Notes: generated from the sequence alone by a model not told the origin. A stretch of 64,000 nucleotides of DNA from Planctomycetota bacterium (GCA_020639295.1 JACKGY010000009.1:165148-229147), one strand, 5' to 3'; numbered from the stretch's first letter, positions 1 through 64,000 are shown. Program-made: numbers and translations.

Positions 1-2
1 GC

Positions 3-905
3 CTGGGCTGGCTCCTGGTCCTCCTGGTCTACCTGGGCGGCGAGGCCCTGGTCGACCGGAGCGGCGCCTTCGCCACCCTCCTCCTGCGCCGGGACTATGC
101 CCTCGAAGCGCTTCTTCTCGGCACCGGCAACCTGCCTTTCGGGGTCGGCCTGGAGCTCTTCGGCGAGGCGCAGCCGGACCAGGTCGCCGAATTGGGGCGA
201 TTCAGCCGACATGCCCACCAGGCCCTGCTCGGCCTCTTCGCCGAGACCGGCATCCTGGTCCTGTCGGCCCTCGCGGGGCTGGTCCTGCTCCTGCGCGGTC
301 TGCTCGCGGCGACGCGCGAGCGGGACGGGCTCGCCGCCCCGCCCCGGGGGCACCGAGCCTTCCCCTACCTGGTCCTGCCGGCCCTGGTCCTGGGCGTCCT
401 GAGCGGCAACCTGGCCCTGACCACCGCCGGGCTCCTCGTCGAGCTGCCGCTGATCGGAGCCCTGGCCTTCGCCCTCGATCGCCTCGTCGCCGGCCCGCTC
501 GCCGCGGCCGATCGTTCGGGTGACCGGAAGGCGCTCGCCTGTGGCGTTCTGGCCCTGCTCCTCCACGCCCAGATCGACTTCGACCTGCGCATCAGCTCGC
601 TCCTGGCGGCCACCGCCATGGTCGCCGCGCTCGCCCTGCGGCGGATCGCCGCCGCCGGCGCCGAGAAGCCGGGTGGGCGGGGACGAACGTTTGCCGGCTG
701 GGCGATCGTGGTCCTGCTCCTGTTCGCCACCGGTCTGCTCCAGCTGGGTCGTCCGATCGATCTCCGCGGCTTGCGCGACGATGCCCGTAGCGGTCGGGTG
801 GAGCGGATCGAGGCGGCGCGCCGGGAACTCCTGGAGGCGCCCGCGAAACTCCGCGAGCTGCCCGGCTATGCGCGGCTCGCGCGGTCCCTGGGTCTCGATC
901 GCTGA
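3..905 (+). CDS. O-antigen ligase (Wzy_C) family membrane protein, 5-prime truncated by the window edge
   Basis: Frame 3 is open from nt 3. The translation is rich in hydrophobic TM segments and contains the O-antigen-ligase loop motif RFSRHAHQALLGLFAETGILV. Stop codon at 903-905. Confidence 0.6.
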   Translation: MGWLLVLLVYLGGEALVDRSGAFATLLLRRDYALEALLLGTGNLPFGVGLELFGEAQPDQVAELGRFSRHAHQALLGLFAETGILVLSALAGLVLLLRGLLAATRERDGLAAPPRGHRAFPYLVLPALVLGVLSGNLALTTAGLLVELPLIGALAFALDRLVAGPLAAADRSGDRKALACGVLALLLHAQIDFDLRISSLLAATAMVAALALRRIAAAGAEKPGGRGRTFAGWAIVVLLLFATGLLQLGRPIDLRGLRDDARSGRVERIEAARRELLEAPAKLRELPGYARLARSLGLDR

Positions 906-943
906 CCCTTGCTCGCCGCCCGGCGAAAGCCCACCATGCGGTC

Positions 944-2020
944 ATGAGCGCATTCGAGCCCCGCCTGTTCATCCCCGGCCCGACCGAGGTCTTTCCCGAG
1001 GTCCTGGCCGACCTGTCCCGTCCCGTCATCTCCCATCGTGGTCCCGAGATCCGCGAGATCACGCTGGCGGTCTTCGCCAAGCTGCAGCGGCTCTTCCTGA
1101 CCGAGAACGAGTGCTTCACTGCCCTGACCGCCGCCACCGGCCTGATGGAGGGCGTGGTGCGCAACCTGTCGCGCAAGCGGATCCTCGCCACCGTCTGCGG
1201 GGCCTTCAGCGAGCGCCAGTACAAGGTCGCGGTGAACAACGGCAAGGCGGTGGACGCGCTTCGCGTCGAGCCGGGCAGGCCGGTGCGGCCGGAGGCCGTC
1301 GAGGAAGCGCTGGCCGGTGGCGACTACGACCTGGTCACCCTGGTGCACAGCGAGACCTCCACGGGAGTCCTCAATCCGGTGGCGGAGATCGCCGAGGTGG
1401 TGCGTCGTCACGACGACATCCTGCTCGCCGTCGACGTGGTCAGCTCTCTCGCGGGGGCGCCGGTCCGCATCGACGACTGGGGCGTGGACCTGGCCTTCGC
1501 CGGCACCCAGAAGTGCCTGGCCCTGCCGCCCGGCCTCTGTCTGTTCACGGTGAGCCCACGCGCCATGGACCGCTGCGCCTCGATCGCCGGCCGGGGCCAC
1601 TACTTCGACTTCCTGAACTACCGCAAGATGGCCGCCAAGGGTCAGAGCCCGGCGACGATCAACACCAGCATGATGGTGGCCCTCGACGGGCAACTCGATC
1701 GCATCCTCGAGGAGGGACTCGAGTGCCGCTGGGCCCGGCACGAGGAGATGGCGCGCTACGTTCGGGGCCGCCTCGAGCGCTTCAAGCTCTTTCCAGATCC
1801 CGACTTCATGTCGCCCACCTTGTCCGTCTTCGCCAACGACCAGGGCCTCGAGATCAAGCAAATCGTTGACTCGGCGCGGCGCAAAGGGAAACTGTTCGGA
1901 GACGGATACGGCGAGCTGGCAGGCAAGACCTTCCGCATCGGGCACATGGGCGATCTTCGACTCGACCACATGAAGTCCGCCCTCGACGTGTTCGAAGCCG
2001 TTCTCGCCGAACAGGAGTGA
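944..2020 (+). CDS. Class V PLP-dependent aminotransferase (alanine-glyoxylate / serine-pyruvate aminotransferase family)
   Basis: 358-aa ORF starting at an ATG. The N-terminus LFIPGPTEVFPEVLADLSRPVISHRGPE is typical of class V aminotransferases. High-GC third-position codon bias. Confidence 0.85.
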   Translation: MSAFEPRLFIPGPTEVFPEVLADLSRPVISHRGPEIREITLAVFAKLQRLFLTENECFTALTAATGLMEGVVRNLSRKRILATVCGAFSERQYKVAVNNGKAVDALRVEPGRPVRPEAVEEALAGGDYDLVTLVHSETSTGVLNPVAEIAEVVRRHDDILLAVDVVSSLAGAPVRIDDWGVDLAFAGTQKCLALPPGLCLFTVSPRAMDRCASIAGRGHYFDFLNYRKMAAKGQSPATINTSMMVALDGQLDRILEEGLECRWARHEEMARYVRGRLERFKLFPDPDFMSPTLSVFANDQGLEIKQIVDSARRKGKLFGDGYGELAGKTFRIGHMGDLRLDHMKSALDVFEAVLAEQE

Positions 2021-2023
2021 TCG

Positions 2024-2413
2024 ATGAGCGACCCGAGCCTGAGTGCCTTCGTCCGCCAGCTGCTCCACCGCTACGAGCAGCGACACGGTCTCGAGCTCGA
2101 CGGCCCGGCGCTGATCACCCGCTTCGGCTTCGCCCAGGCCAAGTCCATCGAGGCCATGCTGGACGGCCGCGTCCTGCGCCGCGAACTCGGCGAGATCCTG
2201 GCGGTCGTCGCCGACCTCGAGGGTGACGACGAGGACGCCCGCCTGCTCACCAGCCTCACCCTCCCCATGGTCGAACCCGCCGATGAACCCGGCGTCATGA
2301 GCGGCCGTCTGGTGCGCAGGATCGAGAACATGGAACGCTTCCTGCGCCGCATCGGCAAGCTCGACGAGTTTCGCCGCTGGGTCGCCGGCGGCGACAAGGT
2401 CGCCGAAGGCTGA
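2024..2413 (+). CDS. Hypothetical protein (129 aa)
   Basis: The ATG lies 3 nt after the upstream stop and is preceded by CAGGAG. Amino-acid composition looks coding. A small hairpin GCCGACC-GCT-GGTCGGC follows at 2422-2438. No recognisable domain. Confidence 0.55.
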   Translation: MSDPSLSAFVRQLLHRYEQRHGLELDGPALITRFGFAQAKSIEAMLDGRVLRRELGEILAVVADLEGDDEDARLLTSLTLPMVEPADEPGVMSGRLVRRIENMERFLRRIGKLDEFRRWVAGGDKVAEG

Positions 2414-2540
2414 GTTGGAGAGCCGACCGCTGGTCGGCCTGGACAGCCTCCGCCCTTGCTCTCGATCTCGTCAGGCTGATCGCGGGCGAGCGTGGCCCTT
2501 CCGGTCGTCGGTCGCTCTCAGGAGTGTTGCCGGCTGGGCA

Positions 2541-2670
2541 GCCGGCGCTCCGAGGCGCGCTCGACGGCATGCCGGATGCGCAGCAGGCGCTGCGCGGTCC
2601 GATCTTCACCTCGGCAGGAATCGCTCCTGGGTTGCCGGCGCTCCGAGGCGCGCTCGACGGTCATGCCGGA
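2541..2670. repeat. Two copies of a 36-37 bp direct repeat in non-coding DNA
   Basis: Copy 1 at 2541-2576 is GCCGGCGCTCCGAGGCGCGCTCGACGGCATGCCGGA. Copy 2 at 2634-2670 is identical except for one inserted T. A 7-bp hairpin GCGCAGC-aggc-GCTGCGC (2578-2595) lies between them. Confidence 0.75.
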
Positions 2671-2699
2671 GCGCGAGCTGGCATCCCGGATTCATGCGA

Positions 2700-2730
2700 A
2701 GAGGGCCGGCCCCCGGGGAGCCGGCCCTCT
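2700..2730. terminator. Perfect 11-bp stem hairpin, likely terminator of the minus-strand gene ending at 2756
   Basis: AGAGGGCCGGC-ccccgggga-GCCGGCCCTCT. It sits 26 nt downstream of the stop of CDS 2756-3400 (minus strand). There is no clear U-tract. Confidence 0.5.
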
Positions 2731-2755
2731 CGTCGTTCGGGATCGAGGCGCGCGA

Positions 2756-3400
2756 TCAGTGCTTCTTGGTCTCGTAGGGCAGGAAGCCGCGCATGGCCTT
2801 GGCGCTGTTGGTGTAGCGCCGCTCTTCCTTCTGGAAGCAGGCATCCCAGAGATCGGGGTGAAAGGCGCCGACCTCGAAGATGAAGTTCTCGTACAGCCGA
2901 TCGCCCTTCCGCCAGGTGTCGATGGCCTGCTTCGCCAGGTCCTTGTAGCGGTCCTCGTCACCCCCGTCCCGGGCCTTCTCGGCGTCGGCCTTCAGGGCGT
3001 AGGCGTCGGAGATGTACTTGTCGATCTCCTCCCACTTGTGCATGTCCACCTTGGCCATCAGGGGCTTCAGCTTGGCCATGTCGAACTTGGCGTTGCGGGC
3101 CTTGTCGTAGGCGTTCTGCGGGCCCTCGTCGACCGGCGGGGGGCTGGCCTTCTTGGCCGTCGCGCTGGTGTCGAGGTTGGAGGGCTTGGGCTCGTTCGTG
3201 CTGGGGGAGCTGATCGTGCCCTCATCGTCCTTGGCGGGCTCGTCCTTGCTGTTGACGACGACCAGGACGAGGATCACGACCAACAGGACGCCGACGACGG
3301 CCATGACCATCGCCATCGGGTTGGACCCGCGCCGGCCACCGCGTCCACCTCGCGTCGCGCCACGTCCGCCGCTTCTACCGGTCTGAACTCTGCGTCCCAT
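2756..3400 (-). CDS. Hypothetical single-pass membrane protein with an RGG-rich N-terminus
   Basis: I chose the internal ATG at 3400 because it is preceded by GAGGTG 8 nt upstream. The Arg/Gly-rich tail is followed by a TM helix (MAMVMAVVGVLLVVILVLVVV) and then a soluble domain. No known family recognised. Confidence 0.6.
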   Translation of the reverse strand: MGRRVQTGRSGGRGATRGGRGGRRGSNPMAMVMAVVGVLLVVILVLVVVNSKDEPAKDDEGTISSPSTNEPKPSNLDTSATAKKASPPPVDEGPQNAYDKARNAKFDMAKLKPLMAKVDMHKWEEIDKYISDAYALKADAEKARDGGDEDRYKDLAKQAIDTWRKGDRLYENFIFEVGAFHPDLWDACFQKEERRYTNSAKAMRGFLPYETKKH

Positions 3401-3477
3401 GGATTCGTCACCTCGTTCGTTGCCGTTCCTGCGAGCCGAGAGTCTAAGGAATCGCCCGCGCCGCGCCAAACGCCCTT

Positions 3478-4827
3478 TCAGGGCTCCGAGAAGACCAGGG
3501 CGGCGTAGCCGCCGTCCGCGCCCGCCTCGTCCGGAAAGGCCCTCTCCTCGGTGGCGATCCGCAGCCCGGATCGACCCTCGAGGACGCGACGCAGCAGCTC
3601 CTCGTTCTCGACCGGCAGGACCGAGCAGGTCGAGTAGACCAGGCGCGCTCCGCGGGGCAAGGCCGCCAGGGCGGCGCGAAGCAGCTCCTCCTGGAGCTCG
3701 GTGAGCGAGCGCAAGTCCTTGCTCGTCAGCCGGTCGCGTGCTTCCGGGCGGCGCGCGAGGACGCCGCTGTTGCTGCAGGGCACGTCGAGGAGCATGGCGT
3801 CATGGGGTCCCCGATCGAAGGGGGCTTCGCGCACGAGCTCGACCCGCCCCTGGAGCTCGAGCCGGCGCAGGTTCTCTTCGAGGCGGCGGGCGCCCTGATC
3901 ATCGCGGGCGAAGGCGAGGATCCGCGCGCCGGGATCGAGGTCGGCGAGCTGCGCCGCCTTGCCGCCGGGGGGCGCGCAGAGGTCGAGGATGCGCTCGCCG
4001 CCACGGGGCGCGAGCAGGGGCGCGACCCGGGCCGCGAAGGGACCCTGGACGGTGATCGCGCCGCGGCGGAAGGCCGCGCTGGCGGTCGGGTCACCGCGGC
4101 GGACCAGGAGGAGTTCGCCGCCGTCCTCCGGCTCCAGCTCCAGGCCTTCGGCTTCGAGTTCCGCGCGGAGGGCCTGCCGGTCCGCGCCGGTGGGCCGGGG
4201 GCGGAGGCTGACCCGCGGCCGGAGGCCGGCGCGGGCCATGAGGAGTCCGGCCTGCCGATCACCGAGCTGGGACTCGAGGAGGGCCGCGGCTTCGGCGCTG
4301 AAGGAATGGAGCAGCGCCCGGTGGGCCGCCGCCTCGGCGACCGGATCCGGCAGCACGTCGCGGCCGAGCAGGAAGCCCCGACCCGGGGCCGCCGGCAGGA
4401 AGCGGCGCCCGGGAACCGAGGCCTGATCCGGGTCGACGAGACGACGGCCTTCGCGAAGGATCGTCCGCAGGACCGCGTTGGCGAAGCCTCTGGCCTTGCG
4501 CCCGGGCAGCAGGTCGACGGCGGTGGCGACCGCGGCGTGGACCGGCATCCGATCGAGCTCGACGATCTGATGGAGGCCGATCCGAAGCGCGGCCAGGAGG
4601 CGGGCCTCGAGCCGGGCGAGCGGGGCCGAGGAATGGGCGGCGAGGACGGCGTCGTAGAGGAGGCGGCGCCGGCCGATCCCCGCCACCAGTTCGACGAAGA
4701 GGGCGCGCTCGCGGGCCGGCAGGCGATCCGCGAGGCGGCGGCGGGCATCGGGATCGACGCTCGTGCTACTGCGTCCGAGCAGATCGACGGCGGCCCGTCG
4801 CGCCGTCGCGGCCGAGGATTCAGACAT
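3478..4827 (-). CDS. rsmB: 16S rRNA (cytosine967-C5)-methyltransferase RsmB/Sun
   Basis: SAM-binding motif LDLCAPPGGKAAQLAD. Catalytic motifs DVPCSNSGVLARRPE and VYSTCSV. The start overlaps the fmt stop by 8 nt, matching the classic fmt-rsmB order. Confidence 0.9.
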   Translation of the reverse strand: MSESSAATARRAAVDLLGRSSTSVDPDARRRLADRLPARERALFVELVAGIGRRRLLYDAVLAAHSSAPLARLEARLLAALRIGLHQIVELDRMPVHAAVATAVDLLPGRKARGFANAVLRTILREGRRLVDPDQASVPGRRFLPAAPGRGFLLGRDVLPDPVAEAAAHRALLHSFSAEAAALLESQLGDRQAGLLMARAGLRPRVSLRPRPTGADRQALRAELEAEGLELEPEDGGELLLVRRGDPTASAAFRRGAITVQGPFAARVAPLLAPRGGERILDLCAPPGGKAAQLADLDPGARILAFARDDQGARRLEENLRRLELQGRVELVREAPFDRGPHDAMLLDVPCSNSGVLARRPEARDRLTSKDLRSLTELQEELLRAALAALPRGARLVYSTCSVLPVENEELLRRVLEGRSGLRIATEERAFPDEAGADGGYAALVFSEP

Positions 4828-5776
4828 CGAGCGGTCTCGCGAAATGGTCGCCGGGGGTGAGCGGGTGGCCGTTCAGGAAGTCGGCGACCGGCATCATCCG
4901 CCTGCCGCTCGGCTGCAGGCTCTCGATCCGCAAGAGCCCCGGGGCGCAGGCGACGTCGATGCCCTCGGCGCCGACGGCCACGATCTCCCCCGGAATGCCG
5001 GTCCGCCGATCGTCGAGCGGAGTGACCCGGCCGAGCCGGACTCGCAGCCGTTGATCGGCATGGACGAGGTCGGCATGGGCTCCGGGCCAGGGATCGTGAC
5101 CGCGGACCTGCCGGTCGACGTCTCCGACCGGGGCGGCGAAGTCGAGGGCGGCGTCGCTCTTGCGCATCAGGCCGGCGTGGCTGGCCCGGGCTTCGTCCTG
5201 GGGCTCGAATTCGAGGTCGCCGGCCTCGAGCCGGTCGAGCGCCTCGACGATGAGCCGGGCACCGAGTTCCGCGAGGCGATCGTGCAGTTCGCCGGCGGTC
5301 TCGCGGGGCAGAGCCGGGAGCCGGCCGACGAGACCGACCGGCCCGGTGTCGAGGCCTTCATCCATCCGCATGATGCTCACCCCCACCTCCGGGTCGCCAG
5401 CGAGGATCTGGGCGTTGATCGGGGACGCGCCCCGGTGCCGGGGCAGGATCGAGGCATGGATGTTGAGGCAGCCCCGGGGCGGCAGGGCGAGGAGGAGCGG
5501 GCGGAGGATCTGCCCGTAGGCGGCGACGACCGCCACCTCCGGTTGGGCCGCGCGAATTCGGGCCCGGGCGGCGCGGGTGTTGATCCGCTCCGGCTGATCC
5601 AGATCGAGGCCGGATTCGAGAGCCTTGACCTTCACGGGTGGGGGTAGGTCGCGCCGCCCGCGGCCGGCGGGCCGATCGGGTTGGGTGACGACCAGGGCGA
5701 CCTCGTGCCGCGAGGCGACGAGGGCCTCCAGCGCCCGGGCCGCGAATTCGGACGTGCCGAGAAAGACGAGCCTCAT
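4820..5776 (-). CDS. fmt: Methionyl-tRNA formyltransferase
   Basis: MRLVFLGTSEFAARALEALVASRHEVALVVTQPDRPAGRGRR and NIHASILPRHRGASPI are canonical Fmt motifs. Confidence 0.92.
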   Translation of the reverse strand: MRLVFLGTSEFAARALEALVASRHEVALVVTQPDRPAGRGRRDLPPPVKVKALESGLDLDQPERINTRAARARIRAAQPEVAVVAAYGQILRPLLLALPPRGCLNIHASILPRHRGASPINAQILAGDPEVGVSIMRMDEGLDTGPVGLVGRLPALPRETAGELHDRLAELGARLIVEALDRLEAGDLEFEPQDEARASHAGLMRKSDAALDFAAPVGDVDRQVRGHDPWPGAHADLVHADQRLRVRLGRVTPLDDRRTGIPGEIVAVGAEGIDVACAPGLLRIESLQPSGRRMMPVADFLNGHPLTPGDHFARPLDV

Positions 5777-5820
5777 GGCGGTGGTTTAGCGCCCGGACGA
5801 GGCGGCCCCAAGCCGCCGCC

Positions 5821-6909
5821 TCACTGGCCCTCGGCCTGGCGGATCAACTTGCTGATGTCCGGATCGGCGGCGAAGTAGTCGAGTCGAGCCTTGGCCTTCA
5901 GCCCGACCGGGAGACCCTCGCCCCGCTCGACGACGCGGCGGTAGAGGTCACGGGCCTTGAGCCACTCGCCCTTCTGCTCGAACTCGCCGGCCTTGGCGAG
6001 ATCGGGGCGGAGCTTCTTGTCCCGGGCGAGATCACGGGCGGCGTTCTTTCCCGCCTTGGTCTTGCGCAGCCGGTCGAAGGCGGCGCGGGCCTTCTGTTCC
6101 GGCGGCGTGCCGTCGAACTCGGCCATCAGGTCGTCGAGGAGGACGAGGGCCTCGAGCAGGCGTTCCTGGTCGGCGAGCCGGTAGGCCTCTTCCAGGCGCT
6201 TGTTCAGGGCGTCGTCGATCGACTTCATGATCTCCTCGGCGCGTTTCACCGGCGCGGCCGGTCCGCCCACGGCGGCCAGCTCGGCCACGGCGTCGAGGGC
6301 TTGGCGGTATTCCCGCGCGCGCAGGTGATTCCGGCCCCGGGTCAACATTTCCCGGGAGGCCTCGAACATCTCCCGGGTCAGGCCGGGACCGAGCTTCTTC
6401 CGGGCTCCTTCCAGGACCTTCAGGTAGGCGGCGGTCGGTTCGACGTCGACGATCCGGTCGATGAGCTGGAGATTGGGCCGACAGAACATGAGCTGCGGCG
6501 TCTTCACCTCGTCGTCCTGGAAGAACTGGCGGAACATCTCGACCTCGTGGTCCTGATGACGCGCGCAGGTGGTGCCGCCGAAGCGCTTGCAGACCTCGAT
6601 CTGGCCGGCGCCGCGCTCGATCTTGATCACGCCGTGGTCCTCGCGGCAGCAGATGACCGGCACGACCTCGTTGACCGCGACGACGAACTTCTTGTCGACG
6701 AAGAGCCCCTCCACCAGCCGGTCGTTGGCCTCCTCCCCCTCCTGGATCACCGCGATGACCAGCGGCACGTTGCGTTGCCGGGCCTCCTCGAGCGCCTCCT
6801 CCCAGGTGCCGCGCCACCAGGCGACCTGGTTCTTGGTCTGGGCCGGCAGGGCGGGCAGGAGGACGGCGATGACGAGGAGCAGGACGAGTTGGCGACTTGA
6901 TCCGATCAC
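5821..6909 (-). CDS. Secreted thioredoxin-fold-like protein with a helical repeat C-terminal half (function unknown)
   Basis: I trimmed the start to the GTG at 6909, which has GGGAGA 7 nt upstream. This gives a signal peptide IGSSRQLVLLLVIAVLLPALPAQ. The region WWRGTWEEALEEARQRNVPLVIAV resembles thioredoxin-like domains that lack CxxC. Confidence 0.6.
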   Translation of the reverse strand: MIGSSRQLVLLLVIAVLLPALPAQTKNQVAWWRGTWEEALEEARQRNVPLVIAVIQEGEEANDRLVEGLFVDKKFVVAVNEVVPVICCREDHGVIKIERGAGQIEVCKRFGGTTCARHQDHEVEMFRQFFQDDEVKTPQLMFCRPNLQLIDRIVDVEPTAAYLKVLEGARKKLGPGLTREMFEASREMLTRGRNHLRAREYRQALDAVAELAAVGGPAAPVKRAEEIMKSIDDALNKRLEEAYRLADQERLLEALVLLDDLMAEFDGTPPEQKARAAFDRLRKTKAGKNAARDLARDKKLRPDLAKAGEFEQKGEWLKARDLYRRVVERGEGLPVGLKAKARLDYFAADPDISKLIRQAEGQ

Positions 6910-7045
6910 GGCCTGTCTCCCGACCCGCCCACGGCTCGAAACCCGGGCCGCGCGGGTCCTGGAGGATCGATTATAGGGAGAGGTCGCCGTCTCGGGGGCG
7001 GGGGATTCGTGGTTCGGCGGGGAAGGCACTCGAAGGGAGAAAGAT

Positions 7046-7114
7046 GAGAGGGTGACCGCTTGACGAGATCGGAGCGCATACCTTGTTCAACCAAGAAAGC
7101 GCGGTCACCCTCTC
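7046..7114. repeat. Perfect 14-bp inverted repeat with a 41-nt loop in non-coding DNA
   Basis: GAGAGGGTGACCGC at 7046-7059 is the exact reverse complement of GCGGTCACCCTCTC at 7101-7114. Confidence 0.8.
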
Positions 7115-7578
7115 GACCGAGTGCGCCGGAGATGTATCGAATGGCGTGCCAATCTCCTGAACGGCCTTCGAATGCAGGATCGGCGGCCTTTCATGGCATT
7201 CCAAGCCCCGGAAGGGGCCCCTTCCGACCCCGGAATCGATCTGTCAAACCAGGTCAAATCGAGCGGAATCGCTCGCTCGACTCGGATCGCGCTGAATCGA
7301 GCTGACCGTTTTGCCCGTTTCCCTCAGCGTATTCACGCAGGGAGTTCTCCGGCATTCACCTCCTTCCGGTTTGGCGCAAAGCCCGAGAATCCGGCAGCTT
7401 GCGGCGAGCGATCCGGACTTTGTGTCGCGCCTTCCGGCTTTGCCTCAATGAGCGATTTTGCAGGAGCCGAAGAGGACATTGCTGACTGGAAGGCAGCCAT
7501 GGGAACACACGGGCTATCGATCCGGTGCACTGTCCGCACGGGAAAGCGCTCCGCCGGAACAATGTAGGAGTGGGGAAG

Positions 7579-8136
7579 ATGCCAGGAGAACTGGTGACCA
7601 AGCAAATGCGCCAGGACATGATCCTCGAGATCGTCAAGTCCAGGCCCGTTCACAATCAGCTCGAGCTGATCAAGCTCCTGGAGGAGCGCGGAATCAGCGC
7701 CACGCAGTCGAGCGTCTCGCGCGACATTCACGAGCTATCCATCGCCAAGGTGGATGGGCGCTATGTCGTGGCGGTGCTGCCGGTCCAGGACGATCGCCAG
7801 TACGAGTACAGCCAGGCCCAGGAAGGTGACGGCCTGGTGCGCTCGCTCTGCCCGGCCGGGCCGAGCGTCCTGGTGGTGAAGACCGAGGTCGGCTCGGCGG
7901 AATCGGTCGGCTCGTCGATCGACCGGGCGCGCTGGCCCGAGGTCCTCGGCACCATCGCCGGTGGCGACACCATCTTCATCGCCACCGCCGGCAAGCGGGA
8001 GCAGCTCCGGCTGATCACCCGGCTCCAGGAGTTCATGAACAACCCCGAGAACGTCTTCCTCGTCGAGGAGGATCCGGCCCGGACCCAGGATCTGGCTCCG
8101 GCCCACTCGGGTCATCCCTTCGGCTTCGGCTCCTGA
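7579..8136 (+). CDS. argR: Arginine repressor ArgR
   Basis: The ATG at 7579 is preceded by GGAGTGGGGAAG. Winged-helix N-terminal region: RQDMILEIVKSRPVHNQLELIKLLEERGISATQSSVSRDIHEL. C-terminal oligomerisation region: VLGTIAGGDTIFIA. Confidence 0.85.
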   Translation: MPGELVTKQMRQDMILEIVKSRPVHNQLELIKLLEERGISATQSSVSRDIHELSIAKVDGRYVVAVLPVQDDRQYEYSQAQEGDGLVRSLCPAGPSVLVVKTEVGSAESVGSSIDRARWPEVLGTIAGGDTIFIATAGKREQLRLITRLQEFMNNPENVFLVEEDPARTQDLAPAHSGHPFGFGS

Positions 8137-8157
8137 AGCCGGACCGAGAACGGCAAC

Positions 8158-8194
8158 GAGGCGTCGAGCGCCCGCTCGGCGCCTCGGCGCTTTT
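8158..8194 (+). terminator. Rho-independent-like terminator after argR
   Basis: An 11-bp stem, GAGGCGTCGAG / CTCGGCGCCTC (one G-U pair), with loop cgcccg. It is followed by GGCGCTTTTCG, which contains a run of four T. Confidence 0.5.
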
Positions 8195-8203
8195 CGAAGA
8201 TCC

Positions 8204-8758
8204 TCACCGCCAGGGCACGGGAACGTCGCGGCGCGCGATCGCCGCGTGCTGGAAGTGGAAGATGTAGGCGCTCGGTTTGCCACCCTGATAGGCCTGGGCC
8301 GAGATCTTGTTGCGACCGCGCTCGAAGAAGCGCACCTCGTCGGCCTGGCTGCCCGAACTGACGTTGACGCTCTCGCCCGACATGATCGTCGCCCGGCTGC
8401 CGTCGTCGGAGGCGCGCCCGAAGAACTTCAGCAGCATGTAGACCTGTTCACCATGCCGACCGTCGACCGCCACGACCGGCTCCGCCACCTTGACCTCGAT
8501 CCGGCAGAAGCCGGCGTCGCTGGCGCTGAAATAGCCCTGACCGCGGCGGACCAGACCGAAGGAGTTCTGCGGCGGTGGCTCGTCGAAGAGCAAGGGCGCC
8601 CCCGCCGCCACCGCCTTCGGATCGATGTCGATGCGGTAGAGGACCATGACCCGCTCGGTCCCTTGCGGATCCTTGGCGGCGGCGTCGCCTTCGTGGCTGG
8701 TCGTGCAGGCGGTCGCGAGCAGGGCAAGCAGGGCCATCAGGGGCAAGAGCCGGATCAT
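8204..8758 (-). CDS. Lipoprotein, function unknown
   Basis: I chose the internal ATG at 8758 because it is preceded by GGAG. Signal peptide with lipobox: MIRLLPLMALLALLATAC. Confidence 0.6.
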   Translation of the reverse strand: MIRLLPLMALLALLATACTTSHEGDAAAKDPQGTERVMVLYRIDIDPKAVAAGAPLLFDEPPPQNSFGLVRRGQGYFSASDAGFCRIEVKVAEPVVAVDGRHGEQVYMLLKFFGRASDDGSRATIMSGESVNVSSGSQADEVRFFERGRNKISAQAYQGGKPSAYIFHFQHAAIARRDVPVPWR

Positions 8759-8963
8759 GTCATCTCCTTCGGGCAGCGGTGACGGCCGCGGCGGAATCGC
8801 TGGGACGGCGGTCGCTCCCGGATCCTGGCGACATTCCGCGCGCAAGTAAAGGCGAGGGCTCGAGGCTTCGGCCACCGAGGTGGCCAGTCCCGGGGTCCGC
8901 TGGCATACTGGCGCCCCTCAACCCGCCGCGGTCGCGGCGGGAATTCGCGACCGGAGCATGCCC

Positions 8964-9875
8964 ATGGGCGAACTCATCGACCGGCTGGTACCCCATGGCT
9001 TCCGCGAGGAGATCCGCCGCCTCCGCGATCAGGACGCCGAGATCCGCGCCCTGGGCCTGATCCTCCCCGAGCCGAAGCTCTACGAGTGGGCCCACGCGAT
9101 CGGCGTGCGGCGCTTCGAATCGCTGGCCGGCCTCGTCCCGGCACTCCCGCCCCGGGACCTGCGCGAGCGGGTCGCCGAGGCCGACGTCGAGATCTTCCTG
9201 TGGACCGGTCTCTGCGACGCGCACATGATCCTCGACGCGCTCGAGCGACACGGCGACCAGGTCGCCGGTCGGCGCGCCGCGGTCCTCGATTTCGGCTGCG
9301 GCTGCGGTCGCCAGACCCGCTTCCTCGGCAACCACGACGACCTGCTCGCCGTCCATGGCGTCGACGTCAATCCGGACCTGGTGCGCTGGTGCCAGGAACA
9401 ACTGCCGGCGGTCGACACCAGGCTCGGCGAGCCGCAGCCGCCGCTGCCCTACCCGGATGGCGGCTTCGACTACGTCTACTCGCTCTCCGTCTTCACCCAT
9501 CTGGGCGAGAAGGCCACGGAGGCCTGGATCACCGAGCTGGCTCGCGTCCTGAGACCGGGCGGGCTCGCCCTCTTGACCATCCACGGCGCGGCGGCGCTGG
9601 AGCGCATCCGCGGCAGCGCGGAGCTGCAGCGGATCGTCGGCATCGACCAGACCGAGGCCGATCGGATCGGCGCCGGCCTGGCGGACGAACTGTTCGCCTT
9701 CGTGGTCTATGACGACGACCGGCTGGCCGAGGCCCGGGCGGGCGAGACCTACGGCGTGACCTTCATCCACGAGGACCACGTCCGCCGGCACTGGAGCCGC
9801 GACTTCGAGGTGGTGGAATTCCGCTCGGGCGGCATGCGGGGCTGGCAGGACACGGTGCTCCTGCGCCGGCGCTGA
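8964..9875 (+). CDS. Class I SAM-dependent methyltransferase
   Basis: SAM motif I AAVLDFGCGCGRQTRFL and post-I/II motifs FDYVYSLSVFTHL. The start is either ATG 8964 or ATG 8958; GGAG lies just upstream. Confidence 0.75.
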   Translation: MGELIDRLVPHGFREEIRRLRDQDAEIRALGLILPEPKLYEWAHAIGVRRFESLAGLVPALPPRDLRERVAEADVEIFLWTGLCDAHMILDALERHGDQVAGRRAAVLDFGCGCGRQTRFLGNHDDLLAVHGVDVNPDLVRWCQEQLPAVDTRLGEPQPPLPYPDGGFDYVYSLSVFTHLGEKATEAWITELARVLRPGGLALLTIHGAAALERIRGSAELQRIVGIDQTEADRIGAGLADELFAFVVYDDDRLAEARAGETYGVTFIHEDHVRRHWSRDFEVVEFRSGGMRGWQDTVLLRRR

Positions 9876-9881
9876 GTCGCC

Positions 9882-10670
9882 TCAGTCGCGGAAGTCGTCG
9901 TCCAGCTCGATCGCCTGCTCGACGTCGTCACGACCCAGCTCCTTCGGAACCAGCCGGATGTCGCCGAAGGTGCCGGACTGCATGATCGCGATCGCCTGGG
10001 TCTTCACCAGGAGCAGGACGGCGAGGAAGAAGCCGAGAATCTCGCTGCGCGGCTGCCCGGCCCGCACGAGCTCGGAGAGGAAGAGCGGCCCGCCCTCGAG
10101 GATGCGGCGCTCGATCCGCGCGGCGAAATCCCGCACCGGCACCACGCGCCCCTCGATGACCCGCTCCTGCTTCACGTCGATGCGGGTCTCCGACATCACC
10201 TTGGAGAAGAACTGGAACAGGTCCCAGATCTGCAGCTCGTCGAGGGTGCGGTCCTCCTCGACGCGCGGCTCCGGGCGCGCCGATTCCGGCCGGCCGACGC
10301 GGCGCGAGCGGCGGACCGCGGACTGCTCGAGGAGCCGTGAGTGGGTCTTGGTGTTCTTGTACTCCAGGAGCTGCTGAACCAGCTCGTAGCGGGGATCGAG
10401 CTCCTCGGCCAGGTCGACCTCTTCCACCGGCAGGAGCATCTTCGACTTGATCACCATCAGGGTCGAGGCCATGACCAGGAAGTCGCCGGCCTCGTCGAGG
10501 TCGACGGCCTTGATCAGCTCGAGATAGGCCAGGTACTGGTCGAGGATGCGCCCGATCGGGATGTCGTAGATGTCCACCTCCTCCTTGCGGATCAGGTAGA
10601 GCAGGAGGTCCATCGGCCCGGCGAAGTTGTGCAGGTCGATCTTGTATTCCGGACGCTGGGCCTCGGTCAT
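9882..10670 (-). CDS. scpA: Segregation and condensation protein A (kleisin of SMC)
   Basis: Only the last 263 codons of the 807-aa track ORF look real. LHNFAGPMDLLLYLIRKEEVDIYDIPIGRILDQYLAYL is the ScpA N-terminal signature. The ATG at 10670 overlaps the upstream stop (ATGA). Confidence 0.85.
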   Translation of the reverse strand: MTEAQRPEYKIDLHNFAGPMDLLLYLIRKEEVDIYDIPIGRILDQYLAYLELIKAVDLDEAGDFLVMASTLMVIKSKMLLPVEEVDLAEELDPRYELVQQLLEYKNTKTHSRLLEQSAVRRSRRVGRPESARPEPRVEEDRTLDELQIWDLFQFFSKVMSETRIDVKQERVIEGRVVPVRDFAARIERRILEGGPLFLSELVRAGQPRSEILGFFLAVLLLVKTQAIAIMQSGTFGDIRLVPKELGRDDVEQAIELDDDFRD

Positions 10671-11365
10671 GACGGGTGTCTCACCAGGGACAGAAGGGCA
10701 CGAACGCCATGATCCACCAGGTGGAGGACTTCGGTGTAGGCGGCGATGAACTCGTCCTTGAAGCCCAGGTAGGCGATCAGGAAGACCAGGGCCAGGAGGA
10801 CGATGAAGGGGATCGAGAAGCCGTAATAGACCTGACGAAGGCGGTCGGGGAGGAGGAGCGCCACGATCCGGCTGCCGTCGAAGGGCGGGATCGGGATCAG
10901 GTTGAGCGCGGCCAGGACGAAGTTCAGCATCACCGCCTGCAGGGCGAAGACGTAGTACTGATCGAACTGCAGGGAAGCGATCAGGACGTCGGCATGGACC
11001 AGGCCCGCCAGCAGGGCCATGGACAGGCCGCCGACCAGGAGGTTGCCCGCCGGGCCGGCGGCGGCGACCAGGGCCATCCGTCGCGGTCCGAGGGCGGTGC
11101 GCACCTGCACCGGCCGGGCGCCACCCAGCATCAGACCGAAGAAGAGCATCATCAGGCTGGGCAGGATGATGGTGAACAGCAGGCTGACGTGGCTCGGCGA
11201 GAAAGGGTTGGTCCGCCGCCGGATCTGGGCGCTGCGATCGCCCAGGCGCCAGGCGGCCCAGGCGTGGCCGGCCTCGTGGACGCAGGAGGTGATCACCAGC
11301 ATGCCCAGCACGAAGGGCAGCATCTTCAACTTGAGCTCGAAGTCGGCCACGAAGGCGGTCTCCAC
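10667..11365 (-). CDS. Site-2 protease family (peptidase M50) membrane metalloprotease
   Basis: HEAGHAWAAWRLGD (HExxH) and NLIPIPPFDGSRI motifs, with several TM helices. The start is uncertain (GTG 11365 or ATG 11323). The upstream part of the track ORF overlaps the kdsD promoter and is rejected. Confidence 0.78.
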   Translation of the reverse strand: METAFVADFELKLKMLPFVLGMLVITSCVHEAGHAWAAWRLGDRSAQIRRRTNPFSPSHVSLLFTIILPSLMMLFFGLMLGGARPVQVRTALGPRRMALVAAAGPAGNLLVGGLSMALLAGLVHADVLIASLQFDQYYVFALQAVMLNFVLAALNLIPIPPFDGSRIVALLLPDRLRQVYYGFSIPFIVLLALVFLIAYLGFKDEFIAAYTEVLHLVDHGVRALLSLVRHPS

Positions 11366-11419
11366 GGGAAGTCCGGATGGTAGCAGGGAGGGCCCCGGGC
11401 TCCCAGGCCGTGGCCCTGC

Positions 11420-11449
11420 TTGAGAGCGTCCCGGAGCCACCCCTATAAT
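11420..11449 (+). promoter_or_regulatory. Sigma-70-like promoter for the kdsD operon
   Basis: TTGAGA (11420-11425), 18-nt spacer, TATAAT (11444-11449). It lies 68 nt upstream of the kdsD ATG, and a perfect TATAAT is conspicuous in GC-rich DNA. Confidence 0.45.
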
Positions 11450-11516
11450 CGCCGGGTGCTTCGGACGCGGCGCCGCAGCGCGGCCCCGGAGCCTTCGCCA
11501 CCGAAGGGAGCAGGGA

Positions 11517-12476
11517 ATGTCGAATCTCGACCACGCGATCGAGGTGCTGGAGGCCGAAGCCGCCGCCGTCCGCAACGTCATCGATCACCTCGACGAGGCC
11601 TTCGACCAGGCGGTCGAACTGATCCTGGCCTGCTCGGGCCACGTGGCGGTCTCCGGCATGGGCAAGGCCGGCATCATCGGCGAGAAGATCAGCGCCACGC
11701 TCGCCAGCACCGGCACGCCCAGCTACTTCATCCATCCGGCCGAAGCCGTCCATGGTGATCTCGGCCGACTCCGCGCCGAGGACGTGGTCCTGGCGCTCTC
11801 GAACAGCGGCGAGACCGCCGAGGTGCTGCGGCTGGTCGACTCGGTGCGCCTCTTCGGCGCCCGACTGATCGCCATCACCGGCAACGAGGACAGCCGCTTG
11901 GCGCGCCATGCCGACCATCACCTGTTCATCGGCCGCCCCGGGGAAGCCTGCCCGATGGGCCTGGCGCCGACCTCGACGACGACGGCGATGCTGGCCCTGG
12001 GCGACGCCCTGGCCATGGTGGTGCAGAAGCGCCGCGACTTCGGCCCCGAGGACTACGCCCGCTTCCACCCCGGCGGCAGCCTCGGCCGCCGGCTGATGCG
12101 CGTGCATGAGATCATGCGCCGCGACGATCTGGTCACCATCGTCCCCGAGACGGCGACCGCGCATGAGACGCTCCTGGCGATGAACTCGACTCGCGGCCGG
12201 CCCGGCGCCGCCTGCATCGTCGACGGCGCCGGTCGGCTGACCGGCTTCATCACCGACGGCGACCTGGTGCGCGCGCTCGGTCGTGGGGTCGACTTCCTCC
12301 GCCATCCGGTGGCGGAGCTGATGATCCGGACCCCCAAGACGATCGGTCCCGATCAGCTCGCTTCCGAGGCCGAGCGGCTGATGCGCGAGAAGAAGATCGA
12401 CCAGCTCGCCGTGATCGACGACGACCAGCGGCCGATCGGCCTGATCGACGTCCAGGATCTGGTGCAGGCGCGATGA
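11517..12476 (+). CDS. kdsD: Arabinose-5-phosphate isomerase (KpsF/GutQ/KdsD family; SIS + tandem CBS)
   Basis: SIS domain motif VAVSGMGKAGIIGEKISATLASTGTPSYFIHPAEAVHGDLG, followed by a CBS pair at the C-terminus. Confidence 0.9.
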   Translation: MSNLDHAIEVLEAEAAAVRNVIDHLDEAFDQAVELILACSGHVAVSGMGKAGIIGEKISATLASTGTPSYFIHPAEAVHGDLGRLRAEDVVLALSNSGETAEVLRLVDSVRLFGARLIAITGNEDSRLARHADHHLFIGRPGEACPMGLAPTSTTTAMLALGDALAMVVQKRRDFGPEDYARFHPGGSLGRRLMRVHEIMRRDDLVTIVPETATAHETLLAMNSTRGRPGAACIVDGAGRLTGFITDGDLVRALGRGVDFLRHPVAELMIRTPKTIGPDQLASEAERLMREKKIDQLAVIDDDQRPIGLIDVQDLVQAR

Positions 12477-12994
12477 GCGTCACCCGCGAACGTCTCGAAC
12501 GCCTCCGGGTCCTGCTCTTCGACGTCGACGGCATCCTCACCGACAACGGTCTCTACGTCGGCGAGGACGGCAACGTCAGCAAGCGCTTCAACATCCTCGA
12601 CGGCGCCGGGATCAAGTTCGCGCAGATGGCCGGGCTGGCCACCGGACTGATCAGCGGCCATCAGTCCGAGGCGACCAGGAAGCGCGCGGCCCAGCTCGGC
12701 ATGACCGTCTGCCACGTCGGCGTGAAGGACAAGATCCCGGTCTTCGACGCCGTCCTCGCCGAGCTCGGGCTCGAACCCGACCAGGCGCTCTACATGGGCG
12801 ACGATCTCATGGACATGCCGCTGCTACGCCGAGCCGGCATCGCGGTCACGGTGCCGGAGGCCGATCCCCTCGTGCTCGAGATCTGCGACCACGTCACCCG
12901 CCGGGCCGGCGGCCAGGGCGCCGTGCGCGAGATGGTCGAATGGGTCCTGCGAGGACTCGGTCGCTGGGACGAGATCGTGGCGAGGTACGCCTGA
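12473..12994 (+). CDS. kdsC: 3-deoxy-D-manno-octulosonate 8-phosphate phosphatase (HAD-IIIA, YrbI family)
   Basis: LLFDVDGILTDNGLYVGEDG..KRFNILDGAGIK and YMGDDLMDMP motifs. Overlaps the kdsD stop by 4 nt. Confidence 0.88.
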   Translation: MSVTRERLERLRVLLFDVDGILTDNGLYVGEDGNVSKRFNILDGAGIKFAQMAGLATGLISGHQSEATRKRAAQLGMTVCHVGVKDKIPVFDAVLAELGLEPDQALYMGDDLMDMPLLRRAGIAVTVPEADPLVLEICDHVTRRAGGQGAVREMVEWVLRGLGRWDEIVARYA

Positions 12995-12995
12995 G

Positions 12996-15833
12996 GTGCG
13001 CCGCACCATCCTGATCATCCTCGCCTTCCTGCCGGCCCTGGTGGCCGTGGCCCTGTTCCGGTCCCTCGATCATGGTCCGAAGCCGCGTCTCGGCCGGCTG
13101 CCCGCCGACGATCAGGACGGCGCGGCCCTCGACGAGCCCCTGTCGGGCTTCTCCGGCACGGGCACCTTCTACCGTCGTCTGGCTCCGATCGTCCTCGATG
13201 GCGAGCAGTTCCAGTACCCGTCGACCTACTACCTGCTCGACTCCTGGCGGCGCGCTCCGAGCGGTGACTTCGAGATCGACGGCCTGCTGGTGGTGCGCAA
13301 CGAGAAGCCGCGCAGCATCACGGAGCTCGAACGGGACCTGCTCGATGTGCCCAACTCCCTCGGCGCCGAAGACCGGCGCGCGCTCCTCGAGCGCGAACGG
13401 GCCCGCTTCGATTCGCTGGAGGCCGGGCGAGCCCTCGCCCGCGGCGGACGCACGGTGGCGGACTGCGACGGCTTCGAGCTGAGTGAGGGCGTCGAGGCGC
13501 TCATCCCCGCCGCCGAGGCCGAGGGCGGTCGGCTCCGCCTGAGCACGAACGACGCGCGACTCGACCTCGGCGAGGGCCGACTCCGGACCTTGCAGGTGCC
13601 CGCGGACTTCCGCGCCGAGCACCCGGACTACCTGCTCCAGGGCCAGGGGCTCCTGGCCAGGGAGAACGAACAGGAGATCCGCGTCCTCGCCCGACCACGC
13701 TTCGAGGCCCTCGGTCTCGCCCCAGGTGAACGGCGCACGATCAGCGCCTCCGGGCCACTGGTCTGGCGGCCCGATCCGCTCGCCGACGGCAGCCTGCCCG
13801 ACATCCTCGATCGCGTGCGACTCGACTTCGGCGAGGTGGAGATGCGCGACGACCTCGAGCTGCTCCTCGACGACATCCGGCTCCAGGGGAAGACCGCGAC
13901 GCTGCGCATCGGCAAGCGCGACGGCAGCATGCGCGGTCGGCTCTCCGGCTTCGTGGTCGAGGGTCAGGTCGTGGTGGAATCACCCCGCGGCCGGGTCGCC
14001 GGGGATCGCGCGCGCGGCCTCCTGGCCGAGGACGGCAGCATGACCCTGGTCCTGGAAGGACGGCCCGGTCTGGTCGAGTGGCACGATGCCGCCGGCTCGG
14101 AACGGAAGAGCTTCGTCGCGCGTTGCCAGGGCCCGATCGAACTCAAGGCGCCGCCGACCAGCGCGCGCGAGTCCGAACCCCTGCTCCTGAACTTCGACGG
14201 CGAGGTCGCGCTCGAGCTGCCCTATCAGGACGAGACCGCGCGACTCACCGGCGAGAGCCTCGAGCTGAAGATGATCCGCGTGCCCCTGAACGAGGCCGGC
14301 AAGGAACCGAGCTCGGCTTGGCGACTCGGCGAGGGCATCCTGCGCGGGCGCACCAGCGGCCAGGCCCGCGAGCATTCGTTCAGCAGTCCGCGGCTCGCTC
14401 TGCAGCGGCACTACGACGAGAACGGCCTGCAGATCGACGACCTCCTCGTGCTCGACGGGCCGGTGGTGGTGGAGCGCGCGGGCGGCCTGAGCCGTGACGA
14501 CCCGGAACTGAAGAGCGTGATCGAGGCCCGCCGTCGTTTCGAGCTGGTCCTGCCGGCCTCGCCTTTCGCCGATGGCCGGGCTACCGCCGACGGCCACGTC
14601 CGCCTGCGCGAGAATCGCGGCCGCGTCACCGAACGGAGCCTCGACTGCGAACACATCGAGATCGTCCGCGGACCGGAGACCACGGCCCCGGGCGAGAGTC
14701 GCATGGTCCTGAAGAGCCTGCTCGCGCGCGACTCGGTCGCGGCGCGCGACGAGCGCGGCTCGTCCTTGGCCGGCGAGCTGGTCACCTGGGACCGCGTGAC
14801 CCGACTGGGGCGCGTGGAGGGTGGGCCCGCGCGCGCCGCCTTCGTCGACCGGCTCGGGCGCCGGCAGGATCTCGCCGCGACGCTGCTCACCTTCAACTCG
14901 GCGAGCGGCACGGTGAGCGGCGAGGGCTCGGTCCTGGCCAATCTGCATTTCCCCGCCCTGCGGCTCGCCGACGATCGGGAGAAGACCGACGACGAGCGGG
15001 TCGAGGGCCGTCCCGACCTGGCCTGGGAGATCGCCTGTGGTCGTTTCGCTGCCCGCTTCAGCGGCAACCTCCCGCTCAGCGAGGCCGTCGCCGGTGCCGA
15101 GCCGCAGTCCGCGGAGCTGGTGGAGATCGACCTGGAGACCGAGGTCAGGGTCGAGAACCCCGAGCAACGCGTGCTCGCCGACGCCCTCCATTACGATCTG
15201 AGGACCGCGGCGGGGAGCGCTCGGGGGCAACCGGTCCGGGTGCGGGCGGAGCGGCAGCTCGACGACGGCTCCCGGGTCGAGGACTGGTTGGAGGCGGAAC
15301 AGCTCCTGATCGAGCCCGACTGGACCCTGCTTCGCGGCAAGAGTCGCGCCCTGCTCCACGTCGTCGCCGAGCGGCAGGAGGCCGGACGGCCGACGCGCTA
15401 CGAGGATCTCAAGATCGACTGCCAGGACGACGTCCTGCTCAAGGGCAATCAGCTCGACTTCAGCGGGCGGACGCGGCTCGTCCGCGGCGTCGCCGCCGAG
15501 GGCGGTCTCGACGTCCAGGCCGACGGCGTCGCCGTGACCTTCGCGCCAGCGCCGGAGCGATCGGGTGGTCGGGGCGAGCTGCGCCGGGTCACCGGTAGTG
15601 GCCAGGTCGTCATCTCCTGGCGCGACCTCTCCGGCCAGGGCGACACCCTCACGCTGGACTACGTCGACCGCACGGTGATCCTGGCGGCCAAGCCGGGCGA
15701 GAACTGCGAACTGCGCCGCGGCCGTGGCACGGCCGGGCGGAGCGAGGTGGTGATCTACGACATGGACAGCCGCAAGATCACCCAGACCCGACTTCGGGTC
15801 GAGAAGTCGCGGACCGAGAAGGAGAAGCCATGA
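12996..15833 (+). CDS. Large membrane-anchored periplasmic protein in the lptC/lptA position; tentatively built of OstA/LptA-like repeats
   Basis: The GTG lies 1 nt after the kdsC stop, and the stop overlaps the lptD ATG (ATGA). N-terminal TM helix: RRTILIILAFLPALVAVALF. Segments resembling LptA strands recur (GELVTWDRVTRLGRVEGGP, ADALHYDLRTAAGSARGQPVRV, GDTLTLDYVDRTVILAAKPG). The product assignment is an inference. Confidence 0.7.
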   Translation: MRRTILIILAFLPALVAVALFRSLDHGPKPRLGRLPADDQDGAALDEPLSGFSGTGTFYRRLAPIVLDGEQFQYPSTYYLLDSWRRAPSGDFEIDGLLVVRNEKPRSITELERDLLDVPNSLGAEDRRALLERERARFDSLEAGRALARGGRTVADCDGFELSEGVEALIPAAEAEGGRLRLSTNDARLDLGEGRLRTLQVPADFRAEHPDYLLQGQGLLARENEQEIRVLARPRFEALGLAPGERRTISASGPLVWRPDPLADGSLPDILDRVRLDFGEVEMRDDLELLLDDIRLQGKTATLRIGKRDGSMRGRLSGFVVEGQVVVESPRGRVAGDRARGLLAEDGSMTLVLEGRPGLVEWHDAAGSERKSFVARCQGPIELKAPPTSARESEPLLLNFDGEVALELPYQDETARLTGESLELKMIRVPLNEAGKEPSSAWRLGEGILRGRTSGQAREHSFSSPRLALQRHYDENGLQIDDLLVLDGPVVVERAGGLSRDDPELKSVIEARRRFELVLPASPFADGRATADGHVRLRENRGRVTERSLDCEHIEIVRGPETTAPGESRMVLKSLLARDSVAARDERGSSLAGELVTWDRVTRLGRVEGGPARAAFVDRLGRRQDLAATLLTFNSASGTVSGEGSVLANLHFPALRLADDREKTDDERVEGRPDLAWEIACGRFAARFSGNLPLSEAVAGAEPQSAELVEIDLETEVRVENPEQRVLADALHYDLRTAAGSARGQPVRVRAERQLDDGSRVEDWLEAEQLLIEPDWTLLRGKSRALLHVVAERQEAGRPTRYEDLKIDCQDDVLLKGNQLDFSGRTRLVRGVAAEGGLDVQADGVAVTFAPAPERSGGRGELRRVTGSGQVVISWRDLSGQGDTLTLDYVDRTVILAAKPGENCELRRGRGTAGRSEVVIYDMDSRKITQTRLRVEKSRTEKEKP

Positions 15834-18085
15834 TACGGCCCGGGACGCTCGCCCTCATCCTCGTCCTCCTGCAGGTCGGCCTGGTCGGCCAGGAGCAGGA
15901 ACGGCAGACGATCACGGCGACCTTCGAGGCCGGCTGGACCCAGCTCGATCCGGTCAACGACGTGTTCACCGCCGTCGGCAACGTGCGCCTCACCTGGCTC
16001 GGCGGCGAGCTGCGCTGCGACAACGCGGTGATCTGGTGCGGCAGCGGAGAGGAAGCTCCCGCCGAGGGCGAACGCGAGGGCTTCCAGGTCCGGGAGGTCT
16101 ACGCCGAGGGCGAGGTCCACCTGCGCCAGGGCGAGCACTGGCTCCATCTCGAGAGCGCGCGCGGCTTCGTCGATCCGGTAAACGACCGCGGGCTCTTCTT
16201 CGACACCACGATGAGCCTCGAACTCCCCGGCAAGGACGGCAAGATCAAGCTCACCGCCCGCGCCGCGGAGGCGATCCGCATCGCCGAGGATCGCTTCGAG
16301 CTCCGCGACATCCGGCTGACGACGAGCCCCTTCGCCGACCCCGGCTACCACATCAGCTCGGCGCGCCTCCGGCTCCAGCTCGATCCCCCGGCACAGGACC
16401 CCCAGGGCAAGCCGGGCGAGACCGTCCGCAACCTGCGCTACGAGCTGGACGGCTCCGTGCTGGCGCTGGAGGGCGTGGACGTCCTGCCCCTTCCCGGGAT
16501 CACCGGCAACACGCAGGACGACTCCTTCAACTGGATCAAGAGGATCGGCGTCGACAAGAGCAGCCGCTTCGGCTACTCGGGCTTCCTCTCGGTCGGCAAC
16601 AACATCCGCATCGATGATCAGCGCTGGGGCGACTGGACCCTGCACACGCGCTACCTCGGTGATCGCGGTCCGGGCCTCGGCCTCGATCTCCAGTACGAGA
16701 CGCCCGACTACCGCGGCCGCTTCGAGGGCTTCTACCAGCACGACGAGGGCCGCGACGAGCTCTTCGGCGCGCCGCCGGACAACGAGCGGGGTCGGGCGCT
16801 CTGGCGCCATCGTCACCACGACATCGGCGAGGGCATCCAGCTCGACCTCGAGTTCTCCAAGCTCACCGACCGGGGCTATCTTCCCGAGTACGAGGAAGAG
16901 GAGTTCAAGTCGGGCAAGGAGCAGGAGACTCTGGCCTACTTCCGCCGGGCCATGGAGAATCGGGCCGCCACCCTGCTCGTCAGCACGCGCCTGAACGAAT
17001 GGCAGACGCAGGTCGAGCGGCAGCCGCAATTCCGTTACGACCTGATCGCCGAGCCGCTGGTCGATCTCGGGCCGATGACCCTCTACTACGATGCCGGCTG
17101 GGAGGTTTCGCGGTCGCGCCTGCGCTACGACGACTTCCTCGATCGCAACGATCGGGACGCCTTTCGCGCCGATCTCGACAACGGGTTGTCGGCACCCTTC
17201 TTCGCCGGGCCGGTGAAGCTCGAGCCCTTCGTCGGCATGCGCTACACCCACTACTCGAACGGGGCCCTCGGCTCGGCCTCGATCGATCGCGTCGGCTTCC
17301 TCTACGGCCTGCGCGCCACCACCGAACTGGCCCGCAGCTTCGACCTGCAGGGCGGCCTCTTCGACCTGGAGGGCCTCCGGCACATCATCATGCCGGAGAT
17401 CGAGTACCTGCGGATCACCGGGGTCTCGGAGGATCTCGTGGACGTGATCCAGTTCGATCGCCTGGATCGGCTGGACGAGTACGAGGTGATCCGCCTCGGA
17501 CTGCGCAACCGGCTGCAGACCATCTGGCACATCGACGGCGAGGATCGGGTGGTCGATTTCCTCGACCTCGACCTCGAGTGGAGCTTCTTCCCCAAGGCGG
17601 AGCGCGACAACCGCGGCGAGGAGCTCGGCAATCTCGACCTCGACCTGATGTTGCGCCTCGATCCCCGCTTCACCTGGCTGGTGGACTTCGAGTACTCCTT
17701 CCGCCTGGACACGATGGAGATCTTCAACACCACGCTCGGCTGGGCGGCGAGCCCGGAGTTCCAGCTCGCGCTCGGCTATCGCCGCTACGTCGACGTCAAC
17801 GACGTCGGTCTGATCCAGGCGCAGTGGCGGCCGACCGAGCGACTCGGTTTCCGGCTCGACCTGGGCTACGACTTCGAGGACGACGAGTTCCAGGACACGC
17901 GCCTGACCCTGGTGCGCTACGGTGTCGATTGGGTCTTCGAGGTCGAACTGGACTGGGACAAGTCCGAGGGCTTCGGCTTCGGGATCTCGATCAGCCCGCG
18001 CGCGCTCTTCGATCCGCGGCTCCGGGCCCGGACCCTGCGCGGCGAACCCCGGTTCCTCGACTTCGACGACGGCCTGATCCGCTGA
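15830..18085 (+). CDS. lptD: LPS-assembly outer-membrane protein LptD (OstA)
   Basis: Signal peptide, then an OstA_N-like N-terminal region (VGNVRLTWLGGELRCDNAVIW..VYAEGEVHLRQGE). The TTSPFADPGYHISSARLRL segment follows, then a long beta-barrel-like C-terminal region rich in alternating aromatic residues. Confidence 0.8.
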   Translation: MIRPGTLALILVLLQVGLVGQEQERQTITATFEAGWTQLDPVNDVFTAVGNVRLTWLGGELRCDNAVIWCGSGEEAPAEGEREGFQVREVYAEGEVHLRQGEHWLHLESARGFVDPVNDRGLFFDTTMSLELPGKDGKIKLTARAAEAIRIAEDRFELRDIRLTTSPFADPGYHISSARLRLQLDPPAQDPQGKPGETVRNLRYELDGSVLALEGVDVLPLPGITGNTQDDSFNWIKRIGVDKSSRFGYSGFLSVGNNIRIDDQRWGDWTLHTRYLGDRGPGLGLDLQYETPDYRGRFEGFYQHDEGRDELFGAPPDNERGRALWRHRHHDIGEGIQLDLEFSKLTDRGYLPEYEEEEFKSGKEQETLAYFRRAMENRAATLLVSTRLNEWQTQVERQPQFRYDLIAEPLVDLGPMTLYYDAGWEVSRSRLRYDDFLDRNDRDAFRADLDNGLSAPFFAGPVKLEPFVGMRYTHYSNGALGSASIDRVGFLYGLRATTELARSFDLQGGLFDLEGLRHIIMPEIEYLRITGVSEDLVDVIQFDRLDRLDEYEVIRLGLRNRLQTIWHIDGEDRVVDFLDLDLEWSFFPKAERDNRGEELGNLDLDLMLRLDPRFTWLVDFEYSFRLDTMEIFNTTLGWAASPEFQLALGYRRYVDVNDVGLIQAQWRPTERLGFRLDLGYDFEDDEFQDTRLTLVRYGVDWVFEVELDWDKSEGFGFGISISPRALFDPRLRARTLRGEPRFLDFDDGLIR

Positions 18086-18245
18086 GGAGCCTCCTCCGAC
18101 CGGGCTCGGGCCGCGTCACCACCCTGTTCCCGGAAGCGAGACCCGGTGGTTTCACGGGCATGGGGTTCCGAGGCCGGGCGTCGCCAATCGCGGCCCGGCG
18201 CGCCGCCTGCGCGCGTGGCGGCGACGCGCGATGCGGGTTAGCCCC

Positions 18246-18274
18246 TTGAAGCGCTCCCTGGGCGGGTCGAGAAT
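18246..18274 (+). promoter_or_regulatory. Candidate promoter placing the transcription start at or next to the tatA ATG (leaderless mRNA)
   Basis: TTGAAG (18246-18251), 17-nt spacer, GAGAAT (18269-18274). The ATG at 18281 is 7 nt after the -10 element, and there is no Shine-Dalgarno sequence in between. Confidence 0.3.
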
Positions 18275-18280
18275 GAGCGC

Positions 18281-18616
18281 ATGACGCCCATTCTCCTCTT
18301 CCTCAGCCTGGGAACCGGCGAGATGCTGGTGATCCTGGTGGTGGGTCTCCTGCTCTTCGGGCGGCGCCTGCCCGAGGTCGGACGCTCGCTCGGCAAGACC
18401 TTCGTCGAGTTCAAGTCGGGTCTCCAGGACATGCAGGCCGAGCTGCGTGAGGTCGATCGGATCGCGGAGGACCGGGCACGGCGCAAGCCGGAACCGCGAC
18501 CGGTCGATGCGATCGCGCGCGGCGAGGCTCTCGATGCCGAGGCACCGAGCACGTCCGGGGATGCGGAGGCCGGGGCGACCGAGAAGGTGGACGGGGAACC
18601 CGAGCCCCGGACCTGA
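18281..18616 (+). CDS. tatA: Twin-arginine translocase TatA/TatE family protein
   Basis: GEMLVILVVGLLLFGRRLPEVGRSLGKTFVEFKSG is the canonical TatA TM helix plus amphipathic helix. Confidence 0.88.
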   Translation: MTPILLFLSLGTGEMLVILVVGLLLFGRRLPEVGRSLGKTFVEFKSGLQDMQAELREVDRIAEDRARRKPEPRPVDAIARGEALDAEAPSTSGDAEAGATEKVDGEPEPRT

Positions 18617-18622
18617 GTTCGT

Positions 18623-20170
18623 TCAGCGCGTCAGGCTCTCCCGGGCACCGCGAACGACCACGCGATTGCGACCGGTCTTCTTGGCCTGGTAGAGGCACTC
18701 GTCGGCGAGCTTGAGCAGCGCCGGTCCCTCGTCGGCATGGTCGACGTTGATCACCGAAGCGCCCCCGATGCTGGCGGTGACCCTCAGCTCCTGACCCTCG
18801 TAGTTCACCACCATGCTCTCGACGGCGGTCCGGATGCGTTCGGCCGTGTCCGCGAGGCGACGGTCGTCGGTCTCGTGCAGGATCACGACGAATTCCTCGC
18901 CACCATAGCGAGCGGCGCAATCGACCTGGCGTACCGAGGATTCCAGCGCGGCGGCGACCGCCTTGAGGACCGTGTCTCCGGCGAGGTGGCCATGGGTGTC
19001 GTTGAAGCGCTTGAAGTGGTCGACGTCGAGCACGAGGAGACCGAGCGCGTCGGAACGCTCCCCGGCCATGCGCTGGCGCACGGTCTGCTTGAGCAGGTCG
19101 TCGAAGTGCGCTCGGTTCCGGATGCCGGTCAGCTTGTCGGTACTGGCGCGAAGCGTCAGCTCCTGCTTCTCCCGCTCCAGCTCGGCGGCCCGATGGGCGG
19201 TCTGCTGGAGATCGGCCGCGGTGCCGAGGCTGATGTTGACCATCTGCATCCGGGCCAGTTCGATGATGCGTTCGTGGCTCTCCTTCTCACCCAGGTCGAC
19301 GTTGAGAAGCTGGGCGGTCTCGGAGATGCCGTTCTGCAGCCCGATCAGGAAGGAGTCGATCTCGGCGTCGGAGATCTGGTAACGGGCCGCCGCGAGTTCG
19401 TGCAGGGCATGCAGGGCCGGGCCCTTGCGGCTGTCGCAGATCACCGTGGTGGCGTAGGCGGCGAGGTGTAGCACCCAGGCGAGATCCTCGACCGTGGGGT
19501 CGGCATCGGCCGGGAGCTGGGCCGGGTCGGCGGCGTGCAGGATGCTACGCCAGATCTGGGCCGGCATCTCCCACCTCTCCAGCAGGGCGGCGCCGACGGT
19601 GACGTGATCGTAGCCGAGGAAGCGACGCTCGATGTCCGCGGTCGGCTGGCTGCCGGCGCAGAACTCGACGACTTCGCCGTAGGAGTCCGGCGTGCACTCG
19701 GCCATGGTCAGCTGACCGATGCGGGCGAGGAGGCCGCACATGAAGGCCTCGTCGTAGTTCCGGCTGCGCACGAGCTGCGCCAGCGAACGGCCGGCGACGG
19801 CCATGGTCAGGCTCTGCATCCAGTAGGCCTGGTAGTTGAAACAATTGCCGTTGGTCGCGTCGCGGGGCAAGGTCCCCGCGAGCGAGAAGCTCAGGGCCAT
19901 GAGCTTCACCGTCTTCAGGCCGAGCACCATGGTCGCCCGGTCGAGCGTCAGCACCTCCGCGCCCCGGCGGAAGAGCGAGGAATTCGACAGCTTGAGGAGC
20001 TTGGCGGAGAGGGCAGGGTCCCGCGAGATGACCGCGGCGAGATCATCGATCCCGACCCCGTCGTCACCGGTGAGGCGCAGGACCTCCATGGCGACCGAAG
20101 GTGGACTGGGCAGATTCTCCGCCTTCAGAATGGCTTCCGGGAGTTCGGCAAGCGTGCTGACCTGGCTCAT
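18623..20170 (-). CDS. HDOD domain - coiled coil - GGDEF diguanylate cyclase
   Basis: N-terminal HDOD (LPSPPSVAMEVLRL...). C-terminal GGDEF domain with active site RYGGEEF and an I-site RQVD five residues upstream. Confidence 0.88.
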   Translation of the reverse strand: MSQVSTLAELPEAILKAENLPSPPSVAMEVLRLTGDDGVGIDDLAAVISRDPALSAKLLKLSNSSLFRRGAEVLTLDRATMVLGLKTVKLMALSFSLAGTLPRDATNGNCFNYQAYWMQSLTMAVAGRSLAQLVRSRNYDEAFMCGLLARIGQLTMAECTPDSYGEVVEFCAGSQPTADIERRFLGYDHVTVGAALLERWEMPAQIWRSILHAADPAQLPADADPTVEDLAWVLHLAAYATTVICDSRKGPALHALHELAAARYQISDAEIDSFLIGLQNGISETAQLLNVDLGEKESHERIIELARMQMVNISLGTAADLQQTAHRAAELEREKQELTLRASTDKLTGIRNRAHFDDLLKQTVRQRMAGERSDALGLLVLDVDHFKRFNDTHGHLAGDTVLKAVAAALESSVRQVDCAARYGGEEFVVILHETDDRRLADTAERIRTAVESMVVNYEGQELRVTASIGGASVINVDHADEGPALLKLADECLYQAKKTGRNRVVVRGARESLTR

Positions 20171-20508
20171 GATTTCTCTTCAGATCGTCCGACCGCTGAG
20201 CTGGACCGCCGGCTGGATGCGCCGTCGTCCCCTGGCGAAAGCAATGCGAGTCGCTCGATCGCGAGCCACGGTCACACCCATCCGCCACCAGAAGAATCGT
20301 CCAGGTGGCCGGGAGACTTGAGTAGTTACGTGTATTGAAGGGGCGTCCCCGACACGCTCCCGGGTGCCATCCATAAAGACTTGGTGAACCGCGACTTCGA
20401 GCACGCGTTCAGAGGGTCGGCGAGGCAGGTATCAGCCTCCCTGCTCCACCGGGGGCGCTCAGGGGGCCTAGGGGCATCGCTTAGGTGTTCGCCCCAGCAA
20501 GTGCTGGC

Positions 20509-22959
<2,451 letters not shown>

Positions 22960-23277
22960 CTACCAGGCACCGAGCCGGAACTTGATCTCGTCGAGGGGCG
23001 GATCTCCGCCCAGCTCCGCGCGCAGGCTCGACAGGAGCTCACGCCGACGGAATTGCGCCAGCTCGGCGCAGAGAGGTGGCGATCGGACCTCGATCACCAC
23101 CGCCTTGGCGGCATAGGCACTGACCCGCGTGCCCTCCAAGCGGCCACGGGTCTGCAGGCGGGCCCAGGCGGCCTGGAGGCGCTGCATGGGCCGGACGGAT
23201 TCGCGCTCCTTGGCACCGAGGATCCGGGCGAGGACCTCGCCGATCGGCACCGCGCTTTCCCGCCGTTCCTCGTTCAT
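22960..23277 (-). CDS. dciA: DUF721 (DciA family) protein
   Basis: About 105 aa, between dnaN and gyrB. The pattern ..LQAAWARL....GTRVSAYAAKAVVIEVRSPPLCAELAQFRRRELLSSLRAELG..LDEIKFRLG fits DUF721. Start is ATG 23277 or TTG 23289. Confidence 0.65.
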   Translation of the reverse strand: MNEERRESAVPIGEVLARILGAKERESVRPMQRLQAAWARLQTRGRLEGTRVSAYAAKAVVIEVRSPPLCAELAQFRRRELLSSLRAELGGDPPLDEIKFRLGAW

Positions 23278-23285
23278 CTGCGCCT

Positions 23286-24395
23286 TCAACCGTTGCGCAT
23301 CGTGACCGGCATCACGACGTAGACGAAGCTGCCATCGCCCGTGATCTTCGCCGGCATGTTGCTGCGGGAAAGTCCGATCTGGACGCGCTCGCCGGCGACG
23401 ACCTTCAGACCCTCGACGATGAAGTCGGGATTGAAGGCGATGACGAATTCCTCGCCCTGGTGGTCGGGTGCATCGAGGTCGATCCGGGCCTCGCCGGCGT
23501 CGAGGGCCTGGGCCGAAAGCGTCGCCCTGCCGTCGACCAGCTTCATCCGCACCGAGCGAGTCTCCTGATTGGTCAGCAGGGCCGCCTGGCGGAAGGCGCG
23601 GATGAGTTCCTCGCGATCGAAGCCGACCGTGAAGGCGCAGGTCTCCGGGATCACGGCCTTGTAGTTGGGGAAGCTGCCGTCGACCAGGCGCGAGGAGATC
23701 TCGGCGCGGGTGGTCTTGAGCATGATCTCCTTGTCGTCGAGGGCGATGCGAACGAGGTCGTCTTCCTCGCCGAGCACCTTCTCGAAGACCTGCAGCGCCC
23801 GGGCCGGCACGATGTGGCCGGCCTCGACCCCGTCACTGTTGTCGATCTCCTCCACCATCATCGCGAGACGCTTGCCGTCGGTCGCGATCATGCGGGCCTC
23901 GTTGCCCTCGATGTGCAGCTTGGCCCCGTTGAAGGCGAAGCGCGATTTCTCCTTGGCGACCGCGAAGCTGGTCTTCCGGATCAGGCTGACCAGCTTGTCC
24001 CGGTTGAGCCCGAAGGCCGCGGCGTCGGGGAACTCGGGAATGCGCGGGAATTCCTCGGGGTGCTCCGAAAGGAGCTGGAAGGAACTCGATCCCGACACGA
24101 GGTGGATCTTGCCGCCACTGTCCGAATCCAGCTCGACCTCGTCACTCGAACACTCGCGGAGGATGGCGGTGAGGCGCGCGGCCGGCACGACGGCCTCGCC
24201 GGGTTCGACCACGGCAAGCACCGGGAGCCGGTAGCGGATGGCGATCTCGAGATCGGTCGCCGAGGCCTCGGCCCGGTCCTGATGGACGACCAGGTGGACG
24301 CAGCCGAGAATCGGTCGGATCGCGCGGCTGGAGACGACGGAGCCGGCCACCTGGAAGGCTTCCAGCAGGGCTTGGCGAGAGGCTCGGAACTTCAT
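23286..24395 (-). CDS. dnaN: DNA polymerase III beta sliding clamp
   Basis: MKFRASRQALLEAFQVAGSVVSSRAIRPILGCVHL and three-domain clamp length (369 aa). It lies downstream of dnaA. Confidence 0.95.
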   Translation of the reverse strand: MKFRASRQALLEAFQVAGSVVSSRAIRPILGCVHLVVHQDRAEASATDLEIAIRYRLPVLAVVEPGEAVVPAARLTAILRECSSDEVELDSDSGGKIHLVSGSSSFQLLSEHPEEFPRIPEFPDAAAFGLNRDKLVSLIRKTSFAVAKEKSRFAFNGAKLHIEGNEARMIATDGKRLAMMVEEIDNSDGVEAGHIVPARALQVFEKVLGEEDDLVRIALDDKEIMLKTTRAEISSRLVDGSFPNYKAVIPETCAFTVGFDREELIRAFRQAALLTNQETRSVRMKLVDGRATLSAQALDAGEARIDLDAPDHQGEEFVIAFNPDFIVEGLKVVAGERVQIGLSRSNMPAKITGDGSFVYVVMPVTMRNG

Positions 24396-24697
24396 GCTCT
24401 TGGTCCTTCCGTGGGCTGTCGGAGACGGGCTTCGACGGGCTCCGGAGTCCGCCGATCCGACATCCTGGGAACCGGGGGGTTCCGGGCCGATTCGGACTCT
24501 GGAAATGCTGCGGCGATTATACGCATGCGGGGGCCCGATCAGAAGGGGCGGAAGCCCTCTTTGAGTCTCGCTAAGCCAAAAGGAGGACGCTGCTTAGGCT
24601 CCATGCCCGAGGCTGGGTGTCGACCGCGACGCGTGGTCGCGGCGAAGCCCCGTCGAAGGCCCGGCGCGGCCGATCCGCTCGCGTCTCCCCGGGGGAC

Positions 24698-24706
24698 TTG
24701 TCCACC
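24698..24706 (+). promoter_or_regulatory. DnaA-box-like 9-mer TTGTCCACC in the dnaA-dnaN spacer
   Basis: One mismatch to the high-GC DnaA box TTGTCCACA. A weaker copy, TTGTCCCGC, follows at 24709-24717 in the same orientation. Confidence 0.3.
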
Positions 24707-24894
24707 ACTTGTCCCGCCTCCCGCGTCGGTCGGCCGCCGGGGTCGGACGCGCCCTGGTCGGGCCGTCGGATCGAGACCGCAAGGCGACACGGGAGAAGGC
24801 TTTCGGAGCGTGTTCGGGGCCGGCACGAAGGCTCGGGCCGGGTCGCGCCGGCAAGGCCGCGGCCGCGATTTCCCGGCCTTTCCCACCGTCGCGT

Positions 24895-26295
24895 TCAGGC
24901 CTGGGCGTCGAGGTGCCGGCAGAACTCGGCGACGGCGTCGCGCACCTCGGGGTCGTTCTTCAGCGACTTGCCGATCTTGTCGGTGGCGTGGAGAACGGTC
25001 GAGTGATCGCGCCCACCGAAGTAGCCGCCGATCTCCGCCAGGGAATGGCTGGTGTACTTGCGGGCCAGATACATGCAGATCTGGCGCGGCAGGGTGATGG
25101 ACTGGAAGCGTTTCTTCGACTGCAGATCGGAAAGGCGCACGCCGTAGTGGTCGGTCACCTGACTGACGATCTCGTCGATCGTCACCCGGCGCCGACTCGA
25201 TCCGAGCAGGTCGCCGAGGGCCTCGTTCGCGGTCGCGACGTCGAGAGGGCGCTGCATCAGCCGCGCGAAGCCGATGAACCGGGTCACCGCGCCCTCGAGT
25301 TCACGGATGCTCCCCTTCAAGGAGCTGGCCAGGAACTCGCCGACCTCGTCATCGAGCTCGGTCTTCATGCGCCGGCACTTCTTGCGGATGATCGCCAGGC
25401 GGGTCTCGAAGGTCGGCGGTTCGATCGCGCAGACCATGCCCCAGCGGAATCGGGAGACCAGGCGATCCTCGAGGGTCGGAATGTCGCGCGGCGGACTGTC
25501 CGAACTCAGGATGATCTGCTTGTGGTCGTTGTAGAGCCGGTTGAAGGTGTGGAAGAACTCCTCCTGGGTGTGATCCTTGTTGGCCAGGAAGTGGATGTCG
25601 TCGATGACCAGGACGTCGAGCTCGCGGTAGCGCTCGCGGAAGTCCTCGATGCGGTTCTTCTCCAGGGCGGCGATGAACTCGTTGACGAACTGCTCGCAGG
25701 GCACGTACTCCATGCGGAGATCCGGGTCCCGCGCCAGCAGCTCGTGGCAGACGCCCTGAAGGAGGTGGGTCTTGCCCAGCCCGAGCCCACCGTGGATGAA
25801 GAGCGGATTGTAGACCCGGCCCGGATCCTCGATCACCGCCAGGGCCGCGGCATGGCTCATCCGGTTGCTGGGCCCGACCACGAAGTTGTCGAAGGTGTAG
25901 TCCTGGTTGAGCTGCGTGTTGATGTCCCGGGGCGAGTTCTTGCTCTTCCGGCGAGGCACGATCTCGCGGATGACCTCCTGCTGACCACCCTCGTCGGCCC
26001 GGCCGAGGAGCTCGAGACTCTCGTCGACCTTGAGGCTCTCGTCGATGTGGAACTCGAGCGCCGGGCAGGCGGAACCGATGGCCTCCTCGACCGCCTCGCG
26101 GATGATCTCGCCATACTGCTTCTTCAGCCAGGCGGAGTAGAAGCTGTTCGGCACGTCGATGACGAGGCGCTCGGGGTCGAACTCCGAGCAGTTCGTGTGC
26201 GAGAACCAGGTCTCGAATTGCTTCTCGCTGATGCGCGAGCGGATCGCGTCCAGGACCTTCTTCCAGCCGATGCTCAGCTCACGCGACGTTTCCAT
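24895..26295 (-). CDS. dnaA: Chromosomal replication initiator DnaA
   Basis: I chose ATG 26295 (METSRELSIGWKKVLDAIRSRISEKQFETWF) over the TTG at 26433. AAA+ motifs NPLFIHGGLGLGKTHLL and LVIDDIHFL are present, as is the C-terminal DNA-binding signature HSTVLHA. Confidence 0.95.
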   Translation of the reverse strand: METSRELSIGWKKVLDAIRSRISEKQFETWFSHTNCSEFDPERLVIDVPNSFYSAWLKKQYGEIIREAVEEAIGSACPALEFHIDESLKVDESLELLGRADEGGQQEVIREIVPRRKSKNSPRDINTQLNQDYTFDNFVVGPSNRMSHAAALAVIEDPGRVYNPLFIHGGLGLGKTHLLQGVCHELLARDPDLRMEYVPCEQFVNEFIAALEKNRIEDFRERYRELDVLVIDDIHFLANKDHTQEEFFHTFNRLYNDHKQIILSSDSPPRDIPTLEDRLVSRFRWGMVCAIEPPTFETRLAIIRKKCRRMKTELDDEVGEFLASSLKGSIRELEGAVTRFIGFARLMQRPLDVATANEALGDLLGSSRRRVTIDEIVSQVTDHYGVRLSDLQSKKRFQSITLPRQICMYLARKYTSHSLAEIGGYFGGRDHSTVLHATDKIGKSLKNDPEVRDAVAEFCRHLDAQA

Positions 26296-26483
26296 GGAGC
26301 CCCCCGAGGCCGGGGCGGACGATCCCGCCAGGCCTGGTCTCGATGCTTCAGATGCCGATAAGAGCGATCCCTTTGCGGTGACGATGCGGAGTTGGGCGAG
26401 GTCCCTCTTCTTCAGCTTCCTCGCGCCCTGCAAGTCTCCCGTCGTCGTCGTCGCATGGCCTCACCCGCGAGTGGTGAGGTCGG

Positions 26484-26512
26484 AATATAGGGCTGCCGGA
26501 TGGGAGCGTCAA
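26484..26512 (-). promoter_or_regulatory. Sigma-70-like promoter upstream of dnaA
   Basis: The minus strand reads TTGACG (26512-26507), 17-nt spacer, TATATT (26489-26484). This is about 190 nt upstream of the dnaA ATG. Confidence 0.5.
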
Positions 26513-26638
26513 TCCGTTTTTGTCCCCCCCTTCGCGGGGGTTGGAACGGTCGTTTTTTTTCGGTCTGGATCCGCCAGCAAGACAGGCTCTTGCGAGGCTT
26601 TCAGGAGGCCCGAAAAAAGTATGGCACGGCGATTGAGA

Positions 26639-27775
26639 TCAGCGGCCTTCGGCCACGATGCGGGACAGACTGGCGACGAAGGCATCGATCTCGGCGGCAT
26701 CGTTGGCGGCCGACAACGAGACGCGCAGGCTCGACAGGTTGTCGAGCGGGTCGAGACCCATCGCGGCGAGCACGTGCGAGGGTTGCAGCGAACCCGATGA
26801 ACAGGCGGCGCCGAGGCTCGTGGCGAAGCCCTCCAGGTCGAGCTTCATCATCAGGGTCTCGCCGCGCTGTTTCGGAAGTCGCAGATTGAGGATCCCGGGC
26901 CAGCGCTTCGTTCCGGCCGCGTTGAGGATGACCGTCGGCAACTGCTGGGCGAGAGCCATCTCGAGACGATCGGCCAGTCGCCGGATGTGCTCCTGTCGTT
27001 CGTCCAGTTCGTCGAGCGCCAGGGTCAGCGCCAGGGCCATGCCCGAAGCGGCGGTGACGTTCTCGGTTCCGGCTCGGAGACCGCGCTCCTGCCCACCGCC
27101 CACCAGCAGGGCCTCGACGCCCAGATCCGGTCGCAGGACCAGGGCGCCGATGCCGGCGGGTCCATGGAACTTGTGCGCCGAGAAGACCAGGGCATCGACG
27201 GCCAGCGTGGCGACGTCCACCGGCATCCGCCCCACCGCCTGGGCGGCATCGCAATGCAGGGGAACGTCCGCTCGCCGGCAGAGCTCGGCCCAGTCGGCCA
27301 CGGGCTGGACGACACCGGTCTCGTTGTTGACCGCCATCAGGCTGGAGAAGGCGACATCCGGCCCCAGCAGGGCGGAAGCCTCCTCCAGGAGCAGGACGCC
27401 GCATTCATCGACGGGCATGAAAACCCGCTCGAAACCCAAGCGCTCCAGCAGGGCCAGCGGCTCGAGAACCGAAGGATGTTCGACCGGCGAGACGAGGATC
27501 CGGCGACGCTCTCGAGCGGCCCTGGCGGCCAGTCCGTAGAGCGCGAGGTTGTTCGCCTCGGTCGCGCCCGAGCAGAAGCGCAAGTCCCTGGCCGCGCATC
27601 CGATCCGCGCGGCGATGCTCGAACGCGCGTCCTCGAGCCGGCGCCGCCGCGCGCGCCCGAAGGCATGGAGGCTGCTGGGGTTGCCGAACTCCCGGGCCTG
27701 CAGGTCGGCCATGTGGCGCGCGACCCGGGGATCGAGCGCCGTGGAGGCGGCGTTGTCGAGGTAGATGCGTCTCAT
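26639..27775 (-). CDS. Cysteine desulfurase (NifS/IscS class V aminotransferase family)
   Basis: I chose the internal ATG at 27775: MRRIYLDNAASTALDPRVARHMADLQAREFGNPSSLHAFG. The motif FSAHKFHGPAGIGAL carries the PLP lysine, and GAACSSG is the catalytic Cys loop. Confidence 0.88.
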   Translation of the reverse strand: MRRIYLDNAASTALDPRVARHMADLQAREFGNPSSLHAFGRARRRRLEDARSSIAARIGCAARDLRFCSGATEANNLALYGLAARAARERRRILVSPVEHPSVLEPLALLERLGFERVFMPVDECGVLLLEEASALLGPDVAFSSLMAVNNETGVVQPVADWAELCRRADVPLHCDAAQAVGRMPVDVATLAVDALVFSAHKFHGPAGIGALVLRPDLGVEALLVGGGQERGLRAGTENVTAASGMALALTLALDELDERQEHIRRLADRLEMALAQQLPTVILNAAGTKRWPGILNLRLPKQRGETLMMKLDLEGFATSLGAACSSGSLQPSHVLAAMGLDPLDNLSSLRVSLSAANDAAEIDAFVASLSRIVAEGR

Positions 27776-27865
27776 CAAGGACCAAAGACTACAGCTGTGG
27801 CGCCCGTTGGCCGAAAGAACGTAACGGTGGCGCCATTTCCGACTGGACCGTAGCTGCGAACAGCC

Positions 27866-28528
27866 ATGAGCATTGTCAACACCCGCGACAAGACGATCAA
27901 CACGAAGATCGTGTACTACGGTCCAGGTCTGGGCGGCAAGACGACCAGCCTCCAGTTCGTGCACTCCGTGCTCGACGTCGACAGGGTGACCAAGATGGTC
28001 TCCTTGAAGACCGACGAGGAGCGGACGCTCTTCTTCGACTTCCTCCCGATCGACCTCGGCATGGTGGGTGGCTACAAGGTCAAGATCCAGGGCTTCACGG
28101 TGCCCGGCCAGGTCAAGTACAACCTGACCCGGAAGTACGTCCTCATGGGCGCGGACGCGGTGGTCTTCGTCGCCGACTCGCAGAAGAAGCGGATGGCGGA
28201 GAACGTCGAGAGCCTGAAGAACCTCGGCGAGAACCTGCGCGCGAACGGGCTCGATCCCGAGCAGGTTCCGCTCGTGCTCTGCTACAACAAGCGGGATCTC
28301 GCCGACGTCAGCAGCATCGAGGATCTCGATCGGACGCTCAAGCTCCGCGGCGAGCCGTCCTTCTCCACGACCGCGGCGGATGGCGGCGGCGTCTTCGAGG
28401 CCTTCGTCGAGGCCTCGCGCAGGATGATCGAGGCGGTCGGACTGAAGTATCAGCTGACCAGCGATGGCGTGGACATCGGTCGCCAGGCCGAGGATGCGCT
28501 CATGCGCTACATGCCCGCCTCGCGCTGA
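27866..28528 (+). CDS. mglA: MglA-type Ras-like small GTPase
   Basis: Close resemblance to Myxococcus MglA: KIVYYGPGLGGKTTSLQ (P-loop), ERTLFFDFLP (intrinsic Arg), FTVPGQVKY (catalytic Gln), VVFVADSQ, YNKRDL. Confidence 0.85.
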   Translation: MSIVNTRDKTINTKIVYYGPGLGGKTTSLQFVHSVLDVDRVTKMVSLKTDEERTLFFDFLPIDLGMVGGYKVKIQGFTVPGQVKYNLTRKYVLMGADAVVFVADSQKKRMAENVESLKNLGENLRANGLDPEQVPLVLCYNKRDLADVSSIEDLDRTLKLRGEPSFSTTAADGGGVFEAFVEASRRMIEAVGLKYQLTSDGVDIGRQAEDALMRYMPASR

Positions 28529-29658
28529 GCCTTGGCCCCGCCGTCCAGCACGCGTCGGTAGTAATCCTCGTAGAGCGGCAGGATCCGTTTCAGGCTGAAA
28601 CGTGCCTCCGCCTGCCGCCTCGCCTCCTGCGCCATCGCCCGCCGACGCTCGTCGTGTTCCAGCATCTCCGCGGCCGCCGCGGCCAGGGCCTCGACGTCGC
28701 CGACCGGGAAGAGCCGGCCACTTCGACCATCGTCGATCACCTCGGGCAGGCCGCCGGCATCGCTGGCCAGGACCGGCACGCCACAGGCCATCGCCTCGAG
28801 CGCCGCGAGTCCGAAGGACTCGTAGAGAGAAGGCAGGACGAAGAGATCGGCGCAGGTGAGGATCTTCTCGATCGCATCCTGCGAGCCGAGAAAATCGACC
28901 CGATCGGCAATGCCGAGCTGCCGGGCGCGCGCTTCCGCCGCCGGACGATCCGGACCATCGCCCACCATCAGCAAGCGGACCTTGCGTTGGGCGCCGAGGA
29001 TGGCCATGGCTTCGATCAGGTCGAGGACGCGCTTGACCGGACGGAAGTTCGAGATGTGCACGAGCATGCTCTCGCCGTCGTGGCGCATGCCCATCGCCTG
29101 CGGGCAGGGCGTCACCGCGAAGCGCTGCAGGTCGACGAAGTTCGAAATCACCTCGATCGCGGCCGAGGTGCCGATGATCGTCCGCGTCTCGCGCCGAAGG
29201 TACTCCGACACCGCCGTGATGCCGTCGGCCTCCTCGATCGCGTGCCGCGTCACCCGCCGATAGGCGGGGTCGTTGCCGACGATGGTGATGTCGGTGCCGT
29301 GGAGGGTGCCGATGACCTTGACGTCGCAGATGCCGCGCAGCATGTCGCGCGCGAGCAGCGCACTCACCAGATGGGGCACGGCGTAGTGGACGTGGATCAG
29401 GTCGAGATCATGGAGCTCGCAGACCTCGGCGAGCTTGGTGGCGAGCGCGAGGGCGTAGGGCGGGTACTTGAAGAGCGGGTATTCCTGGACGCTGACCTGG
29501 TGGTAGAAGACCTGGCGGCTGAAGGAGGTCAGACGAATCGGCGCCTCGTAGGCCAGGAAGTGGATCTCGTGGCCCTCCTCGGCGAGGGCCAGACCCAGCT
29601 CGGTGGCGAGCACGCCACTGCCGCCGTAGGTGGGATAGCAGGCGATGCCGATCTTCAT
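28507..29658 (-). CDS. bshA: N-acetyl-alpha-D-glucosaminyl L-malate synthase BshA (GT4)
   Basis: I chose the internal ATG at 29658. [35 protein letters not shown] matches the BshA N-terminus. GT4 EX7E region: [17 protein letters not shown]. It is the last gene of the bshC-bshB-bshA string. Confidence 0.85.
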
Positions 29659-30392
29659 TCGTCGTCGTTCCTGTACTTGCCGAAGCCGCTGAACAGCGCG
29701 AAGGGATCGCGGCTCGGGATCGGCCCGTCGACGAGGAAGGGCTCGCCGTAGCGCACGCCGATGAAGTGTCCCCAGTAGAGAGCCCGCCCCTCCCACCAGG
29801 ACCAGAAGTTCTCACCGGAGATGAAGGTCGCTCGTTCGTCGCTGTCGGGCCGATGAAACTGCGAGCGGTAGCAGGCGGCGGCTTCCTTCTTGGCGGCGAA
29901 ATGGTCGCTGATGTCGACGACGATGCTCGGCTTCAGCGGCGTGTGCGACATGTAGAACAGGAGCCCTTCGGGTCGCCATGGTTTCTGACCGGTGTCCCAG
30001 CGCTCGAGACCGGCGAGAAAACGAACCTGGCGGACCAAGGCACCGCTCGCCGCGTGGTCGGGATGCAGATCCTCCCAGTAGGGTGCCAGGACGATGCGTG
30101 GGCGCAGCCGTCGGATGCACCGGATCAGCTTGTCCTTTGACGCGTCATCGGGCGTCATGTGACCGTCCGGAAGATCGAGGATCTCCAGGTCACCGACCCC
30201 GAGGCGATCGGCGGCCGCCCGGGCTTCGCGGCGGCGCGTGGCCGGATCGCCCCGTGTTCCCATCTCCCCTGCGCTGAGATGGCAGATGGCCGTGCGCAAG
30301 CCGGCCGCGCGAGCGAGGAGCAGGGTCCCGCCGCAGTTCAGTTCGACGTCGTCGGGATGGGAGCCGATGGCCAGAACGTCGATGGTGTTCAT
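29655..30392 (-). CDS. bshB1: N-acetyl-alpha-D-glucosaminyl L-malate deacetylase BshB (PIG-L/LmbE family)
   Basis: ATG at 30392. VLAIGSHPDDVELNCGGTLL and HPDH motifs of LmbE-type deacetylases. 4-nt overlap with bshA. Confidence 0.85.
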   Translation of the reverse strand: MNTIDVLAIGSHPDDVELNCGGTLLLARAAGLRTAICHLSAGEMGTRGDPATRRREARAAADRLGVGDLEILDLPDGHMTPDDASKDKLIRCIRRLRPRIVLAPYWEDLHPDHAASGALVRQVRFLAGLERWDTGQKPWRPEGLLFYMSHTPLKPSIVVDISDHFAAKKEAAACYRSQFHRPDSDERATFISGENFWSWWEGRALYWGHFIGVRYGEPFLVDGPIPSRDPFALFSGFGKYRNDDE

Positions 30393-30393
30393 C

Positions 30394-31905
30394 TCAATCC
30401 TCGAGATCGATCTGCAGATCGTCCAGGGCCTCGTCATCGAGCGCGGTCACGACCCTGGCGAAGAAAGCGCCGTCGAGCGGAAGACCGAAGGCGAAGACGC
30501 CGAGGGCGCGATCCTGGCCACCGTGATCGAACCGCAGTTCGTGGCGCAAGCGATGTCGGGCACGCGCCGCGTCGCGGTCCTGACGCCGGGCTTCCTTGAG
30601 CCAGGCCTTGCGGAGCTGACGCAGGTCGGCGAGTGCCGATCGACGATAACTCACCAGCTCACGACGGAGGAACGGATCGGGATGATTCTCGATCCCCTGG
30701 AAGGCCTGGCGGAGGCCGGTTTCGACGCGGTCGAGTTCGGGAGCCTCGAAGCTGGGGGGCGACAAGTCCCAGCTCCGGGCCGGTCCTTCGAGGCCGAGTC
30801 GGTCGGCGAGCGAGCGCAACTCGTGATCGAGCACCAGCAAGGCAGGCCGCGGTCGGACCAGGGGCCGCGGTAGACCCAGGACGCCGAACAGGGGCATCAA
30901 CTGGGCCATGTAGGCACCCTCGGTCGGCCCGGAGATCTGGGCGACGACGGGAAAGAGCGCCTGCTGGGCGAGGGGGCGGGCCGCGGCCGCGGAACTCAAT
31001 CGTTCCGGTTCTGCCACCAGGATCCGATCGAGGTCCTCGGCCTCGAGGCGGAGGCTTCCGGCCCGCCAGCCGGGCGGCTCGGCATCCAGTCGCTGGCGAC
31101 CCTCGGGTCCGGAGAGGAAATGGAAGCTGGTCTCGGGTCCGGGAAGGGCCAGGGGAGCGGTGAAGCCGGCGATCTCGAGTTCGGTGCTGGCGGCCCGCAT
31201 GAGATCGATCAGTTCGAGGCGGTTGGTGAGGAGGTTGCGCCGGAAGGGAACGAGAATCTGCGCGAATCGATGCGGTTCGACCAGGATCAGGCCGCTGCCG
31301 GCCGTGAGCCGGGCCAGGAGCCGAAGCTGCCAGGCGCCGAAGGTCTCGTCCGGACGCGGGAGACAGTCCTCGGCGATCCCCTCTTCTGCGGCCAGGTCGG
31401 CCAGACGTCGGCGGTCGTTCTCGTCGAGGATGGTCTGGTGAAGAGACCGGGTTGGCGATCGGATCTCGAGTTCGAACCAGGACGGTTCCGGCCGATCGGG
31501 GCGGCTGCGCCTGAAGCAGCGGGCGGCCTCGGCGAAGTCGTGGTCTTCCGAAGCCGACCAGAACAGGGCCACGGCGGGAACGCCCTCGGCGCGCAGGGTC
31601 CGGGCGAGCCGAACGGCCGCGGCGGCCTTGGCCAGGGTCAGGAGAGGACCGGCGAAGAGACCGGGTTGCTGACCGGCGATGACGACGACGGCACCCTTCT
31701 CGAGTTCGGCGATGGCAGCACGGCGCGCGGGGTCGTCAGGCAAGTCGGCATCGGCGCTGCGAATGCAGTCGACGACGTCGGCCGTGCAGGGAGCATGAAG
31801 GAGCATGCGCGCCCGGAGCAGGAGTTCGTCGTGCCCGAGGCCGCCACCGAGCAGACGTCGGGCCTGGGGATCGCCCTGGCTCAAAGCCGTCATGAGCCCG
31901 GTCAT
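30394..31905 (-). CDS. bshC: Bacillithiol biosynthesis cysteine-adding enzyme BshC
   Basis: VVIAGQQPGLFAGPLLTLAKAAAAVRLA...VPAVALFWSASEDHDFAEA matches the BshC signature (GQQ.GLF.GP....K......A....PVFW.A.EDHDF.E). 503 aa. Confidence 0.8.
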   Translation of the reverse strand: MTGLMTALSQGDPQARRLLGGGLGHDELLLRARMLLHAPCTADVVDCIRSADADLPDDPARRAAIAELEKGAVVVIAGQQPGLFAGPLLTLAKAAAAVRLARTLRAEGVPAVALFWSASEDHDFAEAARCFRRSRPDRPEPSWFELEIRSPTRSLHQTILDENDRRRLADLAAEEGIAEDCLPRPDETFGAWQLRLLARLTAGSGLILVEPHRFAQILVPFRRNLLTNRLELIDLMRAASTELEIAGFTAPLALPGPETSFHFLSGPEGRQRLDAEPPGWRAGSLRLEAEDLDRILVAEPERLSSAAAARPLAQQALFPVVAQISGPTEGAYMAQLMPLFGVLGLPRPLVRPRPALLVLDHELRSLADRLGLEGPARSWDLSPPSFEAPELDRVETGLRQAFQGIENHPDPFLRRELVSYRRSALADLRQLRKAWLKEARRQDRDAARARHRLRHELRFDHGGQDRALGVFAFGLPLDGAFFARVVTALDDEALDDLQIDLED

Positions 31906-32645
31906 CGAGGTCGAAGTCCATGAAGGACGCAGCGAGGGCTGTCGATGCGATGCGGTTCACCGGCGAGATCGCCCAGGCGACTCTTTACGTCGAGTCCGGC
32001 CCGCAGGCAGAGCGCCTCGAGCTCTTCGGGCTCATAGAGGCGGACGGACTCGTGGTAGTTGTGCCGGCGACCGTCATCGGCCAGCACCTCGACATCCTTC
32101 AGGACCCGGCGCGAAGCCTCGTCGATCGAGCGGCGCTCGTGGATCCGGAATTGCGCCTGGCGGCGTCGGGATTCGGGCACGAGGTCGCGACGGACCCGGG
32201 CGGCATTGAGGAAGTCGAGCAGGAAGGGCGCGTCGGGTCGCAGGACGCGCGCGATCTCCTGGAGGACCAGGAGGTCCTCGTCGCTGCTCTCGAAGTAGCC
32301 GAAGGAGGTGAAGAACGAGAAGGCCGCGGCCATCGTGCCGGTCGCGATCGGCAGGCGACGCATGTCGGCGCGGACGAAGAGGGAATGATCGAGTCGGCGT
32401 CGACGCGCGAGACCGAGGAGGTCGCGGGAGAGGTCGATGCCGATCACGGGGAAGCCACGTCGGTTGAGGGCCAGGGCATGGCGACCATGACCACAGCAGA
32501 GGTCGAGGACCGGGGCAGCCGGTTCCGGACCGAGGAGGTCGAGGACGAAGTCGACTTCGGCCAGGGCCTGTTCGTCACTGCGATGGGGGTAGACCTCGCG
32601 GTAGACCGCGTCGAAGGCCCGTTCGTACCAGGCAGGTTCCGACAT
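31902..32645 (-). CDS. Class I SAM-dependent methyltransferase co-transcribed with bshCBA
   Basis: SAM motif VLDLCCGHGRHALALNRRGFPVIGIDLS. ATGA overlap with bshC and 1-nt overlap with pyrF. Confidence 0.8.
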   Translation of the reverse strand: MSEPAWYERAFDAVYREVYPHRSDEQALAEVDFVLDLLGPEPAAPVLDLCCGHGRHALALNRRGFPVIGIDLSRDLLGLARRRRLDHSLFVRADMRRLPIATGTMAAAFSFFTSFGYFESSDEDLLVLQEIARVLRPDAPFLLDFLNAARVRRDLVPESRRRQAQFRIHERRSIDEASRRVLKDVEVLADDGRRHNYHESVRLYEPEELEALCLRAGLDVKSRLGDLAGEPHRIDSPRCVLHGLRPR

Positions 32646-33532
32646 CAGCGTTCGCTCAGGGCGCTGCGCAGGTCGTCCCGGGCCTCGCGGGCCGCCGTGC
32701 GGATGCGGTCGCGCCAGTCGGGCGGCGCTTCGGTACCAGTGGTCCAGGGAAAGGTGATGCCACGCGAGGAGTTGACCAGGGCGCCGGCGCCCTGCTGGTC
32801 GAAGCCGGCCGCGGCATCCTGCATCCCGGCACCCTGGGCCCCGACTCCCGGGATGAGCAGTTCGACTCCGGCGAGTCGAGTCCGCAGCCGGCCGAGCGCG
32901 TCGGGATGCGTGGCGCCGACCACGGCACCGATCGTGCCGGGGTAGCCTTCGCCCCAGTCCCGGATCAGGTCGGCCATGTGCTCGTGGACGAGCCGGCCAT
33001 CGATGCGGAGATCCTGGAGTTCCGTCGAGGAGGGATTGCTGGTCTTGCAGAGGACGTAGACCCCGCCCCCTCTCTCCAGGGCGGTCTCGAGGAAGGGGCG
33101 AATGCCATCCGAACCGAGATAGGGGTTGACCGTGACCGCGTCGAGGAGCGGTCGGCCGCCGACGTCGCGGAATGCGGCTTCGGCATAGGCCTCGGCGGTG
33201 CTGCCGATGTCGCCTCGTTTGAGGTCACCGATCACGAGAAGGCCCCGGTCCTGGGCCGCGAGGCAGATCTCCTCGAAGACCTGGACCCCGACATGGCCGA
33301 GCTGTTCGAAGAAGGCGCTCTGCGGCTTGACCACGGCGGCATGGGGTTCGATGGCCTCGAGGACGGCTTCGGCGAAGGTGAGGTAGGCTCGGGCCTGTTC
33401 GTTCAGCGAGGCTCCGGGCCCCGGCCGGATCTCAGCGGGCAACATGGCGAGCCGTGGATCGATACCGACACAGAGCCGGCTGTTTCGTTCCCGGCAGGCC
33501 TGATCGAGACGCCGGTGGTAGGAAGTCACCAC
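32645..33532 (-). CDS. pyrF: Orotidine 5-prime-phosphate decarboxylase (long type 2)
   Basis: LCVGIDPRLAMLP, VKPQSAFFE and IGDLKRGDIGSTAEAY motifs. GTG start overlaps the upstream stop. Confidence 0.88.
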   Translation of the reverse strand: MVTSYHRRLDQACRERNSRLCVGIDPRLAMLPAEIRPGPGASLNEQARAYLTFAEAVLEAIEPHAAVVKPQSAFFEQLGHVGVQVFEEICLAAQDRGLLVIGDLKRGDIGSTAEAYAEAAFRDVGGRPLLDAVTVNPYLGSDGIRPFLETALERGGGVYVLCKTSNPSSTELQDLRIDGRLVHEHMADLIRDWGEGYPGTIGAVVGATHPDALGRLRTRLAGVELLIPGVGAQGAGMQDAAAGFDQQGAGALVNSSRGITFPWTTGTEAPPDWRDRIRTAAREARDDLRSALSER

Positions 33533-34110
33533 GACAGGAAGTTCTCCATGAGGATCCGCCCCGCCTCGGTGAGGAAGGACTCGGGATGAAACTGGAGACC
33601 GGCAACCGGAAGCTCGTCGTGGGACAAGGCCATGACCAGTCGACGTCCCCGGTCCTCGCAGGTCGCACTCACGCGTAGCCCCGGAGGAAGCGACTCCGGG
33701 ACCAGGACGAGGGAATGATAACGCATGACCTGGACCGGGCGTGGGACGCCGACGAAGATGCCTCGACCGTCATGTTCGACCGAGGAGGCGTGACCGTGGA
33801 CCGGATGGGGCGCGCGTTCGAGAGCCAGGCCGAAGTGCCGACCGATCGCCTGGTGACCGAGACAGATGCCCAGGACGGGAATCCGTCCGATGGCCCGATC
33901 GAGCAGGTCCATGGTCTTGCCGGCGACCTCGGGTCGTCCGGGTCCCGGCGAGACGAGGAGGCGGGCCGGTTTGGCTTCCGGGTCGTCGAGACGAGGATCG
34001 TCATGGCGCAGGACGACGGGAGCGTCGCCCAGGGCGCGAAGCAGCTGGACGATGTTCCAGGTGAAGGAGTCGTAGTTGTCGACGACGAGAGTCCGACCGT
34101 TGACCTGCAT
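33526..34110 (-). CDS. Glutamine amidotransferase component II of anthranilate / aminodeoxychorismate synthase (TrpG/PabA)
   Basis: LVVDNYDSFTWNIVQ, GICLGHQAIG (catalytic Cys) and LQFHPES motifs. No trpE or pabB is adjacent, so the pathway cannot be assigned. Confidence 0.9.
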   Translation of the reverse strand: MQVNGRTLVVDNYDSFTWNIVQLLRALGDAPVVLRHDDPRLDDPEAKPARLLVSPGPGRPEVAGKTMDLLDRAIGRIPVLGICLGHQAIGRHFGLALERAPHPVHGHASSVEHDGRGIFVGVPRPVQVMRYHSLVLVPESLPPGLRVSATCEDRGRRLVMALSHDELPVAGLQFHPESFLTEAGRILMENFLSW

Positions 34111-34398
34111 GGAGCGACTGTTCGCGATCTCGGTCCGCGATGCAAGCGCTGCGGCGCTCTTCTGCGGAAGCGGGAAGAAGAAGAGAACTTCTTCTCTAGA
34201 AAAGACAGAGTCATCTTCATGAGGGCCTGTCGGGCCGAGGACGAAGTCGGCGCCGGCGAACGCAAGTCCTTGGCCGGTCGACCAGGAGGACGACTGTCGG
34301 ATTCTGGAGCCGGTGTTGGGCCGGAGTCAGGGGTCGGGGATGGCCCGAGAACTTGTCCGGCGCGCGTCCACGGAGGCTGCGCTGCGGACGTTGCGGGG

Positions 34399-34407
34399 CG
34401 TGGACAA
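34399..34407 (-). promoter_or_regulatory. DnaA-box-like 9-mer (plus strand CGTGGACAA = TTGTCCACG on the minus strand)
   Basis: One mismatch to TTGTCCACA, inside the 518-bp non-coding gap 34111-34628. Confidence 0.3.
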
Positions 34408-34534
34408 GTCCGGCCGCGCCCACGAACTTGCCCGGGCTTTTGCCCGCGAATCCTGAAAGCACAGGGCCCCAGATCTGGTGGTGGTCGAGCTTGGCACCAC
34501 ACGATCGCGTCGGCTCCGGAAACCAGGACGTCCT

Positions 34535-34543
34535 TGTGGACAA
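34535..34543 (-). promoter_or_regulatory. Perfect high-GC-type DnaA box (plus strand TGTGGACAA = TTGTCCACA on the minus strand)
   Basis: Exact match to the Streptomyces/Mycobacterium-type DnaA box consensus, in non-coding DNA. A further GTGGAC core follows 3 nt downstream (34546-34554). Confidence 0.35.
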
Positions 34544-34628
34544 GACGTGGACGGAAGGGTGTCCAATCGCCACAGGCGGTCGCAACAGGCTGGCGGGAAA
34601 GTACCTGCGAACGGGCCTGAAGAGACTA

Positions 34629-35435
34629 CTAGTTGTTGAGAATGGCGTTCAGGCGATCGAGGCAGCGGAGTTCGACCTGGCGCACCCGCTCTCGCGTCAT
34701 GCCGACGATCTGACCGATCTCGCGTAGCGTCATCGGCTCCTGGTCGCCGAAACCGTAGCGCAGCTTGAGAATCGTCCGCTCCTTCTCGTCGAGTTCGTCC
34801 AGGAGCTGCAGGAGCCGGCGACGCTCGTGCTTCTCGAGAGCCTCGTTCTCCGGCGTCTGCCGCTGGAGATCCTGGATCATCTCGAAGGAGCCGGTATCGG
34901 TGTCGAGCGAGACGACCTGGTCGAGGGTCTGGGTCGTCGTGATCGCGCGCCGCATCGACTTCCGTTCCGAGGGCGCCAGGTCGAGCGCCTGGCCGATCTC
35001 GTCGAGCTCGGGCTGGCGGCCGAGCTGCGCCTGCAGCTCGAGCGAGGCGGTCTTCCAGCGAGCGATGAGCTCCAGCATGTAGGAGGGGATACGAACCGTC
35101 TTCACGCTGTTGGTCAACGCCTTGCGGATCGATTGCTTGATCCACCAGGTGGCGTAGGTGCTGAACCGGCAGCCCTCTTCCGGGTCGAACTTCTCCACGG
35201 CCTTCATGAGACCGAGGTTGCCCTCCTCGATCAGATCGCTGAAGGGGAGACCGCGGTTGACGTAGATCTTGGCGATGGAGACCACCAGGCGCAGGTTCGA
35301 TTCGATCATCCGCTCCCGAGCGCTGAAGTCGCCCTGGCGAATCCGGCGCCCGAGTTCGATCTCGGCCTCGGCGTCGAGCAGGGGAATCGTGTTGATCTCG
35401 GAGAGGTAGGTCTCGATGACGCTGTCGGTGCCCAT
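34629..35435 (-). CDS. Sigma-70 family RNA polymerase sigma factor, compact RpoD/RpoS-like (regions 1.2-4, no region 1.1)
   Basis: I chose ATG 35435 because the track ORF upstream overlaps the sugar-transferase gene. Region 2: DLIEEGNLGLMKAVEKFDPEEGCRFSTYATWWIKQSIRKAL. Region 4.2: TLREIGQIVGMTRERVRQVE. Confidence 0.85.
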   Translation of the reverse strand: MGTDSVIETYLSEINTIPLLDAEAEIELGRRIRQGDFSARERMIESNLRLVVSIAKIYVNRGLPFSDLIEEGNLGLMKAVEKFDPEEGCRFSTYATWWIKQSIRKALTNSVKTVRIPSYMLELIARWKTASLELQAQLGRQPELDEIGQALDLAPSERKSMRRAITTTQTLDQVVSLDTDTGSFEMIQDLQRQTPENEALEKHERRRLLQLLDELDEKERTILKLRYGFGDQEPMTLREIGQIVGMTRERVRQVELRCLDRLNAILNN

Positions 35436-35463
35436 GGCCCTGATTTCCCTGGTCGCCAGGCGA

Positions 35464-36735
35464 TCAGGGAATGCGGCCCTCATCGCCCGGAACGTAGTCG
35501 AATCGCGGTCTTTGTCGGCGCTGTATGACTTGGCAAAGCGTCCGTCCGAGGACGGCGACATCGAGCCAGATCGACCAGGATTCGATGTAGTGGAGGTCCG
35601 AAAGGAGGCGCTTCCGCAGGGAAGTGTTGCCCACGAATCCTCGCACCTGCGCGAGTCCGGTGATGCCGGCCAAGCTGCGATGTCGTATGGAATATCTCGG
35701 CAGCGACGTTTTGAATACTTGAACGAATTCGGGGCGCTCGGGTCGCGGTCCGACCAACGAGAGATCGCCCCGCAGCACGTTCCAGAGCTGGGGTAGCTCG
35801 TCGAGCCAGCTACGCCGCAAGAACCTGCCGAAGCCGGTGATGCGCGCGTCCTCGGCGGCCGGCCAGACCGGCCGACCGTCGGGCTCCGCCGTGATTGCCA
35901 TCGACCGCAGCTTGTAGATCCGGAAGACGCGTTCACCACGGGTCACCCGGGTCTGGGAGTGTAGCGCCGGCGCGCCCTGGACGAGGCGGTTGGCCAGCCA
36001 GGCGAGCAGGAAGAGCGGCAGACTGAGCGGCAGGCTCGCGACCACCAGGGCGAGGTCGAGAACCCGCTTCAACATCCGGCTGGTGCCATCGCCAGGTCCT
36101 TCGGCCACAGGGAATTCGAGACCCCCCACCTCCAGGTAGGCCTCCCGCCCTCCCCCGCCCGGTCGGTAGCGCACCGCCCTCCCATCCAGGAGCAGGGCTC
36201 CCTCGGGGACCGCCTCCAGTCTGGGGACGCCCTCGGGGCAAGAGCCTCGGCTCGCGAGGAAGCCGACGAGACGATGGGAGCCGTAGCCGGGTCGACGCAG
36301 GGCCCGGGCCAGCTCCCGGGCACCCGGCCCGCGGCCCTGGATCACCAGCGGTCGGGCTCGAATCGCCAGCAGGAGGATGAGGACTTCGCGGCCGATCTGT
36401 CCGGCCAGGACCGCGACGAGGAGGCCCAGTACCGGGGGCCGGCCCTGGCCGAGAACGAGGGCATGGCCGGCGGCGGCGATCGCGACCGCCAGGATCGAGG
36501 CCACGAGCCGGGTATCCCGGCGTGGCCGGCTCCTCGGATCCTGGAGGCCGAGAAGCCTCGAGGACGCCAGGCCGAAGGCGACGAAGAAACCGGGTCGGGA
36601 CAGGGGAGACAGCACGAGGCCCCCACCCAGGGCGAGCGCGTCGATCAGGACGAGGGCGACCGAGGTCCAGACGGGAGGTCGAGAGCGTTCTGGATGTTGC
36701 TCGACCAAAACTCGCTCCTCGACTCCAAAACCCAT
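35464..36735 (-). CDS. Polyprenyl-phosphate glycosyl-phosphotransferase (bacterial sugar transferase, WbaP/WcaJ-like)
   Basis: TM-rich N-terminal half. The C-terminal half carries the conserved KRVLDL......P....L......R....G...H.Q.R.......F.IYKLRSM pattern and DELPQLWNVLRGDLSLVGPRP. Confidence 0.85.
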   Translation of the reverse strand: MGFGVEERVLVEQHPERSRPPVWTSVALVLIDALALGGGLVLSPLSRPGFFVAFGLASSRLLGLQDPRSRPRRDTRLVASILAVAIAAAGHALVLGQGRPPVLGLLVAVLAGQIGREVLILLLAIRARPLVIQGRGPGARELARALRRPGYGSHRLVGFLASRGSCPEGVPRLEAVPEGALLLDGRAVRYRPGGGGREAYLEVGGLEFPVAEGPGDGTSRMLKRVLDLALVVASLPLSLPLFLLAWLANRLVQGAPALHSQTRVTRGERVFRIYKLRSMAITAEPDGRPVWPAAEDARITGFGRFLRRSWLDELPQLWNVLRGDLSLVGPRPERPEFVQVFKTSLPRYSIRHRSLAGITGLAQVRGFVGNTSLRKRLLSDLHYIESWSIWLDVAVLGRTLCQVIQRRQRPRFDYVPGDEGRIP

Positions 36736-36788
36736 GGCGGGCCGGATGTTAGCGCTGGGCGGCCAGCGCTGCAAGCGGGGGGCCGACC

Positions 36789-36817
36789 TTGACGAGGACC
36801 CTAACTTGTTTCATATT
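36789..36817 (+). promoter_or_regulatory. Sigma-70-like promoter for the HPr-domain gene
   Basis: TTGACG (36789-36794), 17-nt spacer, CATATT (36812-36817). It lies 37 nt upstream of the ATG at 36854. Confidence 0.5.
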
Positions 36818-36853
36818 CGGGCGTTCGTCGCGACCAGACCCGAGCCGCCTCCG

Positions 36854-38206
36854 ATGCCGCGGCTCCGCCAGGACATGAACGAGAAGGCACAACAACTGGA
36901 TCCCGAGACCGCCCAGGACGAGACCCTCTGCTCAGAGGCCGAGTTTGCCCGGACCGTGGCCGATCGGATTCCGGTCCTCGTTCACATCGACGAGCTGGCC
37001 AAGAAGAACCTGAAGGCGCGCTTCTCGCGCCGCATCTATGCCACGATCCTCGAGGAGTCCTCGGACCTGGAGAATCTCCTCGACGCGGCGGATGCCCGCT
37101 ACAACACGACCTTCGCCGGTCTGTTCGAACTCGTCTCCTCCCTGCGGGCGATCTCCGCCGCCGGTTATGCCCTGAAGAACGTCCAGCAGCGGACTCGCCG
37201 CGACGACTTCCTCAGCGCCGCGCTCGAGCGCGAGTTCCGCGGCGAGACCGAGGCTACCCAGCGGTTCACTGACAGCACGGTTCGCGATCTGCTCGACCGC
37301 CTCCACGACGAGGTGGTGCTCATCTGTGGTCCGGCGATCGGTCACGATGCGCCGGCGCAGATCCTCAATCAGGAGCGAGTCGAGCTGAAGCGTCTGCCCC
37401 ACACCCTGGGGAGTGACGATCATGCGGACGTCGAGACCATGGTCGCCGCGAAGGCGGCGCTCTTCCTCGCGGTCCACAAGACGATGTTCGATCGCGCGGA
37501 GGGGGGGCGCTTCCAGGACGTCGCCGAGATGCGTCTCTTCGTGCGAGAGGTCTGCAACGAGGAGCAGGCTCGTTTTCTCGAAGCCAAGCTCACCAACATC
37601 CGCAGCCGCTACGACACCTTCATCCGCAACACGTCGACGGAGCGGGACAGCGCCGATCTGCGCGACTTCCGCTACGTCCTGGAGATCTCCTTCCAGCTGA
37701 TGCGTTGCGTTCGCCATCTGGTGCACTTCTACGAGCGCCACGAGAACGACATCCGTGACGAGGAGATCAAGAGCGACGTCGCCCGGCTCGTCGACAAGGC
37801 CGTCGTTCTCGATCGGACGCTCAACTTCGCGCTCTTCTTCGTCTATCGCTTCGTCGAGGCGGGAGCCCCGATCGCCGAGCGGCTGTTGCATCACTTCACC
37901 ACGGCCGAAGTCGCGGAGCTGGAACTCCCCGAGGGCTGCATGCTGCACGCCCGTCCGGCCTCGCTGATCGCGAAGGTCGTCATCCACCACGGAACGCCGG
38001 TGGAGATGACCATGGGTGGCGAAACCTGCTACGCGGGTTCGATCATGAAGGTCATCCTCCTGGCCGGAAACCACCTCAAGGAGAGCCGGGTCACCTTCAA
38101 GGGCGACCGGCTTCCGGTCGCCGACCTCCGTCTTCTCTTCGAGCATCGTCTCGGCGAGGACGGGCTCGAAAAGCTCCCCGAGCAACTCTCCTATCTCTGC
38201 CGTTGA
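36854..38206 (+). CDS. Protein with an uncharacterised helical N-terminal region (about 350 aa) and a C-terminal HPr phosphocarrier domain
   Basis: Start is ATG 36854 (or 36875), downstream of the promoter. The earlier part of the track ORF is antisense to the sugar transferase. The last ~100 aa read ELELPEGCMLHARPASLIAKVV....GGETCYAGSIMKVILLAG, which is the HPr His-15 motif (GLHARPA) and the Ser-46 region (KSIM..M.LG). Confidence 0.75.
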   Translation: MPRLRQDMNEKAQQLDPETAQDETLCSEAEFARTVADRIPVLVHIDELAKKNLKARFSRRIYATILEESSDLENLLDAADARYNTTFAGLFELVSSLRAISAAGYALKNVQQRTRRDDFLSAALEREFRGETEATQRFTDSTVRDLLDRLHDEVVLICGPAIGHDAPAQILNQERVELKRLPHTLGSDDHADVETMVAAKAALFLAVHKTMFDRAEGGRFQDVAEMRLFVREVCNEEQARFLEAKLTNIRSRYDTFIRNTSTERDSADLRDFRYVLEISFQLMRCVRHLVHFYERHENDIRDEEIKSDVARLVDKAVVLDRTLNFALFFVYRFVEAGAPIAERLLHHFTTAEVAELELPEGCMLHARPASLIAKVVIHHGTPVEMTMGGETCYAGSIMKVILLAGNHLKESRVTFKGDRLPVADLRLLFEHRLGEDGLEKLPEQLSYLCR

Positions 38207-38295
38207 CCAGCCCTGGTTCTTTGCCGGCTCGCCTCGATTTCCCCTCGTAGCCACGTTAGTCTGCGCGGAATCGAAGACGCTCGAGGGAACGTGAC

Positions 38296-38766
38296 ATGTG
38301 GGTTGGTGTTCTGGCGGACACGCGCGATGCGCTCGATTCGCGCATCATGCAAGCCTTCGAGGGTATGGACTATATCCTCCATTGCGGGAACATCGGCTCT
38401 CTCAGCTACGTCGAGCAACTTTCCCACCTCTCCCCCATCAATGGCGTGCTGGGTGACGACGACTCGCCCGAGGATTATCCCTTCGAGACCACCCTCTTCC
38501 GGGGCGACTGGGGAGTTCCGATCCTGGTTCGGCATGAGGCGGGCAGCCCGTCCAAGCCGGACGCCGCGATCCTGACTCTTCTTGAGGAGTACAAACCCAA
38601 GGCCCTGCTCTTCGGCGCGGGTGGCGAAGCCATGAACGCGACCGTGGGCAAGTGCCTCTGGCTGAATCCAGGCTCCGCCTCGGGCCGGAATCCGGCCGGC
38701 CTCGCGACCGTGGGCATCCTGGAGATCGACGGCGCCAGCGTGCGCGCCGAGATCATTCGCCTCTGA
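38296..38766 (+). CDS. YfcE/MJ0936-like metallophosphoesterase
   Basis: 156 aa with motifs VGVLADTRD, ILHCGNIG and GSA. The ATG is preceded by GAGGGA. Confidence 0.78.
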   Translation: MWVGVLADTRDALDSRIMQAFEGMDYILHCGNIGSLSYVEQLSHLSPINGVLGDDDSPEDYPFETTLFRGDWGVPILVRHEAGSPSKPDAAILTLLEEYKPKALLFGAGGEAMNATVGKCLWLNPGSASGRNPAGLATVGILEIDGASVRAEIIRL

Positions 38767-38840
38767 GCCTCATCCCCCACCGGCGCTTTCGTCCGCTGGT
38801 CCCGCCCTTCGTGCTTCCGCCGACCCCGTCGGCAACCGGG

Positions 38841-39566
38841 TCAACGGCCGAAACGAAGTCGATCGGCCAGGATGCCCGGTAGCCCGGCCTGACGGATCTT
38901 GTCGCAGGTCGATCTCATGTCGTAGCGGACGCGATTGAGGCGGTAGGAACCGGTCGCGGCGTCGTAGAGCGCGTAGGCAGCCTTCGGATTCTCGTCTCGG
39001 GGCTGACCCACGCTGCCGACGTTGATGAGCGCGCGACGCACTTCCCGAAGGTCCAGGCGGGTTGCGACCGAAAGCGCGAGGCTGTCCTTCATGAGGAAGG
39101 CGAGCGGCACATGGGAATGGCCGAGGACCGCCACCGGCGTTCGCATCACGTTGATGGACCGGGCGGCGTCGTAGTAGGACTGGATGTACTCGAACTGCTC
39201 GGGATCCACCAAGGTGGCATGGCCAACCGTGATCAGGCCATCCAGCTCCCGCACCAGGGGTAATCCGCCCAACCACTCGAGCTCATCGCGCCCGAGGACC
39301 GAGGCGGTCCAGTCCACGGCCTCCTTGGCGTAGAAGTTGAAGAAGGTCGTATCCAGCTTGCCGACCACCGCCCAGTCATGGTTGCCGGCGACGACCGCGG
39401 CGTCGATGTCCCGTAGGCGCCCGATGCAGGCCGAGGGGTCGGCGCCGTAACCCACGACGTCACCGACGCTCAGAACGCGATCGACGCCCTCCTTGGCGAG
39501 GCTGCTGAGGACGGCGTCGAGGGCCTCCAGGTTGCCATGGATGTCACCGAGGATGCCGTAGCGCAC
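38841..39566 (-). CDS. Calcineurin-like metallophosphoesterase
   Basis: I chose the GTG at 39566 because it is preceded by GGGAGGG. This gives RYGILGDIHGNLEALDAVL, then SVGDVVGYGADP, VAGNHD and GHSHVP motifs. Confidence 0.8.
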   Translation of the reverse strand: MRYGILGDIHGNLEALDAVLSSLAKEGVDRVLSVGDVVGYGADPSACIGRLRDIDAAVVAGNHDWAVVGKLDTTFFNFYAKEAVDWTASVLGRDELEWLGGLPLVRELDGLITVGHATLVDPEQFEYIQSYYDAARSINVMRTPVAVLGHSHVPLAFLMKDSLALSVATRLDLREVRRALINVGSVGQPRDENPKAAYALYDAATGSYRLNRVRYDMRSTCDKIRQAGLPGILADRLRFGR

Positions 39567-39640
39567 GAGCCCTCCCGACCACCAGCCCTGGATCACGCCG
39601 AAACCGAGCGCCTGCCCGGCGCAGGCGTCGCGGCGCCATG

Positions 39641-40420
39641 CTAATGGCCATCCCGTCCCGGATCAAGCTTTGCGAGTTGCCCGTTACGACGCCCCAAGAC
39701 CATGGCGGCAAGCAGGTTAAAGAGGAGCGCCCCGGCAAGGCCAAGCGTCGCGCGCCAGAGCGACGACCGGCTGTCGGCGCCCATGAGGTCGGCCTGGCTC
39801 AGGTACTCGAGACCGGGCCGGAGCCAGCTTCCGATCGAGTCATGAGAGATCGCATCGAGGCCCCAGTAGTGCCCCCCGATCAACAGTGCAAGCAGGGACA
39901 GCGTGCTCAGTGCCGGCGGCAGGAAGCTGGCGAGGAATCGGGCCAGGGCCTGGAGCCAGAATCCGAGCAGGCCGACGAGGGCCGAGGCAACGAGGAAATC
40001 GACCCAGGCGAGGTCGCGCAGCAAGCCTGGCAGCAACAGCCAGTCGATCACCATGACTCCGAGGACCTGTGCCGCCAAGAGCAGGGCCAGGGCAAGGCCC
40101 CACGCGATTGCCGATCCCAGGGCCTGGGCCAGGATGATCGCGCTGGGTCCCATCGGCAAGGGGCCCGCTCGCTGCATGGACCAGCACCATGACTCGCGTG
40201 CCATGGGCCAGGCCACGAAGTAGGCCGCAAAGAGGAAGGAACCCAGAGCCTGGACGCCAAGGAGCGCTGCCGCGGCTCCGTGACCGGGACTCGAGAGGCG
40301 ACCAGGAAGGAGAAGTCCCATCCAGGAGAGGGCCGAGAGCGCCAACAGGCAACCCACTGCCCCGCGACGCCGGCAGCTCTCCCGAATGGCCTGACCTGCG
40401 ATGGACCACCAAAAGGACAT
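39641..40420 (-). CDS. Polytopic membrane protein (ABC-2-permease-like shape), function unknown
   Basis: 259 aa with about 6 hydrophobic helices. ATG start. No ATPase partner is adjacent. Confidence 0.55.
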   Translation of the reverse strand: MSFWWSIAGQAIRESCRRRGAVGCLLALSALSWMGLLLPGRLSSPGHGAAAALLGVQALGSFLFAAYFVAWPMARESWCWSMQRAGPLPMGPSAIILAQALGSAIAWGLALALLLAAQVLGVMVIDWLLLPGLLRDLAWVDFLVASALVGLLGFWLQALARFLASFLPPALSTLSLLALLIGGHYWGLDAISHDSIGSWLRPGLEYLSQADLMGADSRSSLWRATLGLAGALLFNLLAAMVLGRRNGQLAKLDPGRDGH

Positions 40421-40592
40421 CGACTGCTCGAATCTCCTGCCTCGGGCACCGCGCCCACATCCGGCGCAGTATCCTGTTAGCTGCCTGTCGGGCTATCGTC
40501 AAGCAGGCCAGGAAGATGGGTGGATCAACTCATGGCCCAGGCCTGTTGGCCAGGAGGCGCGACCGCTCACCAGGACGTGTCGCAATCCGCCT

Positions 40593-40608
40593 TGTTCCAC
40601 GTGGAACA
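40593..40608. promoter_or_regulatory. parS centromere-like site 1
   Basis: TGTTCCACGTGGAACA is a perfect 16-bp palindrome (18 bp with flanks TTGTTCCACGTGGAACAA). One mismatch to the chromosomal parS consensus TGTTNCACGTGAAACA. Confidence 0.85.
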
Positions 40609-40631
40609 AGGCGCGCGGTTGGTTGGCCCGT

Positions 40632-40647
40632 TGTTTCACGTGGAACA
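40632..40647. promoter_or_regulatory. parS centromere-like site 2
   Basis: TGTTTCACGTGGAACA, one mismatch to the parS consensus. It lies 39 bp from site 1. Confidence 0.85.
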
Positions 40648-40681
40648 ACGATTGGGCCCTTGGTCGAATCGGCTGCCTGCG

Positions 40682-40697
40682 TGTTTCACGTGGAACA
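40682..40697. promoter_or_regulatory. parS centromere-like site 3
   Basis: TGTTTCACGTGGAACA, identical to site 2 and 50 bp from it. It lies 123 nt upstream of the parA ATG. Confidence 0.85.
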
Positions 40698-40819
40698 GTG
40701 GCTCAATCCCGCGGGCTCACGGCAGGAGGGCGCGGCGGGGTCTCGCATCGCCAAGTTCCCCCGCGCCCTGATGCAACGTCCCGGGCATTGGTTATCCTCT
40801 GTCCAGCCACAGGAGAGTC

Positions 40820-41584
40820 ATGAGCCGCATCGTCGCTGTCTTGAGTCAGGATTCCGGGGTCGGCAAGACAACCACAGCCCTTGCCTTGGCGCAGGCCTTT
40901 GCGCTGGGCGGACAGGGCGCGCTCTTCGTCGACATGGACCCAGGCGGGGGCGCTACGCGCCTGGTTGGCCTGGCCCGACCCAACGCCGGCCTGCTTCAAC
41001 GCATCCTCCAGGGTGATGACCCGGTCGCCAAGACCGGTCTGCTCGTCCGCTCCCTGGACGTTGGCCTGGACATCATTCCTTCCGACGCGAGCGCCGCCGA
41101 GTACGAGCCGAGCGTGGCCGATTTCGGGCGCTTTCAGGCGGCCCTCGACGTTTTCCGGCTCCAGTATCCTTGGATCGTCCTGGATGCTCCACCCTCCCAC
41201 GACGGCTGGGCTCGCTGCTCCCTGATGGCCGCCAGTCACATCGTCGTGCCGCTTCAGGCCGAGCTCTTCGCGCGTGAGCATGCCTCCCAGGTCCTTCAGT
41301 TCGTCGACGAGACCATTGGCGAACGCCGCGATCCACCGCGTGTCCTGCTGTTGTTCACGATGATGCGGGATCACGACAGTCTCTCTGCCGACGTCCTACG
41401 CGACCTGAAGGCACTATATGGGCCTCGTCTCGCTCGAACGATCGTGCCTCGCGACCCCGCCATTCCCGAGGCCGCCATGCTCGGTCGAACCCTGCTTCAA
41501 CACGACTTCGAGTCCCGCGCAGCGCGGGCTTATGTCCAATTTGCAAAGGAACTTATGAACCATGACAGAGCGCAAGCTCGGTAA
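40820..41584 (+). CDS. parA: ParA/Soj-family partition ATPase with a non-canonical Walker A (no signature lysine)
   Basis: IVAVLSQDSGVGKTTTALALA, DMDPGGGAT, IVLDAPPS and the C-terminal IVPRDPAIPEAAMLGRTLLQHDFESRAARAYVQFAKEL are collinear with Soj. The ATG is preceded by AGGAGAG. It sits directly upstream of parB and overlaps it. Confidence 0.82.
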   Translation: MSRIVAVLSQDSGVGKTTTALALAQAFALGGQGALFVDMDPGGGATRLVGLARPNAGLLQRILQGDDPVAKTGLLVRSLDVGLDIIPSDASAAEYEPSVADFGRFQAALDVFRLQYPWIVLDAPPSHDGWARCSLMAASHIVVPLQAELFAREHASQVLQFVDETIGERRDPPRVLLLFTMMRDHDSLSADVLRDLKALYGPRLARTIVPRDPAIPEAAMLGRTLLQHDFESRAARAYVQFAKELMNHDRAQAR

Positions 41585-42491
41585 GGGCCTCGACTTCCTG
41601 ATGAAGCGCACGGCGCCTGCTGCCATCGAGGTAGCGCCCCAGCCGAAGCCGGAAGCGCCCGCCAAGCGGGAGCCCGCGCAGCGCATCGCCACGACCTCGA
41701 TCCGTCCCAACCCCTATCAGCCGCGGCGGAGCTTCGGCATCGAACAGCTCAACGAGCTGATCGAGAGCATTCGAATCCACGGGATCATCCAGCCCATTGC
41801 CGTCCGAGTCGCCCCGGACGGCTTCGAGCTGATCTCCGGCGAGCGACGCTGGCGAGCTGCTCAGGAGCTTGGTCTCGAGACGGTTCCTGTCGTGGTTCAC
41901 GAAGCCGACGACCAGGCCATGCTCGAGTTCGCGCTGATCGAGAACATCCAGCGCGAGGATCTCGATCCGGTCGAAAAGGCCAAGGCCTACCGGCAGCTCA
42001 TTCGGCAGTTCAACCTGACCCAGGAGGAGGCCGCCCGTCGGTTGGGCCAGAAGCGCTCGACCGTGGCCAACTTCATGCGCCTGCTCGAACTCCCCGCGCC
42101 GATCCAGGACCTGCTGGTCGAGCGCCTGCTGCCGATGGGGCACGCCCGGGCCCTGCTCGCCATCCAGGGCGAGAGCCGGCAGGTCGATCTGGCCCGGCAA
42201 GCGGCCCAGGGCAAGCTCACCGTTCGGGACATCGAGCGCCTGGCTCAGCTCCAGGGGGCCTCGACCCTGGCCGCGGATGCGGCCCTGCAGCGCAAACGGC
42301 AGGATCCCCACCTCGCCGAGGTCTCGGGCCGCATCCGTGAAGCGCTGGGCACCAAGGTCTCGCTGGCGGGCGGCGCGAAGCGCGGCAAGATCGTCATCGA
42401 GTACTACGACACCGATTCGCTGAATCGCATCCTTGCCTGCATCGAGAACGGTGCCGAACGACGCGATCGCGAGGCCAGCGCCGGCCTCTGA
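41562..42491 (+). CDS. parB: Chromosome partitioning protein ParB/Spo0J
   Basis: KLGKGLDFLM, IRPNPYQPRRSF, IQPIAVR, LISGERRWRAAQELG (CTP-binding GERR box) and an HTH region LTQEEAARRLGQKRSTVANFMRLL. Confidence 0.92.
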   Translation: MTERKLGKGLDFLMKRTAPAAIEVAPQPKPEAPAKREPAQRIATTSIRPNPYQPRRSFGIEQLNELIESIRIHGIIQPIAVRVAPDGFELISGERRWRAAQELGLETVPVVVHEADDQAMLEFALIENIQREDLDPVEKAKAYRQLIRQFNLTQEEAARRLGQKRSTVANFMRLLELPAPIQDLLVERLLPMGHARALLAIQGESRQVDLARQAAQGKLTVRDIERLAQLQGASTLAADAALQRKRQDPHLAEVSGRIREALGTKVSLAGGAKRGKIVIEYYDTDSLNRILACIENGAERRDREASAGL

Positions 42492-42523
42492 ACGCCTCGG
42501 CGCCTTCGGACCGGGCGGAAACG

Positions 42524-42556
42524 AAAAAGGGCCTCGCCGTCGGCGAGGCCCTTTTT
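42524..42556. terminator. Bidirectional rho-independent terminator between parB and the convergent PPIase gene
   Basis: AAAAA-GGGCCTCGCC-gtc-GGCGAGGCCC-TTTTT: a 10-bp GC stem flanked by an A-run and a T-run. Confidence 0.7.
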
Positions 42557-42578
42557 ATTCGCTTTGGTCGCGAATCGA

Positions 42579-43982
42579 CTACTTGTCGCCGTCCGCGTCG
42601 TCCGGCTTGGGAGCGTCCTGACCGCCGTTCTCCGGCTGGCTCTCGGCGCCCTTCAGCAGCTCCTCGAAGCGCGTCTCGGCGGCGCTGACGTCGGGCAGGG
42701 GCATGTCCCGGAGGACGGGCATCCAGCTGTCCTCGCCCTTGTGCTCCGGCTCGCCCTGGATGACGATCTTCTTGATCCCGAGGCGGACGCGGGGGATGTT
42801 GCGACCGGCGACGCCAACCTCGTCGTGGATCCCGGTCTGGAGCCACTCGTCGAGCACTTCGAGGCCCTCGGTCACCTCGCCGATCACCGCCTGGGCGACG
42901 TTGTTGCGCTCCGGCGGCGAGACGTGGATCTCGTAGAAGAGCCCGTGGCCCGCGACGCCGATCGGCTTGGTGGTGATGGAGCCACGCTTCACCGGCATGA
43001 GGACGGTGCCTTCGGCGGGGATGGTGTAACCCGGGTTCTCGTTGCCCCAGATGAACTTGCGGTCCGGCGCCTCGCGGCTGAAGACGCTGCCGAACTCGAA
43101 GAGGCCGGCGTCCTTGTCCAGGCGGTGGAAGGCGGTGCCGTCATAGCGGCCGGCCAGCGCGTGGAAGAGGAAGTTCTGAACCGACTTCTGGGCGACCTCG
43201 CTGAAGAAGCGGACCTTGAGGCTCTTGCCGTTCTCGAGCTCGATCGTGGCGCTGAGGGAGGTGTCCGGCTGGATCTCGATCTTGCCGACCTTCTCGAGGA
43301 TCTCGCAGGCCGCGAGCTCGCCGGCGTTCGCGCTCTTCCAGAGGTCGAGCAGGCTGTCCTGGCTCTCGGCGAAAGGCTTGAGGCTCAGGATGCCCTTGTC
43401 GGCATGCTTGGATTCGAGCTCGCCCAGGACCGCCTTCTGCTTCTCCAGGTGACCGCGACGGCGAGAGACGTCGGCGCAATTCACCGCGCAATAGAAGTGC
43501 AGCTGCTGGAGGTGGTTGAGGAACTTCTGTTCCCAGTGCGCGTCCGTGAACTTCGAGCGCTGATCCTCGAGTTCGGCGATCGCGGTCTCCGCGCCACTCA
43601 GGTAGCGCGCGGCCGACTCGGGCTCGAACATGATGGAAAGCGAGTTCTCGCGGCCGACCGTGTCCGGCTGGTGGCGGCGGTAGAAGGCCGAGGCCATGGT
43701 CTCGAAGCGTCGTTCGTTGAGACCACCGAGGTCGGGAATCGAGCCGTAGTTGACCTGGTTCTGGTCCGGGATGAAGGACCCGGCCTCGAACAGGATCTTC
43801 GCCAGCTCGGCCTGACCGCTCTCCTTGCTGCCCTTGAAGTAGGTCCAGCCAAGATAGGCCGCCATGACCACGATGCCCAACACAAGTGCTTTGGCTATAA
43901 GGCCTTTGCCACTCGACGCGTCTGCGCTGGCGTCGGTGAGCTTCTCCCACCAGGGTCCGCCTTGCTCGTTTCTTTTCGTCAT
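42579..43982 (-). CDS. Membrane-anchored cyclophilin-type peptidyl-prolyl isomerase
   Basis: N-terminal TM helix (LVLGIVVMAAYLGWTYF). C-terminal cyclophilin-like segment NFLFHALAGRYDGTAFHRL....F....PGYTIPAEG....VKRGSI. Confidence 0.75.
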   Translation of the reverse strand: MTKRNEQGGPWWEKLTDASADASSGKGLIAKALVLGIVVMAAYLGWTYFKGSKESGQAELAKILFEAGSFIPDQNQVNYGSIPDLGGLNERRFETMASAFYRRHQPDTVGRENSLSIMFEPESAARYLSGAETAIAELEDQRSKFTDAHWEQKFLNHLQQLHFYCAVNCADVSRRRGHLEKQKAVLGELESKHADKGILSLKPFAESQDSLLDLWKSANAGELAACEILEKVGKIEIQPDTSLSATIELENGKSLKVRFFSEVAQKSVQNFLFHALAGRYDGTAFHRLDKDAGLFEFGSVFSREAPDRKFIWGNENPGYTIPAEGTVLMPVKRGSITTKPIGVAGHGLFYEIHVSPPERNNVAQAVIGEVTEGLEVLDEWLQTGIHDEVGVAGRNIPRVRLGIKKIVIQGEPEHKGEDSWMPVLRDMPLPDVSAAETRFEELLKGAESQPENGGQDAPKPDDADGDK

Positions 43983-44497
43983 GGATCGCGGTGCCTTCCG
44001 ACCGTGACGGTCACGAGGGTCTCACCTTCCGGCGTCTTGTCGAGCCGTCCGGTCGTCACCTCGCAACGCTCACCGTTCTTTTCGAAAACCCAGGGCCCGT
44101 TTCGGCTCCCGTCCGGACTCGAAACGAGGGCCCAGTTGTACGGATCTTTCCCCATGAACTCCAGATACAGAGTCCTGGCTTCGTCGGCCGGCTTCCGGGT
44201 CCAGTAAACGAAGCGCCCGAGCCGGACGCCGCCGTCGGCGAAGCTGAAGCTCTCGTTCCGATGGTTCCGGAAGGAGAAGCCGGGAGGGCAGGGGATATCA
44301 TCGAACTGGACCCGCGACAACTCCCCCGAGCTGTCGTTCTGGTCGGCGGGCGCGGTGGCGCCGATGTTGGCGAGCGAATCACTCAGCGGATTGTGGCTCT
44401 CCTCGACGTTGCGGCAGGCGGTCGCGAGGCCGAAGAGGCCGACGACGAGGAGGGCCCGGAAGGCGGGGCGGGAGGTCGAGGACGAGAGCATGGTCAT
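43979..44497 (-). CDS. Lipoprotein, function unknown
   Basis: Signal peptide with lipobox FRALLVVGLFGLATAC. ATGA overlap with the downstream PPIase gene. Confidence 0.6.
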   Translation of the reverse strand: MTMLSSSTSRPAFRALLVVGLFGLATACRNVEESHNPLSDSLANIGATAPADQNDSSGELSRVQFDDIPCPPGFSFRNHRNESFSFADGGVRLGRFVYWTRKPADEARTLYLEFMGKDPYNWALVSSPDGSRNGPWVFEKNGERCEVTTGRLDKTPEGETLVTVTVGRHRDP

Positions 44498-44681
44498 GGC
44501 TTCATCTCACGGAAGGTCAGGCACCGTCGAACGCGCGCGATGATAGCAGCGTAGGGGCCCGTTCGAGACCGTTCCCGCGGCCGCAAAAAGCACGCGTTTT
44601 GCCCGCGCTCTCCTCACCGAGGGCGACGTATAATCCCGCGCAGGATCGACGGAAGCGAAGCACGCCGAGCGGAGCAAGCCG

Positions 44682-45281
44682 ATGGGCCCAGCCAGCGGGT
44701 CGGCCCTGCAGGAGCCGACCCTCGTCCTCAACAAGTCGTGGGTGCCGATCAACACCACGACCGTTCGCCACGCCTTGTTGCTGGTGATCAAGGGCGCCGC
44801 CCGCTTCATCCAACCCGAGACCTTCGAGATCCACGATTTCGACAGCTGGAGCGCCCTGAACCAGGACCAGGGAGCCGGCCTCCGCGGCGTCCGGCTCAGC
44901 CTGCGCATTCCCGAGGTCATCGTGCTGACCCAGTACAACCGGGTCCCGGAGAAGAGCGTTCCCTTCAGCCGGCGCAACCTCTGTCGCCGGGACGGCAACC
45001 GCTGCCAGTACTGTGGTGCCCAGGTCAACGCCCGCGACATGACCGTCGACCACGTCGTCCCCCGCAGCCGGGGCGGCAACAACTCCTGGGAGAACTGCGT
45101 GGTCGCCTGCCGCCGCTGCAACACCCGCAAGGGCAACACGCCGCTCGAGGTCACCGGCATGAGCCTCCTGCGCGCCCCTCGGCGGCCGGAGTGGAGTCCC
45201 TGCCTGAGCATCAAGCGCGGTCAGCGCAAGTCGAGCTGGAAGCGCTTCGTCGCCGAGCGCCACTGGCGCGGCGGCCTCTGA
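44682..45281 (+). CDS. HNH endonuclease family protein
   Basis: CQYCGAQVNARDMTVDHVVPRSRGGNNSWENCVVACRRCNTRKGN is a complete HNH/CxxC zinc motif. A perfect TATAAT lies at 44629-44634 upstream, and GGAG lies 8 nt before the ATG. Confidence 0.85.
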   Translation: MGPASGSALQEPTLVLNKSWVPINTTTVRHALLLVIKGAARFIQPETFEIHDFDSWSALNQDQGAGLRGVRLSLRIPEVIVLTQYNRVPEKSVPFSRRNLCRRDGNRCQYCGAQVNARDMTVDHVVPRSRGGNNSWENCVVACRRCNTRKGNTPLEVTGMSLLRAPRRPEWSPCLSIKRGQRKSSWKRFVAERHWRGGL

Positions 45282-45282
45282 T

Positions 45283-45957
45283 TCACTCCTCGCCCGGCGC
45301 CGGCACCGATCGACCGAGCTCGGCCCAGAAGCGTGGCACCGCGGCATCCAGGTCCCGGATCATCGACTCCAGGAAGGCCGCCGTGATCGCCACCAGGCGA
45401 TCGGCGCCGGAGCCGGCCAGTCCCGTGAGCAGCGCCGCTGATTCCGGAGATTCCGAGTCGAAACGATCGTGCAGGAACTCGCGGCCATCGCCGTCGGTGA
45501 GGCGGATCTCGAGATCGACACGGATCTCGGTGGACAGCGCCGGAACGACCGGCAGGATCGTCAGCAGATCGCGGTCGGTCTTCAGGTAGTAGTGGTGGAT
45601 GGTGACGTCGAGCAGGTAGTGCGCGCGGGTCAGGTCCTGCTCGGCGACGAAGGCGCCGGAGGCCTGGAGCTCGCGATAGAACAGCCTCTTCAGGGTCGCC
45701 GGGACCGGGAGCTGGAAGATCTCCTCCGAGTAGTAGCTCTCGTTCAGGTAGTTGAACCGGCCATACTCCCAACCCGGACGTTCGTCGCGCACGTGGCGCA
45801 ACGAGATGGGTCCCCAGGCCGGATGATTCGCGCGATGACTGCTGCGAAAGGCGGCGTCATCGGCGCGGATCGGTTCGCCCGGCAAGCTGCCGCAGCCGCT
45901 CAAGCACACCAGGCTCAGCGCGAGACTCGCGATCACTCTCGACCAGCGCCAGGGCAT
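45283..45957 (-). CDS. Lipoprotein, function unknown
   Basis: Signal peptide with lipobox VIASLALSLVCLSGC. Convergent with the HNH gene, with a 1-nt gap between the stops. Confidence 0.6.
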   Translation of the reverse strand: MPWRWSRVIASLALSLVCLSGCGSLPGEPIRADDAAFRSSHRANHPAWGPISLRHVRDERPGWEYGRFNYLNESYYSEEIFQLPVPATLKRLFYRELQASGAFVAEQDLTRAHYLLDVTIHHYYLKTDRDLLTILPVVPALSTEIRVDLEIRLTDGDGREFLHDRFDSESPESAALLTGLAGSGADRLVAITAAFLESMIRDLDAAVPRFWAELGRSVPAPGEE

Positions 45958-45958
45958 T

Positions 45959-47059
45959 TCAGCTCTCGGCCGTGAGTCGATCCTTGCCGCCGATCAGCCC
46001 GTACTGCGCGAGCCGTACCTGCTTGCGATGGGCGTCGGTGGCCCGACCGATGACCCGCGCCGCGATGCCGTGTTCTTCGGCGATGCGCATGACCTCGGCG
46101 GCCTGGGCCTCGGGAGTCACGACGCAGAAGCCGATGCCCATGTTGAACACCGAGTACATCTCGGCGTCGCTCACCTGGCCGGTCTTCTGGATCAACTGGT
46201 AGATCGGGCCCGGCGTCGGCAGGTCGTCGAGCACGAAACCGACGTCGGCCTGGATGCGGTTCATGTTGCAGAAGCCGTCACCGGTGATGTGCAGCAGGGC
46301 GTTGAGGCGGAGGCCGGCGTCGCGCATGGCCAGCACCGGCTTGACGTAGAGCCGGGTCGGCACGAGCAGCTCGTCCGCCAGGCTGCGACCGAGGCTCGGC
46401 TGCAGCTCGTCCAGCTTCAGGCCACCGCGTTCGAGCAGGACCCGGCGCGCGAGGCTGAAGCCATTCGAATGGAGTCCGCTCGCGGCGAGGCCGACCACGG
46501 CGTCACCGGGGCGCACGTTCTGGCCCAGGTTGATGTCGTCCCAGGCGACCAGGCCCACGGCGGTGCCGACCAGGTCGAGTCCGGCGCTCTTGCCGTGACC
46601 ACGGATGAGCTCCTTGACCTGGGCGATCTCGCCGCCGGGAATGGTGATCCCGCTCTCGCGAGCGCCCGCCAGGAGACCACGGCCGATCTGCTCGAAGCAA
46701 TCGGCGTCGACCTCGCCGACGGCGATGTAGTCCACCAGGGCGAAGGGCTCGGCGCCGACGCAGAGGACGTCGTTCACGTTCATCGCGATCATGTCGATCG
46801 GGATCGTGTCGTAGCGCCCCGCCAGCTCGGCCACGATGATCTTGGTGCCGACGCCATCGGTCGAGATCGCCAGGCCCTGGCCACCGGGCAGCTCGAGGAC
46901 GTTGGCGTAGTAGCCGAGGCCAATGGCCGGGCGGCCGAAGGACGAGCCGTCGCGCAGCCGCAGGCTCTCGTTGATGGAACGCGCGAGGTAGCCGAGCCCG
47001 CCCTGGGCCCGGTTCGTGTCCACGCCGCAGTCGTCGTACTGGAAGCGGTCAGCGCTCAT
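45959..47059 (-). CDS. purM: Phosphoribosylformylglycinamidine cyclo-ligase (AIR synthetase)
   Basis: LAISTDGVGTKI and DMIAMNVNDVLCVGAEP are canonical PurM motifs; GLHSNGFSLAR also fits the family. Confidence 0.93.
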   Translation of the reverse strand: MSADRFQYDDCGVDTNRAQGGLGYLARSINESLRLRDGSSFGRPAIGLGYYANVLELPGGQGLAISTDGVGTKIIVAELAGRYDTIPIDMIAMNVNDVLCVGAEPFALVDYIAVGEVDADCFEQIGRGLLAGARESGITIPGGEIAQVKELIRGHGKSAGLDLVGTAVGLVAWDDINLGQNVRPGDAVVGLAASGLHSNGFSLARRVLLERGGLKLDELQPSLGRSLADELLVPTRLYVKPVLAMRDAGLRLNALLHITGDGFCNMNRIQADVGFVLDDLPTPGPIYQLIQKTGQVSDAEMYSVFNMGIGFCVVTPEAQAAEVMRIAEEHGIAARVIGRATDAHRKQVRLAQYGLIGGKDRLTAES

Positions 47060-47193
47060 CGTTCACCTCGGCAATCCCTGGATCGGGCCAAGATATGGCT
47101 TCGCGGCCGGCCGGGCAAGCGGGGTGGGGCTCCGGGCTTGGCCGGCGCCGGCCGCCGCCGTAGAGTCCGGGCAACCAGCCGGAAAGGAAACCC

Positions 47194-48345
47194 ATGCGCT
47201 TCAGCACCAAGGCCATCCACGTCGGTCAGGAGCCCGAGGCGACGACCGGCGCCGTCGTCGTCCCCATCTTCCAGACCAGCACCTACGCCCAGCCCGACGT
47301 CGGTGTCCACAAGGGCCACGAGTACAGCCGGACCAGCAATCCGACCCGTGACGCCTACCAGGCCTGCATCGCCGCCCTCGAGAACGCCCGGCATGGTTAC
47401 GCCTTCGGCTCCGGCATGGGCGCCATCTCGACCATCATGACCCTGTTCAAGGCGGGCGACCACATCCTGTCCTCGGATGACGTCTACGGCGGCACCTTCC
47501 GGGTCTTCGACAAGGTCTTCCGCAACTTCGGCCTCGACTACTCCTTCGCCGACACCAGCGACCTGGATGCCCTGGCCGCGGCCATCCGACCCGAGACCCG
47601 CATGGTCTGGATCGAGTCGCCCACCAACCCGATGCTGAAGATCAGCGACATCGCCGCGATCGCCGATCTCTGCCACCGGAAGGGCCTGCTGCTCGGCGTC
47701 GACAACACCTTCATGAGCCCCTACTTCCAGCGCCCGCTGGAGCTCGGCGCCGATCTGGTGATGCACAGCAGCACCAAGTATCTCGGTGGCCACTCCGACG
47801 TCGTCGGCGGCGTCGTCTGCACCAATCACGACCAGGTCGCCGAACGGATCAAGTTCTCCCAGAACGCCATGGGCGCGGTCATGGGGCCCTTCGACGCCTG
47901 GCTGACCCTGCGCGGGCTCAAGACCCTGGCCCTGCGCATGGAGCGCCATCAGAAGAACGCGCTGGCGGTGGCCCGCTTCCTCGAGGCCCACGACGATGTC
48001 CGCGAGGTCATCTACCCCGGCCTCGAATCCCATCCGGGTCATGCGTTGCAGGCCAGGCAGGCCCATGGATTCGGCGGCATGATCTCGTTGCGCCTGAAGG
48101 GCGATCTCGAGGCCGCGCGTCGCTTCTGCCGCAGCACGAAGCTCTTCTTCCTCGCCGAGAGCCTCGGCGGCGTCGAGTCCTTGCTCGAGCATCCGGCAAT
48201 CATGACCCATGCCTCCGTGCCGGCGGAAACCCGCGCGGCACTGGGAATTACCGACGATTTCGTTCGCCTCAGCGTCGGCATCGAAGACGAGAACGACCTG
48301 ATCGAGGATCTCGGCCAGGCCCTGGCCGCGATGCGCCATCCTTGA
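47194..48345 (+). CDS. Cystathionine gamma-synthase / beta-lyase family PLP enzyme (Cys/Met metabolism)
   Basis: TKAIHVGQEPEATTGAVVVPIFQTSTY and SSTKYLGGHSDVVGG (PLP lysine) motifs. Confidence 0.9.
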   Translation: MRFSTKAIHVGQEPEATTGAVVVPIFQTSTYAQPDVGVHKGHEYSRTSNPTRDAYQACIAALENARHGYAFGSGMGAISTIMTLFKAGDHILSSDDVYGGTFRVFDKVFRNFGLDYSFADTSDLDALAAAIRPETRMVWIESPTNPMLKISDIAAIADLCHRKGLLLGVDNTFMSPYFQRPLELGADLVMHSSTKYLGGHSDVVGGVVCTNHDQVAERIKFSQNAMGAVMGPFDAWLTLRGLKTLALRMERHQKNALAVARFLEAHDDVREVIYPGLESHPGHALQARQAHGFGGMISLRLKGDLEAARRFCRSTKLFFLAESLGGVESLLEHPAIMTHASVPAETRAALGITDDFVRLSVGIEDENDLIEDLGQALAAMRHP

Positions 48346-48373
48346 CAGATCCGGGGCCTCTTTGGTCTCATTC

Positions 48374-48787
48374 ATGATCCCTGAGCGTCCCCCGGAGGTC
48401 TCCGTGAACCGATTCCTCGATAGCCGAGAACTGATTCGCCGTCTGAAGGAAGGTTCCCCGATCGAGGTGGAGGGCGATGTCGTGCGTCTGCCCAGGTTCA
48501 CCGAGATCAAGGAGTCCGACCCGGCCGAATTCGGCGCCCGGGGCAATCACGAGCTGATCGTGGCCAAGGCCCGGACCGCGACCTGGTGCCTCTGGCCGCT
48601 CGATCGCAAGGCGACCTTCTCGGCCAACGACGGCAAGAAGTTCGTCAAGATCCTCGACGCCATCGGCGAGACCATTCCCCAGAAGCCGGTGAAGGGCTGG
48701 GTGCTCACCACCGCGCCGGTGGCCGAGGACGCGCGCGAACTCCTCAACGAGGCCGATCACCGGATCAACCGGATCGAGATCGCCTGA
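48374..48787 (+). CDS. Hypothetical protein (137 aa)
   Basis: ATG at 48374; the track starts at a TTG at 48362. Composition looks coding. No recognisable motif. Confidence 0.5.
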   Translation: MIPERPPEVSVNRFLDSRELIRRLKEGSPIEVEGDVVRLPRFTEIKESDPAEFGARGNHELIVAKARTATWCLWPLDRKATFSANDGKKFVKILDAIGETIPQKPVKGWVLTTAPVAEDARELLNEADHRINRIEIA

Positions 48788-48804
48788 ACCGCCGAACTCC
48801 ATGA

Positions 48805-48850
48805 GACGACCAGCGGCCCCGCGTCGACCGGACACGGGGCCGCGGTCGTC
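48805..48850. terminator. Long GC hairpin between convergent genes
   Basis: GACGACCAGCGGCCCCG (48805-48821) pairs with CGGGGCCGCGGTCGTC (48835-48850). This gives a 16-bp stem with one bulged A and a 13-nt loop. No U-tract. Confidence 0.45.
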
Positions 48851-48868
48851 GAGGGCGTCCGGTTCGGG

Positions 48869-49603
48869 TCAGAAGCGGCGCCGCGGCGCGTGGGTGTAGC
48901 GGCAGTAGGGACAGCGCAGGGCGTCGAGTCCGAAGACGCGGGCGTAACCCTGAGAACGGTGGACGCGTACGTCGTCGCCGCTATCCAGATCGAGAACCTT
49001 GGGGTTGTTGTCCGCCGTCATGCTGGCGGGCCCGCGGATGATCTCCACCAGCAACTCGTCGCCCTCATCGAGCACCAGGTGGTTGTTGAACTCGGTGCAG
49101 TTGTTGAAGGCGATGCCGATGCCATTGCGGAAGGTCGTGTTGGTGATGCTGCGGAAGTAGGCCGAGCTGCCGAAGGGGGTCGAGATCACCAGGCCGTCCC
49201 CGATGACCTCGTCGGTGGCTCGCTCGCCGTTGACGCTGACGATGAAGCGCACGGCGCTGCGCAGGTCGGCGTTGCGGATCAGGATGTCGTTGAGGCCGGT
49301 GACCTTGTGCCCGCGAACCGAGGCCTCGAGCTTGATCAGGCGGGTCTCCTGCAGCTCGCCCCGCATCAGGCGTTCGAGCATCGCCCGGTCGCCATGACGC
49401 GCGCACTTCACGCAGCTGGTGCCGTCACGGATCGGCAGCTTCGGCACGCCCGGGTATTCGATCTCGGCGCCGATCAGCGTCCCGTCACCGCCATAGGTGA
49501 CCAGGGCGTCGGCCTGGCGGGGATCCTGGACGATCTCGAAGCCCAGCTGGCGCAGCAGGGAGTCGACGTCGGCCGCATTGGTTCCCAGGATCCCGAGCTT
49601 CAT
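48869..49603 (-). CDS. nadK: NAD(+) kinase
   Basis: ADALVTYGGDGTLIGAE (GGDG motif) and the NE/D region VSTPFGSSAYFRS-like ISTPFGSSAYFRSI. Confidence 0.85.
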   Translation of the reverse strand: MKLGILGTNAADVDSLLRQLGFEIVQDPRQADALVTYGGDGTLIGAEIEYPGVPKLPIRDGTSCVKCARHGDRAMLERLMRGELQETRLIKLEASVRGHKVTGLNDILIRNADLRSAVRFIVSVNGERATDEVIGDGLVISTPFGSSAYFRSITNTTFRNGIGIAFNNCTEFNNHLVLDEGDELLVEIIRGPASMTADNNPKVLDLDSGDDVRVHRSQGYARVFGLDALRCPYCRYTHAPRRRF

Positions 49604-49657
49604 GACGGCGTCATGAGAACCCCAATCGCCCCGGAGCGCAAGATGGGGGGCGCGGGC

Positions 49658-50761
49658 TCAGCGGAGCTTCAGGGTCGCGACCGAAAGGACGGCGCAGAGG
49701 AGGGAGACGATCCAGAAGCGGAGGACCACCTTGGTCTCGGCCAGACCCTGGTGCTGATAGGAGTGGTGGGCCGGGGCGCGGAAGAAGAAGCGTCGCCCGA
49801 GCCAGCGGATGCCGACGTAGTCCTGGAACAGGACCGAGAAGGCCTCGAACACGAAGATGCCGCCGGCGATCAGGAAGAGGAGCTCCTGCTTGGACAGCAC
49901 CGCGATGGCCGCGAGGCTGCCGCCGAGCGCCTGGGAGCCGGTGTCGCCCATGAACATCTGGGCCGGGTAGCCATTGAACCAGAGGAAGCCGAAACAGGCG
50001 CCCACCACCGCCGCGGCGAAGATCGCCACGTCCTGGATGCCGTCGATCTCGGCGAAACCGAAGGTCTTGGCGGCCAGGACGTTCCAGGACAGGTAGGCGA
50101 AGAAGCCGAACACGGCCGCGGTCATCGCGCTGGGCAGGACCGCCAGGCCGTCGAGGCCGTCGGCGAAGTTGATCGCGTTGGTGATCGCGACGATGGCGAA
50201 GACGACGAAGAAGGGATAGAGCAGGCCGAGGTCGAGCGAAGCCTCAGCGGGAAAGGGCATGATCAGGCGGGTCCGCAGCTCGGGTGAGAAGGGTGACGAG
50301 CCCTCGGCGCCGATCATCAGCGCGAAGAAGGCGGCGAAGGCGAGCTGGAGCAGGATCTTCAGGCTTCGCGACATGCCGCCGTCGCTCGACTGGCGGCGCA
50401 CCTTGAGCAGGTCGTCGAGCACGCCCAGGCCGCCGTACCACAGGGTCGTGAGCACCATCAGACCGCTGATTCCCGACTCCAGGTCGCAGAAGGCGGTCGC
50501 CCCGACCGTGATCGCCGCCACGATCAGGATGCCGCCCATCGTCGGCGTCCCGGTCTTGCTGTGCGAGAAGTAGCTGTCGTAGTCGCGCACGCGGTCGCGG
50601 AAGCCCCGGCGGTAGAGGAGGGCGGCGACGCGCCGGCCGGCGAGGAAGACCACCAGGAAGGACAGGATGAAGGCACCGACCGAGCGCACCATCACCGGCG
50701 CCGTGGGCAGGAAGATGCGGATGAAGTCGGGCACCATCAGGTCGTAGAGCCAGGGGATCAC
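49658..50761 (-). CDS. mraY: Phospho-N-acetylmuramoyl-pentapeptide transferase
   Basis: SKTGTPTMGGILI, NAINFADGLDGLA and FMGDTGSQALGG motifs. The start overlaps the stop of the upstream fusion ORF (ATGA). Confidence 0.93.
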   Translation of the reverse strand: MIPWLYDLMVPDFIRIFLPTAPVMVRSVGAFILSFLVVFLAGRRVAALLYRRGFRDRVRDYDSYFSHSKTGTPTMGGILIVAAITVGATAFCDLESGISGLMVLTTLWYGGLGVLDDLLKVRRQSSDGGMSRSLKILLQLAFAAFFALMIGAEGSSPFSPELRTRLIMPFPAEASLDLGLLYPFFVVFAIVAITNAINFADGLDGLAVLPSAMTAAVFGFFAYLSWNVLAAKTFGFAEIDGIQDVAIFAAAVVGACFGFLWFNGYPAQMFMGDTGSQALGGSLAAIAVLSKQELLFLIAGGIFVFEAFSVLFQDYVGIRWLGRRFFFRAPAHHSYQHQGLAETKVVLRFWIVSLLCAVLSVATLKLR

Positions 50762-53700
50762 GCACCGTCCTCCATGGCGCGGCCGTCCGCCTCGCCGCTC
50801 AGGGCCTTGCGCAGGCCGGCCAGGGTCTCCTTCAGCTCGAAGGAAGGCGTGAAGGAGTCGCAGGTGACCAGGAGGTCGTCGAGTCGCGAGCGCAGGAGAT
50901 CACGATCCTCGATCACGCCGCGGCGGTAGAGGTCGTGGTAGGCGCGGACGACGGCATGCCGCACCCGCCAGTTCGGATGGTAGTGGAGCTGGCGGAGCAC
51001 CTCGGCGACGCCGGCGTCCAGGGCGGCCGCCGCCAGGCCGCGGACCGCCTCCTTGGCCACCTCGAAGTTGCGCTCGAGGGCCATGGTCTTGAGCCGGCGC
51101 AGGGCGAGGCGGCGACCGGCCGGGCTCAGCTCCTTGGCGTAGAACGCGATCGCCTGGCAGGCCGTGGAACGGACCTCGAAGTAGGGATCGGTCATCGCCA
51201 TCAGGAGCGCCCGCTCGACGTCCTCGTCGAGGGTCTCGAGCTGACGGAGCGAATGCAGGGCGTTGCGCCGGACGAAGCCCGGCTCGGCGAAGTCGCCGCC
51301 GAAGAGGCGCTGCGCCAGCGGCGCGGGCCGGCGATCGGTCACGATCGAGACCAGCTGATAGCGCAGCGACTTGATCTTGAGCAGGCCCACCAGCTTGACG
51401 CCGATGTTGCGCTGCTTCCAGTTGGGCTTGGCGAGGAACTGCTTCACCCGGCCGGTCAGGTTGGCGTCGCGAACGCTCTCCGGATGGTTGAGCGCCAGGC
51501 CGAGGAGCTGCTCCGGGCGCAGGCAGTGGACGTTCATGTGGCGCGGGTCGACGCGCTCGCGCCGCGGCAGCCGCGGCATCAGCCGGGAGAACCTCGCCAT
51601 GACCTCGTCGAGTTCGGCCGAGCGCAGCGCCCAGCAGACACCGAGGTAGGCCGGCAGGGCGGCGAGGATCGGGGTACCGAGGACGACCAGGCGGGACAGG
51701 AGATCGGGCAGGGCGTCGAAGCCCTTCACCACCTGGAGGCAGAGGTAGGCGGCGAGGGCGGCGAAGGCGGCGCCGACCAGCGCGCGCCAGAGCGAGGGCA
51801 GGACGTCCTTCCACTCGAAGCCGAGGCCGTCGGCGTTCAGCTTGCGCCGGAGGTGGCCGACCCGGAAGGCGGCATTGGCCATGAACGCGATGGTGGTGCC
51901 GAGGGCCACGCCGCCGATGCCGAAGCCGGCCGCCACCAGGGCCAGGCTCGTGCCCACGTTCACCACGACCGCGCCGAGGTTGATCAGTACCGCCTGACCG
52001 ATCTCGAGCCGGGCGGCGTAGAAGCGGCCCATCAGGCCCTGGATGCCCCAGCCGACCAGGCCGAGCGCGTAGCAGGCGAAGGCGGTCGCGACCGCCCGCG
52101 CATCGCCCCGACTGAAGACGCCGTGGCGCAGGAGGAAGTCGACGATCGGCTGCGCCATCACCACCATCACCGCCGAGATCGGCAGCAGGAGGAAGGCGTT
52201 CCAGGCGATGCCGCTGGTGACGATCCGGCGGCAGGCGTCCTGGTCGCGCGCGGCCTGGCGTTCCGAGTACTCGCGCAGGGCCACGGTGTTGATCGACTGG
52301 GCCACCAGGGCGAAGGGGAGCTGGAACAGCACCATGCCGTAGTAGAGCGCCGAGACCCCGCCGATCGCGAGGCGCGAGACGATGGCCAGGTCGACCAGGG
52401 TCGAGATCTTGGTGATGCCGACGTCGGCGACGATCTTGGGCGCCGCCGCCCGCAGCTTGCGCATGCCCGGTTCGCGCCAGCCCAGCGCCGGTCGCAGGGA
52501 GATTCCCGTGCGCGTCCGCATCGTCGAGGACAGCAGCACCGGGAGCTGGACCACGAGCTGGCCGAGGCCACCGGCCAGCAGGCCGATGCCGATCGCCGAC
52601 AGGCCGAAGCGCGGATAGGCGAGGGCGCCGCCGATCAGGCCGACGCTGAACATCACCGAGGAATAGGCCGGCGCGGCGAAGCGGCCATGCGCCTTGAGGA
52701 TCGCGGCGACGATGGCCGCGAGGGTGACGAAGACCAGATAGGGCTGCATCAGCCGGGTGAGGGCGATGGCGTCGCCGAGGAAGCCCTTGGCGGCGAAGCC
52801 GGGCACGATCAAGGGCAGCCACCAGGGCGTGGTGGCGATCAGCGCCAGGCTGGCGAGGCAGGTGAGCAGGAGGCCCCAGCTCAGGGTCGAGCGCAGGAAG
52901 CGCCGGGCCTCGTCCGCGCGGCCGCCACCCTTCAGCATCATGTAGGTGGGCAGGATGGTGGCGTCGACCGCGTTCTCGGCGAAGACGCCGCGGAAGAGAT
53001 TCGCCGCGCCCAGGCTGGCGGCGACGATGTCCATCACCCGGCCGGCGCCGAAGGTGCTGGCCAGGACCACCTCGCGGACCAGGCCGCAGAGCCGCGACAG
53101 CAAGGTCCCGAGACCGGTCACCAGGACGCTGGCCACGACCCGGCCGTGGCGAGGCTCGAGCTCGCGGGTCTCGATGCGGGCATTGAAGCGCAGGACCTGG
53201 TCGCCCAGCCGCAGGTGCTGGCCGGCGATCAGCCGGTGCGGTCCGTCGACCGGCTCGTCCTCGACCCGGATCTCGCCGGCGCGTCGGAACAGGGTGAAGA
53301 CGGTGGTCTCGCGGTTGTGTCCGGTGCGCCGGATGAGGGCGCGCGCGCCGCGCGCCGCGCTGCCGACCCGGACGTCGGCGGCCGCGGAGTCGGCCACCAG
53401 CGTGACCGGGAAGAAGAGCTCCTCGGTGCTGCCGTCCTCGCGCTCGAGGCTGCCGACGAGTACCTGGGTGCTGGTCGGTCCGGGGCGGCGGCGCTGGCTG
53501 GCCAGCTCGCGGACGAGCCGGGCGTTCGCCGGCCCGGCGTCCGGAACGGCCAGGTTCCGGGCCGAGCGGGCCATCCGCTCCAGGCGCTCCGGGTCACCGA
53601 GGAGGTCGCGCACCTTGCGGGCGAGCTGGTCGCCATGGACGCGGGTGATGGTGCCCTCGGCGGCCTCGTACATCTCCTCGAAGAGCACCTCGGCGCTGCC

Positions 53701-54663
53701 GCGCTCCTTGAGGGAAACGGCGTTGACCAGCTGATGGTCGTCGGCTCCGTCGCTCTTGGGGATCAGGAGCGCCGGCTTGCCCAGCACGGCCAGCTCCATG
53801 ACCACGCCCGCGCCGGCCCGGGTGACCACGAGGTCGGAGGCGGCATAGGCGTCCTCGATCTGATCGAAGTAGCGCTTCAGGATGTAGCGGTTCTTCTTGT
53901 CCTCGGGCACCTCGGCGGCGCGCAGGCGGTCGTTCGTGTCCTTCCAGGCGTCGTAGTAGGCGTTCTCGGTCAGGCCGGTGCTGTGGATGAGGGTGACCCG
54001 CTCGTCTTCGAGCAGCCGGTTGAGGCCTTCGACCGTGGCCCGGTTGATCGAGCGCGAGCCCATGGAGCCGCCAAGGACGAAGGCCACCTGCTGATCACGC
54101 GGGATGCGCAGTCGTTCCCGCGCGGCCATCCGGTCGCCGGCGGCGATCCGGCGGCGGACCGGGTAGCCGGTGAGGACCGCGCGGTCCTTGGGGAAGTAGC
54201 CGAGGGTCTCCTCGAAGCTGACGCCGATCCGGCTGGCGAAGCGCGCCAGGAGCATGTTGGCCTTGCCGGGCTTGACGTTCTGTTCGTGCAGGAAGATCGG
54301 CCGGCGGAGCAGCGCCGCCGCCAGCACCGCGGGCACCGAGACGTAGCCGCCGGTGGCGATCACGACCTGCGGCCGGAAGCGGAGGATCAACACGAGGGAA
54401 CGCAGGCTGGCGTAGAGGAGCGAGAGGGCGAAGATCAGGAAGGCGCGCGGTCGTCGCGGCGAGGCGAAGGGCCGGGCGGGGATCGCCACGAAGGGGATCT
54501 TGGCGCCCTCGGTGATCTTGCGCTCCGGACCCCGCCCGGAGCCGACGTAGAGAAGGACCGACTCCGGCTCCTGCTCGAGGATCTCCCGGCTGATGGCCAG
54601 ATTCGGCATCACGTGGCCGCCGGTACCGCCGCCCGTGAAGAGATAGCGCTTGCCCTCGGTCAA
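50758..54663 (-). CDS. Fusion protein: MurG-like GT28 glycosyltransferase, FHA-like linker, MurJ (MviN) lipid II flippase, HEAT-repeat C-terminal domain
   Basis: One uninterrupted 1301-codon ORF. Residues 1-390 are MurG-like: YLFTGGGTGGHVMPNLAIS, FLHEQNV, VTRAGAGVVMELAVLGKPALLIP. Residues about 400-495 form a beta-rich segment ending LIAGQHLRLGDQVLRF. Residues about 508-1025 are MurJ-like: LLSRLCGLVREVVLASTFGAGRVMDIVAASLGAANLFRGVFAENAVDATILP plus about 14 TM helices. Residues about 1075-1250 hold HEAT-like repeats (DPYFEVRSTACQAIA, HPNWRVRHAVVRAY). Confidence 0.85.
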   Translation of the reverse strand: MTEGKRYLFTGGGTGGHVMPNLAISREILEQEPESVLLYVGSGRGPERKITEGAKIPFVAIPARPFASPRRPRAFLIFALSLLYASLRSLVLILRFRPQVVIATGGYVSVPAVLAAALLRRPIFLHEQNVKPGKANMLLARFASRIGVSFEETLGYFPKDRAVLTGYPVRRRIAAGDRMAARERLRIPRDQQVAFVLGGSMGSRSINRATVEGLNRLLEDERVTLIHSTGLTENAYYDAWKDTNDRLRAAEVPEDKKNRYILKRYFDQIEDAYAASDLVVTRAGAGVVMELAVLGKPALLIPKSDGADDHQLVNAVSLKERGSAEVLFEEMYEAAEGTITRVHGDQLARKVRDLLGDPERLERMARSARNLAVPDAGPANARLVRELASQRRRPGPTSTQVLVGSLEREDGSTEELFFPVTLVADSAAADVRVGSAARGARALIRRTGHNRETTVFTLFRRAGEIRVEDEPVDGPHRLIAGQHLRLGDQVLRFNARIETRELEPRHGRVVASVLVTGLGTLLSRLCGLVREVVLASTFGAGRVMDIVAASLGAANLFRGVFAENAVDATILPTYMMLKGGGRADEARRFLRSTLSWGLLLTCLASLALIATTPWWLPLIVPGFAAKGFLGDAIALTRLMQPYLVFVTLAAIVAAILKAHGRFAAPAYSSVMFSVGLIGGALAYPRFGLSAIGIGLLAGGLGQLVVQLPVLLSSTMRTRTGISLRPALGWREPGMRKLRAAAPKIVADVGITKISTLVDLAIVSRLAIGGVSALYYGMVLFQLPFALVAQSINTVALREYSERQAARDQDACRRIVTSGIAWNAFLLLPISAVMVVMAQPIVDFLLRHGVFSRGDARAVATAFACYALGLVGWGIQGLMGRFYAARLEIGQAVLINLGAVVVNVGTSLALVAAGFGIGGVALGTTIAFMANAAFRVGHLRRKLNADGLGFEWKDVLPSLWRALVGAAFAALAAYLCLQVVKGFDALPDLLSRLVVLGTPILAALPAYLGVCWALRSAELDEVMARFSRLMPRLPRRERVDPRHMNVHCLRPEQLLGLALNHPESVRDANLTGRVKQFLAKPNWKQRNIGVKLVGLLKIKSLRYQLVSIVTDRRPAPLAQRLFGGDFAEPGFVRRNALHSLRQLETLDEDVERALLMAMTDPYFEVRSTACQAIAFYAKELSPAGRRLALRRLKTMALERNFEVAKEAVRGLAAAALDAGVAEVLRQLHYHPNWRVRHAVVRAYHDLYRRGVIEDRDLLRSRLDDLLVTCDSFTPSFELKETLAGLRKALSGEADGRAMEDGA

Positions 54664-54982
54664 GACCGTCCCCTGCCCGCGCCGGGGCGCCCTCGAGGAC
54701 CCCCGCCGCCATTCCCGTCGCCCGCGTCGCCGCGCCGCGCATCCTGCTGGCGTTCAAGACCTTGTCCGCGAGTCCGCCCCGGGGCCCGCGCGGCCGAGAA
54801 CACGGTCCGAGGATAGCCGGGGGAGGGGGCAGCCGGGACGCTCGCCCGGGCTGCGGACGGGCCGCAGCCCAGGGCCGGCAAGGGTCCTCGCGGCGCTTTG
54901 ACCGAGGAGCTTCTGGTCAGTCGCCCGCGGAAAGGTCAAGGTGGGGAGCAGCGTTCGTCACGACATCCCAGGGAGCAGCGTC

Positions 54983-57145
54983 ATGACCCGATCCAGTCCA
55001 GCCTCCGAGGTCCGCCCGAACCGCCGGGTCTTCGGCCGATCCGCGACCCGCCTGCCCGGCCTCCTCCTGGTGGCCGCCCTCGTCCTCACCGGCCTGCCCC
55101 TGGCCGCCCAGGCGCCCGACCTCCTCTACCTGAAGTTCAACGAGGGCACCGGTACCAGCACCGCCGACAGCGCCGTGCCGGGCAGCGGCGTCGCGGCCAC
55201 GCTGCAGCCGGGAGCCGGCTGGGACACCACCGGCCCCAAGCTGGGCGCCGCCGCCCTCAAGGCCGGGCCCAATCCGGGCGCCGTCGTCACCACCAACGCG
55301 CCCTTCTCGCTGAGCGGTTCCTGGACGATCGAGTGCTGGTTCACCGATCTCAGCGGCAGCCCCGTGGCCTCGCTTTTCGGCGACACGTCGGCCAGCAGTT
55401 TCGTCTGCTACCGCTCCTTCGGCTTCACCGGCACCGACATCCTCCTGGTCGGCGGTGGCCTCAACAACGTGGTGATCAGCGGCTTCTCGGCTTCCGGTTG
55501 GGTCCATCTGGCCTACGTCCACGACGCCACGACCAACGACGTCAAGGCCTACGTCAACGGCAACCTGGCGACGACCACATCCCAGCCCTCGGGACTGACC
55601 ATCACCGGCAGTTCGGCCAGCGGCCTGGTGATCGGCGCCGACTCCGTGAGCGGCGCGGTCTGGACCGGGTCGATCGACGAGTTCCGCATCTGGGGCGTCG
55701 CCCGGAGCCAGGCGGACATCGTCGCCAACATGAACCAGGAGATCGCCGGCTTCGCCGACGACCTCGCCCTGACCAGCCTCGATGCCCCGAGTCCTCCGGC
55801 GCAGGCCTGCGCGCCCCTCAGCAGCACCGAGACGGTGGGTTTCACCGTGCGCAACACCGGCGCCAACGCCATCGCCCCGGGCACGAGCTTCGTCGTCTCC
55901 CACTCGGTCAACGGCGGCAGCCCCCAGGCCGAGAGCTTCTTCGTCTCCGGCAGCCTCGCCCCGGGCCAGAGCCAGTCCTTCAGCTTCGTCGGCACCGCCG
56001 ATCTCTCGCAACCGGGCGAACGCCAGGTCAGCCTGAACCTGAACTACATCCCCGACCTCAATCCGCTCAACGACGTCCTGGTCGAGACCTTCGCGCCCGG
56101 CGTGGGCCTGGTGTCGAGCTTCCCCTGGACCGAGACCTTCGATCTCCTGCCCGCCGGCTTCGGCTCGACCCCGCCCGCCGGCTGGACGCAGGACGCCAAC
56201 GACGACAGCGGCGTCGACGCCGACTGGCACTTCCTCGACGGCGCGACGCCGACCGCGAACACCGGTCCGACCGCCGATCACAGCAGTGGCCTCGCCGGTC
56301 AGGGCCATTTCGCCTACGTCGAAGACAGCCAGGCGAACCACGCCCAGGTCAATCTCCTCGGCCCCTGCCTCGACCTGGCCGGCCTGTCCTCGCCCCGGCT
56401 GATCTTCTGGCTGCACAGCCGCAACGACCAGTCGCCGACGACCACCTTCGAGAACTCGCTGTCGGTCGACCTCATCGACGTCGCCGGCAACGTCACCCTG
56501 GATGCCCTCGGGCCGATCGGTCACCTCGGCGCCGATTGGCAGCGCTTCGGTCTCGATCTCGGTCCCTATGCCGGCAGCGTGGTGCAGCTGCGCTTCCGCG
56601 GTCGCAGCGACGGCGGTGGCGGCAAGCACGACATGGCGATCGATGACGTGACCGTGGCGGATGTCTTCCCGGGCAATGGCCAGGCTCCCCAGGCCGGTCT
56701 CGCCACCCTCGACCTGAACGCCGCCTCGAGCCCGCAGTACGGCGGTGTCGCCAGCGGCGACCCGGGACCCTACGCCGCCGGCGCCAGCGTCGGCGGGCCG
56801 CTGGTCTTCGTCATGGGTGGCCAGCCCGGGCAGCCCATCATCCTGTTGATCGGGACGCTCAACCCGGTCGCCGCCACCTTCCCGAACGTGGGCCAGATGG
56901 ACATCGGCGGCGCGGTCGATCCGATGACCGGCATCCCGACCGGGATCCAGGTGCTCGGCAACGGCTTCACGCCGATCGACTTCATCGACCTGCTCTTCGT
57001 GGTCGGCGCCGGTGGCGAGACCACGCTCGGCTTCGCCACCCCGGCCTTGCCGCTCGGTGTGATCGGCGCCTTCCAGGCCGCCTTCGCGACCGGTCCGGCG
57101 CAGCCCCTCGCGCTCTCGAACGCGGTCGAACTGACCATCAACTGA
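54983..57145 (+). CDS. Secreted multidomain protein: LamG (concanavalin-like) + CARDB-like + MAM domain
   Basis: The ATG at 54983 is preceded by GGGAG. Signal peptide LPGLLLVAALVLTGLPLAAQA. LamG signature IDEFRIWGVARSQADI. MAM-like block WTQDANDDSGVDADWHFLDG.TPTANTGPTADHS...GHFAYVE...MAIDDVTV. Confidence 0.8.
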   Translation: MTRSSPASEVRPNRRVFGRSATRLPGLLLVAALVLTGLPLAAQAPDLLYLKFNEGTGTSTADSAVPGSGVAATLQPGAGWDTTGPKLGAAALKAGPNPGAVVTTNAPFSLSGSWTIECWFTDLSGSPVASLFGDTSASSFVCYRSFGFTGTDILLVGGGLNNVVISGFSASGWVHLAYVHDATTNDVKAYVNGNLATTTSQPSGLTITGSSASGLVIGADSVSGAVWTGSIDEFRIWGVARSQADIVANMNQEIAGFADDLALTSLDAPSPPAQACAPLSSTETVGFTVRNTGANAIAPGTSFVVSHSVNGGSPQAESFFVSGSLAPGQSQSFSFVGTADLSQPGERQVSLNLNYIPDLNPLNDVLVETFAPGVGLVSSFPWTETFDLLPAGFGSTPPAGWTQDANDDSGVDADWHFLDGATPTANTGPTADHSSGLAGQGHFAYVEDSQANHAQVNLLGPCLDLAGLSSPRLIFWLHSRNDQSPTTTFENSLSVDLIDVAGNVTLDALGPIGHLGADWQRFGLDLGPYAGSVVQLRFRGRSDGGGGKHDMAIDDVTVADVFPGNGQAPQAGLATLDLNAASSPQYGGVASGDPGPYAAGASVGGPLVFVMGGQPGQPIILLIGTLNPVAATFPNVGQMDIGGAVDPMTGIPTGIQVLGNGFTPIDFIDLLFVVGAGGETTLGFATPALPLGVIGAFQAAFATGPAQPLALSNAVELTIN

Positions 57146-57152
57146 AAGGAAC

Positions 57153-57182
57153 GGGGGCGGACCGGATCACCGGCCCGCCCCC
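57153..57182. terminator. GC hairpin between convergent genes
   Basis: GGGGGCGGACCGG-atca-CCGGCCCGCCCCC: a 13-bp stem with one mismatch. Confidence 0.5.
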
Positions 57183-57206
57183 GCGTCCCGTCGCCGAGCG
57201 CCGGGT

Positions 57207-58859
57207 TCAGGGCGTCGCCTGCAGGCGCAGACCGCTCGACGAGGCGGTGATCGGACCGATCTCGAAGGCCTGGACGTAGACCTTGATCCCGACGAAGGCG
57301 GGGTTCTGCCGCGAGATGCCCGGCGCCACCATCATGCCGAGGGCGTCGAAGCCGAAGTCGTAGGTCGCCGCCGGGTTGGGCGCGTCGATCGCGACCAGCA
57401 GCGGCAGATAGCCGAAGAGGAGCCGGTCGTCACTCGCGAGGCTCGCCACCACCAGGCCCTGGCCGCCCGGCGTCCCGCCGCTGCAGACGAGATCGCCGGT
57501 GACCGCCTGCGGATCGCCGGCGGCGGGCATCCAGTCCAGGTCGAGGAACTGCGGCCAACCGGTCCGGCTGCGGTATTCGAGCACCGGCAAGGTGGGCGCG
57601 GTGAACACCTCGGTCCGGCCCTTGGTCCCGATCGAGAACCAGGCGCCGACCACCAGGTCGGCGAAGCCGTCGGCATCGACGTCGCCGGCGATGGCGACCG
57701 AGAAGCCGAACCACGACCCGACGTCGCCGACGAGGGTCTGGATCAGGCTGCCGTCATGACCGGAGCGGATCTCGACGCGACCGGTGTTCGGACCGTTCAG
57801 GTTGTAGCCGTGGACGCCGAGCACCAGGTCCGGCCAGCCGTCGCCGTCGATGTCGCCGCCGCCGGAGACCGACATGCCCATCTGGTCGCCGGGCGCGGCG
57901 CCGTGGAAGGCGTAGAGCAGCGAGGCATCGAAGCCGGACCGCACCTGCACCAGGCCGGCGTTGTTGGCGACCGTGTCGTCGGTGATCGAACCGATCAGGA
58001 TGTCGTCGAAGCCGTCGCCATCCAGGTCGCCCGCGCCGGCCAGGCTACGACCGAGCTGGTCGTCCGGATCGTCGCCGTGGATGGCATGGATGAGGCCGCC
58101 ACCGAAGCCGGAGTAGACCCGGACGGTTCCCGAGAGGTTGCCGTTGGCCGAGGCGTGCAGGGCGGAGGCCATGAAGTCGGCGTGGCCGTCACCATCGACG
58201 TCGCCCGCGCCGGCGACCGCGAAGCCGAACCACTCGTTGGCGACGAGCCCGTCGATCGAATGCAGCACCGCGCCGGTCGCGCCGGAGAAGACCTGGACGC
58301 GGCCCGAGTCCTGGCCGCCGCCGTTCCCGAGATAGGCGCCGACCAGGACGTCGTCGAAGCCGTCGCCGTCGACGTCGCCGGCACCGGCCACCGTGTAGCC
58401 GAACTGGTCGTTCTGGGCCACGCCGTGGAAAGCATGGAGGAGGCTGCCGTCGCTACCGGAGTAGACGTCGGCCGAGCCCACCATGACGCCGGCGAAGAAG
58501 TCGAAGGGCGAGCCGACGACGACGTCGTCGAAGCCGTCGCCGTTGACGTCGCCGAGACCGGCCACCGAGAAACCGAAGGCCTCGAAGTCGTCGTCGCCAC
58601 GCCAGAGGTAGAGGTCGGAGCCGTCGGCGCCGGAGATGACCCGGACGCTGCCGCGCCCGTTGCCGGTCTCGCCGTCGTTCGGCGCGCCGGCGATCAGGTC
58701 GTCATGGCCGTCGCCGTTGACGTCGCCGGCCCCCTGGACCGACCAGCCGAACTGCTCGCCGCCGGTGTCGCCCGGCAGGTCGTATTGGAGGATCATCTGG
58801 GCGCGGGCGCCCAGGGCGAGGAGGAGGACGAGAACGAGGCAGAAGGGCAACTGGCGCAT
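57207..58859 (-). CDS. Secreted FG-GAP / integrin-alpha-like repeat protein
   Basis: I chose the ATG at 58859, which gives signal peptide MRQLPFCLVLVLLLALGARAQ. There are at least 7 repeats of FG.SV...GDVNGDG.DD...GA. Confidence 0.8.
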   Translation of the reverse strand: MRQLPFCLVLVLLLALGARAQMILQYDLPGDTGGEQFGWSVQGAGDVNGDGHDDLIAGAPNDGETGNGRGSVRVISGADGSDLYLWRGDDDFEAFGFSVAGLGDVNGDGFDDVVVGSPFDFFAGVMVGSADVYSGSDGSLLHAFHGVAQNDQFGYTVAGAGDVDGDGFDDVLVGAYLGNGGGQDSGRVQVFSGATGAVLHSIDGLVANEWFGFAVAGAGDVDGDGHADFMASALHASANGNLSGTVRVYSGFGGGLIHAIHGDDPDDQLGRSLAGAGDLDGDGFDDILIGSITDDTVANNAGLVQVRSGFDASLLYAFHGAAPGDQMGMSVSGGGDIDGDGWPDLVLGVHGYNLNGPNTGRVEIRSGHDGSLIQTLVGDVGSWFGFSVAIAGDVDADGFADLVVGAWFSIGTKGRTEVFTAPTLPVLEYRSRTGWPQFLDLDWMPAAGDPQAVTGDLVCSGGTPGGQGLVVASLASDDRLLFGYLPLLVAIDAPNPAATYDFGFDALGMMVAPGISRQNPAFVGIKVYVQAFEIGPITASSSGLRLQATP

Positions 58860-59088
58860 GGCGAGGGGGGCTCCGTGGCAAGGGTCGCGAGGCGACAGGA
58901 TCCCAGCCCGAAACCCGGGAAACAAGCCCCTGGTTCCCATCCTTCACGATCCGCCGGCGCCGCCGCCGCAAGTCCGGCACCGGAACTCCCTTCCGCCGAC
59001 CGCGGCCCGTTCCCGGCCGACGCCGGCCCCGGATTTTCCTCCCCGGCCGATGCCGGTTAGAGTCCGGAAACCGATCGGGAGCCGATGG

Positions 59089-59700
59089 ATGAAGCTGGAA
59101 GGACGCGCGGCCGAGGCCCTGGCCAGACTCGAGGAGGGGAACGCGAGGTTCCTCGCCCAGCAGCAGGCGGTCGAGATCTGCCGGCGGCCGGTCGCGCAGA
59201 TGCAGGACGGGCAGGAGCCCTTCGCGGCCATCCTGTCCTGCTCGGACTCCCGGGTGCCGACCGAGATCGTCTTCGATCAGGGCCTGGGCGACCTCTTCGT
59301 CATCCGCGTCGCCGGCAACGTGGTGTCGCCCTCGCAGGTGGGTTCGGTCGAGTTCGCCGCGGCCCGATTCCACACTCCGCTCGTGGTCGTGCTGGGTCAT
59401 TCCGGCTGCGGCGCCGTCGCCGCCACCATCGACCACGTACTCGGCCAGGATCCGCCCGAGACCGATGGCCTCCGCGCCATCGTCGAGCGCATCGAGCCCG
59501 CCGTGCATCCCCTGGCCGAGCTGGTGACCGATCGGAGCGAGCTGCTGGAGCGGGCCGTCGTCGCCAACGTGCGCGCCTCGGTCAGCCGGCTCGAGCACGG
59601 CTCGGCCTTGATCGAGCGCCTGGTCGCGACCACCGATCTCGCCGTCGTCGGCGCGATCTACGACATCCCCACCGGCCGCGTCCGTTTCCTCGATCACTGA
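59089..59700 (+). CDS. Beta-class carbonic anhydrase
   Basis: The ATG at 59089 is preceded by GGGAG. LSCSDSRVP and VLGHSGCGAV motifs supply the zinc ligands. Confidence 0.88.
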   Translation: MKLEGRAAEALARLEEGNARFLAQQQAVEICRRPVAQMQDGQEPFAAILSCSDSRVPTEIVFDQGLGDLFVIRVAGNVVSPSQVGSVEFAAARFHTPLVVVLGHSGCGAVAATIDHVLGQDPPETDGLRAIVERIEPAVHPLAELVTDRSELLERAVVANVRASVSRLEHGSALIERLVATTDLAVVGAIYDIPTGRVRFLDH

Positions 59701-59751
59701 GCGCGCGAACGCTCACTCGCGGACCGCGGCCCGAGGGTGGTCGCGCGCGCC

Positions 59752-60765
59752 TCAGTCTCCGCGATCCCGCCAGTAGTCGTGGATGCGATCGAGCCGGCTC
59801 GCGGGCGGCGCCGACGAGCCCGACGCCAGCGCCTCGGCTTCGGCCGCCTCCTCGGCGTCGAACTGCTCGAGGCGTCGTTCCCGACGGACCCGATGGACCG
59901 CCCAGGCGAGCGCGGCCAGGACGAGGATGAGCAGGCCGAAGATCAGATCGGGCAGATCACGGGTCGAGATCGGCAGGCTGGCGCGCGTCTCGTTCCTCCA
60001 GGCCTCCTCGAGCCGGTCGAAGTCGTAGCCGGTCATGCTGCGGATCGCGTCCTCGACCGTCGCGCCGCCGGCGAGCGCGAGGAGCATGCCCTGGACGTTG
60101 TTCTTCAGGCCGCGCGGATTGTCGTGGGCCGCGATGAAGCGCACCAGCGAGTGGCTCTGGGCGTAGGCCAGGGCGGAGGCGCCTTCCTGGTCGGGGAAGT
60201 CGTCACGGAGCTTCTTGAAGGGAATGAGCTGATCGCGGCGCGCGGCCTGCGCGACCAGATCCTCGCGCCCGTCCTCGCCACGTTCGCTGGCCCACTGCGC
60301 GATGCCCTCGTCGAGCCAGACCGGGATCTCCATGCGCTCGTGTCGGCGCCGGAGTTCGCCGAGAAGGCAATGGACGAGTTCGTGCTGATAGGTGACCTCG
60401 AAGGCGGCGGCGCTGCCGCGCCGCCAGGCCTCGGCCTTCAACACCACGAGATCGAGCATCGGGAAGGCGACGGCCGCGACGTGATCGGGCCGCGGCGAGC
60501 CGCCCAGGGCGACGATGCGGTCGTTGAAGGCTCCCTGGTCGCGTTCGATCCAGACCGCGAGCCGGCGGGTGTAGCGGAAGCCGATCCGGCTCTCGACCTC
60601 GGCCAGGAGGCGCGGCTGGATCTCCAGCACGCGGTCGGCGGCGCCGCGCATGCCGGTGGGATAGCGGATCTCGAGGCGCTCGTCCTGGAGGACCTCCTGC
60701 GCGGACGTGACCGGCGCCAGCAGGCCCAGGAGCAGCGCCAGGACTAATGCTTGCGAGCGCGACAT
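59752..60765 (-). CDS. Putative secreted zinc metalloprotease (HExxH) with a C-terminal membrane anchor
   Basis: I chose the ATG at 60765, giving signal peptide MSRSQALVLALLLGLLAPVTSAQ. YQHELVHCLLGE is the HExxH motif. TM helix LIFGLLILVLAALAWAV lies near the C-terminus. Confidence 0.65.
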   Translation of the reverse strand: MSRSQALVLALLLGLLAPVTSAQEVLQDERLEIRYPTGMRGAADRVLEIQPRLLAEVESRIGFRYTRRLAVWIERDQGAFNDRIVALGGSPRPDHVAAVAFPMLDLVVLKAEAWRRGSAAAFEVTYQHELVHCLLGELRRRHERMEIPVWLDEGIAQWASERGEDGREDLVAQAARRDQLIPFKKLRDDFPDQEGASALAYAQSHSLVRFIAAHDNPRGLKNNVQGMLLALAGGATVEDAIRSMTGYDFDRLEEAWRNETRASLPISTRDLPDLIFGLLILVLAALAWAVHRVRRERRLEQFDAEEAAEAEALASGSSAPPASRLDRIHDYWRDRGD

Positions 60766-60839
60766 GCTTCCACTAACCTTCTCCACCCGCCTGGGCGCGA
60801 CGATCGTGCCCGGATCAGCTCTTCCGTTCGAGCCTCTCG

Positions 60840-61709
60840 ATGACCTTCGTGGCGACGCTTCGTGATGATGAGATCAGGATACTCCGGGAACAGGTCTTTT
60901 CCGGAGGATTCGTGACCCGCGAGGTGCAGCACGCCCATTTCGCCGCCAAGGGCGAGGGCGTCGACCTGGTCGTCTACCGCTCCGGCAAGATCGTGGTCCA
61001 GGGCAAGGGCGCCGACCAGTTCGTCGCCGAACACCTGCCCGGCCACGCGAAGAAGGACGAGACCATGGCGCGTCTGCTCGCCCTTCCCGAGTTGACCGTC
61101 GGCTCCGACGAGTCGGGGAAGGGTGACTACTTCGGACCGCTCGTGGTCGCGGCCGTCGCCTTCGGCCCCGAGCACGTCTCGCTGCTCGAGACCACGAGCA
61201 TCGGCGACAGCAAGAAGATGACCGCGGCGGCCATCCGGCAGTCGGCGAAGGCGATCCGCGAGAGCCTGCCCCACGAGGTCGTGGTCATCGGCCCCGAGCG
61301 CTACAACCAGCTCTACGAGAAGTTCGGCAACCTCAACCGCCTCCTGGCCTGGGCCCACGGCACCGCGCTCGAGGCCGTGCTCGAGCGCACCGAGGCCAAG
61401 ACCATCATCGTCGACAAGTTCTGCGAGGAGGGACCGTTCCGACGGCACCTCAAGGAGCGCGCCCGGGCCTGCAAGCTGATCCTGCAGACCAAGGCCGAAG
61501 CCTTCCCGGCGGTCGGCGCCGCCTCGATCCTGGCCTCGGACGCCTTCAGCCGCAAACTCGAGTACCTCTCCAAGGAATACGGTCTTACCCTGCCGAAGGG
61601 AGCCGGCGCGAACGTCGACGCCACGGCGCGCCGCCTCCTGGCGACGCAGGGCCGCGAGGTGCTCGCCCGGGTCGCCAAGGTCCATTTCGCCAACACGGGG
61701 AAGCTCTGA
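60840..61709 (+). CDS. rnhC: Ribonuclease HIII
   Basis: The N-terminal TBP-like region is followed by VGSDESGKGDYFGPLVVAAV, IGDSKKM and the C-terminal ASILA motif. 289 aa fits RNase HIII rather than HII. Confidence 0.85.
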   Translation: MTFVATLRDDEIRILREQVFSGGFVTREVQHAHFAAKGEGVDLVVYRSGKIVVQGKGADQFVAEHLPGHAKKDETMARLLALPELTVGSDESGKGDYFGPLVVAAVAFGPEHVSLLETTSIGDSKKMTAAAIRQSAKAIRESLPHEVVVIGPERYNQLYEKFGNLNRLLAWAHGTALEAVLERTEAKTIIVDKFCEEGPFRRHLKERARACKLILQTKAEAFPAVGAASILASDAFSRKLEYLSKEYGLTLPKGAGANVDATARRLLATQGREVLARVAKVHFANTGKL

Positions 61710-61710
61710 G

Positions 61711-63714
61711 ATGCTGGTCGGGATCGTCGCCTTCATCTTCGCCGCCTTGATCGTGTCGGCCCATGGTCCGGCAGAGGGCCTCTCCTTCGGTCTCGGCTGG
61801 TTGCCAGCGATCGTCTACGTGCTCGGCTTCCACCTCCTGCAGAGCCAGCTCGCGCGCTGGGGCCGCGCGCTCGTGCTGCGCGAGGCAAAACTGGGCTCGG
61901 CGCCGCCGAGCCGACCCTATCTCCTGATCATCTTCCAGCTCGTCGGCCTGCTCGCCGCCTTGCAGCTCGGCTGGTCGCAGTACGTCCAGTCGCCGGAAGG
62001 CCTGGGCCTGGGCGAGGCCTGGCTCCTCCCTGGCCTGTTGATGTTCCTGCCCTTCTTCCTGGTGCACCTGTCCTGGCTGGCGGCACGCCGCAAGATCCGC
62101 GAGGCCCTCGAGCCCGATCCCTGGCCGCTCGGCTCCTACCTCGCCTTCCACGTCCGGATCCTGGTCATCCCGCTCCTGCCCTGCCTGGTCAATTCGACCC
62201 TCGTCTGGCTGCAGCAGAGACCCGGCCTCGGGCTGATCCTCGCCGCCTTCCCCAGCCTCGAACTGGTCGGGGCTCTCGCCAGCGGCGTGCTGATCCTGGT
62301 CCTGTCGCCCTATCTGATGCGCCTGGCGCTGCGGAGCCGCAGTCTCGAGGGCGGTCCGCTCCGGCGGAGCCTCGAGGACGTGGCCCGGAGCGGCGGCTTC
62401 CGCATGCTCGACATCCGGGTCGCCGAGACCCATGGCCGCATCATCAACGCGCTCTTCGTCGGCGTCCTGGGCCGTCAGCGCTACGTCTTCCTCACCGACG
62501 GCCTCCTGGCGCGACTCTCGCAGGAGGACCTCCGCGGCGTCTTCGCCCACGAGATGGCCCACTCGAGACGCGGCCACATCATCCTGAACATGGCCCTCCT
62601 GCTCGGCTTCTCGCTGATGCTCACGGTGCTCGCGACCGGATTCGCGGACGACTCCAGCGGTTCCGCCTCGCTGGTGCTGGGCCTGGTCTGCCTCCCGGTG
62701 TTCTTCCTGTTCGTCTTCGCGCCGCTGATGCGGACCTGGGAGACCGAGGCCGACGTCCATTCCGGCGAGATCCTCGGCGATCCCGGTCCGATCAAGCGGG
62801 CCCTGACCGAGCTCGGTCGGCTCCATCCCAAGCGGATGCGCGAGGGCGGCGTCACCCATCCGGCCATCGAGCAACGCCTCGCTTTCATCGACAGCTACTT
62901 CCGGGACCCGAGCACGGCTCTGGAATTCAACCTCCGGCTCCGTCGTCTCCGGCGGCGGGTGGCGACCTTCTTCTTCGTGGCCCTGGGCCTGTGGCTGGTG
63001 GGGCTGCCGCTCGAGATCGCCCAGGGACGGATCCGGGAGGCGACCGTCCGCGCCGAGCGCGAGGAGGACCTGCCCCTGGCCGAGGAGACGCTCGCCCGGC
63101 TGGAGGACTGGAACGACCGCTACGGTCGGGTCGTCGGCCTGGATGCCGACCTGAGCCAGCGAGCGGCGCTGTGGACGACCCTCGCCTCCGGCTACCAGAA
63201 GACCGGCGCGCTCGAACGGGCCGCGCCCCACGTCGCCAGCATGCGGGACCACCTCGACCAGTTCGGCTCCGACCCCGTGAAGCTCTACAACGTGGCCGTC
63301 CTCCAGGCCCAGCAGGACGCCGGCGAGGGCCGTTTCGATCGCATGCTCGGCCCTTTGCGCCGCAGCGAACAGGAGCTCGATCGGCTCGAGGCCATGGTGG
63401 TCAAGAACGGCCTCCCGGTGATGGCCGGGTACACGGAACAGATCGAGCGCGAGCGTCGTGACCTGGCCTTCATGCGCGGCCTGGAGGAGGTCGGTCGCCG
63501 TCTCGGGCTCCTCCCTCCGGCCCCCGGGAGCGGCCCCTTGCCGGAGCCGGGACGTCCGGAGGACGAGGCCCTGCTCCGGCTCGCCGAGCTGGCGGGCCAG
63601 GGCCCGATCACCGGCGCCGAGATCGCCGCCGCCACCGCCGGGCTCGAGCCCTCCTGGAAGCGCGCCGCCCTGCTGGCCCTCGGCCCTCGCGAGGCTCCTT
63701 CCGAGCGCGACTAA
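61711..63714 (+). CDS. M48-family membrane zinc metallopeptidase with a helical-repeat C-terminal domain
   Basis: Multiple TM helices. GVFAHEMAHSRRGHI is the HExxH motif, with a downstream WETEAD. The ATG lies 1 nt after the rnhC stop. Confidence 0.8.
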   Translation: MLVGIVAFIFAALIVSAHGPAEGLSFGLGWLPAIVYVLGFHLLQSQLARWGRALVLREAKLGSAPPSRPYLLIIFQLVGLLAALQLGWSQYVQSPEGLGLGEAWLLPGLLMFLPFFLVHLSWLAARRKIREALEPDPWPLGSYLAFHVRILVIPLLPCLVNSTLVWLQQRPGLGLILAAFPSLELVGALASGVLILVLSPYLMRLALRSRSLEGGPLRRSLEDVARSGGFRMLDIRVAETHGRIINALFVGVLGRQRYVFLTDGLLARLSQEDLRGVFAHEMAHSRRGHIILNMALLLGFSLMLTVLATGFADDSSGSASLVLGLVCLPVFFLFVFAPLMRTWETEADVHSGEILGDPGPIKRALTELGRLHPKRMREGGVTHPAIEQRLAFIDSYFRDPSTALEFNLRLRRLRRRVATFFFVALGLWLVGLPLEIAQGRIREATVRAEREEDLPLAEETLARLEDWNDRYGRVVGLDADLSQRAALWTTLASGYQKTGALERAAPHVASMRDHLDQFGSDPVKLYNVAVLQAQQDAGEGRFDRMLGPLRRSEQELDRLEAMVVKNGLPVMAGYTEQIERERRDLAFMRGLEEVGRRLGLLPPAPGSGPLPEPGRPEDEALLRLAELAGQGPITGAEIAAATAGLEPSWKRAALLALGPREAPSERD

Positions 63715-63940
63715 ATCTCGGCCGGACAAAGCCTTGCGCGCGTGGAGCCGGGCTTGATCATGGCCCGGAATCCGTTACATTGGCGCGGTCCTCGCCATTG
63801 GTCTCCGATGCCTCGCCGACCGCCCTCCGGGCGGCCACGACCACCGGACGCGCGAGGCTGGCGGACCCTCGCAGGCCTCGATCGATCGGCCCGTCGGGTC
63901 CATTCCTGACCGCAAGACGCGCCCCGAGGACGCCGGCACG

Positions 63941-64000
63941 ATGGCCGAACAAAGCTCCGACTCCGAGAATCCGGACCTCCAGAAGAACGTCCGCGAGCAG
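63941..64000 (+). CDS. Possible 5-prime end of a gene running off the window
   Basis: ATG at 63941 with GAGGA about 10 nt upstream. Only 20 codons are visible (MAEQSSDSENPDLQKNVREQ). Confidence 0.25.
   Translation, partial: MAEQSSDSENPDLQKNVREQ

What the first reader, a model, noticed from the sequence alone, without database searches (positions are those of the whole stretch)
50758..54663. One 1301-aa ORF joins MurG, an FHA-like linker, the lipid II flippase MurJ and HEAT repeats, and overlaps mraY
Seen in sequence: the reading frame has no stop from 54663 to 50761. It carries a GT28 MurG-like module (GGGTGGH; nt 54663-53494) and a beta-rich linker ending LIAGQHLRLGDQVLRF (nt 53466-53179). 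A full MurJ/MviN module with about 14 TM helices follows (nt 53142-51589), then about 175 aa of HEAT-like repeats (nt 51441-50914). The stop overlaps the mraY start (ATGA). Established knowledge: MraY makes lipid I, MurG converts it to lipid II on the cytoplasmic face, and MurJ flips lipid II. These are normally separate genes, and murG usually sits in a mraY-murD-ftsW-murG dcw block, which is absent here. MurJ has both termini in the cytoplasm, so the MurG and HEAT modules would both be cytoplasmic and the fusion is topologically coherent. In Mycobacterium tuberculosis the MurJ homologue MviN is regulated through an FHA protein (FhaA) that binds its phosphorylated pseudokinase domain. Inference: this could be a hard-wired synthesis-to-flipping module in which the FHA-like and HEAT parts act as regulatory or scaffolding surfaces. 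The linker lacks the canonical FHA residues (GR, SxxH, NG), so that assignment is tentative.
Basis: partly seen in the sequence, partly recalled or inferred. Interest (0 to 1): 0.75.

Follow-up and report, generated by a model that had tools for sequence, protein, structure and literature searches.

The report
Fused lipid II synthase-flippase gene
One real 1301-residue gene joins the enzyme that completes the cell-wall precursor lipid II (MurG) to the protein that flips it across the membrane (MurJ), via an FHA domain and a HEAT-repeat tail, directly ahead of mraY. It belongs to a widespread family that I found described in no paper, and whose constant feature is a HEAT domain encoded immediately upstream of mraY.

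Summary
Window 50758-54663 (-) is one uninterrupted ORF, with GC3 of 0.94-0.96 in frame across all four modules. The identical protein occurs in two independent assemblies, and more than 55 full-length homologues (29-83% identity) exist, so it is not a frameshift or an assembly join.

The modules are:
- MurG, aa 1-377, with all catalytic motifs invariant across the family.
- A true FHA fold, aa ~396-505, that lacks the phosphothreonine-binding residues.
- Full-length MurJ, aa ~509-1022, above NCBIfam's equivalog cutoff.
- A HEAT solenoid, aa ~1061-1290.

The stop overlaps the start of an equivalog-grade mraY. The overlap is GTGA, not ATGA.

New here: the fusion is one of five arrangements of a single module.
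- A: MurG-FHA-MurJ-HEAT.
- B: MurG-HEAT.
- C: MurJ-MurG-HEAT.
- D: MurG-HEAT, mraY, then a separate murJ.
- E: HEAT alone.

In 80 of 80 loci with sequence downstream of the HEAT domain, mraY comes next on the same strand. No other dcw gene lies within 10 kb in any locus.

Best reading: a covalently coupled unit for the membrane steps of lipid II (MraY, MurG, MurJ), with HEAT as the MraY-linked adaptor.

Not resolved: whether these genomes also keep canonical murG, mraY or murJ.

No paper on this fusion was found. It is a new variant of a known kind, of moderate to high interest.

The parts
50758..54663 (-). Whole 1301-aa ORF (TTG start, TGA stop): MurG-FHA-MurJ-HEAT fusion, 'A-type'
   Evidence: GC3 is 0.94-0.96 in frame throughout. 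The identical ORF is found in two independent assemblies. 59 aligned homologues.
53533..54663 (-). MurG (GT28) module, aa 1-377
   Evidence: PF03033 and PF04101. PDB MurG 3s2u at 4e-37 and 1f0k at 2e-31. GGTGGH, GG, HEQN, GGS, E290 and H310-Q311..N314 are invariant or nearly invariant across the family. TIGR01133 scores 228, below the 250 cutoff; canonical dcw MurGs score 298 and 315.
53149..53478 (-). Degenerate FHA domain, aa ~396-505, about 10 residues before TM1 of MurJ
   Evidence: The linker profile hits FHA domains in the PDB: EmbR 5e-6, KIF1B 7e-6, Ki-67 1e-4, FhaA/Rv0020c 3e-3. AF2 pLDDT is 91.6 with an all-beta fold. The top 50 Foldseek hits are all FHA domains. The phosphothreonine triad is not conserved, and the corresponding loops are rich in Arg/Lys. 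Pfam reports no FHA match at E<=1.
51598..53139 (-). MurJ (MOP/MVF lipid II flippase) module, aa ~509-1022
   Evidence: PF03023 at 2e-76. TIGR01695 at 280 bits, above the 235.6 cutoff, covering model positions 2-505 of 506. PDB MurJ 7waw at 1e-39 and E. coli 6cc4 at 5e-36. The equivalents of E. coli R18, R24, D39 and R52 (R524, R530, D545, R558) are kept in 56-59 of 59 sequences. The equivalent of E. coli R270 is V778 and is not conserved.
51484..51597 (-). Post-TM14 cytoplasmic linker, aa 1023-1060; A-type homologues share a 'VNPYCL.P..LL' motif here
   Evidence: Consensus of alignments A1 and A2. AF2 pLDDT is 71-95 over this stretch.
50794..51483 (-). HEAT-repeat solenoid, aa ~1061-1290, ending in the conserved motif T..(F).P.F.LKE
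   Evidence: HEAT_2 at 33.2 bits, above the 27.7 cutoff. The domain profile hits alphaRep and the PP2A-A subunit at 1e-24 to 1e-12. AF2 pLDDT is 92.9, all helical. Foldseek returns ARM, HEAT and CpcE/F structures. The same domain is 44% identical in Gemmatimonadota MurG-HEAT proteins and 29% identical in MurJ-MurG-HEAT proteins.
50758..50761 (-). GTGA overlap of the fusion's stop (TGA) and the mraY start (GTG), suggesting translational coupling
   Evidence: The same 4-nt overlap is seen in L005, L086 and L087; L003 has a 3-nt gap.
49658..50761 (-). mraY (phospho-MurNAc-pentapeptide transferase, 367 aa), the invariable downstream partner gene
   Evidence: TIGR00445 at 267.5 bits, above the 192 cutoff. 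PF00953. mraY follows the HEAT domain on the same strand in 80/80 loci that have sequence downstream.
54664..54940 (-). Upstream intergenic region shared with a divergent LamG/MAM gene, presumably holding the promoter. An SD-like AGGGGA lies at 54674-54669, 5 nt before the TTG start.
   Evidence: Read from the sequence. Gene layout. No promoter scan was run.

Best explanation
The ORF is a genuine single gene for a four-module inner-membrane protein. Its parts, from N- to C-terminus, are a cytoplasmic MurG (lipid I + UDP-GlcNAc gives lipid II), a degenerate FHA domain that tethers MurG about 10 residues from TM1 of MurJ, a complete MurJ flippase core, and a cytoplasmic HEAT solenoid. It is the first gene of an operon, and its stop overlaps the start of mraY.

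Proposed mechanism (inferred): MraY makes lipid I. The HEAT domain, which across the family is always encoded directly upstream of mraY, docks the fusion onto MraY. The tethered MurG converts lipid I to lipid II beside the cytoplasmic entry of MurJ. From my own knowledge of MurJ structures, both ends of MurJ (TM1 and TM13/14) flank the lipid II portal and groove. MurJ then flips the product. The result would be 1:1 stoichiometry and co-localisation of the last three membrane steps of peptidoglycan precursor synthesis.

The FHA domain most likely acts as a phospho-independent spacer or adaptor, perhaps facing the membrane, because its canonical binding loops are rich in Arg/Lys.

Shown: gene integrity, domain identities, conservation of catalytic residues, conserved synteny with mraY, and recurrent linkage of MurJ to this module. 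Inferred: enzymatic activities, HEAT-MraY docking, substrate hand-off and the role of the FHA domain.
For: - Real gene: uninterrupted frame with uniform GC3; identical ORF in two assemblies; more than 55 full-length homologues at 29-83% identity.
- MurG looks active: every motif known from E. coli MurG is invariant or nearly so.
- MurJ is complete and above the equivalog cutoff, with four essential N-lobe residues kept in 56-59 of 59 sequences.
- MraY is above the equivalog cutoff here and in loci of types A, B and C (267, 309, 271, 254 bits).
- MurJ is linked to this MurG-HEAT lineage in three ways: inserted (A), N-terminal (C: P0056, P0119, L087, L088 and others) and as a separate gene just after mraY (D: L142, L166).
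- HEAT followed by mraY in 80/80 loci, including HEAT-only genes in L105 and L144.
- Core-genome setting near dnaA, dnaN, gyrB and parB, with synteny shared with a 54%-identical relative.
- Topology: MurJ model coverage of 2-505/506 implies the full 14-TM core. That both termini face the cytoplasm is established knowledge for E. coli MurJ.
Against: - The MurG module scores below NCBIfam's equivalog cutoff (228 vs 250; family range 190-237), whereas canonical dcw MurGs score 298-315. It is therefore a divergent MurG subfamily.
- The equivalent of E. coli MurJ R270, essential in E. coli, is Val here and is not conserved in the family.
- In a neighbour-joining tree without bootstraps, module-linked MraYs from different phyla form one clade, apart from canonical dcw MraYs of Thermodesulfobacteriota. 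The module therefore probably moved between phyla and could be an extra copy.
- I could not test whether the same genomes also carry canonical murG, mraY or murJ.
- No data bear on physical HEAT-MraY contact, on substrate channelling or on expression.
Confidence: 0.62

Rival explanations
1. The module (murG-FHA-murJ-HEAT plus mraY) is a second, accessory lipid II pathway. It coexists with canonical dcw-encoded mraY and murG and a stand-alone murJ, and it is used under particular conditions or at a particular site, much as MglA backs up MurG in Streptomycetaceae.
For: - The MurG subfamily is divergent and below the equivalog cutoff.
- Module-linked MraYs cluster across phyla, apart from canonical MraYs of the same phylum, which suggests horizontal spread of the module.
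- The module is never next to other dcw genes (0 hits in 90 loci; 34 of them have more than 8 kb on both sides).
- There is a precedent for a functional MurG paralogue outside the dcw cluster (MglA, PMC8092295).
Against: - Duplicate equivalog-grade MraY genes are uncommon (my own knowledge, not tested here).
- In the window the module sits in conserved core-genome synteny near the replication origin.
- No second copy is seen in any fetched locus, although that covers only +-10 kb.
Confidence: 0.28
2. The module builds and flips a different polyprenyl-linked glycan (for example a secondary cell-wall or surface polymer precursor), using MurG-like, MraY-like and MurJ-like paralogues rather than making peptidoglycan lipid II.
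For: - MurG scores below its equivalog cutoff.
- The MurJ R270 equivalent is missing.
- The module lies outside the dcw cluster.
- Weak secondary matches to Polysacc_synt_3 and PssE/PssD models.
Against: - MraY passes the MraY-specific equivalog model by 60-115 bits.
- MurJ passes its own equivalog cutoff.
- The MurG acceptor-side HEQN motif and the donor-side motifs are invariant.
- The best structural relatives by sequence are bona fide MurG and MurJ.
- HEAT-only loci are flanked by genes that look like L,D-transpeptidases, judged by reading a YkuD-type HGC motif in the translations; this was not confirmed by a profile search.
Confidence: 0.06
3. The long ORF is an artefact: a sequencing frameshift, a chimeric assembly join, or a GC-rich 'shadow' ORF, and the real genes are separate.
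For: - High-GC DNA gives many long spurious ORFs. For example, a 1293-aa ORF lies on the opposite strand at 50935..54816.
- Raw reads were not available to me.
Against: - The same 1301-aa product was called in two independent assemblies.
- More than 55 homologues from many samples share the same architecture and length.
- GC3 is about 0.95 in one frame across all junctions.
- Both junction regions fold as confident domains.
Confidence: 0.02

Closest known systems
Canonical MurG (GT28, E. coli 1F0K / P. aeruginosa 3S2U), encoded in the dcw cluster
   Same: Two-domain GT-B fold. G-loops, HEQN, E269-equivalent and (H/Q)Q..N motifs are all present. 30-40% identity to ordinary stand-alone MurGs.
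   Different: Below the TIGR01133 cutoff. Encoded outside the dcw cluster. Always linked to a HEAT domain, and here covalently joined to FHA and MurJ.
MurJ/MviN lipid II flippase (E. coli 6CC4, T. africanus 5T77)
   Same: Full-length MOP/MVF core above the equivalog cutoff. Equivalents of E. coli R18, R24, D39 and R52 are conserved.
   Different: Large cytoplasmic domains at both termini. The R270 equivalent is replaced by Val.
M. tuberculosis MviN (Rv3910) regulated by FhaA (PDB 3OUN)
   Same: An FHA domain is associated with the cytoplasmic side of a MurJ homologue. The FhaA FHA domain is among the structural matches (TMt 0.80).
   Different: In M. tuberculosis the FHA domain is a separate protein that binds a phosphorylated pseudokinase domain of MviN. 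Here the FHA domain is fused in cis at the N-terminus, there is no kinase-like domain, and the phosphothreonine-binding residues are lost.
Natural Mur chimeras surveyed in PMC10214165 (MurE-MurF, MurC-Ddl, MurC-MurB, MurG-MurC, MurD-FtsW, MraY-MurG)
   Same: Fusions of peptidoglycan-precursor enzymes, interpreted there as stabilising a biosynthetic complex or fixing stoichiometry.
   Different: MurG-MurJ and MurG-HEAT are not among the listed types. This fusion joins a cytoplasmic-face enzyme to the transporter of its own product.
MglA, the alternative lipid II synthase of Kitasatospora/Streptomyces (PMC8092295)
   Same: A divergent MurG homologue encoded outside the dcw cluster that can make lipid II.
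   Different: MglA is a stand-alone paralogue that coexists with MurG. It has no HEAT, FHA or MurJ fusion and no mraY partner, and it belongs to a different phylum.

Membership tests
MurG (GT28 lipid II synthase) | GT28 N- and C-terminal domains (GT-B fold) | tested here: met
   PF03033 at 1e-28 and PF04101 at 1e-25. Aligns to 3s2u and 1f0k over aa 3-377.
MurG (GT28 lipid II synthase) | Catalytic and substrate motifs: G-loop GGTGGH, GG loop, HEQN, GGS loop, Glu of the alpha/beta/alpha motif, (H/Q)Q..N | tested here: met
   G11-H17, G105-G106, H126-N129, G198-S200, E290, H310, Q311 and N314 are kept in 53-57 of the 55-57 homologues that are not gapped at those columns.
MurG (GT28 lipid II synthase) | Score above NCBIfam's equivalog cutoff (TIGR01133, 250.25 bits) | tested here: not met
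   228 bits. Relatives score 190-237. Canonical dcw MurGs score 298 and 315.
MurG (GT28 lipid II synthase) | Transfers GlcNAc from UDP-GlcNAc to lipid I | not testable with these tools
   Needs an enzyme assay or complementation.
MurJ (MOP/MVF lipid II flippase) | Full-length MurJ core above the equivalog cutoff | tested here: met
   TIGR01695 at 280.1 bits, above 235.55, covering model positions 2-505 of 506. PF03023 at 2e-76.
MurJ (MOP/MVF lipid II flippase) | Charged cavity residues essential in E. coli (R18, R24, D39, R52, R270) | tested here: inconclusive
   R524, R530, D545 and R558 are conserved (56-59 of 59). The R270 equivalent is V778, and that column is V/I/L in most members.
MurJ (MOP/MVF lipid II flippase) | 14 TM helices with both termini in the cytoplasm | tested here: inconclusive
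   Inferred from end-to-end model coverage. My crude hydropathy scan could not count the helices cleanly. No topology predictor was available.
FHA domain | 11-stranded beta-sandwich FHA fold | tested here: met
   AF2 pLDDT 91.6. The top 50 Foldseek PDB hits are all FHA domains, TM-score about 0.6-0.8. The linker profile finds FHA domains at 5e-6 to 3e-3.
FHA domain | Phosphothreonine-binding residues (Arg of GR, Ser/His of SxxH, Asn of NG) | tested here: not met
   Arg in 3/38 sequences, Ser in 4/38, Asn in 0/38. The His position is Arg in 25/38.
FHA domain | Pfam PF00498 or PF16697 match | tested here: not met
   No FHA family was reported at E<=1.
HEAT repeat proteins | Tandem helical-hairpin repeats with the HEAT consensus | tested here: met
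   HEAT_2 at 33.2 bits, above 27.7. The domain profile hits alphaRep and PP2A-A at 1e-24 to 1e-12. AF2 gives an all-helix solenoid at pLDDT 92.9. Foldseek returns ARM and HEAT structures.
MraY (downstream gene) | Equivalog-level match to phospho-MurNAc-pentapeptide transferase | tested here: met
   TIGR00445 at 267.5 bits, above 192.05.
dcw-cluster-encoded lipid I/II genes | mraY and murG embedded in murF-mraY-murD-ftsW-murG-murC | tested here: not met
   No MurE/F/D/C/B, FtsW, Ddl, FtsQ or FtsA hit in the window or in 90 related loci. Canonical loci show that order.
M. tuberculosis-type MviN/FhaA regulation | Pseudokinase domain on MurJ that is phosphorylated and bound by a canonical FHA domain | tested here: not met
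   No kinase-like domain in the ORF. The FHA phosphothreonine site is degenerate. No Pkinase gene in the annotated flanks.

The most novel reading that the evidence does not exclude
The HEAT domain is a dedicated, previously unrecognised MraY-binding adaptor. It nucleates a lipid II 'metabolon'. In different lineages evolution has welded MurG, and twice independently MurJ, onto this adaptor. The window's protein would then be a natural single-chain MurG-MurJ machine that hands lipid II directly from synthase to flippase. The mobile HEAT-mraY module would have displaced the dcw-encoded mraY and murG in several phyla. If so, this is comparative ('Rosetta stone') evidence that MurJ acts immediately after MurG, and a ready-made object for capturing lipid II transfer structurally.
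Probability: 0.35. Interest if true: 0.8.

Novelty: new variant of a known kind. Interest (0 to 1): 0.66.

Why it matters
How lipid II passes from MurG to its flippase is still inferred mostly from genetics in a few model organisms, as is whether the membrane steps MraY, MurG and MurJ work as a physical complex.

A conserved natural fusion of MurG and MurJ has arisen in two different topologies and is always paired with mraY through a HEAT domain. That is independent comparative evidence for a direct functional link between the three steps.

It also offers a stable single-chain complex for cryo-EM and for reconstituted synthesis-plus-flipping assays. And it points to a candidate partner protein of MraY, the HEAT domain, which I found described in no paper in the held library.

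There is a practical consequence as well. Automated annotation calls these proteins only 'MurJ' or 'glycosyltransferase'. Orthology-based surveys that apply coverage thresholds are known to miss fusion genes such as murCB (PMC12283558), so they may score murG or murJ as absent in lineages that carry this fusion.

Tried and rejected
1. Scan of GTDB genomes with the full-length alignment, to get the taxonomic spread and look for second copies. 
2. The crude Kyte-Doolittle TM count was too noisy for MurJ's amphipathic helices. I relied on end-to-end model coverage instead.
3. I considered a full-length structure model and dropped it. The protein exceeds the 1200-residue limit, and the tool returns no inter-domain error or coordinates. 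The two prediction jobs went to the FHA and HEAT modules instead.
4. Literature searches found no description of this fusion: 'MurG-MurJ', 'MurJ-MurG' and 'MurJ fused' gave 0 papers; 'MurG' + 'HEAT repeat' + 'peptidoglycan' gave 0 papers; dcw and fusion reviews were also checked.
5. I considered using the 'longest contig' values in protein-search output to spot a second MurG or MraY on the same chromosome. I did not run it, because only the top 120 hits are listed and orthologues from other genomes would fill them.
6. A frameshift or assembly artefact was rejected.
7. A kinase-regulated, M. tuberculosis-like mechanism was rejected as a membership claim. There is no pseudokinase domain, the FHA site is degenerate, and no kinase gene lies nearby.


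Full report

Yes. The ORF listing gives a 1301-aa ORF at 50758..54663 on the minus strand, and the translation has no internal stop. TTG at 54663 is the first possible start after the upstream stop. It lies 10 codons before the MurG G-loop, homologues begin at the same place, and an AGGGGA sits 5 nt upstream. In this ~70% G+C DNA long ORFs occur on both strands, including a 1293-aa one on the opposite strand. However, third-position G+C in the reading frame is 0.936, 0.942, 0.959 and 0.939 for the four modules, against 0.44-0.78 in the other frames, so one frame is coding from end to end. The identical protein was called on contigs from two independent assemblies, SRR12358675 and SRR12358676. 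The protein database holds more than 55 full-length homologues of 1190-1350 aa at 29-83% identity. A frameshift or assembly join is therefore excluded for practical purposes.

**2. What are the parts?**

*MurG.* Pfam finds GT28_N at 8-146 and GT28_C at 194-370. The module aligns to P. aeruginosa and E. coli MurG (3s2u at 4e-37, 1f0k at 2e-31). GGTGGH, the GG loop, HEQN, GGS, E290 and H310-Q311..N314 are invariant or nearly so across the family. It is nevertheless a divergent subfamily. TIGR01133 scores 228 bits (family range 190-237), below the 250 cutoff, while two canonical dcw MurGs score 298 and 315.

*Linker, aa ~396-505.* A profile built from 38 homologues finds the FHA domains of EmbR (5e-6), KIF1B (7e-6), Ki-67 and M. 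tuberculosis FhaA/Rv0020c (3e-3). AlphaFold2 gives an all-beta domain at pLDDT 91.6. All 50 best Foldseek matches in the PDB are FHA domains, including the FhaA-MviN complex 3oun. The phosphothreonine-binding residues are not kept: Arg in 3/38 sequences, Ser in 4/38, Asn in 0/38. The corresponding loops are rich in Arg/Lys. Pfam's own FHA models do not reach E<=1. This is an FHA fold with a degenerate site.

*MurJ.* PF03023 scores 2e-76. TIGR01695 scores 280 bits (cutoff 235.6) and covers model positions 2-505 of 506. The best PDB relatives are MurJ structures (1e-39 to 2e-25). The equivalents of E. coli R18, R24, D39 and R52 are kept in 56-59 of 59 sequences. The equivalent of R270 is V778, and that column is hydrophobic in most members. 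This is a caveat.

*C-terminus, aa ~1061-1290.* HEAT_2 is above threshold. The domain profile hits alphaRep and PP2A-A at 1e-24 to 1e-12. AlphaFold2 gives a helical solenoid at pLDDT 92.9. Foldseek returns designed ARM/HEAT proteins and CpcE/F.

*Downstream gene.* ORF 49658..50761 is MraY at equivalog level, 267.5 bits against a 192 cutoff.

**3. Surroundings**

The window is core chromosome around the replication origin. It holds dnaA (24895-26433), dnaN, gyrB, parB, an rpoD-like sigma factor, lptD, purM, fmt and rsmB. No other peptidoglycan or division gene is present. The order fusion, mraY, NAD-kinase-like gene, Cys/Met PLP enzyme, purM, PPIase, parB is shared with a Planctomycetota MAG whose fusion is 54% identical. 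Named relatives of the fusion are MAGs labelled Planctomycetota and, at about 30% identity, Candidatus Aminicenantes.

**4. The wider family: the main new result**

The same MurG subfamily and the same HEAT domain occur in other arrangements.

| Type | Arrangement | Size | Examples and evidence |
|---|---|---|---|
| A | MurG-FHA-MurJ-HEAT | ~1300 aa | the window and its full-length homologues |
| B | MurG-HEAT | ~650-780 aa | Gemmatimonadota MAGs, 44% identical in both domains; isolates Desulfacinum hydrothermale and Thermodesulforhabdus norvegica; Latescibacterota and Ca. Hatepunaea MAGs |
| C | MurJ-MurG-HEAT (permuted) | ~1160-1220 aa | |
| D | MurG-HEAT, mraY, then a separate murJ | - | L142, L166 |
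| E | HEAT-only protein of ~300-390 aa before mraY | ~300-390 aa | L105, L144 |

- I collected 90 loci, including 80 from a metagenome scan seeded with the HEAT domain.
- The counts by type were: 10 A plus 2 partial, 44 B plus 17 with too little upstream sequence to tell B from C, 9 C, 2 D and 2 E.
- In all 80 loci with sequence downstream of the HEAT domain, mraY follows on the same strand, often with a 4-nt overlap.
- In none of the 90 loci is there a hit to MurE, MurF, MurD, FtsW, MurC, MurB, Ddl, FtsQ or FtsA; 34 of them have more than 8 kb on both sides. The reference proteins came from a canonical dcw locus that I verified.
- A search of 1.84 billion representative proteins with the HEAT profile gives 378 hits at E<=1e-30. 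Of the best 150, 74 carry the whole domain once. Most of these are B-type, and about 25 are short proteins with no MurG part.

The constant element of the family is therefore the HEAT domain followed by mraY. MurG is usually fused to the HEAT domain, and MurJ has been attached in two different topologies or placed next door.

**5. How it most likely works**

Shown: an intact gene, four identified modules, conserved catalytic residues in MurG and in the N-lobe of MurJ, an equivalog-grade MraY coupled at the stop/start overlap, and repeated genetic linkage of the three membrane steps.

Inferred: MraY makes lipid I. The HEAT domain docks the fusion to MraY. MurG, held by the FHA domain about 10 residues from TM1, converts lipid I to lipid II beside MurJ's cytoplasmic entrance. 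MurJ then flips it. From my own knowledge of MurJ structures (Kuk et al.), lipid II is thought to enter between TM1 and TM8, with its tail lying in the TM13/14 groove. Attachment of MurG at the N-terminus (A-type) or after TM14 (C-type) would both place it near that portal. The FHA domain, having lost its phosphothreonine site and gained basic loops, is more likely a spacer, a membrane-facing element or a protein adaptor than a phospho-sensor. No kinase or pseudokinase is in the ORF or in the annotated flanks.

**6. Rivals**

- *(a) Accessory second pathway.* This is supported by the divergent MurG, by the module's isolation from the dcw cluster, and by a neighbour-joining tree (no bootstraps) in which module-linked MraYs from Planctomycetota, Gemmatimonadota, Desulfacinum and C-type loci form one clade apart from canonical dcw MraYs of Thermodesulfobacteriota. 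MglA is a precedent for a functional extra MurG (PMC8092295). I put this rival at about 0.28.
- *(b) A non-peptidoglycan glycolipid pathway.* This is unlikely given the equivalog-level MraY and MurJ and the intact MurG acceptor motif. About 0.06.
- *(c) Artefact.* About 0.02.

**7. Comparison with what is known**

The survey of natural Mur chimeras lists MurE-MurF, MurC-Ddl, MurC-MurB, MurG-MurC, MurD-FtsW and MraY-MurG, but not MurG-MurJ or MurG-HEAT (PMC10214165). Phrase and combination searches of the held library found no paper describing the fusion. Databases hold these proteins with automatic names only: 'MurJ', 'glycosyltransferase' or 'MurG'. The M. tuberculosis FhaA-MviN system is an analogy only (FHA next to MurJ), not a membership. 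Its defining pseudokinase domain and canonical FHA site were tested here and are absent.

**8. Verdict**

This is a new variant of a known kind: known enzymes in an architecture I found undescribed, inside a broad module family that I also found undescribed. Interest is about 0.66. It would surprise and be useful to people working on peptidoglycan, but its physiological status (sole pathway or accessory one) is still open.

Noticed in passing
L105:9491-10663 and L144:1844-2737 (related loci): A HEAT-only protein of ~300-390 aa lies directly upstream of mraY with no MurG fused. In L105 the upstream ORFs look like L,D-transpeptidases (a YkuD-type HGC motif read in the translations, not confirmed by a profile search). 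This suggests the HEAT domain's primary partner is MraY.
   Followed up: partly
L087, L088, L099, L107, L115, L134, L136, L137, L146; proteins P0056, P0058, P0117-P0120, P0151: A circularly permuted architecture, MurJ-MurG-HEAT (~1160-1220 aa), also followed by mraY. It appears to be an independent second fusion of MurJ to the same MurG-HEAT lineage.
   Followed up: partly
L142:7129-8238 and L166:5584-6024: A separate murJ gene lies immediately downstream of murG-HEAT and mraY. This is an unfused version of the three-gene set.
   Followed up: no
window 52330-52332 (codon for V778 of the fusion): The position equivalent to E. coli MurJ R270, essential in E. coli, is Val here and V/I/L in most family members. 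Neighbouring columns carry Arg in some members but not in the window's protein.
   Followed up: partly
window 20509-26433 (-): gyrB, a small ORF, dnaN and dnaA lie in a row, with parB at 41562-42491. The window therefore spans the chromosomal replication-origin region. The origin itself was not mapped.
   Followed up: no
window 28507-32645 (-): A GT4-family glycosyltransferase (28507-29796), a BshC-like Rossmann protein (30394-31905) and a methyltransferase lie close together. This may be a bacillithiol-type thiol biosynthesis cluster in a Planctomycetota-like genome.
   Followed up: no
window 27866-28528 (+): A 220-aa ORF has weak Arf/Ras-family small-GTPase matches (Pfam 5e-6 and 9e-5).
   Followed up: no
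window 12996-18085 (+): A 945-aa ORF with no Pfam match lies directly upstream of, and overlaps, an LptD-like outer-membrane protein gene (15830-18085).
   Followed up: no
window 50935-54816 (+): A 1293-aa ORF on the opposite strand spans almost the whole fusion gene. Given the homology and GC3 evidence for the minus strand, I take it to be a shadow ORF of GC-rich DNA, not a gene.
   Followed up: partly
window 48869-49603 (-): A 244-aa protein matches only the C-terminal domain of NAD kinase, well below all equivalog cutoffs. It follows mraY here and in relatives L001 and L003, and lies about 6 kb further downstream in L005. It may be co-transcribed with mraY.
   Followed up: no
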